A stretch of 64,000 bases of DNA from Hyaloraphidium curvatum SAG 235-1. Lineage: Eukaryota; Fungi; Monoblepharomycota. Location of the stretch: contig JAIVFI010000028.1 in NCBI GenBank assembly GCA_025558095.1, forward strand, positions 186,001 to 250,000, written 5' to 3'. The notes beneath the pieces are model-generated. The model had not been told where the DNA came from and made no database searches. It saw nothing but the letters and a program-made list of their open reading frames with translations. How positions within the stretch are numbered: the first letter of the stretch is position 1; each line of letters begins with the position of its first letter. A program made the position numbers and the translations under genes. Below, one piece after another: positions 1-64,000 of the stretch.

Positions 1-459
1 GGTGGGAATGAGGTCGCGGGAACTGGAAGTGCTCGACAGTCCGTGGTCCTTCGTCGCGAGGCTCGCGTGACGACTCCTCGCCATCACTATCTGAGTTCTC
101 AGATGAAGATGCCGTCGCATCGGCAATACAAGGAACCTCGATCTCGAACTCGTCACAATCAGCGAAGAACCAGACTTCCTCGGAAGCAGCCGCGTTGGGA
201 CCCTCAGATCGCGGCGCATTGTCCGGAAAGAGAGCGAAGAACGCGTTGATATCGTTCGTTAGTGTCTGCACGGTGGCCTCCAGCTTGGAGTGAACGTTGT
301 GTGACGACGCGGCCGCAGCAGCAGCGCGCCGGCGCCGCGCTTCATCATAGCGAGGTGTCTCCCGGAACGCGAAACTCCCAGTCGGATCGCGGCGGCAGCT
401 CCGCGTCTATCGAGGTTCCTTTCCGGACACATTTGAGCGGTCAGGAACCAGGGCCAGCC

Positions 460-2650
460 ATGCCCCAGGGAACCGCCGTCGCCACCGAAGTGGCCCCGCC
501 CACGATTGGAAAGAAGCCTGCCAAGTACAAAGGCCATCCGTTCCCGAAGCTGCAGGCTCCCACGAGCCGGCCGCCGGAGCACGTCATCGAGGTCCGCGGG
601 GCGCCATCGGTCCGGGCCGAGGCGCGCAAGGCCGCCGCCCTGATTCTGAAGGAGCTTGGCTTCACGGACGTTGACACCCCCGGATCCGAGACTGCGCAAT
701 TGCTGCAGGCTGTGAAGCTGGAGGGGAACGATGTGCCGTACTTTCCGTCGGTGGTCAAGCTCACCGAGGGGATCTCTGGCGTTCACATCGCCCTCTCCGT
801 GGTGGCCAACAAGCTCACCAAGATGAAGATGGGAAAGTGGGTTCCAGGCAGGGACACTGTCTCCATATGGAAGACCTTATGCTCTCGATTCCTTGTTCGA
901 TTAGGTACCAAGACGTCTCTTTGAACACCGACCACGCGTTCCAGACCCTGAACTCTCAGTATGCCATCACCGTCAAAGGAATCGGCGGCATCAACCAGCT
1001 CATTACCTGCATTGAAGACGACGATGAGCTGCGCCCGCCGGACTACCACTTCAGGTGCGATTTACGACACAGCGTCTCTGATTCGAGGCTAATTTCCTCG
1101 TGCCAGGTACCTGTGGGGCAACATCTTCTCGACCAAGGACAACAATTTCATCTTCTTGAGCGCCAAGTTCGACAAGCCGGAGAAGCTGCTCGCCTCGACC
1201 GGCTTCGAGAAGGAGGAGATCAAGGAGCTCCTCCGCAGCGACGGCAAGATCATCCTGGACCCCAAGAAGCTCCTGGACGCCGTCGAGAAGAAGATTTCCA
1301 CGACGTGGAATGCGCTCGACATCGAGGATGCCATGACCAAGAAGCACCACTGCGCCGTGGTGCCCATGACCACCGAGGAATTCATGAAATCCGAGCAAGG
1401 CCGCGCTCTGTCCTCCAAGCCCGCCGTCGAGATCGACCCCATCCCGCACCCCGACATCACCCGCAACTGGCCCGCCGCCGGCCTACCCGACGTCCCCCAG
1501 ACCAGCCCGCCCCGCCTACTCCTCGGCGTCAAGATCATCGAGCTCACCCGGGTGCTCGCCGGGCCACGCGTCGGCACCTGCCTTGCCAGCTACGGGACCA
1601 CCAACACCAAGGTCTCCAGCGCCGACCTCGAGGACTTCCCGCACCTCGTTTACGACACCAACGTCGGCAAGCGCAGCATCTTCTTGGACCTCAAGAGCAA
1701 GGAGGGCAAGGCCAAGATGAGGGAGCTCGTTTCGCAGGCCGACATGATCATTTCCAAGTGGGTTCTTGTACTCGTTTTCTTTGGGGCACGCCGTGTCTGA
1801 CTTTGCGACCTGCTCGCAGCTACGCGTGGGGTGCCCTCGACCGCCTCGGTTTCGGCCCGCGCCAGTGCGCCGAGATCATCAAGGACCGCAACCGCGGCAT
1901 CATCTACGTCGAGACCAACGCCTTCGGCTTCCACGGACCCCAGGCCAAGAACCCCGGCTTCGACAAGCTGGCGCAGATGATCACCGGCGTGTGCTACGAG
2001 CAGGTGCAAACGATTGGCTACGGCTCGCACAACTGCGTGGACTGACTCGTCGATCGTCAGGGCAAGTACACCCTCTACGACCCCGCTCCGTCCAAGGTCA
2101 TCCCGACCAGCGTGCCAATGCCCTTCTGCGACATGACCACGGGCCACTTAGGCGCCCTGGGCGGCATGACGGCTCTGTACCGCCGCGCCGTCCACGGCGG
2201 CTCGTACCTCGTCCGCGCCAGCCTCACGCAGACGGCCATGTGGTACCAGCGCCTGGGCTACTACGCTCCCGAGGTCAGCCGGCAGCTCATGGCCGGCTAC
2301 CCGAAGCAGGAGGTCGACCCGCCGCTGTTCCCGCCGCGGATCGACAGCTTCCTCGCTTCGGAGATACTGCCCGTTTACAGGCCCGACGTGTACGAGGACA
2401 GGTTCTTCTTCACGAGCAGGGGGCCGTTCGGCGAGATCAGGACCGTGCGGCCGCCCGTCAAGATGTCGCTCACGCCGCTGCGCTACGTTCTTCCGGCGAG
2501 ACCCATCGGGTTCGATCCGGAGCAGAAGTTTTACACGGTGCGTGGACCGCCGAGCTCCTTTGCCCCTGCTGATCGGTTGCTGTTTCTTAGGAGGACGAGA
2601 AGATCGGCGCCGACATCGCCATCGAGGATTCCTCGAAGCCGCGGCTCTGA
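460..2650 (+). CDS. CoA-transferase family III (CaiB/BaiF) protein, 6 exons, C-terminal PRL (PTS1-like)
   Basis: Motifs LLGVKIIELTRVLAGP, NVGKRSIFLDLK, NYAWGALDRLGFG and PGFDKLAQMITG. GT-AG introns at 837-904, 1055-1106, 1758-1819, 2004-2060 and 2538-2590 join the ORF pieces in frame. Ends SKPRL*. Confidence 0.88.
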
Positions 2651-2832
2651 GCAAAACCCGTGTGTACACGGTTTTGGAAAGTGGTTCGAATTCAGTCGTT
2701 CTTGGTCAACGCGTGCTCTCCCTTCTCTTCATTGTTCATTTTGCCACGGGGAATCTTTACATAGGGTATTGCAGAACTGGAATCGGCAACGCACACCCGA
2801 CAAACGCCCTCGAAACAGACCGGAAGTGGTAT

Positions 2833-4836
2833 CTACACGAGCAGAAGCCCCGCGATCGCGGCGACCGCGTGCAGCGCGAAGATCGCGGCTGCCGTCCGGC
2901 CCCCGGACGAGGGCACCGAGAACGTGGTGCTGCTCCTCGTCGACGTGGCCCGCGTCGTCGCCTCGGGCGCCGCCGACGCCGTGGTGGTTGCCGCGGGCGC
3001 CGCCGACGTCGCCGCCACAGTCGTCGCCGCCGCAGTCGTCGCCGCCGCCGTCGCGCTGGACCCTGCGGTCCGCGTGGCGGGCACGATCATGCTCCCGATC
3101 GCGTCCGTCGCCGACCTCGTCCGCGTGCTCTTGACCGACAGCGGCGCATCGCACTGCGCGTCCGACGGGAACTGCGGCGACGTGTCCATGGTCCTCGAGT
3201 CGTCCCACAGCGGCTTCTCGTACTCGTAGTACTGCTGCAGGCCGGCGTCCTTGCCACCGTAGGCGGGGAGCAGCAGCTCCTCCTTGGTCCTGGCCATCTG
3301 GCCGTCCATGGTGCCGACGGCGTACATGTTGAAGGTCGAGTCGACGCGGAGGCCGGAGCTGGTGTCGTCGGCGGTGGATCCGAAGCGGGAGCACCAGCGG
3401 GGCATGCCCTTGGGTACGTTGGTCCTGGATGGGGGCGGTCGTCAACTTGCAGCAAAAGCGGAGCCAGAGGCGATCTGCCCACCAGTCAAAGAGGCCGTCG
3501 TCCAGGGTGTGTACCACCTCGCACAGCAGCCAATCGCTGCCACCGAGCGGGGCCGAGTTGTAGTACAGCCGGATGGTGCCGTCGGGGTTGGTCTTGTTTA
3601 GCCCGTCGGGGTCCGTCCAGTAGGTCGCCCAGTTGGGGCCGACCTGCGTGGCCGCGAAGAAGACGTGCTCCTTGTAGGTCTGCAGGTCGGTCGGGTACTC
3701 GTCGCCCGTGCCGCCGTAGATCTTGGCCCAGGCGACGCTGCCGTCCTGCGGGTCGAGCTGCGCGAGGAAGATGTCCTGCCCACCGTGGTTGCGGTTGCCC
3801 TCGTCGCCGAAGGATCCCTTGGTCGCGCCGATGACGTAGAGGCGCTCCCGCCAGGGCTCGTAGGCGACCGAGATGGCCTCCTCGTCCGCGCCGGGGTCTC
3901 CGAGCTGGCGGACCCAGGCGATGTTGCCGTTGCCATCGAGCTTGGCGACAAAGGCGTCCGCGCTCGTTTTCGGCGCGCCGTTGGGGTCGTCGAAGGAGCC
4001 GAACGTGTTGCCGGCAACGAAGACGTTGCCTGCCAAGAGAAGCGACGAGTGAGCGGGCGAAAGAGGCGGCACGGAGCGGGCAACCCACCGTGCATGTCGA
4101 ACGCGATGGAGGATGATGTCGGCCTCACGCGCTCGTCCGCGGCGGTGCCGACGCCGCGGCACCACTTGTACGACAGGTCGTCGGGCGACATGCGGCACAC
4201 AAACACGTCCAGGCCGCCTTTGCCGCGCCAGCAGGAGCCGCCGTCGGGGGTCGCCAGGCCGTTCCAGTGGCCCGAGATGAAGAGGTCACCGTTCACGGGG
4301 TTGACCTTTGCGGCGCCGGGCAGTATGGAGTAGTCTGAGCCGTTGCCGATGAAGCGGGTGCCGTTGCGGCGGCCGTTTGCGGCGTCCAGCTTGAGCACGT
4401 ACGGCTGGGCGCCGGCGGGCCGCTGCGCGAAGGCGAGCACGAACACGCTCATGCCGTACGCGTCGGTGGCGACGGACACGGCGGCGTCGTCGACGGGCGA
4501 GCCGAGCGCGGCGCGCCACACGGTGGTGCCGTTGGCGGCCGTCACGCGGTGCACGAAGAGGTCGCTGCCGCCGCACGCGCGCGGCGTGCCGGGCGCCGCC
4601 GCGAAGCCCGCGCAGGCGCCGCCGGCGTAGGCCGCCGCGCCGGCCGAGTGGCCGACAATCACGGCGTGCGCGCCGAGGGCGTCGCTGTCGGCCGGCAGCA
4701 GCTCGATGGCCGAGGCGTAGTCGTCCGACGGCGACCCCCAGCTGCGCTCGTACCCCGGGATGTACGCCGCCGAAGGCCCCGCCGCAAGAAGCGCCGAGGC
4801 GCCGAGCACCAGCGCGGCGCGAACGGGGCCTCTCAT
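2833..4836 (-). CDS. Secreted beta-propeller (SBBP-like repeat) protein, probably GPI-anchored, 3 exons
   Basis: Signal peptide MRGPVRAALVLGASALLAAGPSAA. Repeats D-x-F-V-x-K/R-L...W...G-[ST]-x-x-D-[DE]. Ser/Thr/Ala-rich stalk and hydrophobic tail AAAIFALHAVAAIAGLLLV*. Introns at 4030-4088 and 3425-3482. Confidence 0.72.
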
Positions 4837-5168
4837 GGCCGGACGAGCTGGTTTTGCGTTTGTTTGGTGGACCCACTTGGGGTTGGGCGTATATGTGGCG
4901 GAGCCTGGCCCCGGGTGAGGACCACCCACCGCCAAAACTTCGCCGCCGTCAGCATAATGCGTTTGTTTCTCACGTTCTGCAGGGTCCGCGGTTGGAGATT
5001 CGCTTTGCATGCTCTCAAAAGCCGCTCCGAAACTCGGTTTCGGCTGGCCGGCACGGGTTGCATGGACCGACTTCCACTGTTTGCCCGCGACCTTTGCGCG
5101 TGTCGCTTCTATTAGAGTTCGATGGAATGCTCAATGCTGGGACGAGACGAGATTTTCAACTCGCCACG

Positions 5169-5949
5169 TCACTTGTCCGCCTTAGACCCGCACAGCAGCC
5201 TGTGCTCCGGCCCATGGGCCTTCTGGGCGGCACGCGGGCGAGCAGTAGCGCACCGACTTGCACCTCCCGCAGCGCTGCATCCCGCGACTCTTGTGCGTGG
5301 GGAACGACCAGCAAGCTGCGCAGAAGCTCCCTTCGGCCAAGCTGGCGCCACCGCCGAGCTTCCTGGCCTCGGCCGCCGCGCGCTTGCGGCAGGCCTGCTC
5401 TTCGCAGTGCGGAAACACGTCCGCGACCCAACCCCCCAGGGGCCCTGGATTCGGAGCCTCGGCAATGTAAGCACAGTACGAGTTGGAGCTCTTGCCGCAC
5501 GTGATGCAGTACCAATCGGTGGGTTTGCCGCCGAACGCCGGATCCAGGAGCTCCGCAAGACCTGCTTGACGCAGCCCTGCACCTTCTCCGGAAGGTCACC
5601 GTTTTCCCCCTTGAAGAAGGAGGGGGCATCCGGATGGTGCGCGATCGAGGGTGGTCCGTCCGCAGAGCGACGGCGATCTCCACGGAGCGATCGCGGTCCG
5701 TCGGATGGAAGGCGACCACGCGGGCCAACGCCTCCGCTTCCGGCAGCTCCGTCCCGGCGCAGGCCGACCTCGCGCACCGCAGACGACGACCACCGCGATC
5801 TTGTCGGTGTCGGCGCCGGGCGGCGGGGGGATGGTCGCGGCCGAAATCGCCGCGTCGACGAAGCCGTCCCCGCCGCAAGCCCAGCACTTCCAAGCGCGGG
5901 AAGCCAGCATGTCCGATTTCCAGGCAGCGACGTCCGGGAGAGCGCGCAT
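5169..5949 (-). pseudogene. MYND zinc-finger protein, frameshifted (paralog of 47557-48434)
   Basis: WKCWACG, DWYCITCG, FPHCEEQAC and FCAAC...MQRCGRCKSVRYCSPAC|QKAHGPEHRLLC lie in different frames. A 4-nt insertion splits the MYND motif near 5226, and another shift occurs near 5560. Confidence 0.65.
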
Positions 5950-6089
5950 GCACTATGGAGTTGTAGTTCGGGAGGAGGATCATGAGGGTGACACCGAGCT
6001 CCGCGGTCTTCGGCGGCCCAGGTTGGTATGGGCGTTCGTTCCTCTAGCAAGTCCATCTGCTCTACATCTATCGAATATCCTTGTAGTTC

Positions 6090-7221
6090 TCATAGCTTCG
6101 CCCGCTTCCCCTTCCAGATCGCCTCCAGCTCCCGGCCCATCGCTGCCGGCATCTCCGGGCCGAGCACCAGTCGCGTCTGCCTCATGAAAGCGACCAGCTC
6201 CCCGTTGGGCAGGTACAGCCGGGCCTCGGAGTAGGCGACGCTGGGGGTCTCCTTGGGCCAGCTGCCGCCCTCGACCGCGTCCCGGGGCATGTCCTCCGCT
6301 GGCATGTCCGAAATCATGAACATGTGCCGGGTGCCGGCGGGGATCGGCTTGTAGAATTGGAACGAGATCGAGGTGGTCACGGAGGGGATGTTGGGCCCGA
6401 GGGCCATGTGGAGGATCGTCGAGAGCGGGAAGTGGTCCGCGCAAAAGGCGGCGTAGGTCTCGTCGACGCCCTTGCCGTCCGGGTGTTCGATCAGCCTCGG
6501 CATGGCGTCGACAGCCTCCCAGCTCTCCCGCCGGACCGCTTCCGGGCCCTGGGCTATGACGCCGCGGATGTACTCGACCGCCTCCTTGGAGTGCGTGAGC
6601 CTCATGTACCTCGCGCTGTTTCGAAAGTCAGCAACACAAGTTCGACCACCCAAGAACGTTCACCGACCCTTGCCAATCCCTCGGTTTCGGCAGCCCCAGC
6701 GCCTTGGAAGTGACGTGGGACGACGACCCGACCCCCGCATCGTAGCTGACCAGCGACGGCGCCGCGCTCGTCGACGGCTCCAATCCATAGCGACCGATCA
6801 GCCGCGGCGCGACGCCGCCCAGCGGAGAAGGCTGCACCAAATGCCCACACGATGCCTGCGCCAGCAGAGCCACCGTATTCTTCGCCACGATCGTCGCGTC
6901 CATCCTGATAAAGAGCAACCGCCGCGACGCCCGCAGGATCGTCACATTAATGTCCACGTCCCCCGGCGGCACCGCGACCATCACGTCCAGCTGCATGCTC
7001 ATTAGATGGGGGTACCCGCGACCGTTGGCGACCTTGAGCGCCGCCCGCGTGGCCAGGGCCAGGAGGAAGCCGCCGTACATGCCGTTGTTCTGGCCGATGA
7101 GTTCGCGGGGGGCCACGGCGCGGAAGGCGAGCGAATCGCCATCGTTCGGGCCGAGCGGGCGCAGCTCGAATAGCTCGTCGAACGTCCGCGGCGGGGCGGA
7201 AGCGTCCTGGACGGACTCCAT
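6090..7221 (-). CDS. Double hotdog-fold acyl-CoA thioesterase (TesB-like), peroxisomal (AKL)
   Basis: NNGMYGGFLLA motif, AFCADHFP, TTSISFQF, LVAFMRQTRL. Intron at 6616-6667. Ends KRAKL*. Confidence 0.8.
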
Positions 7222-7362
7222 TGGCGGGAAAGAGCTTTGTGACGGGTAAACAATGGGCCGCTACGACGAAGCGCGCGCGTTCCTGCCCCGGCTTCCCGAG
7301 CTTGGAGCCGCAGGGAAAGCTCCTCCGCCTCTACATCGAAACGAAAAAGACGCGACGGAAAG

Positions 7363-8448
7363 ATGGCCGGAGACGATTCCCCCCTTCCGAGCCCCCGACT
7401 TCACCCGCCTCCCTTGGCTCGCTCCATCGTCGAGGCTATCGGCAACACCCCCCTCGTCGAGCTCTCCCGCCTCCCCGTCGCGCTCCCTGAGCTTCTTTTC
7501 GTCACCCCCTCCGGCGCCCGCATCCCCCCCACGCGCTTCCGCTTGCTGGCCAAGCTCGAGTACCTCCAGCCTGGGGGATCGAAGAAGGACCGAGTCGCGC
7601 TGCACCTCTTGCTGACGTCGCGCCGCTCGGGCGCCCTGAAACCCGGCCAACCCGTGATCGAGCTGACGAGCGGCAACACCGGCACCGGCCTCGCAATCGC
7701 CTGCCCCGCGCTGGGGCACCCGTTCACGGCCGTCATGAGCGAGGGCAACTCTGCCGAAAGGGCGAGGATGATGCGCGCGCTGGGGGCCGAGGTGGTGCTG
7801 GTCCCGCAAGCGCCCGGCGGGGTGAAGGGCAAGGTTTCCGGCAGGGATCTGGAGCTGGTGGAGGCAAGGGCGAGGGAGCTCGTCGCGGAGAGGGGCGCGT
7901 TCAGGGCGGACCAGTTCTCGCTCCCGGGGAGTTCCGAGGCCCACTATGTCGGCACGGGCCCCGAGATTTTGGAGCAGGCGGGGAGCGTGGACGTGTTCGC
8001 CGATTTCGTCGGGACGGGTGGATCCTTTGCGGGGGCGGCGAGGTGCTTCAAGGAGCGCGACCCGTTGTGCTTCTGCGCCGTCGCGGAACCCGAGCATTCC
8101 CGCGTGCTGGCGGGCATGCCGACCAGCGGCGACGGGGGCCACAAGGTCCAGGGAGGCGGCTACAGCTTCCCGGATTTAAAGCTGCTGGACAAGTCGCTCG
8201 CGGACGCGTTTGTAGGCGTGTCGGACGACGAAGCCGTCGCGTGCGCGCGGGCGCTGGCGACGGAGGAGGGCATTTTCGCCGGATTCAGCGCGGGGGCGAA
8301 CCTGGCCGCTGCTGCCAAGGCGCTCGGCCTGTGGTGGGAGCGGGAGGAGCGCGCAGGACGTCTGGACGGCGGCAAGGTGCCCACTGTCGTCTTTCTCGCG
8401 TGCGACACGGGGCTCAAGTACGTCTCGACGGATCTGTGGCCGAATTGA
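7363..8448 (+). CDS. cysK: Cysteine synthase-like PLP-dependent enzyme (fold type II)
   Basis: IGNTPLVEL, KLEYLQPGGSKKDR (PLP lysine), ELTSGNTG, GTGGS, CDTGLKYVST. Intronless, 361 aa. Confidence 0.88.
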   Translation: MAGDDSPLPSPRLHPPPLARSIVEAIGNTPLVELSRLPVALPELLFVTPSGARIPPTRFRLLAKLEYLQPGGSKKDRVALHLLLTSRRSGALKPGQPVIELTSGNTGTGLAIACPALGHPFTAVMSEGNSAERARMMRALGAEVVLVPQAPGGVKGKVSGRDLELVEARARELVAERGAFRADQFSLPGSSEAHYVGTGPEILEQAGSVDVFADFVGTGGSFAGAARCFKERDPLCFCAVAEPEHSRVLAGMPTSGDGGHKVQGGGYSFPDLKLLDKSLADAFVGVSDDEAVACARALATEEGIFAGFSAGANLAAAAKALGLWWEREERAGRLDGGKVPTVVFLACDTGLKYVSTDLWPN

Positions 8449-8462
8449 AGTTGGACACCGTC

Positions 8463-9096
8463 CTACTGCTGCTTCCTGCCATCGGGTCCGCTTTCCGCCC
8501 CTGTCCCAGCTCTTCGCCCCGTCTTCATGGCCGCCAGGATCTCATCCGCGTCCAGGAACCTCGCCAGAACATGCTGTGTCGGGAGAAGGCAGGCTTCCTC
8601 TTCCGCGATATCAGGAGCGGAAGTCCCCGCCACGTCCCGATGGAGTTCTTTCGTTCCCCAAAAGGTGTAGCGTGTCCGCGCAACCGCCGAATAGACGGCC
8701 TCGCGCACCGGCCGCGGGAAGCACAGTCCCGCCCTCCCCAGCGCGGGCCACCACCCCGACAGCCCGCAGGCCACCCTGAGCGCCGCATCCGAGCCCCGCC
8801 ACGCGTCCCCGCGCTCGTCGATCAGCAGGATCGACGTGAGCACGTCGTCCTTGGTCAGCCCGCAGCTTTCGAGGAGCGGCTCCGCCGCGCGGGATTGGAG
8901 GGCCGCGAACCGGAATCGGCCGGGCGCCGGGTCGCGGGCCACCACGAAGCGGACGACGGCATCGCAGAGGTTGCAGACGCCGTCGAAAATCAGCACCGGA
9001 TGGGCTGCTTCGCCGTCTGCCGTGGTCGGCGCGGAGAGCTCGATCGCGCCGAGTGTGCGCGATTCGCCGCCGTCGTCCCGCCGCGCTGTCCCCCAT
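8463..9096 (-). CDS. DCC1-like thiol-disulfide oxidoreductase (DUF393)
   Basis: VLIFDGVCNLC (DxxCxxC), RFRFAALQS, SDAALR, YSAVARTRYTFWG. The only nearby ATG (9096) is 1 nt out of frame in a G5 run, so the start is uncertain. Confidence 0.75.
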
Positions 9097-9152
9097 TACA
9101 AACACAAGCCGAGGCGCGTGTGCTTCCCGGTTCTTTTGTCGAAGACGCGACG

Positions 9153-10667
9153 ATGTTGTCGCCCGCGGAGCTCCGCGCGGCGCTGCCGTTTGTGCCGTCG
9201 CCGCCGCCGGAATCGAGGAGCTCCCCTTTCGGAGACGACGATGCGGACCGCGTCGCAGAAACGCTGTGGGGGACGCTCGGCGAATCCGAACCCGACCCCC
9301 CGACCGCCGCGGAGCTGCTCGACGCCGCGTCGCGCACCTCGCCGCTGCTGGGCGCCGTCGCGCGCGGCTTCCTCCCTATTGAGCTGCTGATCCGCCATGG
9401 ATGGGTCATTGCCGTCCAGCCGCTCATGTCGGCCCTGCAGCTGGCCATCGTAGCCTCCTTCCCCGCACAGGCTGGGACGACAGCCCCCTTTGGAGCCGCC
9501 AACATCGCCGTCAGCTCGACCGCCATTGCCCTCGTCTGCCTCGCGCTGTTCTACCCCTTTTGGAAGCAGCTTGGCGGGATCTACCGCACCCAGGCGGACC
9601 TCCGCCGGCATCAACTCGCCCTCCTTTGGCGCTGGCAGGCGCTCGCGAACATGGCGGCTGCACAGAAGGACGGGGAGCGGCCGTCCACGCCAACGCCAAG
9701 CGAGACAAGGCTTCTCCGGCACGCTCCGGGGAACGCCGCGTGCCCTTGCCCTCTGCCTGAGTGTGCCGGATCCGTCGGCCGGCAGCAGGGGTTGCTGACT
9801 TTGGGCGACTTTATTGTCCGGGGCCTGATGCTCTGGGCATTTGGCGTCCACGTAACGCCGCTGTGGACGCCCATGGTCGCCGCCGGGGTTCTGTGGCGAA
9901 CGTGGTGGGGTGCGCTTCTCGGAACACTGTGCCTTGCCGTGATCCTGTTTTGGGCCGTCTGCAATATGGCGAGGGTGTTCAGGATCACTCGGCCGCCGGT
10001 CATGGGGCTTTCCAGCAGGCTCATCTGCCGCGCAGTCGCTCTGCAAGTGCGCGATGTGCTGGATCTCTATCGGCGCATCCCAGAACAACAAGGGCTCGGC
10101 CAAGAGATTGGCTACGTGGAATGGGATTCGCTGTACGCTATGCTGGACAACATTTCTCACGCCCTCGCGTCGAACCAAGCGGGCTCCGTGGCCGGCTTCC
10201 ACCTGATGCAAATCACCCCGCTCTCCCTGGTTCCTGCAGCCATAATGAACCTCGCCGCAGGCGGCTGTGTCCCCCTGTGGGAACTCGCGACGCTCCTGTG
10301 GTACCTGTACTTCACCGTGGACGCGCTGATGACCTACGCCGCCGCCAACGCCCGCATCGGCGCCGTCTCCGCCGTCCTCCGCGATGGCGCCGACGCCGCC
10401 CGCGCGCTCGCCATCCGCGCGGCGGACGCGGACGTCCGCCGCGGCGGGAACGGGGATCCCGCGCTGCGATCGGCTCTGGAGGGCCACGCGGCACGGCTGG
10501 AGGCCCGCGCGGGACGCTGGGCTCCGGCCAGGTTCGTGGGAGTGGAGGTGACCTACGGCACAGTGCGCGCGCTGGTTGCGACGCTGGTGACGGTGGCCTT
10601 TGCGATCTGGGGCATGCTCCGCGGCCTCGGCGTGACGGTTGTGCTCGAGTCTTACTGTTATGCGTGA
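9153..10667 (+). CDS. Multi-pass membrane protein (about 7 TM) of a lineage-expanded family; possible GRL/7TM-ion-channel-like
   Basis: 504-aa intronless ORF with repeated hydrophobic helices. Split final helix PARFVGVEVTYGTVRALVATLVTVAFAIW. Homologous 3' fragments at about 48454 and 50870. Confidence 0.6.
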   Translation: MLSPAELRAALPFVPSPPPESRSSPFGDDDADRVAETLWGTLGESEPDPPTAAELLDAASRTSPLLGAVARGFLPIELLIRHGWVIAVQPLMSALQLAIVASFPAQAGTTAPFGAANIAVSSTAIALVCLALFYPFWKQLGGIYRTQADLRRHQLALLWRWQALANMAAAQKDGERPSTPTPSETRLLRHAPGNAACPCPLPECAGSVGRQQGLLTLGDFIVRGLMLWAFGVHVTPLWTPMVAAGVLWRTWWGALLGTLCLAVILFWAVCNMARVFRITRPPVMGLSSRLICRAVALQVRDVLDLYRRIPEQQGLGQEIGYVEWDSLYAMLDNISHALASNQAGSVAGFHLMQITPLSLVPAAIMNLAAGGCVPLWELATLLWYLYFTVDALMTYAAANARIGAVSAVLRDGADAARALAIRAADADVRRGGNGDPALRSALEGHAARLEARAGRWAPARFVGVEVTYGTVRALVATLVTVAFAIWGMLRGLGVTVVLESYCYA

Positions 10668-10776
10668 AAGTGGACGGCATGATGCAATTCGACCGCCCGG
10701 CCCAGTGCATCCTGACAGCAGATGCGCAATTTGGCACGCCTACAAAAGAACATCGCGTCCCGTGCCTTCCGCGGAC

Positions 10777-12256
10777 TCAGTACTTGAACGCCTTCTGCGC
10801 CGCTTCCCTCCCCGGCAACCCCTGCCTCGGAAAGACCCCGTCCCGCTGCATGCGCTCAAAGATGTTGCAGAATGACTCGTCCGTGTCGATGTACCCGTTG
10901 AAGCCCAGGCGGCGCACCTTGGTCATGGATTGGAAGATGTTGACCTCGATGGAGAAGACGATGTCGAGGAAACTGCGATACGGGGTGAGCAATGTCGGGC
11001 GCGCCGGTCCACCGGGACCCCACTTGAACGGCACCGCGGCCTTCCACGCATCCTCGACGAACCCCGGATCGTCCTTCCCCGGCCCGGATTTCTTGCATTC
11101 TGACCACGCTTTGGCCAGCATCTCCTCCGTGATCCGCTCGCCGAGCTTGAACGTCGGCATGCCCCGCTCGTGCGAGATGAGCTTGAGCATCTCCTCCTCG
11201 GGGGGAACCTCGCATCCGAAGAAGGCGCCGATCCGGTACCACTGGGTCCGGAATCAGCTGCCGATCGCGGGTAAGGCGTGGGCAATCGCGCAGCTCACCG
11301 CGAACTTCCACTGGTACACGTCGCCGTTGACCGCATTGAGTATCTCGTTCTCGCATTTCGCCTCCGTCGCCGCCCAGACGTTCAGCTCCGCCAAGAGCGC
11401 GGCGTCCGACCCGTCCATCACCGCGTTCCACGCCCGCACGTTGCCCGGAAAGACCAGCGGCATCCCCAGCAGCTTGTGCGCGTACGCCCACACCCCCAGC
11501 GACGTCGCGAGCGTCTGCGCGCACTGCCTCGTGGCTCCGTAGATGCACTGCGGGAGCGTGACGGTCCACGAGAAGCCGTGCTGCGGTGCGAGGGAGCGGG
11601 CGATGGAGAGCTGCGAGGCGTAGAAGGGGGCGATGGAGGGCTGCGGGTCGTCGAAGGTCTCGCGCTGGGGGAGCGCGGGGGTGGGATGGCGGGAGTACCA
11701 TTTCTCGCCGAGCTTGAGGAAGGCGGTTGTTTCGGGGTCAATGGAGGTGGCGGGCGAGGGAGCAATCCACCGACCTGGAGCAGCACGCGCTTGAGCTTCC
11801 CTTTGGTGACGGCCAGCGTCGCGCGCAAACACTGGTCAAACATCTTGGTGTTGAGGTCCAGCTCGCGCGGGGATCCCCATCCATCCCCGAGCAGGTACGC
11901 TCCCCAGAAGAGCACGCTGCACTGCCCTACGCCCGCTTTCCCGAACTTTTCCGCGAGCTGCTCCACGCTCTCCTCGTACAAATCGGCCGAGACCCATGTC
12001 AGTCTGCTGCCGAGGGCGCCCTCGGGGAGGTCCTTTTTGAGCCAATCCTCGTTTGGCGGGCGCCGCGAGGTGGCGACGATGCGGTCGAAGGGCGACTTGG
12101 GGTCGTTCAGGATGTGCTCTGACACGCGCCAGGTACGCGGAAGAAAGCAGGTCAGCGGTGGCCACTTCCGCCGGAGTGTAGTGGCGAACCGATGATGAAG
12201 CTGCCCGTGATCCCGTTCGCGCCGACGACGAACGCCGAGGGCCTGCCGGACGCCAT
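10777..12256 (-). CDS. PRISE-type (progesterone 5-beta-reductase/iridoid synthase-like) SDR, copy A, spliced
   Basis: AFVVGANGITG Rossmann motif, LQ|LGEKWY, APFYASQ, PLVFPGN, NEILNAVNGDVYQW, QSMTKVRRLGFNGYIDT. Confidence 0.82.
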
Positions 12257-12503
12257 GAGCACGGCAGCCACGCGGGGGCAGAAGGGAGGGCTGCCGATGA
12301 GTTCGAGGGCGTCGAGCCGCGGGTGCTGACGCGTGTGCGGAGCGAGGTTCAGAGTGGGAGACAGATGTTGGAGCGCGCCAACGAAAGGGGCGGAGAGTTC
12401 AACGCCCTACGGACGGGCTGGCCATTTTGTGCAATCATGCGCTTCTGTCTATTGCGGTCGGTACATTGATGCTTTCGGATGTTACTCGCCGGCAGCGCGG
12501 AGA

Positions 12504-13591
12504 TTAGGCTGCGCCGGTCTTGGCCGAGTACTTGAGAAGGAGCGCCACGCACTCCTCCGGCGCCTCTTCCTGCGGGTAGTGCAGGCACGCGGCGATCCTG
12601 TCGAGCGTCGACCCCGGCACGTGCGCATGGATTTCCTTCGCCGTGCTCCATGGGAACAGCCCGTCATCCGCGCCGAACGCCACGTGCACGGGGATGCCAA
12701 GCTTGGGTATGGCGTCCCAGCAGCGCTGCTGCTCTGCCGCGTTTCCCAGCGCGGGTTCGGCGAACGGGAGGCAGTACGGGAAGCGGCGCGGGCCGGCCTT
12801 GGTCTTCTCGCCGTCGAAGGGTGCGTCGTAGGCCGCGGCGAGGGCTTCGGCGGTCTTGTCGGCCGTGAAGGCACGCTTGTGGTAGCCCGCGATGAGCTTG
12901 CCGCAGGGCATGTCGCCGCCGTTCTGGGCCGGGTCGGTGGCGGTCTCGCGCCACCAGAGGAGGCCGGGGGAGGGCTCGTAGCCCTCGTGGTGAAGCCATG
13001 AGTTGAGCCAGATCACGCGCTCGAAGCGGTCGGGCATGTCGACCACCTGGCGGAGGCCGGTGGGACCGCCCCAGTCCTTTGCGGCGGCGGGACGGTCAGT
13101 GTATGCATGCGAGATAGCGGATCGGACGGCGGCGCACCTGCACGACGATGGTGATGCGCTTGAGGTCCAGCGACTCGATCAGGTGCCGGATGCGCTGGGA
13201 GTGCTTCTCAATGTTGTACCAGTTGTCGTCCGTGGGCTTGTCCGAGCGGCCGAAGCCGACGTGGTCGGGGGCGACGAAACGGAAGCCGGCGGCGACGAGG
13301 GGGCCGACCCACTTGCGGTACAGCTGCCCGGGCGGCCGCGTCAGGGGCTTTCCCCACGTGGAAGCAAACGCGCTCGGTACTCACGTACGACCAGGTCGGC
13401 TCCCCGTGCAGGGCGAGCACGACCGGCGCGTCGTCACCCGCGCCTTCGGGCCTCTCATCGATGTGGTGCACCCTGAGGCCCTCGAAGTCAAGGTAGTGCG
13501 GCCGAAAAGGCCAATCCTTGAGGGCCTCGAAGGCGGCTTCGGACTGGCGGAAGACGCCCTCCTTGGGACCTGCAGCTGTCTGCAAGGCCAT
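12504..13591 (-). CDS. Haloalkane dehalogenase-like alpha/beta hydrolase, 3 exons
   Basis: LHGEPTWS(Y)LYR, PDHVGFGRSDKP, VQ|DWGG nucleophile elbow, HYPQEE. Confidence 0.85.
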
Positions 13592-13781
13592 TGCGCAAGG
13601 TCGCGATGCGACGCGCGGGGCAGAGTGAGTGGGGGGCAGTTCTCGGCAGTCACTCAGGGGCCGGGGTCCCGCGGGCCAACCACGGAAACGCCGTCGCGAC
13701 CCCGCCCGGCTTGGCGCCATTCGTTCGGCACTACAAAAAGCCGGATCGCCGCCGCATTCCACTTTGCTTCAATCGTCCAGC

Positions 13782-16030
13782 ATGGATTCGCCTCTCCGCG
13801 GTTACTCGGTCGCCGTCGCGGGCGAGTCGCTGGCGTCGGCGCTCGCCGCGCGGCTGCTGCACGACCAGGGGGCGCGCGTCGCGCTCGTCGGCTTCGGCGG
13901 CACTGTCGACGCGGGCCTCGTGCCGCCGCCGGCGTACCTGACGCGGGACATCGATGCTGTCGCGTCGCTGCAGGCCGCGGGCGCGGTCGACGCGATCGTG
14001 GTCGACTTGCGCGCGGCGCCGCCCGCGGTGCTCGCGGCCGTCGAGGCGCTCTCTCCCGCCGGCAGCTGCGACAGCCCCGATCACGCGCACGTCGCCAACG
14101 GCACGGCCGCAGCGACCGTGGTGCGCATCGCCGCCTTCGCAGGCGACGACCCGCGCGGCCCGCACGCCTCCGAGGGCGAGCTCGGCGCCGCCACAGGCCT
14201 GCTCACCGACGTGCACTACGTCCGCGCGCGCATGGGCGCCGCGCCCGTCGGCACCGCGCTGCCGCTCGCCAGCGTGTACGGCGGCGTCTGGGCTGCGATC
14301 GGCTGCGCCGCCGCCCTGGTGCGCAGCCTCCGCGGCGGCGGGGCGTCGGCAATCGACGTGCCGCTGGCCGACGCGGCCATGTCGGCCCTGGGTGGGATCG
14401 CCTTCCGCGTGTGGGACGCCCCCGAAAAGTACCGCCTCATGCCCGACGAGCGCCCGGCGCCCCCCGACGATGCCCTGGTCGCACGCGTGCTGGCCAACAT
14501 GGACCGCCTGGGCACGCCGCTGTTTGCGAGCTACCCGTGCGCCGACGGCCGCCGCATCTTCTTCAACGGCGTCGACCACGCGCAGCACAGCGCCCTTCTG
14601 TTCCGCTCGCTGGGCCTCGAGGCGGACCTGCGCGCCCTGGGTATCGCCTTCTCGGGCGACCACTACGCCCCCTCGCAAACCACGCCGCCGATCGTATCCA
14701 ACTGGAACACGTGGAGCCCCGAGACCGTGTCCGCGGTGCGGGAGCTCCTCTCGGCCGCCTTCCTGTCGCGCCCCGCCGCCGAGTGGGAGGAGCTGCTTTG
14801 CTCCGCCGGCGTGCCCGCGGCCCTGGTCCGCACCACGGACGAGTACATGTGCATCCCCGCGCTGCGCGAGGCCGGGGTCACCGAGCCCGACGGGGACGGT
14901 GCGAGGCCGGGGACGTTCGTGGGGACGAGGAGGTTGCAGGACGATAGGGGGAAGTTGGAACTGCCGCCGCTGAAGAAAGAGGAACGGCCGCTCGCTGGGG
15001 TGGAGGTGATGGATGCAGCGTCGGTGATTGCGGGGCCGGTCGCGGCGAGGGTGCTGGCCGAGCTTGGAGCCAGAGGTGATCCTTCCGCATGCGTTGCATC
15101 CAGGCGATCCACTCACGCATGGCTTCCGCTTCCCTCGCTACACCAGTGGTCAGGATCGAGACGCCGGCTCCGGGCGTCGGCCCCCGCATGACCCTGTGGT
15201 GGGGCGTCGACCTCAACCGCGGCAAGCTTTCGCACGTCGCGGACCTCAAGACCCCCTCCGGCCGCGCGCGCGCGCTCTCCTTCTTCCCCCCCGGCGGCCC
15301 GCACGCCGTCATCCACAACAAGCTCCCGCAGGTCGCCGCCCGCCTCGGCCTCTCCCCCGCCGACCTCGCCGCCGGCGGCGCGCGCGCGGTGGCCCAGATC
15401 ACCGCCTTCGGCGGCCCCCGCCCCGGCCCGTGGTCGCACCGCCCCTCCTTCGACCCCGTGCTCCAGGCCGCGGGGGGCATCATGGCGCGGTACGGCACCC
15501 CCGAGGCGCCGCAGCTGCATGCCATCGCGAGCTGCATCGATTACCTGACGGGGTACCTGGCCGCGTTCGGGACCCTGTGCGGGCTCGCCGCGGCGCTGAG
15601 GGACGGGGGGGCGTGGCATGCGGAGACGTCGCTGGCGAGGGCGACGCTGTGCATCCAGGCGCCGTTCGCGACCGGCAGAGCAGGGGATGAGCCCGGGGGG
15701 CAGGATGCTGCCACGACGGGGTGGGGGGACCGGATGGAGAAGAAAGGAGACGGGTGGGTGCTGGTGACCGATGGTGGGAAGGAGGTGCGGGTCTTGGACC
15801 ATCATGCGCTGTTGGCCGAGCGAAGCTACGATCTGAAGGGCGGGAAGCCGCCGCCGGGGTCGGTGCGCATCCGGAAGGAGCAGCACCCGGTGCTGGGCCG
15901 GATCTCTACGGTGGATCCGACCTGGCTGAGGGCCGATTGGGAGGCGCCTGATTTGTGGATGATGCCGTGGCCGGGGCAGGACGACACACAGAAGCAGCCG
16001 TCGGGCTGGCCGGCAAGCCTGCCCCCTTGA
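13782..16030 (+). CDS. Tandem-domain class III CoA-transferase, DddD-like
   Basis: Two CaiB-like halves: LPLASVYG..IDVPLADA..SYPCADGR, and PLAGVEVMDAASVIAGP..NRGK..SFDPVLQAAGGIM. Intron at 15076-15146. Confidence 0.8.
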
Positions 16031-16151
16031 CCTGCCCGTCGGTGGAGAAAAGTGGACGGCATTGGAGCACCGCGAGTTTCGCATATTGATATAGGGAACC
16101 AACGTGGTTTGCATGGATAAAAGTGACTGTCTGAGCACCTCGTCTGCAGCC

Positions 16152-17642
16152 TCAGTACTTGAACGCCTTCTGCGCCGCCTCCCTCCCCGGCAGCCCCTGT
16201 CTCGGAAACACCCCGTCCCGCTGCATGCGCTCGAAGATGTTGCAGAATGACTCGTCCGTGTCGATGTACCCGTTGAATCCCAGGCGGCGCAGCTTGGACA
16301 TAGAATGGAACATGTTGACCTCGATCGAGAAGACGATGTCGAGAACGCTGCGGCGCGTGGCTCAGCACGATGTGAACGGCGACGGTCCGACGGGGCTCAC
16401 TTGAGGGGCACCGCGGCCTTCCATCCGTTCTCATCGAATCCGGGGTCGTCCTTCCCCGGCCCCGAAGCCTTGCACTCGGCCCACGCCTTGGCCAGCGCCT
16501 CGTCCGTGACCTTTTCGCCGAGCTTGTAGGTCGGCTTGCCCGGCTCGTGCGAGATCAGCTCCAGCATCTGGTCCTCGGAGGGAACCTCGCATCCGAAGAA
16601 GGCGCCGATCCGGTACCACTGTGCCCGGATGAGCGGCCGATCGCGGATCCCTCGGCGCGAAAGAGATCGCTCACCGCGAACCTCCACTGAAACACGTCCC
16701 CGTTCACAGCGTTGAGTATCTCGTTCCCGCACTTCTCTTCCGTCGCCGCCCAGACGTTCAACTCCGCCAGGTGCACGGCGTCCGATCCGTCCAGGACCGC
16801 GTTCCACGCCTTGGCGTTCCCGGGGAAAACCAGCGGCTTCCCCATCAGCTTGTGCGCGTACACGAAAACCCCCAGCGACGTCGCGATGGTCTGCGCGCAC
16901 TGCCTCGTGGCTCCGTAGATGAACTGCGGGAGCGTGACGGTCCAGGAAAAGTCGTGCTGCGGCGCGAGCGAGCGGGCGATGGAGAGCTGGGATTCGTAGA
17001 AGGGGGCGATGGAGGGCCGCGGAGGGTCCGAAGTTTCGCGACGGGGGAGGGCGGGGACGGGGTTGCGGAAGTACCATTTCCCGCCCAGCTTGAGGAAGGC
17101 GGTTGTTTCGGGGTCAATGGAGGTGGCGGGCGAGGGAGCAATCCACTGACCTGGAGCAGCACGCGCTTGAGCTTCCCTTTGGTGACGGCCAGCGTCGCGC
17201 GCAAACACTGGTCAAACATCTTGGTGTTGAGGTCCAGCTCGCGCGGGGATCCCCATCCATCCCCGAGCAGGTACGCTCCCCAGAAGAGCACGCTGCACTG
17301 CCCTACGCCCGCTTTCCCGAACTTTTCCGCGAGCTGCTCCACGCTCTCCTCGTACAAATCGGCCGAGATCCATGTCAGCCTGCTGCCGAGGGCGCCCTCG
17401 GGGAGGTCCTTTTTGAGCCAATCCTCGTTTGGCGGGCGCCGCGAGGTGGCGACGATGCGGTCGAAGGGCGACTTGGGGTCGTTCAGGATGTGCTCTGCAC
17501 GTGCCAAGCGCGCATGAACGACCATGACGTGCGTCAGCAAGCGCAAATAATTCAAGAGCAAGCATATTGGCGAACCGATGATGAAGCTGCCGGTGATACC
17601 GTTGGCTCCCACGACGAACGCGGTGGCCTTGCCGGACGCCAT
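16152..17642 (-). CDS. PRISE-type SDR, copy B (direct duplicate of 10777-12256), spliced
   Basis: Same motifs (AFVVGANGITG, LGGKWY, APFYESQ) and the same C-terminus REAAQKAFKY*. Confidence 0.82.
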
Positions 17643-18580
17643 GGTGCCGCTGAGCCGGCGCCAACGCGGAAAGAAGAGCTGGCAATGGGTCGGAGAGCGG
17701 CCACGGCACCACCAACGCGTGGCGCTGAACGAGCTTCGAGTAAATGGGAGACGGAAGGACTCGAATGTCGCCGCCCCGCCCGCCTCGCCGCATGGGCCCT
17801 TGAGTGGCTGGCACTCGCCAAGACCGCACATCACAGGCTCCGAGTTGGCGGACCTTCCACAACGTGATGGCAAAGTAATGCGATGACCTTTAGCATCGCG
17901 GCATGTTTGCTTTCGGGCGCGTTGTTTTCTTTTCGCGGACGGTGGGCAATCCGTTCCGGTTTCTGAAAGACAGTCCTCTGGGCATGCTTGTCGGTCCAGA
18001 AGTGGGCCCACCAATGGGCACAGGCACGGCTATTGCAGTGAGCTGGCAAAAGAGGCAAAAGATGGATTCCGTATAGAAGTTTGCTTGGCCCTTTCGATTG
18101 ACTGAAGACCGTCCATGATTGACAGCGGCCAGCGGTCTTCCCCCGCGTTCCCCTTCAAGAAAACGTGTCGAGCCTAATCAGAACCCGTGTGATTAGCGCA
18201 AGTAAGACCCGAAGCGGTGCATGATGGGTAGTTGAGTCCAGATGGTCGCAGGTCTCCGAAGGACCTGGGTGGGGGGAAAGGGCGCTTGGCAGTCCCATTT
18301 CAGTGTCTCCATATATGCTTCGCTGCAGAACGAATCAAAGAGCAAGAAGACCACGAAGCTGAGGGGAAGCACATTGAGGGTGATGGAATATAGGGGCGCC
18401 GATGCAGAACAAGCTTTTCCGATTTTCCGAGTGAGTCGATCGGCGCGTGATGGGGACACTGTTCCGCTTCCGCACGGTCGCGCGAGGGATCGATCCATCC
18501 ACGTCAGGAGGCTCCCGAGGGACTGCCTCCCCCACGTGCGGGCGCCGCCGGGAGGACGGCATCGCTCTTCGGGAGCCGCG

Positions 18581-20182
18581 ATGGCGCGCGTGCGGCGGAC
18601 GTTCCTTATCGCGCTGCTCGTCGGCGTCGCGCTGTTCCTCAACCGCGACGGCTGGCTGGCGGGGCAGCTGTTCCCGCAGACCGGCGCGGACAGGGTGTAC
18701 GCGGCGGCGGCAGGCCAGGGCGGCGGCGAGAAGCAGCCCGCCGCCAAGCAGGAGCCCGCGCTGCGGCCGCGCGACACCGCGCCGGCGCCGCCGCCCCCGC
18801 CGCCCGCGCCCCCCCCGCCCCCGCCCCCGCCGGCCGCCGACGTGGCCCCCGCCGACCCGCCCGGCCCGCCGCCCGACCGCGAGCCGCCCAAGCTGCCGGT
18901 GGTGCCGCGCGAGGGCAACGCCTGCGTGCTCACGACCCTCGTGTGCCGCGGCGACCGCGGCCACTCGGACCAGCTGGTGTCCCTCACAAACCTGGTCGGC
19001 TTCGCCATGGCCGCGGGCTGCAAGATCATGCGGCCCAAGCTGTGCATCTCGCCGCACTACCGCCTCGAGAACCTGCCCATGCACAACTACTTTGTCAGCC
19101 GCGACGAGACCGCGGATCAGATCTGGATCGACAAGCTGCCCGCCTACGCAAACGCGTCCGCGCCCGTGCCGTGCTTCCTGTCGCCCGCGGACGTCGAGGC
19201 GCAGAAGGGCGGCGGCAGCAAGCGCCGCGTCAACTTCCGCCTCTTCCCGCCCTTTGACTGCCGCTTCCCGGCCGCCACGCTGCCCCAGAACAAGGACACG
19301 CTGGCCGAGACCATCCTGCCCGGCGGTGTGTACGGCATCCCGGAGCCGCACTTCATGGAGACCCCGCTGCTGGACCGCTGGGTCCTCGAGTACGCCAACA
19401 CCGAGTGGCTCGTGCCGCGCGAAGAGTTCTTCCACGTCATCCGGCAGATCCACGACAACCCCATGTTCTGGCGCGACAAGACGGACCGCCCCGAGGACAA
19501 GTGGTACTACTACAGCGCGCACGTGCGGCTCTCGGACCTCAAGATCTTCTGCGAGGTGACGGCATCGGCGGCCTCGGAGTGCGGCGTCGACATCGCCAAG
19601 GTGCCCGCCTTCCTCGCCGCCGAGATTGCCGCCATCGAGGGTCCCGGACGCAACTACTCGTCCCACATCTACATCGCCACCGACGCCTCGTCGCAGGAAA
19701 TCGCGCAGCTCGAGGACGCCTTTGCTGCGCTGGACCCCGCCCTCGTCGGCCCGGGATTGACTGTGACGATTTCGTCCGCGGATTGGTATAAAGCCCTGCT
19801 CTACGACGTGATGAAGCAGATCTACCCTGTCTACACGGTCGACCAGGGCGGGGCCAACTACACCACCTGGGAGCGCAACATGCGCCACGAGAAGATGATG
19901 ACGATCGTGCTGGACCAGCTGATGCTCGGGTGCGGCGAGCGCATGTGGGGCACGCGCGCGTCGGGGTTCTCCGAGCGGGCGTACCAGATGGGCGTGCACC
20001 CGTACAAGCTCGGCATGTGCGGGAGGAACATGCCCTGGGGGCAGAGGAGGAGGGCGAGGGACGAGAAGGAGAGGATGGGGTACCTGCCCGCGGTCAAGGA
20101 CTGGAAGAGGGAGCCGGATCCGGAGGCGTCGCCGACGACGGCGGCGGCGATGACCACCAACACGGCGATGGCGGGAAAGTGA
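18581..20182 (+). CDS. GDP-fucose O-fucosyltransferase-like (GT-B) type II membrane protein
   Basis: N-terminal anchor FLIALLVGVALFL, Pro-rich stem, GHSDQLVSL, YYSAHVRLSD, HIYIATD, LDQLML..GERMWGTRASGFS. Confidence 0.72.
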   Translation: MARVRRTFLIALLVGVALFLNRDGWLAGQLFPQTGADRVYAAAAGQGGGEKQPAAKQEPALRPRDTAPAPPPPPPAPPPPPPPPAADVAPADPPGPPPDREPPKLPVVPREGNACVLTTLVCRGDRGHSDQLVSLTNLVGFAMAAGCKIMRPKLCISPHYRLENLPMHNYFVSRDETADQIWIDKLPAYANASAPVPCFLSPADVEAQKGGGSKRRVNFRLFPPFDCRFPAATLPQNKDTLAETILPGGVYGIPEPHFMETPLLDRWVLEYANTEWLVPREEFFHVIRQIHDNPMFWRDKTDRPEDKWYYYSAHVRLSDLKIFCEVTASAASECGVDIAKVPAFLAAEIAAIEGPGRNYSSHIYIATDASSQEIAQLEDAFAALDPALVGPGLTVTISSADWYKALLYDVMKQIYPVYTVDQGGANYTTWERNMRHEKMMTIVLDQLMLGCGERMWGTRASGFSERAYQMGVHPYKLGMCGRNMPWGQRRRARDEKERMGYLPAVKDWKREPDPEASPTTAAAMTTNTAMAGK

Positions 20183-20405
20183 GTTGCGGGGGACGGCGGG
20201 CGGGAAGCGAAGGTGGAAAAGAGCACTCTTTATCTCGGTTTACGTCCAAAAGAAGACTTGGACTCCGGATTTGCACTGGTTTGAGCGTTTGTTTCGAAGT
20301 GCGAGGAGAATGGGTTTCGGGCTACCGATCGATCACACCCTCCCAGTCACCGCGCGCCCACCCCCTCCACCGCTCCTCTAAACCGCGTCTTCCCGCTCCG
20401 CCGCG

Positions 20406-21821
20406 ATGCAGGCGTGCTCGGGAGGGTGCGGACACCATCACCCGCCGTTCGGTGCGGGGCACGGGGGCCCAGAGGGCCAGGGGGCGTCGCGCGACGCGAC
20501 CGGTGACGCGGACGGGGCGGGGAGCTCCACGCCGTCGGGAAACAAGAGCTCGGCCGGAAAACGCTCGAACAAGAAGGACGTCTCTGTATGGGACTCGGAC
20601 GGCGACTCGGAGATGGTCGACGCGGACGGGGAGGGTGCCACGGACCGCGCCGGTCGCGCCAGATCGCGGTCGCCGGACTTTCCGCTCAAGCGGCGCAAGC
20701 CCGGGCCGGCCGGGATGCCCGGGCTGCCGACGCCGATGCAGGATCTCCGCAATTGGAGGCCGGTTCCCGGATCGCCGACCCCGCTCAGGCACGAGGACAT
20801 GCTCGACTCGGACGACGAGGAAGATCAATGGCGCGTTCGTGACGGCACAGGAGGTGCGAGGTTTGCGCCGAGATCTGCGTCGGCATTGCTGACGAGGCCT
20901 GCACCAGGTTCCGCTGCGCAGGCAAGGGGATCGGGACCGGAGGTCGGCGACGTCGAGATGGGGGGCATGGAGGGCGACAAGGGTGGGCATTTCTCGTGCC
21001 TGGATCGTCTTTTCGCTGATTTGGATCCGGATCTGGCAGGTGCGACGGCTTCTGCTTTACAATCCGGATCGGGCGCGGCGGCTTCGGGCGACGGCGAGCC
21101 TCGATCCGAAGGCAAACCCGGGAAGAAGGGCAAAAAGGCGCTGAGGAAGGGGCAGAAGTACGAGGTCACGCCTGCGCTGGTTCAGGCAGACTCGGATTTC
21201 GTGTTCTTCCCGGGCCCCGACGAAACGGTCTACTTCGCGCCGCGGCCCGCCGCCGGGGGAGAGTTCAGCTGCCCGGGCTGCGCCAAGGTCATCGTGCCGC
21301 CCCCGAGCAAGGAGGGCCCATTGGGCCTGACGTGGGCAATGCGTCGGCACAGCCCAACGTGCACCGCGCTGGCCGGGAAGGCGCGGATGCTTGACCTGAC
21401 GCGGGAGGTGTTTGGGATCCATCCGCTGGACGTCTTTGCCCCGCAAGACGTCCGGACCAAGCGATTCTTTCGACACATCCAGGCCGCCGCCGTCACTGTC
21501 TCGAACCGCAGGAACAAGGTCGCAAAGATGGAAGCGAGTGTCGACCGGCAGCAGCAGTCGCGCATGGTTCAGGAGCGCGACATCCTGGACCGCATCGCCG
21601 AGACGCACGGTCTCGCGCGAGCTACGCTGCTGCCTCAGCACTGCAATGACTGGGAGTACAGCTGTTTCGGGCCCGGATGCCAGGAGGTGTCTGCTCAAGA
21701 AGTGGGTCTACACCGCCTCAGCCACAGCTCGCCGATGCTTTCGCCTTGGGAGCCATCTTCTGATCCCGTGCCGTCGAAATTAGATTGCTCGCCGGAACCG
21801 CCGGAGAATCTATCTCCATAA
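20406..21821 (+). CDS. Hypothetical protein with Cys/His clusters (possible zinc fingers); start and 3' structure uncertain
   Basis: Long ORF with CPGC..MRRHSPTC. Further Cys-rich pieces in other frames at 21690-22040 suggest splicing or frameshifts. Confidence 0.4.
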   Translation: MQACSGGCGHHHPPFGAGHGGPEGQGASRDATGDADGAGSSTPSGNKSSAGKRSNKKDVSVWDSDGDSEMVDADGEGATDRAGRARSRSPDFPLKRRKPGPAGMPGLPTPMQDLRNWRPVPGSPTPLRHEDMLDSDDEEDQWRVRDGTGGARFAPRSASALLTRPAPGSAAQARGSGPEVGDVEMGGMEGDKGGHFSCLDRLFADLDPDLAGATASALQSGSGAAASGDGEPRSEGKPGKKGKKALRKGQKYEVTPALVQADSDFVFFPGPDETVYFAPRPAAGGEFSCPGCAKVIVPPPSKEGPLGLTWAMRRHSPTCTALAGKARMLDLTREVFGIHPLDVFAPQDVRTKRFFRHIQAAAVTVSNRRNKVAKMEASVDRQQQSRMVQERDILDRIAETHGLARATLLPQHCNDWEYSCFGPGCQEVSAQEVGLHRLSHSSPMLSPWEPSSDPVPSKLDCSPEPPENLSP

Positions 21822-22050
21822 GGACAGTAGCCAAAAGGGGGAGCAGCCAGCATGGATCCTTTCCGCCCCAACGAGCCGGGTGTGCCGCCGCAGCGGCGCC
21901 TACACCTGCGATGTCCTCTGCATGCATCGGCGTTGCAAGGAGCTCGGGATCGATCCCCAAACCTGCAAAGACTGCGACCTCGTGCTGCTCGCCGTATGGA
22001 GTCCCTGTTCCACACGCTGCACTGGGAACGTGAGCGACGACGGCGGTCGT

Positions 22051-22230
22051 GCCGCAACTACGGTGGAGCTGCCCGACGCCTGTCATTCCGTGCAGGAAGG
22101 GGAGAAAGGATGGTTTACCGGGAGTTGGATGTGTTTGAGGCGCTGGAGGTGGACGACATGGGAAGGGCAAGCTTTGAGCTGCGGAAACGGCCTCGTTCTC
22201 GGGAGCCAGGCTCGGGAGGCCAAGTTTTGA
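22051..22230 (+). pseudogene. Relic 3' end of a haloalkane dehalogenase gene (copy of the C-terminus of 33393-34683)
   Basis: TVELPDACHSVQE / GERMVYRELDVFEALEVD / GLVLGSQAREAKF* versus TMELPDAGHFVQEWGERIIYRALDVFEALEVDGVVLGSPAQKGKL*. Frameshifted. Confidence 0.8.
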
Positions 22231-22423
22231 GCTGCAATGCAATTAGAAGGAGGCCAGCACCGGAAAGCCTGCTTGTTGCGCCTCCGACGAAGCGAGGCTA
22301 ATCCGACGGCTCTTCTCATTTCCGAAGCCCGCAGTCGAGGCTAAATTCGTCGAACCACGCGGCTCAACCCCCGCCACTCACTTTTCCCCAACACACTTTC
22401 CGCCGTTCCCGGCACTCCCCGAG

Positions 22424-25400
22424 ATGGCCGCCGCCCCGGTTCCGCCGGCGCTGGTGCCGGTTGGAGATTCCGATTCGCTCGGCTCGGCCTCGACCGCCGC
22501 CGTGGCGCCGCTGAAGGACTCGGTCGGCCCCGATCCTTCGTCATCCCACCTCGGCGGGCCCGAACGGATCCCCGTCGCGGCGCGACGGGTCTCCACAAGG
22601 GTCATTGCCAATCCTATGACTGTTACGCTCAAGGACCTGTCGGTCGAGGTGGAGCGGTCCAAGGGCATGGTCGGAGATATCGTGAAGAAGCTCGGCTTCG
22701 GGAAGAAGGCCAAGGTCACCGTCGAGCCGCAGAACGGCAAGACCGACGGCGTGGAAATGGTCCCTGTTCCCGATGGCGAAGCAGCAGCCAGCGAGGTGCC
22801 GGACGTCCTGCGCCTCGTGAAGAACGTGAACGCCGTCCTGCCTGCGGGCAAGGTCACGGCCATCATGGGAGCTTCCGGTAGGCTCTTTCAACGTTCAGTA
22901 TCTCGTTCCGCCTGACAGCGGTCCACCAGGTGCCGGAAAGACCACGCTTCTCAATGCCATCGCCTCTCGGCTCGTCGGCTCCGCGCGCGCCGTCGGATCG
23001 ATCTACTTCAACGATGTGGACATCGTGCCGCTGCAGAAAAAGGGCCGCGGCAAGCGTGCCTCATACGTGAAGCAGGAGGACACCTTGCTTCCCTATCTCA
23101 CCGTTCGCGAGACTTTGCGCTTCAACGCGGAGCTGCGGCTTCCCAACTCCATGAGCTCTGCGAGCAAGCACGCGCTCGTGGAGGAGGTCATCCTGGAGCT
23201 GAACCTGAAGGAGTGCGCTGATACCATGGTTGGCTCCGGGTCGTCGACTTCTTCTTCCTCCCGCGGCTGCTCGTCGGGAGAGCGGAGGCTCGTCTCCATC
23301 GCCATCCAGCTCCTGAGCTCCCCGCCGCTCCTCCTCCTGGACGAGCCCACTTCCTCCCTGGACTCCTTTACTTCCTATGCCCTGTGCCAGACGCTCAAGA
23401 ACATTGCGAACGACGGCCGCACCGTCATTCTGTCGGTGCACCAGCCCCGCTACAGCTCGTTCGAGCTCTTTGATCACCTGATTTTGCTCTGCAAAGGCGG
23501 CCACCTCGTGTACAACGGACCCGCCAACGAGGTCCGCGCCTACTTCGAAGGTTTGCTTGGCGTGGAAATGAACCACGAGGACAACGTGGCGGACTGGATC
23601 CTGGACGTGAGCAGCGTGGACTACAGCAGCCCGAGGAAGGAAAAGGAGAGCAAGGAGCGCTTGGAGATGCTGGCCGCCGCATGGAAAGGGCGCGCGCAGA
23701 AGGAAGTGGTGGCGCCGCTGCCCAAGGGCTCGCCTGCGGATCCCTCGGCAGGGGCTGCCAACGCTTTCTCCAGGTTCTTCACGGAACTCAGCACCCTGAC
23801 CCGGAGAGGGTACAAGAACACGCTTCGCGATCGCGGCTCCTTGTTCGGTGTCTTTGGCGAAACCCTATTCTTCGCTCTCGTGATGGGCTGGATCTTCTTC
23901 CAGCTTCCGAACGATTTGGCGTCCATTCGGTCGCGGCAGACCCTGTTCGTCATGTCAATCACGGCCAACAACTACTTGCTGGTGAGCTCGTCTGCCCGCA
24001 GACAATCGCTGTCCAGCTGCTGATGTCCTCTGCAGATGATCTTGTACCTTTGGCTGCTCTCGCGGGACGTCGAGCTTTTCGATTCGGACAAGGTCGAGGG
24101 CATCGCCGGCGTACCATCGTACGTCTTCAGCAGATTCCTCAGCTACTTCCCGTTCCTCGTGATTTGCCCGATCATCTTCTGTTGCAGTGAGTCCTCCTCT
24201 CTCGTTGTGGATGCCGTGGGCGAAACTGAGTTCATCGCCTTTAGTTGTCTACTTCATGGCGGGCTTGCGCGAAGGCCAGTTCGGATGGTATCTCGGCTCC
24301 GTTATGGTCTCCAACTGGGGTTACTGGTCGCAAGCTTTCCTCTGCGTCGGAATCGCCCGTCGTTTCGACGCCGCGTCGCTCATGGCGAACTCCCTGTCGA
24401 TCATCCCGTCCTTTGCTACGGGCTTCAACATGGCGATCTCCACCATTCCTGTCTGGCTCGGCTGGACCAAGTACCTCGTGAGTTGAGCTTTTTGCTTCGT
24501 CGGTCTTCACTCGATTGATCCGTTCCTTCCTCAGGTGACCACGTACTACGCCTACTCGACCGTCTACGTCTCGCAGTTCCGCGATGCCACTCTCGATTGC
24601 CCTTACCCGGCCGGCGACCCGAGGTGCGCCGCGTACGAGGGCAACAACATCATCCAGCAATCCGGCTTCGATCCCAACATGAACTTGGGTGCTCAGCTGG
24701 GCTTTGCGCTCTGCTCCGTCGTCGGCTTCGTGATTTTCGGTTCGCTGGCGCTCGCGTTCATCACCAAGGAGCCCGTCACGGCCGGAGCTGTTGCTAGCGA
24801 GAGCCATGCCGTTCGATTCGAGGAGGATCTGGAGGAGGCCGACGGATCGGCTGCGGCCGACGGGCAGGTTGTGATCAAGGTCCAGCAGCCCGCGGATCTC
24901 GGTCATCGGACGCTTGCGGAGGAGCACCAGATACACGTCATGGCCGACAACCTCGTCATGGACGTCGAAACCATCGGCATCACGCTCAAGACGCAGAAGA
25001 AGCGCATCCTCGCCAACATCAGCATGATGTTCGAGCCGTTCAAGGTCACGGTGATCATGGGCTCCGGAGGCAGCGGCAAGGTGTGGCCCGTGCGATGTGC
25101 CAGTGGTTCTTCTCCTGATTCGTTGCCGCGACAGACGAGCGTCCTCAACGCCATCTGCAGCGTCAAGCCCGGGCAGAGCCTCGCGAGCCAGACCAAGAAG
25201 GCCGGGAACGTCAGCTTCGGCACGGTCGTGAACCCCAGCACCGGCGTCGTTGTCAAGTACGCCAGCTACGTCCGCAAGGAGACGGATAACCTCTACCCGG
25301 CTCTCACGGTGCGGGAGACGCTGAACTTCAGCGCCCACCTGAGGCTCTACAAGATGACGGAAGCGGAGCGCCGCGCGCGCGTCGAGTCCGTGATCCGGAC

Positions 25401-27055
25401 GCTCGGCCTGTCGGACTGCGCGGATACTCTCGTCGGCGACGCAAACCTGAAGGGGATCAGCGGTGGCGAGATGCGCCGCGTTTGCATTGCTCTCGGTATC
25501 CTCGAGGAGGAGGTTGCAGTGCTTTGCCTCGACGAACCTTCGACTGGTCTGGACTCCAGCGCAGCGACAACGGTCATCACTGCTTTGCGGAGGATCGCCG
25601 ACACCGGAAGGACGGTGATCCTGACCTCGCAGCAGACCTCCCGCCCGGAAGCTTTCAACCAGTTCGACAACGTGCTGCTCCTGTCTCGTGGTGGAGAAGT
25701 GGCCTACGCCGGCCCGCGCGAACAGATGGTGCCGTTCTTCGAGAAGCTGGGCTACAAGATTCCCGAGTTTGTTCAGCCGGCGGACTACGTCATCGACCTC
25801 TCCAGCATCGACCTGCGCAACCACGCGGCCGAGACCGAATCCCGCGCCCGCGTAGCTGGAATCGTCGAGCAGTACAAGCTCACGGCCGCGGAGTCTTTCC
25901 GCGCCGAGGCGGAGAAGGCGCCGGCTGCTGGCGAAGCGCCGCACCAGGTGGAAAAAGCCGAGATCAAGAGCCGGACGCCCTTCTGGCAGGCCATCCCCGT
26001 GCTGTTTGCGCGGACGATGCGCAACTTCCGCCGCAAGCCTGCCGAGGCGATCGATTTCCTCGCGCTCCCCGGCGGCTTCGCCTTTGTCTCGCTCGTGTTC
26101 TACGAGAACAGCATCCGCGTGAGCAACTACTATTCCATTCAGGTGATTGCCGTCTCGTGCGGCCGCCCTCCAGCTCGCTCACCTGCATCTCTGCCAGAAC
26201 ACGCTCGGTCTCTTGTTCTCCATTCCCGGGCTCTTGTTCATGGGCTTGCTTCAGACGGCCGCCTACTATCCGCCTGACCGCGCGTTCTTCACGCGCGAGT
26301 TCCTGGACGGCATAACGAGCGTTGAGTGCGTTCGCATTCCGCCAATGGCGCCGCTTCCGTGCTTAATGGATTCGATCTCCGCAGGTCGTTCGTCGCCACG
26401 CAGGCCATTGTGCAGGTGCCTTTCACCATTATGGGAGCACTGATTTGGGTTCTGCGTGAGTCTCCGGTCTGCTTGCGACATCGCATGCCTTTCTCACACC
26501 CCTCCAAGTCGGCTGCACGGCTTTGGGCCTCCAAATCGGCTTCGGCGTCAACTTCTTGATCAACCTCTTGGTCACGACCTGCTTCCTCGTGGTCGGCACG
26601 AGCATCGGGCTCTCCATCCTCACCGTCGTCGACAACATCGGCCTCGGTCTGGTCGTTGCCAGCGCGCTGAACACGTGTGCCATCGTCATGTCGGGCGTGG
26701 GCGCGCAGAGCATCCCTGCGGTCCTATACTACATCAACGTGAGCTTGTGCGTGGTGTGCCGAGTCTTTCTCGTCGCTCATGCCGACGGCAGTACATCTCC
26801 CCGCTCCGATGGGGCATCGCCGTCCTCACCAACCTCGAGTTCACCGGACGGACCTTCTCCTGCACCTCGGCCCCGGACCAGTCGCTGCCGGACGGCACCT
26901 GCATCGTCTCTACGGGCGAGCAGGTCCTGCAGACTCTGAACCTGGAGTCGGTCAACATCGGCATGAACCTCGGCATCCTTGTGGCCATCACCGTCGCCTC
27001 GCGCTTCATCTACTACGGCCTGCTCAAATTCAAGATGTCGCGCATGATCTCGTAG
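22424..27055 (+). CDS. Full-length ABCG transporter (NBD-TMD)2, YOL075C-like, multi-exon
   Basis: NBD1: GASG|AGKTT, YVKQED, LLLLDEPTSSLD, SVHQP. NBD2: GSGGSGK|TS, ISGGEMRR, CLDEPSTGLD. Two TMDs with Cys-containing extracellular loops. Confidence 0.88.
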
Positions 27056-27156
27056 GCCTGCTTGGGAATGCCAGCTAGACGTAGACGTAGAAATTGGAAT
27101 GACATTACACAGATGCCTATTAGATTTGGGCAGTTTCCACGTTCGTCGACGGTATC

Positions 27157-27720
27157 TCAATTTCTGACGATCAGCACGCTGCAAGGCGCGTTCACGGCGC
27201 AGTACTGCGACACCGAGCCCAAGACGGCGCGCTGCGGCCGCAGGGCGTCAACCCATCGCCTCGCGATCCCGTTCCGCGGCCCACCTTGAGCGCATTCAGC
27301 CCGCGGGTCCCCACGACGATGAGAGACGCGCCCGTCTCCTTGGCCTTGGCGCACAGCGCCTCCCCCGCGTTGCCGTCCGACTGCAGCTGGCATACGAACG
27401 TCGCCCCCTTGAGCTGCACGCCGAAGGTGTCCTGGACCGAGTCGGCAACGCGCGCCGCGAGCAGCTCGACCCTCCGAGCGATGTCGGCGACCCCCGCGGC
27501 GCTCGAGGGGAGGGTCAGGGATTTGGAGGCGCAGAGGAGGACGATGCGGTCTCCGGCTCGAGCGCTTTCCTGGCAGATGGCGTTTCCGTGAGGTTTCGTG
27601 CAGGTTTGCGGTTCCAGAACGGGCCACCTTCAGGGCCGCGCGGAGGACGGGGTTCGCCTTGACGTGCTCGTCTGCAACGTCGTCGAGGCCGACGACAATC
27701 GTCCGGCCGGCTGTGCTCAT
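27157..27720 (-). CDS. Universal stress protein (UspA domain), spliced
   Basis: RTIVVGLD, GNAGEALC, LIVVGTRGLNALK|RAVLGSVSQYCAVNAPCSVLIVR. Confidence 0.85.
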   Translation of the reverse strand: MSTAGRTIVVGLDDVADEHVKANPVLRAALKVARSGTANLHETSRKRHLPGKRSSRRPHRPPLRLQIPDPPLERRGGRRHRSEGRAARGARCRLGPGHLRRAAQGGDVRMPAAVGRQRGGGAVRQGQGDGRVSHRRGDPRAECAQGGPRNGIARRWVDALRPQRAVLGSVSQYCAVNAPCSVLIVRN

Positions 27721-27832
27721 TTTGGAAACAAGAAGAAAGAACAGAAGGCGGCACGGCGTCTGCGCGGTCGTGTCGAGTCACGGCCGGGTCTCTGAGACGG
27801 GTCGTTCGCGGGTTGCCTAGCGAAGTTGCGAG

Positions 27833-28711
27833 ATGGAGGGCCGCTTCTCGGGCAAGGTTGCCTTCGTCTCGGGCGCAGGCAGCGGCATCGGCCGGGCCAC
27901 GACCATCGCATTCGCCCGCGCTGGCGCCGCCGTCGCCGCGGTGGACATCTCCGAAACGGGTCTGCGGGAGACGCTCTCCGTTGTTGGGGCCCCCGCGGCC
28001 CGCGTCCTCACGATGCGCTGCGACGTAACAAAGTCCGCGGAGATCAAGGAGGCCCTGGAACGGACGGTCGCGGAGCTCGGCGGGCTCGACTTTGCCTTCA
28101 ACAATGTCCGTCTCTCCCCTCCTGTCACTGTCGTGCCGCTGAACCGCGGCAAACATCCCCATTCAGGCCGGCATCGAGCAGCCGGCGACGCCGCTGGCCG
28201 ACATCCCCGAGGAGCTGTTCGATCGCGTGATCAACGTCAACCTGAGGAGCGTCTTCCTCTGCATGAAGCACCAGATCCCGCTCATGCGCTTCCGCGGCGG
28301 CGGATCCATCGTCAACACCTCGTCCGGCGCCGGCGTGATGGCGATCCGGGGGCAATCTTGTTACTGCGCCTCCAAATCCGGCGTGGTCAGCATGTCCAAG
28401 GCCGCGGCGCTCGAGTACGCGAAGGAGGGCATCCGGGTCAACGCGCTGTGCCCCGGCATCATCGACACCCCCATGATCGAGCGGTACACGCTGGGCACGG
28501 AGGAGGGGCGGGCGAGGGTGGTGGCGCAGGAGCCGGTGGGGAGGATGGGGAGGCCGGAGGAGATCGCGGCGACGGTGCTTTGGCTGTGCTCGGACGAGGC
28601 GGGGTTCGTGACGGGCCACGCGATGGTGGTCGACGGTAGGGGCCGCGTTTGGTGGCGCTTGATAGCGTTTCTCATGCGGGATCGACAGGCGGACAGACTT
28701 CGGGGATTTGA
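27833..28711 (+). CDS. Classical short-chain dehydrogenase/reductase, 3 exons
   Basis: SGAGSGIG, NN|AG (intron 28106-28166), YCASK, IRVNALCPG, VD|GG. Confidence 0.9.
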
Positions 28712-29069
28712 AACGCCGAGTCTAAGTCTTCTTTTCCATCCCAGAGCAACCTTGTCTGCCTCCAGCATCTCGAGCGGTTCCACCGCTCACTTCAGACATG
28801 GTTAACTGCGACTGTTCAGTATTCGTTGTCTTCATGCCCGATGTTGAGCACAGCAGCTCGAACCCGCAGCCCGCATCACGTACCCTAGAGATCAACCGTG
28901 ACGCGTGATCGAGGACCTCAGAGATGGGTAGTGCTGACCCGAGAGGGTTGATGTTGACATAGTGCTGCACTAATCTACACGCTGTGGTCGAAGTAAACTG
29001 ATCGTCGACGCGGCTGTGACGCGAGGGCGCGGTCTTCGCGGGTGGCGTGCCCTCCTTGGCACACTCGCC

Positions 29070-32000
29070 ATGGCGCCGAATCAGAGCAAACGCGCCCGGA
29101 CGGACAGCAATGCCGCGCCACCGCCGGCGCTCGCGTCCGCGGCGCGCGGGCGGGAGCTGATGGCGGCGCTCGTGGCGGCCGCACCCCTCGAAACGCGTGT
29201 CACGTCCATTCGCGGCGACCGGAACTTCGTTCCTGCGCCGCGCTCCGAGGATGAGGAAACGGCCCTCCGCTGGGCAGGCAGGCTTCCTACGGGCGGGCGG
29301 CTCCACAGCCGCCAGTTTGCCTACCAGCTGGGAGACGACGGCACCAGGCATCCCCCGGAGAGTTCCATCACTCCGGACGCCATCGGGATGCTTGCGTCGG
29401 CCCTGAATCGGCGCGGGCTGATGCTCGGTGACTCATCGGAGGACGAGGGCGGGAAGCACCGGCGTTGGCTGTGGAAGTCGCTCTCGACCTTCCTCTTTCA
29501 CAACGAGGCGCGCTGGAAGGAGCTGCTCGAAGCCACGGTGTGCCACATCCAAGCACATCGGAAGGACTACGAGGTTCCCATTGCCAAGAGCTGGGCGCGC
29601 AACGTCCCTGCCGCTCGGTCCGGTGCCGGTCTCGATGCCTACCTTGGTGATCTTCTGGAGGCCCGAGTCGATCCTTTCTTCCCCGTTCTTCACGCCGTGG
29701 CTGAATGCTTGGACGTCGAGCTGAACGTCTGGACGTGGACCAAAACCACAGCAGAGGAGCGGGTTCTCTTTACGTTTACCGCGCGCGACACGACTCCGCG
29801 TCGCCGCCTCTACCTTGTCCGCCAAAGGCCCTCGCTCTCGGATCAAGCGGACTACCGGCCAATATTCCCGGCCAGCGTTTCGCCTCCGGAGTCGACCGCG
29901 TCGTTGAACCTTGTTCCGGAACCGGACATGGAGCAGGAGATCAAGCTTCCTGGCATGGGCCCGCAACCCGTTCGGCTCCTGCTCAACGAATGGTTCACAG
30001 TCGGGGATGGTGCCGACGGTCAGTTCATGCAGCTCACACGGGAGGGCGCCGTTTACAGGGTCCGCAAGTACAAAGGCCGCCGGCTTGAGCAACAAATCAT
30101 GGACGACCGCTTTCCTCAGGACTTTCCTGTTCGGATGGTGATGGTGCCAAGTGTCGCCGCCCCCCCCGACCGAGTCGCAGTGGATGTGCTTCCCGAGGAT
30201 TCTGGTGCTGGGCAGCACCAGGTTGTCGCGGACGTTCCCATGCTTCCGGTGGCCCGAGCCTGTGACCAGCGCGACCTCTCCCATCTTGCGCTCTTCCAAT
30301 GGCCGCTGGCCACCTTGCGGGACTTCATCAGCCGGACATTTGCTGCAAAATCCTCCTCGCAAAGGGGCCCGGCCGCCGATTTGGTCGCCCATCTCCTCAG
30401 CGAGAACTTGACCCGGAAAGAGGCCGCCCTTCACTCCCTTGAAGCAGATCTGGAATCGGCTGCGGGCGAATACGTCCGTCATGTCGTGCCCGTGCTCTTT
30501 GTTGGGGAAACCAAGGTCGGCAAGAGCACCACGATCAACACGATTGCCAGGGCCGATCTGGTATCGGAGTCTGACTGGCAGGCTTACTTGGCGGAGCATC
30601 CTTACGAGGATAGCGGCGTCGGGGAACCCTACGACGAACGCGATCCCAGATACGTCGACTACAACGTGAGTGGCCCGATGGTGGTTCCGCCAACCGCACT
30701 CATCCCGATTGCAATTGCAGGGTAGGGAGGTGGACATCCTGCCGTCCTCCACCCAGTCGACTACAACCCGCTTTGCCCAGACTATCGTCGCCTCCGACGG
30801 CGAAGTCGGCTTTACTGTCGAGTGCTGGACGCTCGAGGAGGTAGACGCGCAGCTCGAACTCGTGCGCAGTCTGTTCGAGACCGTCGCGCGTGATCGCGAT
30901 CAGCCCGCAGCAGGCGACGGGGGAGAAGGCGACGATGAGGAAGACGAAGACGAGGACGACGAAGACGACGAGGAGAAGGAGCCGCTGCCGGACGCCATCA
31001 AGAACGCCTTTCTGACCAGCAAGGACATATGGATCTCTGCACCGGAATTGTGCTCCATGCTCGACATCGGCTCCGAGAACGAACTTTTCGAGCTGGAACC
31101 GGATCGACTCGTTCTGCCGGAAGCGAAGCGTGTCTCGCTCGAGTCGATGCCGGCAACCAAGACGCTTCTCTTCCGCAAACCGACCCTCGATCAGAGCCTC
31201 GAGGCTTTGCGGAACGAGTACCTGCGTGCGACGGTGAATCCGCTGGAGCTTCACGGATTGTTGAAGAAGGCCACCGTCAGGCTGCCCTTCCGGCACCCGT
31301 TCAGCTTCATCGACGTGCCAGGCCTGCAGAAAGAGGACCCGTATGGCTATCAGATTGCGGTGGATGCCCTCAAGGGCAAGCACGGATCGTTCGATACTTT
31401 GGTGATGATCTTCAGGGAGAGCCTGCCGGCCGCGGACGTGACCAACGCTGTGCAGGATGCCCGTCTCGGGACGCGCATCCTGGAAACCGGACTTGAGCTC
31501 GTGGCTTTCACCCCCATTGACAAGTCCAATGATCTCGGGACACTTGAAGCGCAACAGGCCAAAGGTGGCGTCCGGATCGCAAAATACGTTTCGGAGAAGC
31601 CTGCTGCGAACGTCGCTTACCTCATGGACAAGCTCGTGAAGGACCGTTGGAGCGGCGTCGCGGCTAAAGCGCTGAAACTGGGAGAACAGGAGAACAAGAG
31701 GCGATTCGACGTGGTCAAGTCCAGGATCCACGCCCTTGCGGCCAACGTGCTTCTTAGGAACCCGGAACAGCCGTCCGTGGAAGATCTCGTGAAGCTCATT
31801 CTGGATGGAACTTCGGCACGCTGGCGCAACAATGCCGAGGTACGTCGCGTCAAACCAGATAGAATCGCCCGTTCCTTAGTTCCACCTCCATCTAGAACCT
31901 GCAACGTCAGCTGCTTGTCGAGATGTCGTCGGTCGCCCGTCTTTTGCACAACTTCGCGAGCTTCGACTCCCCGGATATGCTCGAAACGGTGCTTTTCCAC

Positions 32001-33325
32001 ACCAAGGATCTTGCCCAGCGCGTATGTGATGATGCAGGTTACTGGACGTGCCGGGCCCTGATCGCTTTGGCCACAGTGGGGGAGGCCAAATGTGGAAAAA
32101 TCGTTTCGAGACTTCATCGAGATGAACATGAACCTCATTTGGGACTCTGCCGAGGTCAAGAAAGTTGTGGACCCCATCGTCAACCTGTGTTCTGCGACTC
32201 GAATGATGGAGAACGACTACAAAGACCTGAGGGACAAATGTGGGTGGCCGTCGAATCTTGCGGGAATGAATGCGCTCACCGGTCTGTGCAGACCTCAAGC
32301 GCAACTCCAAGGTGCTCAACTCGGACCTGCGCAACCTACCGATCCCTTCCCGCGGCATGAACAACGCGACCGACTTCACCATCCGCCCCCTCCGGAACCT
32401 TCTCGTTCCGCAGCTCATCGACGTGATTTTGAGGCGCTTCTCGAGCGTCATGAAGTCGTTCTTTGCCACCAAGGAGGACGGGCCGCCGTCGCAGTCCGCG
32501 AGCCGGGGGAGCGGAAGCCGGTCAGAGCGGCTCGGCGCGGCTTCCATCCTCGAGATCATTGACGGCAACTTCGACGACCTGGAGCTCGACGATGCGGATC
32601 ACGAGCAGAAGCAGCTCGCCAAAAAGATCCTCCAGGACGAACGGAACAGGCTGATCGGTGCTCTTCGGAAAGCTTCTGACAAAGTTTTGGCGAATGCCCG
32701 GGTCGAAGCCTTGGCTTTGCTCGACGAAACTTTCAAGGACGAGGTGAACGAGGTGCTCGGAGGCGTCTTTCTCTCAACAAGGCTCGCCAAGAAGCAGGCC
32801 GGCAAGACCATTAACGAAACGCGGATGGACTACCTGGTCCACAACGCCAACCCGGTTGGTCAAGCCGGCTTCTTTTGCCGCCTGCGAGCCTGATTGCCTC
32901 TTCGCCAGGCCGCTGCCACCGTCGCGAAAGCCGTCGTCGATGCGGCCCAGAAGCTGGTTAAAGCGGCCTCGGGGCGAATGACGGATGCTCTACTCAGGGA
33001 GCTCAGGGTGTTCACCGCGCGATTCTCGTCAATGAGGCAGGAGGATGTGAAGCGCTATCTCGAGCAGGGCAGCCTGAACGCCCTTAGGGCGTGAGTCTCG
33101 CGAGCCGTTTGCCGACGTTAATGGTGATCCGCCCTCCTCCCACCTAGGAAAGCTGTCGACGCTTGCAGTGTACTCATCGGCCTCTGGGACAGCTACGTTA
33201 CCAGCTTTATCTCCGGCCAGGTCGGCGACGACGACTTGCCGATCCTGCTCGAAGGAGCGGACACGGTGGAAGAGCAAGCGGAGCTGCTCAACAGGTATCG
33301 AGAGTACGCAGCTGGCCCCGAATGA
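29070..33325 (+). CDS. Large dynamin-superfamily-like P-loop GTPase with an N-terminal degenerate OTU-like domain, about 7 exons
   Basis: G1 GETKVGKST, G2 ILPSSTQSTTT, G3 FIDVPG, G4-like FTPID, helical C-terminus. GT-AG introns near 30666, 31840, 32022, 32241, 32856 and 33091 join the frames. Confidence 0.62.
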
Positions 33326-33392
33326 AGATGCACAGGCTTTGCTTTTTGCAATTCTTGGAAACACTCGTCAAATGCATTCATCTTTTACCCCT

Positions 33393-34683
33393 CTACAGCT
33401 TGCCCTTCTGAGCCGGGCTCCCCAGAACGACGCCGTCCACCTCCAGCGCCTCGAAGACGTCCAACGCCCGGTAGATGATCCTTTCTCCCCATTCCTGCAC
33501 GAAGTGACCCGCGTCTGGCAGCTCCATGGTCGCGACGGTCGAGGTGAGGAACCGATTGCGCAGGAAGTACATCACTGCAGTGCGTGCCAGCCCATCAGAC
33601 AAGATGAAGCGCGCAAGCCCATCGCTGACGAACCTCTGGGCTCGATCACGAGGTCCTTCATGCCAATCGCCATGAAAATCGGGATCTTGTTCCCCTCGCC
33701 CTTGCTCCAGAACTCGCCGGCCATTTTGCCCACGTCCACGCCCCCGTAGCTTTCGTCGAGAGGCACCATGTGCGGGAACTTGCATGCGCCCGCGGTGTGC
33801 TCGAAGGTCGGGTACGGCGCGTCATACGCCTCCTTCACGCCGGGCTCGTCCAGCGTCTGAGTGCTCTCGCGCATCATGAAGCTCATGGCTTTGCTGGCGA
33901 CGAAGGCGCCTTCCATCGTCTTGGTTCCGTACTCCTTCCACTCGAGGAAGCCTTGATGAAGTCAACCTGCTGCCTCGCCCGCACCGGCACGCGGCACGCA
34001 GCCCACCTTTGTTCGGCGGCAACCCCAACGGCAGCGCTGTGTCCATCACGATGTACCGCCTGAACCTCCCCGGCAGGTACTGAGGCAGGCAGAGCCCCAG
34101 CAGTCCGCCCCAATCCTGCACGAGCGCCGTCACCTCCCTCAGATCCAGCGCCAGCACCGCGTGGATCAGAGAATGCAGGTGGAACGCAAACCCGTAGTCC
34201 TCCATCCTCTTGGGCTTGTCCGAGCGCCCGAAGCCGAGGAGATCGAGCGCCACGGCGCGCCGACGGACGAGCTTCCTTGCGCGGCCGGGCAGAGGGTGCG
34301 GGCGGCCGGAAGATGACAGGATCGCGGGGATCATGTTGCGGTAGAGGAAGCTCCAGGCGGGTTCGCCGTGCAGGCAAAGCCAAACTTCCTCGTTGACGGG
34401 CACGCCGGCCGGGGGCGATGCCAGGGGTTTCCCGGTCGACAGGTCGATCACGGGCCCGCGTTCGTCGTAGTATGCCATCCTCAGGTGACCCCATTCGAGA
34501 TACTTGGGCTCGTACGGGAACAGGCTTCTCGTCTCGTGGAACGCCCTGGGCGGAAGACGTCCGTCGGCGACGCGCACCCAAGCTCCGGGGACGCGAAGCT
34601 CACGATTCCGGGGTCCGCAGCGCGACGATGGACGGGTCCGGAAGCGGCGGCGGCACGCGAATGTCTGTCTTAGGCGGCGGCAT
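33393..34683 (-). CDS. Haloalkane dehalogenase-like hydrolase, second copy, spliced
   Basis: LRTPES|AF, CLHGEPAWSFLYR, DLLGFGRSDKP, VQDWGG, AYDAPYP, AGHFVQEWG. Ends KGKL*. Confidence 0.87.
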
Positions 34684-34827
34684 GGTTGCACGCGAAAGAC
34701 AAGAACAGGACGGAGTAAACACAGATGCTCCGCCAAGGGGGCTGGCCGCACTGGGCGGCTAATCGTTCTTCGACGCGCCCTCGGCCGGCCACATTGAGAT
34801 CGTTCCTTCGTACAGCAAGATCAAACC

Positions 34828-36054
34828 CTATGTCGCCACTGCAAGGGATGTCAGCGTGGATCCGCTCTCCGCGAGCGCAAGCCTCACCTGGCGGTATGTC
34901 CGCGACTTGACTCGCGTACTGCCGATCATAAGCGAGAGCGATGCGCAGGCGGAGGTGGGACCCACCTTGTCGAACATCCACCTGTACTTCCACTCGTCCT
35001 TCGGCAGCCCCGGGCAGGCGAAGTTTGCCCTGTAAGCCTCCACCTCCTCCCTCGCTTTCGGGTCATCGACCCCTTTGCGGGTCCCGTTGAACAGGGTAAA
35101 CATGTTCATCGCCCACGCGCCCGCGATGTGCCAGATAAAGTCCCCCGGCCGCCACGGGTCCCTGTCGCGCTGGCAGTCGATCTCGACCGGATAGGCGTTG
35201 AACCTCTTCTGCGGGACCACGTATGTCCGCGAGCGCAGCTCTGCGTCCTCCCTGAGCAGCCGCACAAACTCGCCCTGCTCGTTGTCCCTGGGCGTGCGGG
35301 CCAGCAGGGTCGCGAACACGCGGCCGAGCAGGCCGAACATGTAGGGCGACGAGCGGACGAGGAAGGAGCCCGTGTTGGCCGAGTTGCAGTCCTCGGCCAC
35401 CACGAAATCCGGCAGGTGGTCCGGCCGCCCCCTCGTGTCGGCCTGCGCGGCCGCGGCGCCGCCGCACCCGTTCCCGAGCCCCGGGATCAGATCGTCGATC
35501 CGCGCGGTCATGTTCGTAATGAGCGTGTCGAGGTCCAACCACCACACGTAGGCGGCCGAGGGATACAGCTCCAGCGCCTCGATCAGAGCGCCGACCTTGA
35601 CCCAGTACCCGATGTAGCGCCCGTCGTGGCTCTTGTCGGGACGGTTCCAGCGCTTCCGGGCCATCCCGAACGGCGTCCGCGTGGGGTCCGGCGGCATCGC
35701 GTCCAGGGATTCCACGCCGCAGTCCGGCTCCCGCGGGTACAGCGCGGCGTCGCCGACGTCCACGAGGTGCGACCACGAAAACACGGGATGGAAGGCCACG
35801 CGGGGCCGGTGCAAGAGCGCGTATCGCTGCTTGTTGGCCAGCGAGCGGATCGCGTACGGCGCGTCCTTTGTCGCCGCCGTGACGATCACCACGAGCGGGC
35901 CGGGCGGCGGCGCGTCGGGGAGCGCTCCGGCGCGTAAGGCGGGCGCGGGCGCGCTCGGCGGGGCCGGCGCGGGCGGCGCGGGGCTGCGAAGCACCAGCGC
36001 CGCCGCGAACGCGCACGCGGCGAGGACGGCGCCGACGAACCACCGGCGCCGCAT
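34828..36054 (-). CDS. Glycosyltransferase family 34 (GMA12/MNN10-like), type II membrane
   Basis: Anchor WFVGAVLAACAFAAALVL, NKQRYALLH, WVKVGAL, VWWLDLDTLITN (DxD), NTGSFLVR, NEQ, FNAY, WRPGDFIWHIAG. Confidence 0.87.
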   Translation of the reverse strand: MRRRWFVGAVLAACAFAAALVLRSPAPPAPAPPSAPAPALRAGALPDAPPPGPLVVIVTAATKDAPYAIRSLANKQRYALLHRPRVAFHPVFSWSHLVDVGDAALYPREPDCGVESLDAMPPDPTRTPFGMARKRWNRPDKSHDGRYIGYWVKVGALIEALELYPSAAYVWWLDLDTLITNMTARIDDLIPGLGNGCGGAAAAQADTRGRPDHLPDFVVAEDCNSANTGSFLVRSSPYMFGLLGRVFATLLARTPRDNEQGEFVRLLREDAELRSRTYVVPQKRFNAYPVEIDCQRDRDPWRPGDFIWHIAGAWAMNMFTLFNGTRKGVDDPKAREEVEAYRANFACPGLPKDEWKYRWMFDKVGPTSACASLSLMIGSTRVKSRTYRQVRLALAESGSTLTSLAVAT

Positions 36055-36286
36055 GTGGGATGACTCGACCAGGGACGCAGTGCAAATTGATCGACGCCGC
36101 CCGGACAAACACAGATGTCCCTGGGCGGATTCCCCTTCCGATGGCCCATTCGTTGAAATCGTTCCCTTTGAACGGTGTGATGTATCTTCTCTACCGCATC
36201 GCGTGAGGAATGGGAGCCAGCTTCGCCACCCGCCGAACCATTCTTCCTTCGTGCTACATCGATCGCCCACCGCATCCGCCCCAGCC

Positions 36287-38521
36287 CTATTGGTTCTCCC
36301 CCCTCACCCGCCGCTGGTACCTCCACGCCCTCTCCCTCCACACCCTCTCCTCGTGCGCCGTCACCGGCCCCGCCACCCCCTCCCTGCTCCTCACCGCCCT
36401 CGCCACATCCACCACGGGGTCCACGGGCGCCCGCATCCTCCCCGCGCGGTCGAAATCGAACCGCGGCGCCTCCGCGGCCGGCTTCCCGGACTTTTCGGCG
36501 CGCCGGAGCTCGGCGGCCCGCGCCTCGGCCTCGAGCCGCGCGATCGTCTCCGCCGCGCGGGTCGGCATCCTCGCCGGCCGCGAACTGGGCTCCTCCAGGC
36601 CCTCGTTTCCCCCCCTCCCCGCGACGGCGGACGCGCGGTCGTACCGCTTGCCGCCCTCGGGATCGGTCGACAGGCTCAGGCGCTCCTTCCCGAGCAGGGC
36701 CAGGAGGGAAGCCGGGTCCGACGCGGCGTCGGGGGTCCGGCGGAGGGCGCGGGAAAAGGCGGGGATGTCGCGGGGCATGAGCGACAGCACGGGCTCGTGG
36801 AGGCCTGCCGCGCGGTGGGGTCAGCGACGCGACGATGGCGGGGGAGCAGGGAGGGACCGACCGAGCTCCCGGAAGATGACGCTGGCCTGGGGGGACCACT
36901 CGACCTTCCAGTAGGCGATGCCGACGGGGGTGAGGTTGTGCGCGCGCATCATCCTCAGGAAGGGCAGCGCGGCGATCCTTCGCGGGGGGGAGGGGAGGGG
37001 TCAGCGCCGGCCCCCGCGGCGGCCCCGAAGGCGGCGCAGGACGTACCTCTCCCTGATCCGATGCTTCTGCTCCCCCTCCCCGTCGTGGTCCCGAACCCAA
37101 GGCGACCTCCCCTCCACCCCCTCCACCTCCCTGCCCTCGGGCAACCGGATGTCCACCTCCCCCTCCTGCTCGCACACGACCGCCACCACCCTGTGCCACA
37201 GGTTCGGGCTCTGCTTGGCGGGGTGGGGGGGGAGGTAGGGCACGGCGCAGTGCGCGGGGTCGGCGAGGTCCAGGGTGAGGATGGGGCGCGGGGGGAGGTT
37301 GGTGTGCAGGGAGAGGAGGAGGGATTCGTACGAGGCCGTGTCGAGGCGGGGGTAGTCTGCGAAGGGGGGGGGGGGGGGGGCAAAAGCGGGGGCGACACGA
37401 TGGAGGGGAGGGTGAGAAGGGCGCGGGGGGAACGGGAGGCGCGCCGGGAGCCCACCGAGGTCCATGACGGCGACGGTCAGCAGCTTCTCCCTGCCCCGCG
37501 GCGCCGACCCGTCCGGGAAGCTCTCGATCTTGATCTTCGGGGGCGTGCGCCTGCACTCGGTGCCGTCGCCCTTGTACCTGCTGACCGGCGACATGTGCAG
37601 CGGGACGAGCGGCACGTCGGTCCGCCTGCTGAACCGCTCCGTGGCGATCCCCCGCTCCTTCTCGAACAGGGCCGTGACGGCGACCGACGGCTCGAACGCG
37701 TCGTGCAGCCCGAACAGGTCGACGAGCACCGCGTCCCGCGTCATGTGGTCCAGCAGGATGGGCAGCGTGATCTTCTGGAACACGTCCCTCTTGAGCGGCA
37801 GCAGCGCCTCGTCCTCGGGGTGCGTCCCGAACTCGCGCGCGTTGCGCGCGGGGAGCAGCTCCCTCAGCTGCGGGTCGGCGAATGCCAGCTCGTCGGCGCG
37901 GTTGCGCCTGCGCGCGGCCAGCAGCGCGCGGTCCGGGTCGGCGAGGTCCGGGTCTGCCAGGCGCGCGTCGAGCGAGGCCAGCTCGGCGCGGACCTTGGCG
38001 ACCTCTGCGTCGATCACGGCGAGGGCGAGGCGGTACGCGGCGTCTGCGGCGGATGGGGGCGGTGGTGCGGGCGCGGAGGGCGGCCCGGGTCGCGGGGCAT
38101 CGCGGGGCCCCGGTGCCTCGGAGGCCTCGCTTGCGGCGGCCGGCTGCTGTGCGGGTTCGGTGGAGTCGCCCTCGGTGGCGTGCGCCCGCCCGACGGGCCC
38201 CTCCGCCGCGATGGCGTCCGCCTTCCCCTCGGGCGCCGCGCCCTCCCGCGCGCCCTCCGCCGCCGGCACACCCGCATCCGCCGCGGCGCCCGCGGCCCCC
38301 GCCGCCCCCGCGCTTCCCTCCCCGCCCCCCGCGGCGTCCGGCCCGCCCGCGGCGAACCCGCGCGCGAACCGCGGCGCGGGGCGCGGGACCGCTCCCGCCC
38401 GCGGCGCCGCGCCCGCCCGCGGGGGGCCCGCACGCCGCGGCACCGCCGCGTGCGCGAGCAACGATAGTCGCCGGCCCGCCGCCGCGCGGAGCAGCGCGAG
38501 CGCGTCCGTGGGGGGCGCCAT
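36287..38521 (-). CDS. MRPL35: Mitochondrial ribosomal protein mL38 (PEBP-like domain), spliced
   Basis: Arg/Ala-rich presequence, TLPILLDHMT..V.VD, LLTVAVMDL|DYP, YLPPHPAK..HRVVAVVCEQ, GIAYWKVEW. Confidence 0.65.
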
Positions 38522-38751
38522 CCGGACGCGGTTTTGTTGTCGACACGACGTCTGATCGCGGGCACATCCACCCAGCTCGCGACCGCTCGAACCCGAGACG
38601 GGAACGGATCCGGCATGGACGATGGACCATCGTTGCAGATCGGGACGTCGCCTTTGCCGCGGATGGGCCCCATGCTCCCTCGGGTCACCTCCTCGATCGC
38701 CCCCGCCCGATCTCGCCCCCTCCGCACCCGATCGTGGTCGCGGCACGCCGC

Positions 38752-41118
38752 CTAGTACACGCACGGCTCCACCTCGAGCCGCACCGCAAACTCCCTCTCC
38801 ACCGCCGCCGCCACCTCGACCCCCAGCAGCCACACGTCCGCGCCCGTCGCCCCGCCCCCGTTCAGCAGCCACAGCCCGTGCTTGTCCGACACCCTCGCCC
38901 CGCCCCTCCGGCGTCCTTTGAGCCCGCACCGCTCGATCATCCACCCCGCGTGCACCAGGGTCCCCTCGGAGGCGCCGATCTCGAGACGGGAGCAATCTGG
39001 GGCGCGGGCAAGCAGCGCTCGCAGCGCATCCCCACGCATCACCGGGTTCTTAAAGAAGCTCCCCGAGCTGCACCTGCCCTCCGGATCGGGGAACGACGCG
39101 CGGCGCACCTCTTCGACCCAACGTGCCACCTGCGCAGGGGTAGGCCGATCGCACGGGTCCCGCGCCGCTCGCGCCGCAAGGGCGGGGTACGAAAGCCGGG
39201 CTACCCATGCCCAGTCGGCCCGTGGCAGCGCGAATCGCACGCTGATGATCAGATATCGCCCCTTCTCGCTCTTGAATGCCGAGTCCCTGTGCCCAAATGC
39301 GCACCGTTCGGCGTCCCAGGTCTCGAGCTTCCCCAGATGAAGGTCCACCGCATCCAGGGAGCGGAAATGGTCCGACACGGACGCGCCGTACGCACCGACG
39401 TTCTGCACCGGCGCACCGCCGGCCGTGCCGGGGATCAGCGCGAGGTTCTCGAGCCCCCCAAGGTCCTGTCCGATCGTCCACCGGACAAAGGCGTCCCACG
39501 GCTCCCCAGCACCGGCCTCCACGACCGCCTTGCCGTCTTCCGTCCCGCCAACCACCCTCCGCCCCGAGATCTCGACCCGAAGTACGGCACCTGGGAAATG
39601 ACCCCTGGGGAACAGCACGTTGCTCCCCCCGCCCAGCACCATCAGCGGCATCCGTCCCGCCAGCGCGCGGCCGGTGCGCAGGGCGTCGTCCGCGGTGCGG
39701 ATGGGGACCAGCAGGGCACAGGTGGCGGGGAGGTGCAGGGTGGTGAGCTCCGAGAGGTCGGCGTCGGCGATCGTGCCTTCCGGCAGCCCGTTCAGCACGG
39801 CATCAGGGAGAGTGCCGCACGCCGTGGCCCCGCGCAGCCGCACGACGTCCGCGCCCAGGCCCCGCAACTTGCCCTCCAGGTCCTCGTAGCCCCTGTCCAC
39901 CACGCCGGCCCTCGCGACCACCGTCGTCCCCGGCGCCGCCAGCGCCGCGATCAGCAGCGCCGCCGCGCCCCTCAGGTCCTTCCCCCTCACATGGGTCGCA
40001 CCCATCAGCACCTGCGTCCCCCGCACGTGCATATCTCCCCCTTTTGAGGAGATTTCGGCGCCCATGCGGGCGAGCTCGCCGGCGTGCGAGGTGCGCCGGG
40101 GGTACACCGCGTCTGACACGGTGCACTCGCGGCCGGGGGGGAGGAGGCAGCACAGGGCGGTGTAGGGCTGCTGCAGGTCAGTCAAGAAGGCGGGGTGGTC
40201 CCCCGCCGCAATGCTGGGCGGGGTTGGACGGACCGCGGGGGAGGTGGGTGACCGGATTCGGATGCCGTCGGGGAGGGAGTCGACGGTACATCCGGCGGCG
40301 CGGAGGGCATCGACGAGGGATTCCAGATGCTGGAGCTCGGCGCCTTGCACCAGCACGTCGCCGCCACATGCGGCCGCGGCGATCATGAAGGTGCCCGCCT
40401 CGGTGCGGTCGGGCATGACCGAGTGGGAGGCGCCGGCGAGGGTCTCGGCTCCGCGGATGCGGATGGTCCGCGTGCCGGCGCCCGAAATGGAGGCGCCCAT
40501 CTTTGTCAGGAGGGATGCGACGTCGGCCACCTCGGGGTCCAGCGCCGCGTTGTCGATAACACTCTCGCCAGGGGCCAGCGCGGCCAGCATCAGCGCGTTC
40601 ATGGTCCCCGTCACCGTCGGCCTGCGGAATTCGATGCGTGCGGCACTGATCGGCCCGCGGGCCTCGATCTCCCCGTCCTCGCCAGTGGCAACGACGGCGC
40701 CCATCTGCCGCAGCACGCCGACGTGCATGTCGAGCGGGCGCGGCCCGATGGCGCACCCCCCCGGCGGCGCGGGCAGGTGCGAGCGTCCGAGCCGTGCGGT
40801 GAGGCCGAGCAGCAGCACGGCGGCGCGGGACGCGGTGCACAGCGCCGGCGGCGGAGGCGGGGCAAGCCCCCGCGGGCACGGCCCCACGGCCACCGTCCCG
40901 TCCGGCAGCCGCCCGGCGGGGCACCCGATCGCCCGCAGCAGCCGCATCGCGCAGTCGACGTCGGCGATGCGCGGCACGTTGGCCAGCCGCGTCCTCGCGG
41001 AGCCCAGCGCCGCGGCGAACAGGCAGCCCAGCGCGGCGTTCTTGGAGCCCGCCACGGCCACCGCGCCGAGCAGCGGGCGGCCGCCGCGGACGACGAACGC
41101 GCCGCCGTCGTCGTCCAT
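38752..41118 (-). CDS. murA-murB: MurA-MurB fusion (UDP-GlcNAc enolpyruvyl transferase + UDP-N-acetylenolpyruvylglucosamine reductase), copy 1, 788 aa
   Basis: MurA: GSKNAAL, PGGCAIGPRPLDMH, PDRTEAGTF, FLTDLQ, DLRGAAAL, DRGYE. MurB: GGGSNVL, GLENLALIPGTAGGAPVQNVGAYG, FGHRDSAFK, GSFFKNP, LEVEP. Single intronless ORF. Confidence 0.95.
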   Translation of the reverse strand: MDDDGGAFVVRGGRPLLGAVAVAGSKNAALGCLFAAALGSARTRLANVPRIADVDCAMRLLRAIGCPAGRLPDGTVAVGPCPRGLAPPPPPALCTASRAAVLLLGLTARLGRSHLPAPPGGCAIGPRPLDMHVGVLRQMGAVVATGEDGEIEARGPISAARIEFRRPTVTGTMNALMLAALAPGESVIDNAALDPEVADVASLLTKMGASISGAGTRTIRIRGAETLAGASHSVMPDRTEAGTFMIAAAACGGDVLVQGAELQHLESLVDALRAAGCTVDSLPDGIRIRSPTSPAVRPTPPSIAAGDHPAFLTDLQQPYTALCCLLPPGRECTVSDAVYPRRTSHAGELARMGAEISSKGGDMHVRGTQVLMGATHVRGKDLRGAAALLIAALAAPGTTVVARAGVVDRGYEDLEGKLRGLGADVVRLRGATACGTLPDAVLNGLPEGTIADADLSELTTLHLPATCALLVPIRTADDALRTGRALAGRMPLMVLGGGSNVLFPRGHFPGAVLRVEISGRRVVGGTEDGKAVVEAGAGEPWDAFVRWTIGQDLGGLENLALIPGTAGGAPVQNVGAYGASVSDHFRSLDAVDLHLGKLETWDAERCAFGHRDSAFKSEKGRYLIISVRFALPRADWAWVARLSYPALAARAARDPCDRPTPAQVARWVEEVRRASFPDPEGRCSSGSFFKNPVMRGDALRALLARAPDCSRLEIGASEGTLVHAGWMIERCGLKGRRRGGARVSDKHGLWLLNGGGATGADVWLLGVEVAAAVEREFAVRLEVEPCVY

Positions 41119-41189
41119 CGGCCGGGGCCTTGGCCGGACGCGAGGACAGCCATGCGGACGCCGGAATTAAACAACCAACCGACGGCGGG

Positions 41190-41981
41190 ATGGGCACCGT
41201 CCGCCGGCTGGCGCAGTCTTGCTCCACGGCCGCCGCGCTGCTGCTGCTGCTGCTCCTTCCCCGGGCCCGGCGGCCCGACGCCGGCCGGCCGCCGCGGCAC
41301 CCTCGCGGCGCCCCGCTCATCGCCAACGCGACCACCGCGATCGTCGTTTCCTACCGGTACGGCCACCTCGCGGCTCACGCCCTCGAGACGGCGCTGGCCC
41401 AGACCCGCCCCTTCGATTTCATCTGGTTCGCCGACGATGCCGCCGGCGACTGCGCGCACCTCCCCGCGCTCTACCCCGAGGTCTCGTTCTTCCTCCGGCG
41501 GGAACGCCTCGGCACGGTGGCCAACTTCCAGGACCTCCTGGACCGCGTGTCCACCGAGCGCTTCGCCTTCTTCGGCGCCGACAACTGGCTCCGCGAGGAC
41601 CTGCACGAACGCCTGGCGTCGCACGCCGCGGACGCGGTCAAGTACGACCTCGCGGTCGTCGGCGACCCCCGCGGCGAGTCGTACGCCGTCCGGCACCACG
41701 GCGGCCCGGCCCGCAGGCAGATGCGCCGCGAACCGGGCTGGTGGCACTGGGACATGTCGTCGCTGCACAGCGGGTCGATGCTCCTCCGGACCGCCGCCGT
41801 GCGCGCCGCGGGGGGGTACGCGGGGACCAGCCGCAGGGCCGGGATGGGGGCCGAAGCGCGGAGGACGGAGGAGGACAGGGACCTATACGCGGCGATGCTG
41901 GCGCGCAACGCCAGCGTGGTGCACGTGCCCGAGGCGCTGCTGTACTACCGCCGGCACAGGGCAAACCACAACCCGCCATGA
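41190..41981 (+). CDS. GT2-family (GT-A) glycosyltransferase with N-terminal signal/anchor, paralog 1 (263 aa)
   Basis: AAALLLLLLL anchor, SYRYGHL..ALETALAQT.PFDFIWFADD, LGTVANF, FFGADNWL, EEDRDL, HVPEALLYYRRH. Confidence 0.85.
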   Translation: MGTVRRLAQSCSTAAALLLLLLLPRARRPDAGRPPRHPRGAPLIANATTAIVVSYRYGHLAAHALETALAQTRPFDFIWFADDAAGDCAHLPALYPEVSFFLRRERLGTVANFQDLLDRVSTERFAFFGADNWLREDLHERLASHAADAVKYDLAVVGDPRGESYAVRHHGGPARRQMRREPGWWHWDMSSLHSGSMLLRTAAVRAAGGYAGTSRRAGMGAEARRTEEDRDLYAAMLARNASVVHVPEALLYYRRHRANHNPP

Positions 41982-42560
41982 GAGGGAGGTGGGCCTCGCG
42001 GGCGTGGCCGGATCGGTTTCGCTGGGTCTCGATTCCTATTAGGCACTTCGCACGGTGGCGACTCAAGTTGTGTCGACCCCCCCGCACGTGGGACGACGGT
42101 CGGCCGGCCTCGCCGCCGCGGCTGGATGCCATCAAGTAGAAGGGCGAGGTCCACGCTCGTACCGTACCGCAGTCGTCGAAGCCACCACGCGCCAGCCTTG
42201 ACGCCGCCGCTGCAGAACCGAAAATGGATTCCCATGATCACGAATCCCGGCCGGGCTTTCTTGAGCACCGCTGGATGCCCGCAGCCGCGATTGCCGGGCA
42301 CGTCACGCGACGAACGTGCCGTTTTCGACCGGAAAGGGCAGCTGCAGAGGTGGTCTTAACCCCGGAAGCGGCCCTTTCGGAAACCACACGTGCCACGCTG
42401 CCGCTATCGGAACCGTCCCAGCGTCCGACCACCGGGAAGAATCTTGATCGGCCGTCGATGTACCGGACATTAATCGACGCAGGGTGCGGGCGATGCCCCG
42501 TTTTTCGGGACGCGTAAACAACCCGCCACCAATCGGGTCTTGGTGCGGACAAACGCCGAC

Positions 42561-43397
42561 ATGGGCATCGACCGCCGGCTCGCGCCGCCAATCGCGGTAG
42601 CCGCGTGCCTGCTGACGGCCTGGGGTCCGTGGCATGCCGCTGCCCCCGCTCCGCCGGCCGCCCCCGGCGCGGCGGGCATTCCGGGCGCCGCATCGCCAGA
42701 GTGGCCGCCCCGCCACCCGCCGGGCGAGCCGCTCATCCCGAACGCCACGACGGCGATCTTTGCCTCGTTCAAATACGGCCACCTGGCGGCCCACGCCCTC
42801 GAGACGGCGCTCGCGCAGACCCGCCCCTTTGATTTCATATGGTTCGCCGACGACGCCGCGGGCGACTGCGCGCACCTCCCAGCGCTGTACCCCGAGGTCA
42901 CCTTCATCTTGCGCCCCGTGCGCCTCGGCACGGTTGCCAACTTCCAGGACCTGCTGGACCGCGTGGCCACGGAGCGGTACCTCTTCTTTGGCGCCGACAA
43001 CTGGCTACGCGAGGACCTACACGAGAAGCTGGCATCCGCCGACGCCGACGTCGTCAAGTACGACCGGACCGTCGTCGGCGACCCGCACGGGGAATCGGGG
43101 CTGGTGCGGCACCACGGCGGCCCCACCCGCAGGCAGATGCGCCGCAGCCCCGACGGGTGGCGCTGGGACATGGCCTCGCTGCACAGCGGGTCGATGCTCC
43201 TCCGGACCGCTGCCGTGCGTGCCGCGGCGGGTTACGCGGGGACCAGCAGCAGGGCGGGGATGGGCGCCGGGGCGCGGAGGGCCAACGAGGACGCGGACCT
43301 GTACGCGGCGCTGAGGGCGCGCAACGCGAGCGTGGTGCACGTGCCGGAGGCGCTGCTGTACTACAGGCGGCACAGGGCGAATTTCAATCCGTCGTGA
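42561..43397 (+). CDS. GT2-family glycosyltransferase with N-terminal signal/anchor, paralog 2 (278 aa)
   Basis: IAVAACLLTAW anchor, Pro/Ala stem, same GT2 motifs (NEDADL). Confidence 0.85.
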   Translation: MGIDRRLAPPIAVAACLLTAWGPWHAAAPAPPAAPGAAGIPGAASPEWPPRHPPGEPLIPNATTAIFASFKYGHLAAHALETALAQTRPFDFIWFADDAAGDCAHLPALYPEVTFILRPVRLGTVANFQDLLDRVATERYLFFGADNWLREDLHEKLASADADVVKYDRTVVGDPHGESGLVRHHGGPTRRQMRRSPDGWRWDMASLHSGSMLLRTAAVRAAAGYAGTSSRAGMGAGARRANEDADLYAALRARNASVVHVPEALLYYRRHRANFNPS

Positions 43398-43820
43398 GGC
43401 GGTGCCGGATGCGCGGGATCGGCTGTACAGTATCTCGTCGTTGGATATAACATGGGATCGGCCGCCGCCGCCCCAAACCCAGAGGGATATCGCAGCCCGC
43501 CGCGCCGGGCCTCCCCGCCCATCCCTCTCCAAGCCTGCCCGTCTTCCCCGCTGGCGGTTCCGACAGCGCCTCCGCGTCCCCGAGCGCGGAGCCCAGCCCC
43601 TTCGTGGCCGGCGGGCCGGGGGTGCACGGCGCCGGCCTTGCGACGGGGCACGGGCCGGCGACCCGGCCACGCACGGGGCCGGGTGGTGGCACTGCTCTGA
43701 CGAAGCTGTAACAGAAGCGTCGTTCGGGCGATGATGGATTCGGAGTGCGCCCAACGAGCGGTCCCAAATGATCGGGTCGCTGCTTTCCCATGCTGAGGCG
43801 CCGCGCCGATCGCCCCGCCC

Positions 43821-44699
43821 TCACGACGGATTGAAGTTGGTCCTGTGCCGGCGGTAGTAGATCAGCGGCTCGGGCACGTGCACCACGGTCGCGTTGCGCC
43901 GGCGCAGCGCCTCGTACAGGTCTTGGTCCTCCGCGGTCTTCTGCACCGCGACGCCCGCCCCGGCCACGCGGGACGTTCCCTTGTACCCGCCCGCGGCGCG
44001 CACAGCCGCCGTACGGAGTAACATCGACCCGCTGTGCAGGAAGGTCATGTTCCAGTACCAGCCGTCCGCCGCGCGGGTGAGCTCCGGGCCGGCGTGGAAC
44101 TTCACCACCTCCGACGTCCCGTGGGGGTCCCCGACAATCGACCGGTCGTACTTGACCACGTCGGCGTCGGCGGATGCCAGCTTCTCGTGGAGGTCCTCGC
44201 GCAGCCAGTTGTCGGCACCGAGGAACAGGTAGCGCTCGGTCGCGACGCGGTCCAGCAGGTCCTGGAAGTTGGCCACCGTGCCGAGGCGTTCCCGCCGGAG
44301 GATGAAGGTGACCTCGGGGTAGAGCGCTGGGAGGTGCGCGCAGTCGCCCGCGGCGTCGTCGGCAAACCAGATGAAATCGAAGGGGCGGGTCTGCGAGAGA
44401 GCGGTTTCGAGGGCGTGCGCCGCCAGGTGGCCATATTTGAACGAGGCAAAGATCGCCGTCGTTGCGTTGGGGAGCAGCGGAGCGCCCGGCGGGTGCCGCG
44501 GCGGCCAGGCGGGGGGGTCGCTGTGCGCCGCGGTAGCCGGGGTTGCTGTGTCGCGTGGGGGCGCATCGTGGAGGCTAGCGGGTGGCGGCGTCGTTGTTGC
44601 CGCGGCGTTCCAGTGCATCGGGGCCGCCACGAGCAGCAACAGCGCGGCGGCGGCGGCAGCGGCAATGGGCAAGGCCCACCGGCGGGCCCCGGCGCCCAT
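43821..44699 (-). CDS. GT2-family glycosyltransferase with N-terminal signal/anchor, paralog 3 (292 aa)
   Basis: ALPIAAAAAAALLLLVAA anchor, Thr/Pro stem, same GT2 motifs (AEDQDL). Confidence 0.85.
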   Translation of the reverse strand: MGAGARRWALPIAAAAAAALLLLVAAPMHWNAAATTTPPPASLHDAPPRDTATPATAAHSDPPAWPPRHPPGAPLLPNATTAIFASFKYGHLAAHALETALSQTRPFDFIWFADDAAGDCAHLPALYPEVTFILRRERLGTVANFQDLLDRVATERYLFLGADNWLREDLHEKLASADADVVKYDRSIVGDPHGTSEVVKFHAGPELTRAADGWYWNMTFLHSGSMLLRTAAVRAAGGYKGTSRVAGAGVAVQKTAEDQDLYEALRRRNATVVHVPEPLIYYRRHRTNFNPS

Positions 44700-44895
44700 C
44701 CCGGTTGCTGCTGAAGTAGAGGGCTTCCGGCACGGAGCAACAACGTCGATTATCGTCACCGCAGCCCCCGCCCGGGTATCCGTTTCGAGCGATGCAAACG
44801 AGAAAGGGACGGATGAAACAAGGGATGCCGGCGGCTTGCGGCCATCCGGCCACTCAATCGAGGGACGAAGAGCAACAAAACAAGGCACGCCCGGG

Positions 44896-47280
44896 ATGGA
44901 GGACGACGGCGGCGCGTTTGCCGTACGCGGCGGCCGTCCGCTTTTCGGCACCGTCGCCGTGTCGGGCTCGAAAAACGCCGCGCTGGGTTGCCTCTTTGCC
45001 GCGTCCCTCGGGCGCGGCGAAACGCTCCTGGCCAACGTGCCGCGCATCGCCGACGTCGACGCGGCGATGGAGCTGCTGCGGGCCATCGGATGCCCCGCCG
45101 ACCGGTTGGCGGACGGCACGGTGGCGGCGGGGCCCATGGCCGGCCCCGGTCCGCGGGATCACCAAGCGGCGGCGGCCCCCCCAGCGGCCCTCTGCGCGCG
45201 ATTCCGGTACTCGATATTGCTGCTCGGCCTGACAACGCGCTTGGGACTCTCCTGCCTGCCCGCGCCGCCCGGGGGGTGCGCCATCGGGCCGCGCCCGCTC
45301 GACATGCACGTCGGCGTGCTGCGGGAGATGGGCGCAGTCGTTGCCATTGGCGAGGACGGGGAGATTGAGGCCCGCGGGCCGATCAGTCCCGCACGCATCG
45401 AATTCCGCAGGCCGACGGTGACGGGGACCATGAACGCGCTGATGCTGGCGGCTCTGGCCCCTGGCGAGAGTGTTATCGACAACGCGGCCGTCGACCCCGA
45501 GGTGGCCGACGTCGCATCCCTCCTGACAAAGATGGGCGCCTCCATTTCGGGCGCCGGCACGCGGACCATCCGCATCCGCGGAGCCGAGACCCTCGCCGGC
45601 GCCTCCCACTCGGTCATGCCCGACCGCACCGAGGCGGGCACCTTCATGATCGCCGCGGCCGCATGTGGCGGCGACGTGCTAGTGCAAGGCGCCGAGCTCC
45701 AGCATCTGGAATCCCTCGTCGATGCCCTCCGCGCCGCCGGATGCACCGTCGACCCCCTCCCCGACGGCATCCGAATCCGGTCACCCACCTCCCCCGCGGT
45801 CCGCCCAACCCCGCCCAGCATTGCGGCGGGGGACCACCCCGCCTTCTTGACTGACCTGCAGCAGCCCTACACCGCCCTTTGCTGCCTCCTCCCTCCCGGA
45901 AGCGCGTGCACAGTCTCAGACGGCGTGTACCCCCGGCGCACCGCGCACGCCGGCGAGCTCGCGCGGATGGGCGCCGACATCTCCTCAAAAGGGGGCACCA
46001 TGCACGTGCGCGGGACCAAGGCGCTGTTGGGCGCCACCCACGTGAGGGGGAGGGACCTGAGGGGCGCGGCGGCGCTGCTGATCGCCGCAATGGCGGCGCC
46101 GGGGACAACGGTGGTCGCGGGGGCGAGCGTGGCGGACAGGGGCTACGAGAATTTGGAGGGCAAGCTGCGCGGGCTGGGCGCGGACGTCGTTCGGCTGCGC
46201 GGGGCCACGGCGTTCGGCACTCTCCCTGATGCCGTCCTGCGCGGTCTTCCGGGCGGCACGATCGCCGACGCCGACCTCTCGGAGCTCACCACCCTGCACC
46301 TCCCCGCCACCTGCGCCCTGCTGGTCCCCATCCGCACCGCGGACGACGCCCTGCGCACCGGCCGCGCGCTGGCGGGACGGATGCCGCTGATGGTGCTGGG
46401 CGGGGGGAGCAACGTGCTGTTCCCCAGGGGTCATTTCCCAGGTGCCGTACTTCGGGTCGAGATCTCGAGGCGGAGGGTGGTTGGCGGGACGGAAGACGGC
46501 AAGGTGGTCGTGGAGGCCGGTGCTGGGGAGCCGTGGGACGCCTTTGTCCGGTGGACGATCGGACAGGGCCTTGGGGGGCTCGAGAACCTCGCGCTGATCC
46601 CCGGCACGGCCGGCGGTGCGCCGGTGCAGAACGTCGGTGCGTACGGCGCGTCCGTGTCGGACCATTTCCGCTCCCTGGATGCGGTGGACCTTCATCTGGG
46701 GAAGCTCGAGACCTGGGACGCCGAACGGTGCGCATTTGGGCACAGGGACTCGGCATTCAAGAGCGAGAAGGGGCGATATCTGATCATCAGCGTGCGATTC
46801 GCGCTGCCACGGGCCGACTGGGCATGGGTAGCCCGGCTTTCGTACCCCGCCCTTGCGGCGCGAGCGGCGCGGGACCCGTGCGATCGGCCTACCCCTGCGC
46901 AGGTGGCACGTTGGGTCGAAGAGGTGCGCCGCGCGTCGTTCCCCGATCCGGAGGGCAGGTGCAGCTCGGGGAGCTTCTTTAAGAACCCGGTGATGCGTGG
47001 GGATGCGCTGCGAGCGCTGCTTGCCCGCGCCCCAGATTGCTCCCGTCTCGAGATCGGCGCCTCCGAGGGGACCCTGGTGCACGCGGGGTGGATGATCGAG
47101 CGGTGCGGGCTCAAAGGACGCCGGAGGGGCGGGGCGAGGGTGTCGGACAAGCACGGGCTGTGGCTGCTGAACGGGGGCGGGGCGACGGGCGCGGACGTGT
47201 GGCTGCTGGGGGTCGAGGTGGCGGCGGCGGTGGAGAGGGAGTTTGGGGTGCGCCTCGAGGTCGAGCCGTGCGTGTACTAA
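44896..47280 (+). CDS. murA-murB: MurA-MurB fusion, copy 2, 794 aa
   Basis: Same catalytic motifs as copy 1. ATG at 44896 (MEDDGGAFAVRGGRPL) aligns with the copy 1 start. Confidence 0.95.
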   Translation: MEDDGGAFAVRGGRPLFGTVAVSGSKNAALGCLFAASLGRGETLLANVPRIADVDAAMELLRAIGCPADRLADGTVAAGPMAGPGPRDHQAAAAPPAALCARFRYSILLLGLTTRLGLSCLPAPPGGCAIGPRPLDMHVGVLREMGAVVAIGEDGEIEARGPISPARIEFRRPTVTGTMNALMLAALAPGESVIDNAAVDPEVADVASLLTKMGASISGAGTRTIRIRGAETLAGASHSVMPDRTEAGTFMIAAAACGGDVLVQGAELQHLESLVDALRAAGCTVDPLPDGIRIRSPTSPAVRPTPPSIAAGDHPAFLTDLQQPYTALCCLLPPGSACTVSDGVYPRRTAHAGELARMGADISSKGGTMHVRGTKALLGATHVRGRDLRGAAALLIAAMAAPGTTVVAGASVADRGYENLEGKLRGLGADVVRLRGATAFGTLPDAVLRGLPGGTIADADLSELTTLHLPATCALLVPIRTADDALRTGRALAGRMPLMVLGGGSNVLFPRGHFPGAVLRVEISRRRVVGGTEDGKVVVEAGAGEPWDAFVRWTIGQGLGGLENLALIPGTAGGAPVQNVGAYGASVSDHFRSLDAVDLHLGKLETWDAERCAFGHRDSAFKSEKGRYLIISVRFALPRADWAWVARLSYPALAARAARDPCDRPTPAQVARWVEEVRRASFPDPEGRCSSGSFFKNPVMRGDALRALLARAPDCSRLEIGASEGTLVHAGWMIERCGLKGRRRGGARVSDKHGLWLLNGGGATGADVWLLGVEVAAAVEREFGVRLEVEPCVY

Positions 47281-47556
47281 GCGGGGCAGGGTCGGGGAGG
47301 AGAGAGGGGCAGTGAGGCGTCGCGCAAAACGAGGCCGAACGCCGGCCGGGAACGCTCACCACTCCCCTCGTTTTCTTCATCGCCGGCGCCCCGTCCTCCG
47401 CGCCCCCAACCGCGACAGTGCCGGCGCCTTGACTGAAGCGACCAATCTTCCTTTTGTGTCCCGGAGCCGAAGAGCGACGAACGCCACGTCACGCACGCTG
47501 CCGCAAGGGAGGACCACAAAGTCGGCATCGTCGTCAACCAGCCCGAAGAGAAGCGC

Positions 47557-48434
47557 ATGGACTTCCACCGCGAATTCTGTCTCAGCCGGGGCTCGGTGGC
47601 GCGGGCCGTCAGCCGGGGTACGCTGGAGCCTGACCTCCCCGAGGTCGCCGAATGGAAAGCCCAGGCGGTGGACTCGCGCTCATGGAAGTGCGGATACTGC
47701 GGGGCTCAATCCGTGGGAAAAATCGAGATGGCACTCGCCGCCCCGGGTATCCCCAGCAGCCCGATGCCGGTGCTGATCGTGTTCTGCTACCCAGCTTGCG
47801 CCCGTGCGGGGTGCGCGGCGCAAGCGGCCTTAACTCCGATCCCCGGTCGATGCCCCTGCTGATGAGCGGCGTGCGAGCTCTGCTGGCAGAATCGGTCGAT
47901 GAGTTCGTTGCCATCTTCCTGTGGAGGGGCTCGGAAATCGCCGAAACGCAGTACCACCTCATCCGAACCGGGAACGCCGCGCCCCTGCCCCAGATGCTGG
48001 CTGTGATCAAAGCCATTTGCGGCAGAGTTCCCGATGCGCGGAAGGACCGCGCCGGGCGGGTCCTGCAGGACTGGCACTGCGTCGGCTGCGGCTCCGTCAG
48101 CTGCGCCTTCTTCCTCGCCGCCGACGCCGCCTCGCCGCCTCGCCGGGTCTCCTCCACCACCACGGTGAAATGGGACGGCCACGTTTTCCCCCACTGCGAC
48201 GCATCTTCGTGCCGCAAGCTCGCCTTGGCCAAGGCAACGGAACGGTCCAAAGGCGACCCCAACGCGCTGATCGATGGTGGCTTTTGTGCAGCGTGCCCGG
48301 CGATTTCCACGGACCGGGGCCGCGGGATGCAGCGCTGCGGGAGGTGCAGGGTGATGAGATACTGCTCAGCGGAATGCCACCGGAGGGACTGGCCGAAGCA
48401 CAAGGCGAAGTGTGCGCCGAGGGGAGGCCAGTGA
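47557..48434 (+). pseudogene. MYND zinc-finger protein with one apparent frameshift near 47830
   Basis: WKCGYCG in one frame, and DWHCVGCG, FPHCDASSC, CAAC..MQRCGRCRVMRYCSAECHRRDWPKHKAKC in another. Confidence 0.65.
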
Positions 48435-48453
48435 TCAGAGGGGGGCACCGAGG

Positions 48454-48602
48454 CTGCGGCGAGATCCCGGGGCTCGCGGTGGATTTCGTCGACCCGGCAC
48501 GCGGCGCTGGTAACGCTGTTCACGCTCTGCGTCGGACTGTGGACCGTGCTGAGGGATCGGGGGTGTTTGTGACAGTGGAGAGCGTGCCCGGGCGGGGCTT
48601 GA
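48454..48602 (+). pseudogene. 3' relic of the multi-TM family (see 9153-10667)
   Basis: DNA closely resembles 51060-51209. Encodes ALVTLFTLCVGLWTVLR/GSGVFVTVES with frameshifts. Confidence 0.7.
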
Positions 48603-49087
48603 GCGGCGAAAAGAGCAAACTGCCCATCACCTCCATGCGCTCTTTCCGGTCACACCCTACTTCCGATCTCCCATCACGGCCGGGAATTCTACAGACCGTT
48701 GCTGACACATTTTGTTGCAAGTATGGAGCCTGCGGTCGAGCTGATGCACATGGGTTGCTTGCCGGCCGAGGAAGCGGGACGATCGGATGGAGGCGGCGAG
48801 GAGGTTCGCGGTCGAGCAGAGGCTCAGGCGGGAGGACAACCCGTACGCCCGAAGTCGGAGGAGGACGTGGTCGCGAGGGTGTTTCCGCGCGGAGAAGCGG
48901 GGCCGGAACGCAGGAGAAAGACAATTCCCATTCAAATCTCTGTAAGTCCGAAGGACTACATGTGACACCTGAAAAGGCGTATCAGGCGGTAAGGCATGCG
49001 GGGATGACGCACTAAGGCTGGCGGACCATGCTCAATTGGCCGGCCGCGGACCAGGATTGCACCGAGAAGATCTCCGCAGCAGCATCG

Positions 49088-49800
49088 TCAGTCCAAGCTT
49101 TTCGACAGCACCCTGCACAAAGGCCTGCGCTTGTTCCAGTGCCTTGCTTGGCATTCGTGATCGCAGTGGAGCGCCTGGCGGCATCTCGAGCAGCGCTCCG
49201 GCCAGAAGGTGCAGACGAAGCCTTCGGCATCGTGCTCCCGGGTGAAACAACTTGTTCCAATCAATCCAGCTTGAAGCGGCGCTCGGGCAACTCCGGCAGC
49301 AGCGGGAGCTGTTCCCCTTCGACGTCCCCGACGTCCGAAATGCCCTCCCCGTCTCTCTGGCTCCCCCCGCCGTCCTCGTCCGCCGGGAAGCGGTATTGCT
49401 CTGCGCCGGCCGGCAGCGGGTCGCCCGGCCTCCGCAGGCCCACGAAAAGATCGCCGCCACCGTGCGGGCGCACGCGGCCGACGAGAAACGCGCCGGCGAC
49501 GACGCCGATGTCCGGCGCGGGCACACGGCCGCGCGAGAGCAGCATCCGCGGGTCCGCGCCGAGCAGCGCCGCGAGCCCGCCGGCGGAGCGCGGCGGCACG
49601 GCGCCGGGCTCCGCGCACGCGCGCAGCTCGAGCGCGCCGGCGTCGGCGGGCGACAGCCGCAGCACGTCGCCGACGGACATGCGCAGCGTCGCGCCGTCGT
49701 TGACAGCCAACCCCTGCGCCGTGCGCAGCGGCACCCGCACGAACGACTCGTCGGGCAGTACTCGGACCCACACGAAGGGCTCGTCGGGGGCGGGGGTCAT
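49088..49800 (-). pseudogene. Hypothetical protein followed, out of frame, by a degenerate MYND finger
   Basis: 179-aa ORF stops at 49261. Downstream frame reads RCSRCRQALHCDHECQARHWNKRRPLC. Confidence 0.45.
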
Positions 49801-49915
49801 GGCGGTTTCGCCAACTCCCCCAGAGACCGGAGGTGAGATCGAGATGGGAGCACCGCACGCCGACCACGAACAAGCGAAAAAAAGTCTATTCAGCTTGTCA
49901 GGTAAAAGAAAAGCC

Positions 49916-50557
49916 TCAAAAGGTCTGGATCCACCTGCCAGCGACTGCCGGGCGCGTGAGGAGAAGCATGAAGACGACCAGGGTCAGGTACGTCACATCC
50001 GCGACCGTCGGTCCCCACGCCGCTCGAGCATCGGCGTATCGCGCACTGATTGGCACAAAAATCAAGGTGCGATACACGGCATGGCTGTTCATAGCGCTCT
50101 CGAATGAGCGGTTGGCGTTATACAGCGCTCCACGAGGCACGTCAACTTCACCACTTGCATCTGACTTCCCAGCGAACCCACCATAGCACCAGGACGTTGA
50201 TCCGAAGATCCAGGACCCCGCGACAACGCCCGTGAGCGCGTCTTCATCTGCCAGCACTTTTTCTTTGGCGAGAATAAACGCCACGCCGGCGTTGTCGGTC
50301 GGATGTTCCAGAACTGGCCTCGAGGGCAGCACCAGCGCCAAGCGACGGCCGCGGCGTCCATCGAGATTAAACACCGTCCTGACCGCAGCGTAGACATCGG
50401 CCCCGGTCCCTGCCGAGTTGACTTGCACAACTCGGATGGCTTCGTCGTTGGCCGCCCCGATGATTGAGATGTCGACCATGTTGGGAGGTGCAGGCGCTGC
50501 TACAGCCGCCGGCGCAGCCGATGGAGCCGCCGACACTTCGGGCACAGCGTCTGCCAT
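49916..50557 (-). CDS. Hypothetical protein with C-terminal TM helix
   Basis: ORF MADAVPEV... with globular-looking composition and YLTLVVFMLLL near the end. Confidence 0.4.
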   Translation of the reverse strand: MADAVPEVSAAPSAAPAAVAAPAPPNMVDISIIGAANDEAIRVVQVNSAGTGADVYAAVRTVFNLDGRRGRRLALVLPSRPVLEHPTDNAGVAFILAKEKVLADEDALTGVVAGSWIFGSTSWCYGGFAGKSDASGEVDVPRGALYNANRSFESAMNSHAVYRTLIFVPISARYADARAAWGPTVADVTYLTLVVFMLLLTRPAVAGRWIQTF

Positions 50558-50869
50558 CGCATTTGTGCGGCGGCAACGGATTGGGAAAGGTTTTGGCTGA
50601 CGTGGCATTCGGGCCAAGCTATGTCCCAAACGCCCGCGGGTGGATGAGATGAATCCGAAGGAGAGATACATTCATCAATCCGAATGAGAGTCCACTCCAA
50701 CTGGCATCACCCGGTCAGGAAGTACACGGCGCTCACATTCACCTGCAGTCCCCCTTTCAGAGGTCGCGCTGCGAGGGAAAATGAGCTTCTGAGCTTTTCA
50801 AGGAACGCACCACCACCTCCACGTATGCCTTACCACAGCTTCTCCGGGTCGTGGTCCGGCACCCCACCT

Positions 50870-51209
50870 GGCGGACCTCGCCGTGCGCAACGGCACGGTC
50901 TCGGCCGTGACGGACGTGTACCGCTCTGCGCGGCGCGGGATCCGGGAGCTCCTCGTTCAGTGGGCCGCGTGCGCGCACTCCCCGGCCAGGGAACGACTCG
51001 AGCACGCGCTGCGAACGCACTCGGACCTGCTGGACTCGTACTGCGGCGCGGACGGGATGCGCGGGCGCATTCTCGGGTTCGCGGTGGATGCTTCGACCCC
51101 GCGCACGGCGCTGGTGACGTTGTTCACGCCCTGCGTCGGGCTGTGGACAGTGCTCAGGGGATCGGGCGTGTTTGTGACGGTGGAGAGCGCGTGCCCTGGC
51201 GGAGCGTGA
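50870..51209 (+). pseudogene. 5'-truncated relic of the multi-TM family (see 9153-10667)
   Basis: NGTVSAV..LEHALRTH..GRILGFAVD..ALVTLFT..LWTVLRGSGVFVTVESAC aligns with NARIGAVSAV..ALEGH..ARFVGVEVT..ALVATLVT..IWGMLRGLGVTVVLESYC. No ATG or 5' part. Confidence 0.72.
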
Positions 51210-51295
51210 GCGATCAATCGACTGTATTCGGTGCATCCGACTGGCAGCCGCAACCTCCTTGGAATCGATCAATGCCCGTCGTGTCCTCCTGCCGA

Positions 51296-52520
51296 TCAAG
51301 CGCCCCATTCGTCGACCTCCTCCTCCGTCGCCCACTTGGCCCCGATCGAGTCCCAGAAGGCGATTTCGGGCCCTTCCAGGCGGCCGCGCCCGGTGGAGAC
51401 GACGATCTTTTGAAGCCCCCCGCTTGCAGGCGCTCCCGAATGCGGCGGAACAGGGCGTCGTCGCCCGGCTTCAACTCCGTCATGAGGAGGTACGACCTGA
51501 GGATGAGCCGCTCCACGCCGCGAGGGGTGCCTTTCGCATCCATCAGCCGCTGCAAGCTCTTGAACCAGTTCGTCCAGCTCGAGGCACCTGATACCCAGCC
51601 GCGCGACGGCGTCCCAGTCGAAGTTGTCGCAATGCCACGCGTGCACGGAGAGGTGAGGGATGCGAAGATCGGCAGGGTGCGCGAGACGAGCGACGGTGCC
51701 GAAGGAGCACTTGGCGATCCGGAAGAGCTTGTCGCGGACAGCCGGGCGGGAGGTCCAGGTTTGGTCCGCTAGAAGGTCGGTGCCGACGAGGTGGATCCGC
51801 TCGAGGTTGGGGGAGTGCTCCGAAATCGCATCCTTGAGGCCCGACGTGTCCGCCGTTCGCATCCGCTTCGCGTACCTGTCCCAGAAGGTGGAGACCGAGA
51901 CGGCAAAATCGCGCACCGAAGCGGGCAAGCCGTTCGTGCCGTCGATCCCGTCGGGCGCATCTTGGTGCAGGTCTAGCTTGAGATACGCGAGCTCGCGGGC
52001 CCCCTGCAGCATCTTCCAGATGGTCCCGGTGATCTTGGCCCCGTGCGACTCGTACTCGAACCTCTCGACCCGGGCCATCACTTTGCGCAGCATCTCGAGC
52101 CTCTTTGGCGACCACGAGATCCCGGGAGCGATTTTGAGCTTCCTGACGAGGCGCGGCGGGGGCTCCCCGGCGAGCCTGTACCCGTGCGCGAGCAGCTCCA
52201 GCTTCTCGGGGCCGTGGCGGTAGCCGGATCCGAGCACGAGGTCGCCCGCCAGTCGCGCAGGCCGAGGACGTAGCAGCGAGAATTGGCAAGCATGAAGGTG
52301 AGAAGGGTGCGTTTCCAGCCGCGGCGGCCCAGAATGACCATGACGGAGGAGAGGAACTCGTTCGGCAGCGGGGGAACGTTGGCGACGAGGGCGTCCGAGT
52401 CGGAGTCGGGAGGGGCGAGCTCGGGCTGGGCGTCGGTCTCCGCGGGAGCGGCCGCCGGTGGGGGCGCTGCAACAACTTCGGGGCTCTCTCCGCCTTCGCC
52501 GCGCGCGACCTCGTCCTCAT
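51296..52520 (-). pseudogene. F-box-like/LRR-like protein, broken by about 4 frameshifts
   Basis: PPLPNEFLSSVMVIL F-box-like helix. Coding-like text changes frame near 52490, 52255, 51560 and 51415. Confidence 0.5.
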
Positions 52521-53050
52521 GCGGTGCGACATCGCTAACGGGGACTGCGGTGAAGTCGGAAGTTGCGCGGGACGCGCGTCACCCACACTCGCGCTGGAGA
52601 CACCGCATCGAGATGGAGGCGGACGCCGACGAGCACTTATTCGTGGGCGCCCATTCAACTGCATCAATCCTGCACGCAGACAACGAAGGGACACGATAGA
52701 TCTACCATAGTAGGTTCGAAGCACCGAGGGGAATGGGCGCGCGGGAGAGAGTTTGCTCTAGCTCTCTTGCCCGCCGCGGCTCCTCCTGCGCCGTGCCGGT
52801 TCGGAATAGACCACGATGAAGTGGGTGGCTACTTTTCCCTTCTGTGAAGAACCTCCGCACCGTTCTCTACTCTACGTTCAGAAGAGTGCCCGTATGAACC
52901 AGATCCGGATGCTATAGATGCGAAAGTTTCGCAACCTTGTAGGGACCCAACCTGTCGCCCACTGAGTCAATCCGCAGTTGGGACGCACTGCACGGCCCAC
53001 ATCCACCTCCCACGATGGAAGGAAATCGAAGCGTTCCGGTACCGGGACGG

Positions 53051-54991
53051 ATGGCGAGGCGCAGCCGGGTTCCTGCGCCCGGGTTGCGGTCCGGGTCCGC
53101 TGCCGGCGCCACGTTCCTCCTGGCACTGGCGAACGCCAACTGCGCCTCCGCGGCCGGCGCAAGAGATACGGCGCACTCCACCATAGGAATGCTCGTCATT
53201 TTTTTCTACCTGCTGTGTGTGGTGGGAATTTTGTGCGGCAACGCCGAACTCCGCGAGCGGTCGAGGCTGGTGATCGTTACCGTGGCGTGCTGCGCCGGAT
53301 TGTTTTCATTCGGGTCTGCGCCCTCTGTGCCTGCTGACACCGCAATCAACGTGACGAAAGCCGCCGGGGCGGAACGGCTTCTGTGTGATGGCGATGATAT
53401 GCTGCTAGCGCGCATCAAAGATGCTGAACTTCTGCGGCAAGACGAACGGCTCGCAAGGATGCAGGCGCAATCGGCCCTTCAGGAGGCAGCCAAATCGCTG
53501 GATACCGCGACGGCCGAAAAGGACGAGTGCCTCGCCCGCATCGAGGACTGCGAGAACATGCTGAAGGAAGAGCAGCTCGCCAAAACGCAGGCAGAAGCAA
53601 CCCTGCAGCAGATGTCAAAATCCCTGGATACATTGCTGGGCAAGCTGGGACCCCTGCAGGCCGAGAGGGACGCATTGCTCTTGCGCAACAAGGACGCCGA
53701 GCTCCTGCTTAAGGACGAGCGATTCGCCAGGAAGAAAGCGTACTCAACTCTGCAGGAGACCGGAAGGTTGCTGGGGGAGTCCCGAAGGAACCGGGAGGCA
53801 TGCCAGGGCGATCTTTCCGCTGCCAAGCTCGAGTGCCGCAACCGAACCCGCATTGGATCTGCGTGCCCGATCGCAACGTTGCCGGACAGTGGCCTTACGA
53901 AAGCGCTAGCGAGTCTCGCATGGATGCTCGTCGCCGCCGGGGCCGGCGCCCTGGCTATGGCGATCGTACGGAGTGGTAACGAGCAGGGCCAAAACGCGCC
54001 GATGTCCGATCCATTTAGGAAAGACGCCGGCGTTCAAGCTTATCTTCCCCAGGAATCCGTGGAGGACACGGTGCGGGAGCCCCACCCATCCGCGGACTCG
54101 AACCACCTTGAGGAAGAGCTTGTGGTGCTGCATGCGCAAAGCCCCCCCTCCCCCCCCTATACCCCCGACCATATGAGTATGGTTGTCGGGAATGAATCCG
54201 GGGAACCCAACGATTCCTGCGTCGAAGATTCCGGCCGGGACCTTTCCAGTGAGGTGCCCGACGCTGCGCGTCTCGACGACGCCATCTTCTCCAACGAACC
54301 CAGTTCAAATGGCGAGCTTTTGGAAGCTCACACCATCGGAAGCTTCGCCGACTCGGCCCCAGCTCACGAAGAGCTGCCCACCGTTGCCCAAATGGAGTCG
54401 TTGCTTCTTGAAGTATCGACCAGGGAACACGAGGACTTCGTCTCGGAGCTGCAGGTGCGACTGGAGACCCTGGAAAGGAACATGGCCGATGCGTCTGCAA
54501 TGCAAGGTTGCGTAGCGGCCGAGAGCGAGGAGCTCCGAAAGGAAGTGCAGCGGCAGCGCGACTCTTCCAGCGCATCGGCTGCGCGGATCGCAAACCTGGA
54601 ATCGGAGCTCTTAAGTGCTCTTTCGCAATTGGAAAGGTGGGTTGACCAACGACGGGAGTCTTGTCGGAACCTGCTCAAAGGAACCTACCTCAGGTGCAAC
54701 GTCATGATTCCCAAAATCATGGACCGGATGCGTAACAAGCCCCAAGAGATCAGGGTGGTACCACGCAGCAAGACTGCACGCGCATCCAGCCCTGCGCCCG
54801 GCAAGGCCGGCAATCCGAGCGCCCCGAGCTGTCACCCTTCTGTTCTGAGCAATGAGGCGCTCCTCGCCGCGCTGGAGCAGGAAGTAGCGAATGCCGGCCA
54901 GCTAGAGCTCGACATCAGCGAGCGTTCACAAAGGACGGTGGCGGGAGATTTGATGAAGGCCATGTTCGGTGGCGCAAAGCACGCCAAGTAG
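53051..54991 (+). CDS. Membrane-anchored coiled-coil protein of unknown function
   Basis: Long ORF with hydrophobic segments and imperfect repeats LLARIKDAELLRQDERLAR / CLARIEDCENMLKEEQLAK / LLLRNKDAELLLKDERFAR. Confidence 0.55.
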   Translation: MARRSRVPAPGLRSGSAAGATFLLALANANCASAAGARDTAHSTIGMLVIFFYLLCVVGILCGNAELRERSRLVIVTVACCAGLFSFGSAPSVPADTAINVTKAAGAERLLCDGDDMLLARIKDAELLRQDERLARMQAQSALQEAAKSLDTATAEKDECLARIEDCENMLKEEQLAKTQAEATLQQMSKSLDTLLGKLGPLQAERDALLLRNKDAELLLKDERFARKKAYSTLQETGRLLGESRRNREACQGDLSAAKLECRNRTRIGSACPIATLPDSGLTKALASLAWMLVAAGAGALAMAIVRSGNEQGQNAPMSDPFRKDAGVQAYLPQESVEDTVREPHPSADSNHLEEELVVLHAQSPPSPPYTPDHMSMVVGNESGEPNDSCVEDSGRDLSSEVPDAARLDDAIFSNEPSSNGELLEAHTIGSFADSAPAHEELPTVAQMESLLLEVSTREHEDFVSELQVRLETLERNMADASAMQGCVAAESEELRKEVQRQRDSSSASAARIANLESELLSALSQLERWVDQRRESCRNLLKGTYLRCNVMIPKIMDRMRNKPQEIRVVPRSKTARASSPAPGKAGNPSAPSCHPSVLSNEALLAALEQEVANAGQLELDISERSQRTVAGDLMKAMFGGAKHAK

Positions 54992-55065
54992 TGTTGATGT
55001 TCGCGAGCGGAAAAGTTGCTGCGGGACGCGCGTCACCGCACTCGGACCGACAGCGCGGACTTCCG

Positions 55066-57169
55066 ATGGACGAGCCGGACGCCGACGAGCACTTTCTCCC
55101 GTTCACCGACGACGACGACCTCGCGTCGTTCGACCCCGACGCGTTCGACGAAGGCGACTTCCCCGACTTCCCCGGCGACGACGCGCTGGGGGACGCCGAC
55201 GGCGGCTTCGACGGGACCGACCCGGACGACGCCGACGCCGCGGGCCGCCATGGAAAAGATGCTCCTGAAGGGCAACACCGCGGACAGCCGGCCAGCCCGC
55301 CTCAGCGGCGTGGTTCCGCCCCTCAAACACCCGCCAAGCCGGCCGCCCGCAGCGCCCCCCCTGCCCTCCAGTCGCCGTCCCGCGGGCGCGCCATGGCGCA
55401 GGCGGACGAGTCGGCAATGGGCCGCGTGTTCGCCGCCACAAAGAGCGGCATGACCGGCGAAGGCCTGCCGCTGGAGGAGCAGAAGCGCATCGTCTACGAG
55501 GCGACAAAGGACTCGGCCTTCTTCAAGCAGCAGCAGAAGCAGGACGCGAAAAACACGGAGCTCGTCACCGCGCTCAAGAAGAAGGTTACCGGGTTCACGG
55601 ACGCGCAGCTGGCCGCGTCCAAGAAGCACACGGACGCGCTGCTCGAGGAGCTCGAGGCCACGCGGGACCTGTCGCGGACCATCGTGCACATGGACGCCGA
55701 CGCCTTTTACTGCAGCGTCGAGGAGCGGGACGACCCCAGCCTCAAGAGCAAGCCTTTTGCCGTCGGCATGACGACCGCAAAGTGGGTTTTCGCGCCCGAC
55801 GATACCGGCCTCCCTTGACGGCCGTGCCAGCTACGTCGCGCGCCGGTACGGCGTCCGCTCGGGGATGGCCCCCTTCGTCGCCAAGGCCCTCTGCCCCGAC
55901 ATCATCATCCTGCACCAGGACATGCGCAAATATGTCGCCGCGAGCAACGAGATCAAGAAAGTGCTCCTCAAGTACCTTTCGGAGGAGACGGAGCTGTCCA
56001 TGGCATCCATCGGTGGGCTTCTTCCCCTCCCACGTGCTGCTTGCCCTCCCGCTGAACCCTGCCGCCCACCAGACGAAGCGTACCTAGATATCACGCGATA
56101 CATGCGCGAGCACAACCTCTCGGCCTCGGCCGTCGTGCAAAAGATCCGCGAGGACGTCTTTGCCACCACCGGCCTGACCTGCAGCGCCGGTGTCGCCCCC
56201 AACAGGAGCCTGGCCAAGGTCGCCAGCGACCTGCGCAAGCCCAACGGGCAGTTCGAGGTGCCCCCCGACCGCGACACGATCCTGCAGTTCTACCGCGCGC
56301 TGGGGATCCGCAAGGTGCAGGGGATCGGCAGCGTCAACGAGCGGTTCCTCCGCGAGGCCTTCTCCATCGAGACCATCGCCGACATCGGGCCCAAGCTCCC
56401 GCACCTGTTCCTCGCGTGGGGACGGGAACACATCGGCTTCTACGCCGGCGTCTACCTCGGGCTGGGCTCCAACGTGGTGGTGCAGCACCACGATACCAAG
56501 AGCGTGAGCAGCGAGACGACGTTCAGGGCGCTGGGGCAGGGGCAGGAGCTGCTGGATCTCCTGAGGGGGAGGTGCGAAGCGGTGGCGGGGGAGCTGAAGG
56601 AGAACAACTGGAAGGGGCGGTGTGTGACGCTGGTCTGCAAGGTGGGCGATCAGCAGGTCCTTGCGATCCGGCAACACGTAATGATAGGCCGTCCACAGAG
56701 GGCCGACTTCCAGCGCTTCTCGCGGCAGCAGAACCTCCTCGCCGACGTCTGCGAGGCCGACGACATCTTCGACGTCGTCCGCCGCCTTCTCGAGAAGGAG
56801 TTCCGCGCCGACCCCCGCCTGCGCCTCCGTCTGATCGGCGCGCGCGTGAACCGGCTCAGCGGCCCCGGCACCGACGGTGGCGCCGGGGAGGACGACGCCG
56901 GCGGGGTGCAAAAGCGGATCGTGGACTACGCCCCCGCGGAGCAGCCGGCGCAGCCGAAGGAGGCGGTCGCGTGTCCAGTGTGCGGGGCGACTTTCGAGGC
57001 TGGGACGGCGGACGTGGTGGTCTCGTCGCACGTGAACCGGTGCCTGGACAAGGGCGGGGAAAAGAGCCCGGCGGGGGGGAAGAGGCCGCGGTCCGGGGAT
57101 GCGGGGAGGGCGGGCGGGAAGAAGAGGGCGCCGGACGGGCAGCGGTCGATTCTGGGGTTCTTCCGCTGA
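55066..57169 (+). CDS. POLK: DNA polymerase kappa (Y-family DinB), 4 exons
   Basis: IVHMDADAFYCSVE, TTAN|YVARRYGVRSGM (intron 55782-55830), SI|DEAYLD, LAKVASDLRKPNGQ, UBZ CPVC..HVNRCL, C-terminal PIP box QRSILGFF. Confidence 0.93.
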
Positions 57170-57258
57170 GCGGCCGCGTGGCATGCGCGGCGACAACTAC
57201 TGTCTTCGGGCTTTTGCGGCCCTTCTTTGGCTCTGGGCACTTGATCATGCTCTCTTTG

Positions 57259-60200
57259 TCACTCGTTGTGCAAATCGAACACTTCGATACCCTGCCCGAC
57301 AGCAACCAAAAGCTGATCGCCACTCGATTCCGCGGCCAGCAGCGCGCCTCCGTCCGCCACCACTGTGGCGCGCGAGGCAATGGGCTCCAGCGTGGCGAGG
57401 AACTCGTCGAGCTCCCAGAACCCCACGCGCCTGTCCGCCGTGAGCGCTGCCACTGAACGCTCGCCGACTAGCGCGACGCCCCGCACCGACGACTCCCCCG
57501 TGCCCCTGACCACGGTCCACTCGCGCTCCAGCTCCATGTCATCCAACCTGAACAGCGACAGCGTAATCTGCCCGTCGTCACCGCCCGTCGCCAGCGTCAG
57601 CTCGTCCGCGCGGACGCTAAGGGCCATGGCGTTGACCCCATTGCGGTGCAGGATCCAGTCCAGCAGCGGTTCTTCGGGGAGCAGCTTCACCGGGCCGATC
57701 TCGCCGGCCAGCGCGGCGCAGGGGCCGAGATCGAGGCACAGGATCCGTCCGTCCGTGGCTCCAGAGAAAGCGACAAGGGTTTCCGCGCCGGGTTCGCCGA
57801 CCTTTGCAAGTTGGCAGCTCAGCACGCACCGCTCGTGCAGATCGGTCCAGCAGACCTGGTCAAAGGCGCCGTCGCGGAACCGCCACAGGGCCACGATCCC
57901 GTCCGATCGCCCGACAAACACCGCCGCGCAGCCCGGCGCAACCTCGCGCGCCGATACGCAGGTGACACGCACGGGATCGCCCTCCCGCGGCGCCGTGGCG
58001 AGGCACACACCCGCGCGCAGGTCCCATGCGGAGAGCGAGCCCCGCTCACCGGCGGCGAATGCAATGCCGCCCGCGAGCGAGAGCCCGCGGACGGGACCGA
58101 GGGCGCGGTGCGAGGACAGAGGGAGGAGGCGACCGGGTGTGACGCAGGAGAGCCGGATGTCGCCGTCGTCGGCGCCCGTCGCAAGCAGGTCCGGGGGGAG
58201 GAACAGTGCCGCATTGGCCTTCATGGAGTGCAGTCCGGACCGCACAACGAGCTTCACAGCGCCGCCGTCCGCGTCGAGTTTCTGGATGTAGGTAAAGAGC
58301 GTTCCGGTCTTGAGGTAGCCAACATTCAGTTCCGTCCCGACAGCAGCGAGAGCGCATTGCCGATGCCTGCTGAGTCCGCCGGCGCGCTCCTCGAAGATGG
58401 TGCTCCCGGTAAAAGTGTCCTGGATCTGGAAACCCGAGGCGGGAAAGACCGCGGCGACGACCCGCCCGAGCGGTTCGGACAAATCCGAACGTAGCGAAAC
58501 GAAGCGATCGACCCGGCCGTCCAGCTTCTTGCCTCCCACGCATGCGAACGTGAGGTCCATATGCTCGTCCGGGTCGTCGTTCCCAATCTTCTCCGCGTGC
58601 AGCACTCGGGGACGTTCTCCGTCCTCATCGCCCGACTCTTTGTCCCCGTCCGCGGCATCGTTGGCCTTTCCGTCTCCAACCGCCCAAGCCCTCACCCACC
58701 CATCGCCACCTCCCGAGCACACGACCCCAATGTCCTGATCGAGCCAGCTCACAGCCTGCCCGCCATGCAGCCCGCGTACCACAAGCCGTGGTCCGGAATG
58801 GCCAGGGGCATACATGAGCAGATCGCCAGCTGCGTTGCCGACAAGAACGAGGTCACCATATGGCAGGAAGCACATGGGAAAGGAATGCGTGGATGGAGGG
58901 AGGAAGTTGTTCAGAAACTCGAGCGACGGCGGGTCAGTGCGGGATCGGAAAGTGGCAAAGGACCCAGAAACGGTATGTACGAAAGCTGTCAGCTGGCCGT
59001 CGACATCGCGCACGTGCAGTCCCGCAACTGGCGCGTCCAGGTCACATGAAGCACGGGCGGCGGAATACCAGGCGGTGTCAGACTCCGAGGGCAGCAAAAG
59101 CACGAGCTGTCCCGAATGGGAAGCCGCCAGCACTCCGCTCCCGCAAGCAGCGAGCCGCGCGTTGCCACCAAACAGGGCGTCGTGGCACACCATTGCCCAG
59201 TGCGAGTTCGCGGTTTGCCGAAAGAAAACGTAGCCGGCGTCGGTCGCGGCCACGACCTTGCCGCCGCCGAGCAAAGCAAAGCTCCGCACGGCATCAGGCC
59301 GCTTGTGCTCATGCCCAGCGACAGCGTAGCTCTCCCACGGCGGGAGAACGAAAGGATCCGGCTCCCTGGACCGGACGTCCAGTACACGCTTCACGTCCCA
59401 TACGCAGATTCCAGAGTCCGACCCGCCCGTCGCCAAAGTCCTGCCCGAAACGTCAACAGCAAGAGCCCAAACGTCGGGCTTGGCGTGTCCCGGCAGCACC
59501 GCCAGACACCGGCCGCCCGACAGAGAAGGATTCCAGATCCTGCAAGTCGCGTCCTCACCGGCCGAAGCCACGAGGTTCGGACCGAGGAAAGTGACCCTCC
59601 AAGCTCGGGACGGGTGCCCGTACATCGTCGCCTTGGGCTGGATTTCCTCCCCAATGTCGTCCACTTGTACGGGAATGTCGTAGCAGCGCACGGTACGGTC
59701 CTCCCCGCAAGACGCGAGGGCGGTTCCCGAAGCCGAAAAGGCCACCGAATGAACGGGGCCTTCGTGCCCCGACAGCTTCACCGGCGCCGCTTGCGAAGGC
59801 GACCACAAGAGGATTCCGTTGATGGCGGTACCCGCAGCGGCTCGTAGGTTGTCAAAAGCGGAGCCAAAGAGATGGCCGGAAAAGAGGAGACAAGGCTCCC
59901 CGCGCACGGTCCGCGTAACTTCCAGCGCGGAAGAGAGGAGGTGAATAGCATTGTGGGCGGTCAGAATGCCGATGCCATCATCCAAGAAGACAGCGTCGCA
60001 GATCCAGTCCTCCAATCTGGTGGCGTTCGTCGTCGGGAGGAGGGACGCGGGGTTCAAGGAGAGCGAGAAGAGGCGCAGGGCGCGTCCTCCGAAGACGACG
60101 AGCTCTCCAGCTGCCCTGCCGTCGCTCTGCCTTCCTCGAATACCGTGAACGCGGTCGGATGTGTCCGGAAACGCGTCGAATGAGCACAATGCCTCTTTGT

Positions 60201-60324
60201 CACCCGGAACGCGGAAAACCGAAACGAAGGAATCCTCCCCGGCGCATAAAGATCCGCCTTGACCATCGTCGAGAAAAGCTAATGCCGTTACTTGCGTTGC
60301 CGAAGCGCGCGGGACGAGCCTCAT
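57259..60324 (-). CDS. WDR6: WD40-repeat protein WDR6/Trm734-like (tRNA 2'-O-methyltransferase regulator)
   Basis: 1021 aa with many GH..WD repeats. Family-typical DWICD, CLLFSG..AAGT, GEDATCRIW, and C-terminal VADGGAL...VGQGIE. Confidence 0.75.
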   Translation of the reverse strand: MRLVPRASATQVTALAFLDDGQGGSLCAGEDSFVSVFRVPGDKEALCSFDAFPDTSDRVHGIRGRQSDGRAAGELVVFGGRALRLFSLSLNPASLLPTTNATRLEDWICDAVFLDDGIGILTAHNAIHLLSSALEVTRTVRGEPCLLFSGHLFGSAFDNLRAAAGTAINGILLWSPSQAAPVKLSGHEGPVHSVAFSASGTALASCGEDRTVRCYDIPVQVDDIGEEIQPKATMYGHPSRAWRVTFLGPNLVASAGEDATCRIWNPSLSGGRCLAVLPGHAKPDVWALAVDVSGRTLATGGSDSGICVWDVKRVLDVRSREPDPFVLPPWESYAVAGHEHKRPDAVRSFALLGGGKVVAATDAGYVFFRQTANSHWAMVCHDALFGGNARLAACGSGVLAASHSGQLVLLLPSESDTAWYSAARASCDLDAPVAGLHVRDVDGQLTAFVHTVSGSFATFRSRTDPPSLEFLNNFLPPSTHSFPMCFLPYGDLVLVGNAAGDLLMYAPGHSGPRLVVRGLHGGQAVSWLDQDIGVVCSGGGDGWVRAWAVGDGKANDAADGDKESGDEDGERPRVLHAEKIGNDDPDEHMDLTFACVGGKKLDGRVDRFVSLRSDLSEPLGRVVAAVFPASGFQIQDTFTGSTIFEERAGGLSRHRQCALAAVGTELNVGYLKTGTLFTYIQKLDADGGAVKLVVRSGLHSMKANAALFLPPDLLATGADDGDIRLSCVTPGRLLPLSSHRALGPVRGLSLAGGIAFAAGERGSLSAWDLRAGVCLATAPREGDPVRVTCVSAREVAPGCAAVFVGRSDGIVALWRFRDGAFDQVCWTDLHERCVLSCQLAKVGEPGAETLVAFSGATDGRILCLDLGPCAALAGEIGPVKLLPEEPLLDWILHRNGVNAMALSVRADELTLATGGDDGQITLSLFRLDDMELEREWTVVRGTGESSVRGVALVGERSVAALTADRRVGFWELDEFLATLEPIASRATVVADGGALLAAESSGDQLLVAVGQGIEVFDLHNE

Positions 60325-60682
60325 TCAGATCGGACGAGAGGAGCGCGGCAGCGCGTTGCGCGCGGGAAGACCACGCAAACCCCGATCCCCGATAGCCGCG
60401 CCCGCAGCCGCGAGACGTGCGGCCGAGTAGGCGAGATTCGTTCTCTGAGAACGTTAGGCTACGCATCACTGATTCCGAGGACAGATTCAGTACTCCGGGG
60501 GCCCTCGAGAGGACTCGTCCCCCTCTGATCCGACACCCGCGATTCTGGCCCACAAGAGCTTTTTGCTGCGTCTAGGCGCCTCGTCGACCTTCTCTGCTAC
60601 CTCCTGGGCCTCGACGTCCCGCCGCTGTGCTCCCCCCACCGGCCGCAAGCCCCTGTCTCGCGCGTCGCTCGTCTCCGACGCG

Positions 60683-60952
60683 ATGGCAGACCGACCCCGC
60701 ATCGCTACGCCACTCCCCGACGACCCCGACGACGAAGTCTCCGACAACTTCGGTGCCATGAACGAGATACATCCGAAGCAGCCGCTCGAGCGACAGGACT
60801 CGCACAAGCTCGACTTTCTGAAGAGCCCTACCTCCCCTCGTCACGAGACGCTGCCTTCGCCGAAGAAGGACGATCCACAGAAAGAGTGCGAGGAAGGAGA
60901 AGGGGCCGATATGGTCGGACCGGAGGTGACTATGGAGGGCAAGGGGATGTGA
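60683..60952 (+). CDS. Small hydrophilic hypothetical protein (possibly spliced)
   Basis: ATG-initiated ORF with host-like codon usage; no recognised motif. Confidence 0.3.
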   Translation: MADRPRIATPLPDDPDDEVSDNFGAMNEIHPKQPLERQDSHKLDFLKSPTSPRHETLPSPKKDDPQKECEEGEGADMVGPEVTMEGKGM

Positions 60953-61256
60953 CGAGGTAGACGTTCTGGAGCTCCCAGCTGATGCCGGGCCTCCAACTGT
61001 ACAGGATCTTGGATGTCATTGGATGATCAATGTCTTCTGCTACATTGGCAGTCATTCCGTCGTCGAAGCTCGATAATTCCGCGGTAGATTTGCCTGGGCC
61101 GTCCTTGCGTGCTGCGGTCGACCTTGCTGGAGGACGCGTCGTCCGGTCACGACAACTCCGCCTCCCCGCACCATCGGCGGCCTCCTGCCGCGTCCTGCAA
61201 CGTCCGCGGTGCTCCCTCTTTAAGCGCAGCCGCGCTCCCCCCGTATCTCCGCCGCC

Positions 61257-63208
61257 ATGGTGCGTGCCGGGTCCTCGCCCCCGCGACCCGCCTGACCCGT
61301 CCCCAACCCCCCGCAGCCGCCCTTCCTCCCGTTCCCGAAGGACGTCGAGGGCGAGTGCCGGCGCGCCGCGCGGTATCTCTACAAGGTCGCGCAGCCGGCC
61401 GAGTTCCAGGGCGTCATGTCGAAGGTGTCGGAGAAGGTCACCATCCCGCCCAACATCCTGAAGAACGCAAAGGGCATCGCGGTGTTCAAGGTGCTCAAGG
61501 GCGGCTTCATCTGGTCGGGCAGGATGGGCGCGGGGCTGGCGGTCGCCAAGCTGCCCGACGGGCGGTGGTCGGTGGGTGTCCCCCGGCCCCGGTGCTGAGG
61601 ACGCCCTGATCTCCCTTCGGCGGCGCCAACAGGCCCCCGCGACGTACGGTTTGCTCGGTGTCGGTGTCGGAGGGCAGATCGGAGGGCAGATGACCTACCT
61701 CGGTGGGATCCTGGAGCTCTCCAGGACAACAGTTCGCGTATCTGACTCGCGAGGCAGTGCTCATCCTCAACACTGACGGCGCCGTCACGGCTTTCAAGAC
61801 TCCCGGCAACATCACGCTCGGCGCCGATGTAGCCAGTGGGTCACCGTGCTGCACTCTTGCCTGTTGTCAGTCTGACCCCGACGTCCAACAGTCGCTGCTG
61901 GCCCCGTCGGCCGAGACGCGTCCGTCAACGGCGCCGTCTACGGATTCGCTCCCATTTTCTCCTACTCCAAGTCTGCCGGTCTCTTCGCAGGCGTCTCGCT
62001 GGAAGGCACCGTGATCATTGGTCGTCGGGACGCGGACTCCAAGTTCTACGGTGGGTTGAAGGGCATCCGGACCATTTGGTTCGCCTCTAATTGTGCGTCC
62101 AGGCCGCAAGATCAGCGCTTCGGAGATCCTTTCGGGCAAGGTGGAGCCGCCCATGGCCGCGAAGCCCCTGTACGAGGCCATCGCTCGCATCACCGAGGGC
62201 AACATTGAGGACGTCGGCGGGGACTCGGACGACGACGACGTCGGGAAGAAGGAGTGGGAGAACAAACAGAAGGAAAAGGAGCTCAAGAACCCGGACTACA
62301 ACGACCCGTCGAGGCAGGCATACGAGGTGTACACGCCCGGCGGACCTCCAACGGACGTCGAGCCCCAGGGGAACAGCATGACCCGTGCCATGCACTCGGT
62401 CACGGGCATGTTTCATCACAACAAGTCGACTCCGCCCCCGAATTCGGAGCAAGGCTACCAGGCATACGAGGCCTACGCCCCTGCGCCCCCCAAAAGCGGA
62501 ACGAGCAAACGCCCGCCCGTCGCCCCTCCCGAGCCCGAGGAGGAGCCCGAGCCGGCGCCGCCGCCGGCCTACGCCCCCCCTACGCGTTCTTCAACCGTCT
62601 CCAGCAACCCCTACGGGTCCAAGGCGGGCACCACGAGCAGGCGGGACGACCTCTATGGCTCTTCGGGATCCGGCACCACCGGGCGCCGCGACGATCTCTA
62701 CGGCGCACCCACCTCGGCCGCTGCGACCAGCAGCTATGCTCCTCCTCCGAAAACCACCACCTCGGGCGGGTACCAGCCCAAGGCCCCCGTACCTGCCTCG
62801 GGATACCAGCCGAAGGCTCCCACCCTGGCTTCGTCTGGCACGTCCGGCAGCACGATGAAGAAGCCGCCGCCGCCGCCGCCCAAGAAGCCGGACGCGCTCA
62901 GGGACAAGAAGGAGTACGTCGTGGCGTTGTGTGGGTTCTGAGCAGGTGTTGTCAGGCGAACTAGTCTGACTCGCCTCTTCCCACGGAATCCCACAGATCC
63001 GTTCGAAGCCGTCCAACCCGGCGACCTCGAGCTCGAGATGGGCGAGACCTACGAGGTGCTGGAAAAGACGCCGAGCGCGGACGGATGGTGGAAGGGACGG
63101 GCAAAGGACGGGCGGGAAGGGCTGGTGAGCTCATTTTCGCTGTCCTTCCGTGCCCTCGCTGACAGATGCCATATGCAGTTCCCGGGCAACTACACGCGCC
63201 CTGCATGA
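61257..63208 (+). CDS. YSC84: Ysc84/Lsb3/SH3YL1-like protein (SYLF domain + Pro-rich linker + SH3), multi-exon
   Basis: IPPNILKNAKGIAV..KGGFIWSGRMGAG..WS|AP, GGQIGGQ, YSKSAGLFAGVSLEG. SH3 VVAL|DPF..DGWWKG..GL|FPGNY. Confidence 0.88.
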
Positions 63209-63303
63209 GCATCACTGCGCCGCAACAAGACGGCAAGATGGAATGGATTGTGGGCCGGTGTGGGTATTGTCCAGTCGTTTTGACCAATACACAATTGCAT
63301 ACA

Positions 63304-64000
63304 TCACCATGCCTTAGTTCTCGAGAACGAAACTTCGAACGCCGTCCGGTCCGGGATCTCGCCGTACCCCGACAGCGGAGCCCTCTTCGTGACGCGGCGG
63401 TCCGTCACCTCCACTCCCTCCCTCTGGACGAGCCAGAGCATCGCCGGGACGGTATCCAGCTCGCCCCGCTCCGGGCCCGGAGCCGAGCCGGTGATCGACT
63501 CCAGCCTCGGAAAACGGGAACCGAGGAACGACGGGAGCAGGTGGAGGGTGGCCTCCTTGCCGAGGAGCTCGACCCGTTCCAGACGCTCGAGGGACAAGTC
63601 GGGAACGTACGGCTTCGGAATCGGAGGAAGCTTGTACCCGTATGCAGGGTCCTGCGCCGGGGTGACGCGCAGCGTGGCGGAGCGCAGGGAAGGAAGCGCC
63701 GCGAGGGAACGAAACACGGTGGGTCGGAACCCGGCGTCGCCGGCCGATAGATCCGGAAAGGTCCAATCGAGGCTGCTGATCTGCCATGGAGCACCGACGG
63801 AAGGAAGCGAGGCGAGATCCAGGATGTGCAAAATCGAAAGGGAGAGGCAACGCGGGAAGAGTTCGACGAGCAGGGAGGACGGGATGGGTTCCGAACTGAC
63901 GATGCTGGAGAGCTCGGTCCGCGAGCGCGAGCGATCCGATGGGACTGACTCGCACGCTAGCGAAAGCGAAGTGAGTTCCGTAAAGCGAGCAGGGATGCTG
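63304..64000 (-). CDS. LRR-like hypothetical protein, 5' end beyond the window
   Basis: Open frame runs to the window edge with LxxLxL units (LTSLSL, CLSLSILHI, LPSLRSATL, LERLERVEL, FPRLESI). Confidence 0.45.
   Translation of the reverse strand, partial: SIPARFTELTSLSLACESVPSDRSRSRTELSSIVSSEPIPSSLLVELFPRCLSLSILHILDLASLPSVGAPWQISSLDWTFPDLSAGDAGFRPTVFRSLAALPSLRSATLRVTPAQDPAYGYKLPPIPKPYVPDLSLERLERVELLGKEATLHLLPSFLGSRFPRLESITGSAPGPERGELDTVPAMLWLVQREGVEVTDRRVTKRAPLSGYGEIPDRTAFEVSFSRTKAW

Follow-up and report, generated by a model that had tools for sequence, protein, structure and literature searches.

The window, a 64,000-nucleotide stretch on contig 28 of the Hyaloraphidium curvatum SAG 235-1 assembly (31.9 Mb, 55 contigs), contains a block of five genes, all of them intronless. 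Two encode a MurA-MurB fusion (MurAB), and the three between them encode paralogous glycosyltransferases (GT1 to GT3). The block and its surroundings comprise the following features:

34828..36303, minus strand: Golgi-type GT34 gene of the GMA12/MNN10 family (Pfam Glyco_transf_34, E 4e-23)
36821..38521, minus strand: flanking spliced gene, with its ATG at 38521, 230 bp from the MurAB(-) stop codon
38748..40859 and 45173-47284: left and partner arms of an inverted repeat of 2112 nt, 95% complementary
38752..41118, minus strand: MurAB(-), the left MurAB copy, an intronless ORF of 788 aa
38758..39765, minus strand: type-I MurB domain of the left copy, aa 452-787, aligned to P. aeruginosa 4jay and E. 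coli 1mbb
39826..41097, minus strand: MurA domain of the left copy, aa 8-431, aligned to residues 4-421 of H. influenzae MurA 2rl1
41119..41189: divergent spacer of 71 bp between the MurAB(-) and GT1(+) start codons, a putative shared promoter
41190..41981, plus strand: GT1, 263 aa, a GT-A glycosyltransferase with a predicted N-terminal anchor
42561..43397, plus strand: GT2, 278 aa, a tandem paralogue of GT1
43821..44699, minus strand: GT3, 292 aa, the head-to-head partner of MurAB(+)
44700..44895: divergent spacer of 196 bp between the GT3(-) and MurAB(+) start codons
44896..47280, plus strand: MurAB(+), the right MurAB copy, 794 aa, its ATG homologous to the start of the left copy
47652..48434, plus strand: flanking MYND-finger ORF (Pfam zf-MYND, E 2.8e-9)

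All five genes were found in the arrangement described in an earlier note on this DNA, namely MurAB(-), GT(+), GT(+), GT(-) and MurAB(+). A 969-aa ORF from 44371 was considered as the MurAB(+) gene and rejected; it is an upstream extension that overlaps GT3, and the ATG at 44896 is the best start. The two MurAB copies, which lie in inverted orientation, are 91% identical at the amino acid level, and in the left copy a linker of ~15-20 aa joins MurA to MurB. The 5' 240 nt of the two genes are only 82% alike. Because the differences between the repeat arms are spread unevenly, gene conversion between the arms is suggested. Sequence comparison shows that both the MurAB and the GT copies are under purifying selection, with a dN/dS of 0.31 between the two MurAB copies, 0.14-0.43 between GTs and about 0.3 across all paralogue pairs.

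The block was concluded to be nuclear and integrated, as the earlier note had maintained, because its 607-kb contig carries eukaryotic genes to the left and right of it, its GC3 is host-like (0.84-0.89, similar to that of adjacent genes), it adjoins a spliced neighbour and it is represented in transcript contigs. The MYND gene was located next to the block as described. The other neighbour, labelled a spliced mL38 gene, is indeed spliced, as transcript contigs lack its two GT..AG introns (~36977-37045 and 37357-37455; 69 and 99 nt); the mL38 label itself found no support in exon-by-exon Pfam and PDB searches. Expression, a check that the note had called for, was detected for both MurAB copies and GT1 in spliced contigs from a public run, in which the intergenic stretches were empty. 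A copy-specific stretch of MurAB(-), 39748-40147, was covered by transcript contigs at >=97% identity. Those of MurAB(+) carry its own letters; their alignment ends 4 nt after the stop codon, and a further 407 nt follow, while a contig over 41507-42181 matches GT1 with no mismatch. No transcript contig was found over 40800-41399, a range that takes in the first 300 nt of MurAB(-) together with the spacer, and no single public contig joins the block to its neighbours.

Profile searches identified the first domain of the fusion as a full MurA. Both copies match Pfam EPSP_synthase (E 2e-63) and NCBIfam MurA NF006873, the latter over nearly its entire length (positions 4-417/419) with 390.1 bits against a cut-off of 297; the MurA equivalog TIGR01072 was not reached (365.5 bits against a cut-off of 392.7). 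In both copies, K26, C122, R127, D314 and R409 correspond to E. coli Lys22, Cys115, Arg120, Asp305 and Arg397. Of the near-invariant columns among 138 bacterial MurA sequences, 37/40 are kept, and the Cys loop motif GGCAIGPRP is present. As the Cys occupies the fosfomycin site, MurAB is predicted to be sensitive to fosfomycin. NikO (PDB 4fqd), which has the same fold, was a far weaker match, at 86 bits.

The second domain matched MurB models. Both copies hit Pfam FAD_binding_4 (1.3e-13), MurB_C (3.3e-22) and NCBIfam MurB NF000755 (297.9 bits against a cut-off of 277), and TIGR00179 was also passed (159.6 bits against 144.5). By alignment with E. coli 1mbb, R611, S687 and E784 are the catalytic Arg159, Ser229 and Glu325. 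Both catalytic centres of the fusion are intact; it also lacks a targeting peptide, as had been proposed. The phylogeny that the earlier note recommended gave a mixed outcome: the MurB domain groups with Burkholderiales MurB, both in the tree and among the closest matches, and the MurA tree, with its long stem, allows no donor to be named.

Within the libraries searched, this MurA-MurB fusion is unique. No second protein with both domains emerged when 1.84 billion representative proteins were searched exhaustively, no relatives were found in viral contigs, and an exact look-up returned no database copy. Identity to any bacterial protein is 45-51%, with none above 51%, which indicates that the transfer is old. 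No publication linking Hyaloraphidium to Mur genes or muramic acid was found in the literature searched, in agreement with the view that no comparable system had been described. The domains resemble bacterial MurA and type-I MurB in being full length and in sharing the same fold-defining and catalytic residues; unlike those separate enzymes, they form a single polypeptide and are encoded by nuclear genes of a fungus in which the remaining pathway was not found. The Verrucomicrobium spinosum MurB/MurC enzyme (PMC4803751) likewise places consecutive Mur steps in one protein, but there the partner is MurC rather than MurA, and the host is a bacterium with the full pathway. The mur genes transferred to other eukaryotes are also integrated bacterial peptidoglycan-precursor genes, several of them expressed. 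Those cases, however, are either connected with an endosymbiont or plastid, extant or lost, or involve one gene whose use is unclear, whereas in H. curvatum two steps are fused, duplicated, under selection and paired with putative secretory GTs, with no symbiont in the assembly.

The absence of MurC-F, MraY and MurG that the earlier note had reported for the window extends to the whole genome, in which no match to the Mur ligase (PF08245), MraY (TIGR00445), MurG (TIGR01133) or transpeptidase/PBP (PF00905) families was obtained in a six-frame search; intron-broken genes can escape such a search, since the host's expected FPGS was not reported either. No true Ddl was found in the genome, and PF07478 gave weak ATP-grasp matches only (<=41 bits).

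On the fungal GT proteins, Pfam Glycos_transf_2 (PF00535) scored 20.2-20.4 bits, below its 23.3-bit gathering cut-off, and in precomputed lists it is assigned to one fungal GT copy and to all bacterial relatives; no PHROGs or NCBIfam family was found. An AlphaFold2 model of the protein encoded by GT2 (pLDDT 83.7) has a GT-A Rossmann-like fold, and its best PDB match in Foldseek was the Leptospira glycosyltransferase 6p61, followed by the wall-teichoic-acid GlcNAc transferases TarP and TarS and by SpsA (probability 1.00). DD, GADNW (D-N, not D-x-D) and ED are invariant in the family, with presumed functional roles. In the tree, the fungal GTs form a single clade on a long stem, and their nearest relatives are ~200-aa GT2-type proteins of tailed phages and freshwater Burkholderiales, which are 43-51% identical over the catalytic domain (best tblastn/BLASTP segment) and share the motifs YGHLA, DDxxGDC, GADNW and YYRRH and the GT-A fold. 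Compared with these, the fungal proteins have an extra basic and hydrophobic N-terminus of 40-75 aa, a Pro-rich stem, a small insertion and 2-4 N-x-S/T sequons. The hydrophobic segments (residues 5-26, KD 1.8-2.7) are consistent with the signal anchors that the earlier note had predicted; hydrophobic segment, stem and sequons are confined to the fungal GTs, with no counterpart in the phage and bacterial homologues. Given the acquisition of these three features, the GTs most probably work in the ER or Golgi lumen.

The explanation that we favour, and hold to be somewhat better than an even bet, is that bacterial and phage genes were domesticated, with a cytosolic MurAB making UDP-MurNAc or a close relative for a non-peptidoglycan use and phage-type GTs acting in the secretory pathway. 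The MurA domain would transfer enolpyruvate from PEP to the 3-OH of UDP-GlcNAc via Cys122, and the MurB domain, with FAD and NADPH, would reduce the enol ether to a D-lactyl ether, so that UDP-MurNAc, or a lactyl-HexNAc nucleotide closely akin to it, would be formed. As no later enzyme of peptidoglycan synthesis was found, this product would be put to some other use. Each outer MurAB gene faces a small phage-type GT-A transferase across a short divergent spacer; the fungus appears to have given this transferase its signal anchor, Pro-rich stem and N-glycosylation sites, and it would act in the ER/Golgi lumen on secretory or wall glycans. We infer the identity of the product as UDP-MurNAc from the sequences and, more weakly, its transfer by the GTs. 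A luminal GT would require UDP-MurNAc import, which counts against this explanation. The full claim, that a eukaryote without plastid, endosymbiont or peptidoglycan makes UDP-MurNAc and that its Golgi phage-type GTs decorate the glycans it secretes or builds into its wall with muramic acid or a related lactyl-ether sugar, is tentative, and we would not expect it to hold in its entirety. The roles put forward in the earlier note, wall armour, mimicry or symbiont support, are speculative.

A possibility to be taken seriously, if not the expected outcome, is that MurAB and the GTs have unconnected functions. In that case the GTs would act on secretory glycans with a common donor such as UDP-GlcNAc or UDP-Glc; their position next to MurAB would go back to foreign DNA that entered at a single site and was then duplicated locally, and the MurAB product would have another fate, for instance as a soluble metabolite, a regulator or the substrate of another enzyme. 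Indeed, two more GT paralogues lie on contigs 39 and 15, far from MurAB, so that GT copies are present on three contigs; the neighbours of the dispersed copies are GST, PhyH, MYND, ankyrin and ion-channel genes, and no sugar-nucleotide enzyme was found near either of them. The earlier note had made co-occurrence of the GTs with murAB in related genomes a test of their connection. Among bacterial and phage GT homologues no such association was seen: at none of 85 loci, which together span 1.09 Mb, does MurA or MurB lie within 8 kb. Independence is also favoured by the GT and MurB trees, which indicate different sources, and by the presence of the UDP-GlcNAc transferases TarP and TarS among the best structural matches. 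Against it, the GTs were co-duplicated with MurAB, as the note had stated; the head-to-head unit, with its 71-196 bp spacer, was duplicated whole and both copies are under purifying selection, which is the expected look of co-regulated partners. That the GTs use the MurAB product is plausible but unproven.

A second alternative concerns the product itself. MurAB might have taken on a new function in which it makes no UDP-MurNAc and acts on another nucleotide sugar or acceptor, giving a different enolpyruvyl or lactyl ether. In E. coli MurB, the substrate diphosphate is contacted by Tyr190, Lys217, Asn233 and residue 288 (PMC12844806). Two of these residues differ in both fungal copies, E. coli K217 being replaced by S675 and residue 288 by H747; a Lys at the K217 position is invariant among 122 betaproteobacterial relatives. 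In addition, 27/115 columns conserved in betaproteobacterial MurB differ in the fusion, and with these replacements substrate binding by its MurB domain may have changed. Both domain trees have very long stems, of 1.84 and 2.44 changes per site, the MurA score is under the TIGR01072 cut-off, and NikO exemplifies other substrates on a MurA fold. However, the near-invariant MurA columns and the Cys loop are largely kept, as noted above, the MurB catalytic triad is retained along with the contacts Tyr190 and Asn233 (Y644 and N691 in MurAB), and the fusion could itself lessen the demand for tight binding of the intermediate. On balance, we regard a changed product as improbable.

It is more unlikely still that the host enzyme feeds UDP-MurNAc to a bacterial endosymbiont lacking murA and murB, in the manner of insect symbioses that depend on transferred mur genes. 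The mealybug is one such case, and the Burkholderiales, with which the MurB domain groups, are rich in fungal endobacteria. A transferred murA has also been reported in an ant (PMC13320244). Against this, a search of the H. curvatum assembly for bacterial 16S recovered nothing but nuclear 18S copies of 1808 nt, further Mur genes, MraY, MurG and PBPs were likewise not found, MurAB carries no targeting sequence, the transfer is old, and a supply role leaves the secretory GT partners unexplained. Finally, bacterial contamination or chimeric assembly, which could be invoked from five intronless genes of bacterial or phage ancestry and the missing public contig across the block boundaries, was rejected given the eukaryotic genes that flank the block on its 607-kb contig, the host-like GC3, the <=51% identity to bacterial proteins, the eukaryote-type anchors and sequons of the GTs, their paralogues in eukaryotic contexts on three contigs, and the right-copy transcript contig reaching 407 nt into its own flank.

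Under the domestication reading that we favour, the locus bears on the distribution of muramic acid, which is regarded as a bacterial signature, serves as a biomarker of bacterial biomass, and is a target of lysozyme, innate immune receptors and fosfomycin. The locus shows how foreign genes can be domesticated, with two enzymes fused and a phage-type transferase refitted, both around a shared divergent spacer, and it offers a natural single-chain MurA-MurB that may be used in enzymology. Since a fungus keeps, duplicates and transcribes this two-step module with no other peptidoglycan genes found, the question of eukaryotic muramic acid becomes testable. If the full claim is true, H. curvatum would possess a new class of eukaryotic glycoconjugate, and the use of muramic acid as a strictly bacterial biomarker would be undermined.

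The ORF listing, Pfam and NCBIfam bore out the gene order claimed in an earlier note on this DNA, with two copies of a fused MurA-MurB ORF enclosing three small paralogous glycosyltransferases (GTs):
38752-41118, minus strand: MurAB(-), left copy of the fusion, 788 aa
41190-41981, plus strand: GT1
42561-43397, plus strand: GT2
43821-44699, minus strand: GT3
44896-47280, plus strand: MurAB(+), right copy of the fusion

A longer MurAB(+) ORF from 44371 is a mere upstream extension overlapping GT3. The start codons of MurAB(-) and GT1 lie 71 bp apart and those of GT3 and MurAB(+) 196 bp apart, and this spacing indicates that the duplicated unit is a head-to-head MurAB-GT pair; GT2 is an additional tandem copy outside it (repeat families D1 and I2-I6). 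The MurAB proteins are 91% identical, and both copies lie in a 2112-nt inverted repeat (95% complementarity), with the first 240 nt of the genes only 82% alike. The pair shows dN/dS of 0.31 at dS 0.14, and the GT pairs 0.14-0.43 at dS 0.10-0.92. The lower dS of the MurAB body relative to its own 5' ends and to the GTs would fit gene conversion within the inverted repeat.

The whole genome holds exactly two MurAB and five GT copies. The dispersed GTs, one each on contigs 39 and 15, are 97% identical to each other, with only ~1.2 kb duplicated, and are surrounded by ordinary host genes; that on contig 39 is 100% identical to a database protein named Hyaloraphidium curvatum by NCBI. Contig 39 also carries a domain family that, to our knowledge, is rarely reported in fungi:
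L013:6184-7218 (retrieved locus; contig 39, ~459.6-460.7 kb), minus strand: ORF with a Cys-loop (pentameric ligand-gated ion channel) ligand-binding domain (Pfam Neur_chan_LBD, E 5e-24)

The GT family is ~200 aa long and tightly conserved, with the invariant motifs YGHLA, DDxxGDC, GADNW and YYRRH. Its members in the protein atlas are mainly from tailed phages (nearest clusters 83-100% viral), and the copies known from genomes come chiefly from freshwater Burkholderiales, for example Polynucleobacter. The closest non-fungal GT lies beside a polysaccharide deacetylase gene in a phage module, which hints that the family modifies host surface polysaccharide:
L008:7034-10143 (phage contig from a public run): methyltransferase, polysaccharide deacetylase and GT, two genes upstream of the large terminase

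An AlphaFold2 model (pLDDT 83.7) has a GT-A fold, best matched by the uncharacterised Leptospira transferase 6p61, then by TarP, TarS and SpsA. The five fungal copies group together with SH-aLRT 100 on a long stem; their clade is closest to a phage-type set and falls outside the main clade of Betaproteobacteria. The N-terminus is basic in these copies only, and they alone have a hydrophobic segment (KD 1.8-2.7), a stem rich in Pro and 2-4 N-x-S/T sequons; two sequons are common to all five. Such features suggest a type II Golgi or ER transferase, a topology predicted from sequence, and agree with the signal anchor proposed earlier.

None of 85 bacterial or phage loci had MurA or MurB within 8 kb of the GT, so the pairing originated either within the fungal lineage or in a donor outside this sample. 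These loci are compatible with GTs that function independently of MurAB, the strongest alternative, and the duplicated head-to-head unit is compatible with joint regulation. Transfer of UDP-MurNAc by the GTs is, in our estimation, possible but rather doubtful.

EPSP_synthase, FAD_binding_4 and MurB_C domains (Pfam) are present in both MurAB copies, which also exceeded the curated cut-offs of the MurA model NF006873 (390 vs 297 bits) and the MurB model NF000755 (298 vs 277 bits); the stricter MurA equivalog TIGR01072 was narrowly missed (365.5 vs 392.7 bits). The MurA domain (residues 8-431 in alignment with solved MurA structures) retains K26, the Cys loop with C122 and R127, D314 and R409, and both copies keep 37 of the 40 columns at least 95% conserved across 138 diverse MurA sequences. 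The MurB domain is type I, as in E. coli and Pseudomonas. It has the equivalents of the catalytic Arg159, Ser229 and Glu325 (R611, S687, E784) and of Tyr190 and Asn233. Lys217 is replaced by Ser and residue 288 is His, both positions being listed among substrate diphosphate contacts in a review (PMC12844806); 27 of 115 columns conserved in betaproteobacterial MurB relatives are altered. Catalysis by both domains thus looks intact, and MurB nucleotide binding may differ. Action of MurAB on an altered substrate would accommodate these replacements; they could also be tolerated because the fused MurA supplies the intermediate. We favour UDP-MurNAc as the product, with some reserve. As claimed previously, the fusion has no targeting peptide or leader. 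MurAB is also free of N-x-S/T sequons.

When 1.84 billion cluster representatives were searched exhaustively with phmmer, the fusion itself came back, followed by single-domain proteins only; no second protein matched both domains, and a word-indexed search agreed. The best MurA match reached 293 bits (at most 47% identity), and the best MurB match was 51% identical. The top MurB cluster is Burkholderia, and all named proteins among the best 120 MurB matches are Betaproteobacteria or labelled just Pseudomonadota. A quick tree placed the fungal MurB pair within the betaproteobacterial group, adjoining Comamonadaceae-like sequences (SH-aLRT 87; stem 2.44 changes/site). No MurA donor could be resolved in the tree (stem 1.84 changes/site; identities of 36-47% scattered over many phyla). 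Separately, MurA genes of three lake MAGs titled Bifidobacterium, Rhizobium and Erythrobacter (L095, L096, L108) cluster tightly with Polynucleobacter in the tree, and these submitters' labels are probably wrong.

Transferred mur genes are already known in eukaryotes, as in the mealybug and plastid cases, and support of a symbiont is a further rival. Across the whole genome, however, no Mur ligase, MraY, MurG or penicillin-binding transpeptidase matched, extending the absence claimed for the window, and Ddl gave only weak ATP-grasp matches. The six-frame search also did not report the expected host FPGS; it can miss intron-split genes, but bacterial-type genes free of introns, such as MurAB, would not escape it. 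The sole matches to a bacterial SSU model were nuclear 18S copies of 1808 nt. Five of these, on contig 1 (34313-36120, 81258-83065, 112949-114756, 180907-182714, 260147-261954), match the bacterial model but have 18S length and lie 30-80 kb apart, not in a tight tandem array.

That the block is an artefact is the weakest reading, given its eukaryotic setting and transcripts. H. curvatum is placed in Monoblepharomycota, a zoosporic-fungus lineage, and its assembly comprises 31.9 Mb in 55 contigs, with the window on contig 28 (607 kb). Around the block lie a Golgi-type GT34, a MYND-finger gene, a Y-family polymerase, an ABC transporter and other eukaryotic genes, and GC3 of the foreign genes (0.84-0.89) is inside the range of the window's other genes. 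Elsewhere in the window are three CoA-transferase family III matches within 15 kb, which could belong to one or two genes with several exons, or form a small gene family:
1093-1800, plus strand: CoA-transferase family III ORF/exon
13629-15191, plus strand: CoA-transferase family III ORF/exon
15080-16030, plus strand: CoA-transferase family III ORF/exon

Contigs of a public run, X1, skip two stretches (69 and 99 nt) of the minus-strand gene directly downstream of MurAB(-), both GT..AG-ended on that strand; X1 is therefore a transcriptome and this neighbour is spliced, in keeping with a nuclear block. The earlier note had called it mL38, an identity that could not be confirmed: its exons, taken one by one, matched nothing in Pfam and PDB sequences. 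Coverage by X1 extends over MurAB and the 3' half of GT1 and is absent from intergenic 38400-38599 and 40800-41399. Two contigs carry exactly the MurAB(+) variant letters, and coverage at ≥97% identity over 39748-40147, where the copies differ by 12%, shows that the left copy is also transcribed. Zero joints fall inside MurAB or GT1, in agreement with the intronless genes described before. One MurAB(+) contig extends 407 nt past its last aligned base (47284), 4 nt beyond the stop. The extension (47281-47690) runs up to where the same-strand MYND region begins (ORF from 47557), which could reflect overlapping UTRs or read-through. At 42207, between GT1 and GT2, contigs of X1 and of a DNA-like run, X2, both cease matching and then continue with an identical run of 30 unlike letters. 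The cause could be a structural or allelic variant, or a further copy of this spacer at another site.

We are highly confident that MurAB is a real, expressed and selected bifunctional enolpyruvyl transferase and reductase. Most likely it is a cytosolic enzyme making UDP-MurNAc or a near relative for non-peptidoglycan use, and it would be co-regulated with a secretory GT-A transferase. Fusion of Mur enzymes has a bacterial precedent in MurB/MurC of Verrucomicrobium (PMC4803751). What is new here is the MurA-MurB architecture, a fungal host with neither a symbiont detected in its assembly nor another pathway gene found, and the association with refitted secretory transferases. If muramic acid occurs in the fungus's own glycans, that would be categorically new.

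What the first reader, a model, noticed from the sequence alone, without database searches (positions are those of the whole stretch)
44896..47280. MurA-MurB single polypeptide retains the catalytic residues of both enzymes, including the fosfomycin-target Cys
By recalled alignment to E. coli, MurA K22/N23 (GSKNAAL), R91, C115/R120 (PGGCAIGPRP), D305 (FLTDLQ), R331, D369/R371 (DLRG) and R397 (DRGYE) are present. MurB (type I, E. coli-like) keeps the FAD loop GGGSN, R159 (HRDS), S229 (GSFFKNP) and E325 (LEVEP). A short linker (LRGATAFGTLPDAVLRGLPGGTI) joins the domains. The MurA fold starts at about residue 7, so no transit peptide is evident. Some substrate-side segments deviate (RPTVTGT for KVSVGAT; VYPRR for VFENR), which could indicate a shifted sugar specificity.
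Basis: partly seen in the sequence, partly recalled or inferred. Interest (0 to 1): 0.8.

Follow-up and report, generated by a model that had tools for sequence, protein, structure and literature searches.

The report
Fungal MurA-MurB fusion enzyme, no peptidoglycan
A freshwater fungus carries two intact copies of a gene that joins the first two bacterial cell-wall sugar enzymes (MurA and MurB) into one protein, although it has none of the other peptidoglycan genes, so it may make the 'bacterial' sugar muramic acid for a purpose of its own.

Summary
Window 44896-47280 (+) is an intact, intronless 794-aa ORF. It reads MurA (residues 8-434), a linker of about 20 residues, then type I MurB (458-793). 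All cited catalytic residues are present. A 93%-identical inverted copy lies at 38752-41118 (-). Each copy is head-to-head with a secretory-type GT2 glycosyltransferase.

The host is a eukaryote, apparently the fungus Hyaloraphidium curvatum. Neighbouring genes and codon usage are eukaryotic. The genome has no Mur ligase, PBP transglycosylase or SEDS gene.

An exhaustive HMMER scan of 1.84 billion representative proteins found no other protein with both domains. The two copies are under purifying selection (dN/dS 0.31).

Both halves sit on long branches, so no donor can be resolved. MurB has lost K217, K262 and Y254, which were invariant or near-invariant in my 128-sequence sample and hold the nucleotide part of NADPH/substrate in P. 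aeruginosa MurB. The 'RPTVTGT' deviation is the commonest bacterial state.

Best reading: a horizontally acquired bifunctional UDP-MurNAc (or close analogue) synthase feeding a non-peptidoglycan glycan. Expression and activity are untested. The scan had already noted this same stretch (s1-719121), not other DNA.

The parts
44896..47280 (+). murAB copy A: 794-aa MurA-linker-MurB ORF (stop included)
   Evidence: no internal stops, no gaps suggesting introns
44917..46197 (+). MurA domain of copy A (residues 8-434)
   Evidence: NF006873 385 bits, above its cut-off of 297. AF2 model pLDDT 88.6, TM 0.91 and rmsd 1.6 to 3kqj. Catalytic residues kept.
46198..46266 (+). inter-domain linker (about residues 435-457)
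   Evidence: gap between the NCBIfam envelopes; alignments A1 and A2
46267..47274 (+). type I MurB domain of copy A (residues 458-793)
   Evidence: NF000755 297.6 bits, above its cut-off of 277. AF2 model pLDDT 88.6, TM 0.85 to P. aeruginosa MurB 4jay. R159/S229/E325 kept; K217S, K262T, Y254L.
38752..41118 (-). murAB copy B: 788-aa paralogue, 93% identical
   Evidence: equals P0001 in the protein collections
41190..41981 (+). GT2 #1, head-to-head with murAB-B across 71 bp
   Evidence: Pfam GT2; N-terminal hydrophobic segment
42561..43397 (+). GT2 #2
   Evidence: Pfam GT2; alignment A6
43821..44699 (-). GT2 #3, head-to-head with murAB-A across 196 bp
   Evidence: Pfam GT2; homologue search; N-terminal membrane segment plus Pro/Thr-rich stem
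38748..40859 (.). left arm of the inverted repeat (pairs with 45173-47284, 95% complementary)
45173..47284 (.). right arm of the inverted repeat
   Evidence: the MurB part is nearly identical between copies (pS 0.023), which fits gene conversion

Best explanation
murAB is a nuclear, intronless gene of bacterial origin in a monoblepharid fungus (apparently Hyaloraphidium curvatum). It encodes one cytosolic polypeptide that carries out two consecutive reactions. The MurA half transfers enolpyruvate from PEP to the 3-OH of UDP-GlcNAc, using the Cys115-loop mechanism. The FAD-containing MurB half reduces the enol ether to the lactyl ether, giving UDP-MurNAc or a very close analogue.

The genome has no Mur ligases, no PBP-type transglycosylase and no SEDS polymerase. 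The nucleotide sugar is therefore an end product, not a peptidoglycan intermediate.

Shown here: the domain architecture, the retained catalytic residues, the two copies under purifying selection, the eukaryotic genomic setting, the absence of the rest of the pathway, and the absence of any comparable fusion in very large protein collections.

Inferred: that the enzyme is active; that its product is UDP-MurNAc; and, least certain, that the three adjacent secretory-type GT2 transferases use that product to place a lactyl-GlcNAc residue on a wall or secreted glycan. The GT2 genes share tiny divergent intergenic regions with murAB.

The loss of the two lysines and the stacking tyrosine at the mouth of the MurB channel suggests that nucleotide or cofactor handling has been remodelled. 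Relaxed NADPH-over-NADH discrimination, or direct hand-over of substrate from the fused MurA, are possibilities.
For: Architecture and fold.

Catalytic and substrate residues: in MurA, K22, N23, R91, C115, R120, D305, R331, D369, R371 and R397 are all kept. In MurB, Y125, R159, Y190, R214, S229, N233 and E325 are kept.

Selection: dN/dS between the copies is 0.31, with pS 0.129 against pN 0.042 (Fisher p 5e-13). This also holds in the unhomogenised first 150 codons, p 3e-6.

Eukaryotic setting:
- The locus lies on a 607-kb contig.
- Neighbours include a GT34, an ABCG-type transporter and a zf-MYND protein.
- GC3 is 0.84-0.88, like the neighbouring genes.
- A protein that NCBI names as H. curvatum is encoded 100% identically on contig C39.

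No peptidoglycan pathway: PF08245, PF00912 and PF01098 are absent from the 31.9-Mb genome, while the same searches hit 10-12 of 14 control genomes. The only other PF00275 hit is the AROM protein.

Uniqueness: phmmer over 1.84e9 representatives lists no other protein with both domains. The best non-self hit is a 421-aa MurA at 286 bits, and the listed hits of 584 aa or more lack MurB domains. The word search agrees. A published survey of Mur chimeras lists none (PMC10214165).

GT2 link: each murAB is head-to-head with a GT2, across 71 bp and 196 bp. The fungal GT2s carry an added N-terminal membrane segment and stem that their roughly 200-aa bacterial and phage homologues lack. A bacterial homologue sits in a Wzm/Wzt polysaccharide locus.

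Precedent: lactyl-GlcNAc occurs in non-peptidoglycan bacterial glycans, E. coli O69 and O150 (PMC7685785).
Against: - No enzymatic data exist, and transcription is not clearly shown. The only run that holds the locus is of uncertain type ('RNA?'), and its contigs cannot decide.
- Both halves are strongly diverged. They keep only 78% of the columns that are at least 90% conserved in bacteria (bacterial medians 97% and 99%), and their stem branches are 2.06 and 1.61 substitutions per site.
- The MurA half falls below the TIGR01072 equivalog cut-off, 361 against 392.7 bits.
- MurB has lost K217, K262, E128 and Y158 (128/128 in the sample) and Y254 (115/128). K217 and K262 bind the diphosphate and the 2'-phosphate of NADPH in P. 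aeruginosa MurB (PMC3689657). That loss could impair the canonical reaction.
- Nothing links the GT2s to MurNAc beyond adjacency. Their phage and bacterial homologues are not next to murA or murB in the five contexts examined.
- A luminal GT2 would also need a UDP-MurNAc transporter, and none was identified.
Confidence: 0.6

Rival explanations
1. Neofunctionalised enzyme pair. The enolpyruvyl-transfer and flavin-reduction chemistry is kept, but on a different acceptor, or with a different hydride donor (NADH or another). The product would then not be UDP-MurNAc.
For: - Both halves sit on long stems, and only 78% of conserved columns are kept.
- MurB has K217S, K262T, Y254L, Y158H and E128S at positions that hold the nucleotide or the 2'-phosphate.
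- MurA has N330R, F332T, H394V and G319S/R, and it fails the TIGR01072 cut-off.
- NikO shows that this fold can use another nucleotide acceptor; it appears among the PDB hits.
Against: - All MurA positions that contact UDP-GlcNAc or PEP are conserved or within bacterial variation.
- The MurA half scores far higher against MurA than against NikO (1e-77 against 3e-21).
- The MurB half passes the NF000755 and TIGR00179 equivalog cut-offs.
Confidence: 0.2
2. Non-functional or unexpressed relic of a horizontal transfer. The long open frames would then be a by-product of 70% G+C DNA.
For: - Spurious ORFs of 300-900 aa abound in this window.
- Transcription has not been proved.
- Several otherwise invariant residues are lost.
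Against: - dN/dS is 0.31, with highly significant depletion of non-synonymous changes.
- Every catalytic residue is kept in both copies.
- Both domains give confident AF2 models.
- Codon position GC pattern is typical of the host's coding genes.
Confidence: 0.1
3. A host-encoded supply of UDP-MurNAc for a bacterial endosymbiont or partner, as proposed for host-encoded peptidoglycan genes in some insects and protists (my own knowledge, not checked here).
For: The MurB half is most similar to Betaproteobacteria (45-51%), a class that includes endosymbionts of early-diverging fungi (own knowledge).
Against: - No bacterial Mur ligase, PBP or SEDS gene is anywhere in the assembly.
- There is no targeting sequence on murAB.
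- The partners at the locus are secretory GT2s, not peptidoglycan genes.
Confidence: 0.05
4. Bacterial contamination or a mis-assembly in the fungal genome.
For: Both domains and the GT2s are of bacterial type, and the genes have no introns.
Against: - The locus is embedded in a 607-kb contig between GT34, ABCG and zf-MYND genes.
- GC3 matches the neighbouring genes.
- No bacterium is closer than 46% (MurA) or 51% (MurB).
- The fusion is unknown in bacteria.
- A contig from a public run bridges the 3' end of murAB-A into the flank, 46569-47691.
Confidence: 0.02

Closest known systems
Bacterial MurA (UDP-GlcNAc 1-carboxyvinyltransferase; e.g. E. coli 1uae, E. cloacae 3kqj, H. influenzae 2rl1)
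   Same: Full-length two-domain inside-out alpha/beta barrel fold (TM 0.89-0.91). Cys115 loop PGGCxIGxRP. K22, N23, R91, R120, D305, R331, D369, R371 and R397 are all present.
   Different: At most 46% identity to any of billions of sequences, and a long branch. Unusual residues at N330, F332, H394, G319 and in segment 82-99. Scores below the TIGR01072 equivalog cut-off. Fused to MurB. Encoded by a fungus.
Type I MurB (P. aeruginosa 4jay, E. coli 2mbr)
   Same: FAD_binding_4 plus MurB_C domains, GGGSN loop, Y125, R159, Y190, S229, N233 and E325. The segment aligning to the E. coli Tyr190 region is present, with Y190 kept. Passes NF000755 and TIGR00179. TM 0.85 to 4jay.
   Different: K217S, K262T, Y254L, Y158H and E128S. 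These positions are invariant or nearly so in 128 type I MurBs. Three of them hold the diphosphate, the 2'-phosphate and the base of NADPH/substrate in P. aeruginosa MurB.
Natural Mur chimeras (MurE-MurF, MurC-Ddl, MurB/C of Verrucomicrobium spinosum, MurG-MurC, MurD-FtsW)
   Same: Two enzymes of UDP-MurNAc-peptide synthesis are made as one polypeptide joined by a short linker. As in MurE-MurF, the two steps are consecutive (PMC10214165, PMC4803751).
   Different: The MurA-MurB combination is not among the chimera types surveyed and was not found in 1.84e9 representative proteins. The host is a eukaryote without the rest of the pathway.
Nuclear Mur genes of plants and algae with plastid peptidoglycan (e.g. 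Physcomitrium, Picea; PMC12681378)
   Same: Eukaryotic nuclear genes for MurA and MurB activities.
   Different: In plants they are separate genes within a fundamental set of Mur genes serving plastid peptidoglycan (PMC12681378 abstract), with plastid targeting (own knowledge). Here there is no targeting peptide, no plastid, no Mur ligases, and the two enzymes are fused.
Lactyl-ether sugars in bacterial surface polysaccharides (e.g. lactyl-GlcNAc in E. coli O69 and O150)
   Same: A lactyl-substituted GlcNAc used outside peptidoglycan (PMC7685785). A bacterial homologue of the neighbouring GT2 lies in a Wzm/Wzt polysaccharide locus.
   Different: No such glycan is known from a fungus. No bacterial or phage locus with this GT2 next to murA or murB was found.

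Membership tests
MurA (UDP-GlcNAc 1-carboxyvinyltransferase) | EPSP-synthase/MurA fold over the full length | tested here: met
   PF00275 2e-62 over profile positions 1-417. AF2 model TM 0.91 and rmsd 1.6 to 3kqj.
MurA (UDP-GlcNAc 1-carboxyvinyltransferase) | Catalytic loop Cys115 and the PEP/UNAG residues K22, N23, R91, R120, D305, R331, D369, R371, R397 | tested here: met
   All identical in both copies and in 81/81 bacterial MurAs.
MurA (UDP-GlcNAc 1-carboxyvinyltransferase) | Score above curated family cut-offs | tested here: inconclusive
   NF006873 (subfamily) 385 bits against a cut-off of 297: passes. TIGR01072 (equivalog) 360.8 against 392.7: fails.
MurA (UDP-GlcNAc 1-carboxyvinyltransferase) | PEP-dependent enolpyruvyl transfer to UDP-GlcNAc; fosfomycin sensitivity | not testable with these tools
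   Needs an enzyme assay.
MurB type I (UDP-N-acetylenolpyruvoylglucosamine reductase) | FAD_binding_4 plus MurB_C domains with the GxGSN FAD loop | tested here: met
   AF2 model TM 0.85 to 4jay.
MurB type I (UDP-N-acetylenolpyruvoylglucosamine reductase) | Catalytic R159, S229, E325 | tested here: met
   Kept in both copies.
MurB type I (UDP-N-acetylenolpyruvoylglucosamine reductase) | Tyr190 loop and extra beta-alpha-beta-beta element of type I enzymes | tested here: met
   Y190 is kept and the alignment to E. coli and P. aeruginosa MurB is continuous. The best hits are type I structures, and NF000755 scores 297.6 against a cut-off of 277.
MurB type I (UDP-N-acetylenolpyruvoylglucosamine reductase) | Nucleotide-holding residues K217, K262, Y254 (P. 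aeruginosa K227, K272, Y264) | tested here: not met
   S, T and L in both copies. K, K and Y occur in 128, 128 and 115 of 128 type I MurBs. Their roles come from PMC3689657.
MurB type I (UDP-N-acetylenolpyruvoylglucosamine reductase) | NADPH-dependent reduction of EP-UDP-GlcNAc | not testable with these tools
   Needs an enzyme assay.
Peptidoglycan biosynthesis pathway | Mur ligases MurC-F (Mur_ligase_M) | tested here: not met
   PF08245: no match in 31.9 Mb; 12 of 14 control genomes hit.
Peptidoglycan biosynthesis pathway | Glycan polymerases (PBP transglycosylase, SEDS) | tested here: not met
   PF00912 and PF01098: no match.
Natural Mur chimeras | Two Mur enzymes in one uninterrupted reading frame | tested here: met
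   794-aa and 788-aa ORFs without internal stops.
Natural Mur chimeras | Belongs to one of the described chimera types | tested here: not met
   MurA-MurB is not among the types listed in PMC10214165, and no second example was found.

The most novel reading that the evidence does not exclude
A fungus makes UDP-N-acetylmuramic acid in its cytosol with a unique MurA-MurB fusion. Golgi-type GT2 transferases of phage or bacterial ancestry then build muramic acid (3-O-lactyl-GlcNAc) into its own wall or secreted glycans. This would be the first muramic-acid glycoconjugate of a eukaryote made outside any peptidoglycan pathway.
Probability: 0.3. Interest if true: 0.85.

Novelty: new variant of a known kind. 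Interest (0 to 1): 0.66.

Why it matters
Muramic acid is treated as a strictly bacterial (and plastid) marker. It is used, for example, to estimate bacterial necromass in soils, and it is sensed as bacterial by innate immunity. A fungus that makes UDP-MurNAc without peptidoglycan would break that rule and point to an unknown class of eukaryotic glycans.

The MurA-MurB architecture has no counterpart in billions of sequences. It joins two consecutive steps, so it offers a natural test of substrate channelling between them. It also offers a natural experiment on how MurB works without the lysines that hold NADPH.

The locus is also a clear case of bacterial-type genes assembled into a new eukaryotic gene cluster.

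Tried and rejected
1. Full-length alignment for structure prediction. Alignment A4 (fusion plus single-domain homologues) misplaced the MurB sequences onto the MurA half. I dropped it and folded the domains separately, so the inter-domain geometry was not modelled.

2. Donor identification.
- MurA tree of 81 GTDB genomes: the fungal pair joins other long branches, a likely artefact.
- MurB tree: the pair sits in an unresolved polytomy inside proteobacterial type I MurB.
- Only 'proteobacterial-like, best hits Betaproteobacteria' can be said for MurB. Nothing can be said for MurA.

3. Viral donor. IMG/VR MurA and MurB hits are at most 44% and 42% identical, no closer than bacteria, and none carries both domains.

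4. Pre-assembled bacterial cassette.
- None of 80 bacterial murA loci has murB within 3 kb.
- Five GT2-homologue contexts (phage-like contigs and a Kaistella polysaccharide locus) lack murA and murB.

5. Co-transfer of GT2 with a PhyH gene. A PhyH-family ORF lies beside the GT2 paralogue on contig C15, but it shows no significant BLASTP similarity to the phage PhyH.

6. Expression. The single run that holds the locus is of uncertain type, and its contigs cannot show transcription.

7. Literature. No paper on a fungal or any other MurA-MurB fusion turned up in the library.

8. The 969-aa reading of the ORF is rejected as a G+C-rich run-on that overlaps GT2 #3.
Full report
**What is there.** The ORF list shows a 969-aa open frame at 44371-47280 (+). 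Pfam places EPSP_synthase, FAD_binding_4 and MurB_C on it in that order. A sequence search of the PDB matches residues 8-437 of the 794-aa form to MurA (6.5e-77, H. influenzae 2rl1). It matches residues 470-794 to MurB (2.4e-65, P. aeruginosa 4jay; E. coli 2e-50).

A whole-genome search found a second copy inside the window at 38752-41118 (-). It is 93% identical, 788 aa, and has no internal stops. Both copies begin M-[E/D]-D-D-G-G-A-F. Similarity between them stops at that ATG. Copy B has only 16 open codons upstream and no earlier ATG. The upstream 175 codons of the copy A frame overlap a GT2 gene on the other strand.

**Catalytic residues.** I took E. coli murA and murB from NC_000913.3 and aligned them. 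I then repeated the comparison against 81 MurAs from GTDB genomes and 128 type I MurBs.
- MurA: K22, N23, R91, C115, R120, H125, D305, R331, D369, L370, R371 and R397 are all identical in both fungal copies.
- MurA nucleotide side: the positions I recall as UDP-GlcNAc contacts (D123, S162, V163, G164, V327, F328) are conserved or fall within normal bacterial variation.
- MurB: the GGGSN loop and Y125, R159, Y190, R214, S229, N233 and E325 are kept.

NCBIfam envelopes (8-434 and 458-793) leave a linker of about 20 residues. AF2 models of the separate domains are confident (mean pLDDT 88.6 each). They superpose on solved MurA (TM 0.91, rmsd 1.6, 3kqj) and on P. aeruginosa MurB (TM 0.85, 4jay).

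- Overall divergence. The fungal copies keep only 78% of the columns that are at least 90% conserved in bacteria. The bacterial medians are 97% (MurA) and 99% (MurB).
- MurB losses. K217 is S, K262 is T, Y158 is H and E128 is S; all four are invariant in the 128-sequence sample. Y254 (115/128) is L.
- What those residues do. In the P. aeruginosa MurB-NADP+ structure, K227 (= K217) holds the diphosphate. K272 (= K262), together with Y196, binds the adenosine 2'-phosphate and is proposed to discriminate against NADH. Y264 (= Y254) stacks on the adenine. Substrate and NADPH share this channel (PMC3689657).
- Reading. The chemistry end of the MurB site is intact, while the nucleotide-holding mouth has been remodelled.
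- Caveat. The 128 MurBs are mostly Betaproteobacteria, so 'invariant' refers to that sample plus E. coli, Thiolinea and P. aeruginosa.
- MurA oddities. The unusual residues are N330R, F332T, H394V, G319S/R, P303L and a cluster at 82-99. The MurA half passes the NF006873 subfamily cut-off but falls short of the TIGR01072 equivalog cut-off, 361 against 392.7 bits.

**Genomic setting.**
- Position. The window is G000:C28:186001-250000 of a 31.9-Mb, 55-contig assembly.
- Neighbours. They include a GT34 (GMA12/MNN10) transferase, ABCG-type transporter pieces, a zf-MYND protein and a Y-family polymerase.
- Codon usage. Third-position G+C of murAB (0.84-0.88) matches the neighbouring genes.
- Organism. 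A GT2 paralogue that NCBI names as a Hyaloraphidium curvatum protein is encoded 100% identically on contig C39. The organism is therefore very probably that monoblepharid fungus. Earlier scan notes call the genome a freshwater fungus.
- Assembly. Contamination or mis-assembly is unlikely. A contig of a public run also bridges the 3' end of copy A into its flank.

**The cassette.** Between the two inverted murAB genes lie three paralogous GT2 genes: 41190-41981 (+), 42561-43397 (+) and 43821-44699 (-). The outer two are head-to-head with a murAB copy, across 71 bp and 196 bp.
- The nearest non-fungal relatives of the GT2s (45-52% identity) are GT2s of about 200 aa. These lie on phage-like contigs beside terminase genes, and in a bacterial Wzm/Wzt polysaccharide locus.
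- The fungal proteins have gained about 80 N-terminal residues: a short basic stretch, a hydrophobic segment and a Pro/Thr-rich stem. This is the layout of a type II Golgi transferase.
- Their 'GADNW' motif is invariant in the bacterial and phage homologues too, so it is a family trait and not a fungal defect.

**No peptidoglycan pathway.** Six-frame searches of the whole genome found no Mur_ligase_M, no PBP transglycosylase and no SEDS protein, although the same searches hit 10-12 of 14 control genomes. The only other EPSP-synthase-fold gene is the AROM protein on contig C11. The nucleotide sugar made by murAB therefore cannot be going into a UDP-MurNAc-peptide.

**Is it functional?**
- Between the copies, pS is 0.129 and pN is 0.042, giving dN/dS 0.31 (Fisher p 5e-13).
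- In the first 150 codons, which have escaped homogenisation (pS 0.35), the depletion of non-synonymous change is still significant (p 3e-6).
- The MurB half is almost identical between the copies (pS 0.023), which fits gene conversion across the inverted arms.
- Long ORFs alone mean little in 70% G+C DNA. The selection signal and the retention of every catalytic residue argue for a working enzyme.
- Transcription could not be settled. The one public run that holds the locus is of uncertain type, and its contigs cover parts of the genes without deciding the matter.

**Uniqueness and origin.**
- A phmmer scan of 1.84 billion representative proteins returned only the paralogue as a two-domain hit. 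The next best hit is a 421-aa MurA at 286 bits. The 150th listed hit still scores 233 bits, so most fusions carrying both domains would have ranked above it.
- The listed proteins of 584 aa or more carry other N-terminal extensions or duplicated MurA parts, not MurB. The word-index search agrees.
- IMG/VR holds no closer relative and no fusion.
- A published survey of Mur chimeras lists MurE-MurF, MurC-Ddl, MurC-MurB, MurG-MurC, MurD-FtsW and MraY-MurG, but not MurA-MurB (PMC10214165).
- The MurB half is 45-51% identical to Betaproteobacteria (Burkholderia, Azoarcus, Piscinibacter, Leptothrix). It falls inside proteobacterial type I MurB without resolution.
- The MurA half is at most 46% identical to anything. 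Its placement on a 2.06-substitutions-per-site stem is a long-branch artefact.
- None of 80 bacterial murA loci has murB within 3 kb. The fusion was probably made after transfer, but this is inference.

**Mechanism proposed.** A cytosolic bifunctional enzyme converts UDP-GlcNAc and PEP to enolpyruvyl-UDP-GlcNAc, then reduces it through FAD to UDP-MurNAc. Fusion would keep the two activities in 1:1 stoichiometry and might pass the intermediate directly, which could explain why the MurB channel mouth tolerates loss of its lysines.

Solved structures of MurA with bound UDP-MurNAc and a PEP-Cys adduct (3swd, 3su9 and 8d84, listed) are a reminder that the product binds MurA. The feedback interpretation of those complexes is my own knowledge. 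A consumer of UDP-MurNAc is therefore expected, and the co-oriented GT2s are the obvious candidates. Lactyl-GlcNAc in E. coli O69 and O150 antigens shows that such residues are used outside peptidoglycan (PMC7685785).

Steps shown: the architecture, the residues, the selection signal, the genomic context and the absence of the rest of the pathway. Steps inferred: enzyme activity, product identity, the GT2 coupling, and any transport of the product into the secretory pathway.

**Verdict.** I rate it a new variant of a known kind: a domain fusion without precedent, in a eukaryote that lacks peptidoglycan. It was not found on other DNA.

Noticed in passing
window 41190-44699; G000:C39:463440-464228; G000:C15:58495-59283: The GT2 family has five copies in the genome: three in the cassette and two more on contigs C39 and C15. 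Its closest non-fungal relatives are GT2s of about 200 aa on phage-like contigs. There they sit in a small cassette (epimerase, methyltransferase, polysaccharide deacetylase, PhyH, GT2) beside the terminase genes.
   Followed up: partly
L127:8269-9261 (G000:C15:59268-60260): A PhyH-family ORF lies beside, and partly overlaps, the GT2 paralogue on C15. This echoes the PhyH-GT2 adjacency in the phage cassettes, but BLASTP shows no significant similarity to the phage PhyH.
   Followed up: partly
window 34831-36303 (-): A GT34 (GMA12/MNN10-type) Golgi glycosyltransferase with an N-terminal membrane segment lies 2.4 kb from the cassette, so the region is rich in secretory glycosyltransferases.
   Followed up: partly
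window 38748-40859 and 45173-47284: Divergence between the inverted murAB copies is very uneven. The first 150 codons have pS 0.35, while the MurB half has pS 0.023. The repeat arms end 4 nt beyond the stop codons. This fits an old duplication with ongoing gene conversion of the 3' part.
   Followed up: yes
window 44371-44895: The 175-codon upstream extension of the murAB-A frame is a G+C-rich run-on that overlaps GT2 #3 on the opposite strand. Many other long spurious ORFs occur in this 70% G+C region.
   Followed up: yes
window 22830-26274 (+): Two adjacent ORFs carry ABC_tran plus ABC-2 membrane domains (ABCG-type half transporters). They could be one interrupted gene or a tandem pair.
   Followed up: no
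window 47652-48434 (+): An ORF ending in a zf-MYND finger lies immediately downstream of murAB-A. Earlier notes describe the zone to its right as pseudogene-rich.
   Followed up: no
window 42173-42561: The public run of uncertain type has a high-depth contig over the stretch between GT2 #1 and GT2 #2. It has none over the murAB-A/GT2 #3 intergenic region or the 5' ends of those genes. If the run is RNA, this hints at long UTRs or an unannotated transcript.
   Followed up: no
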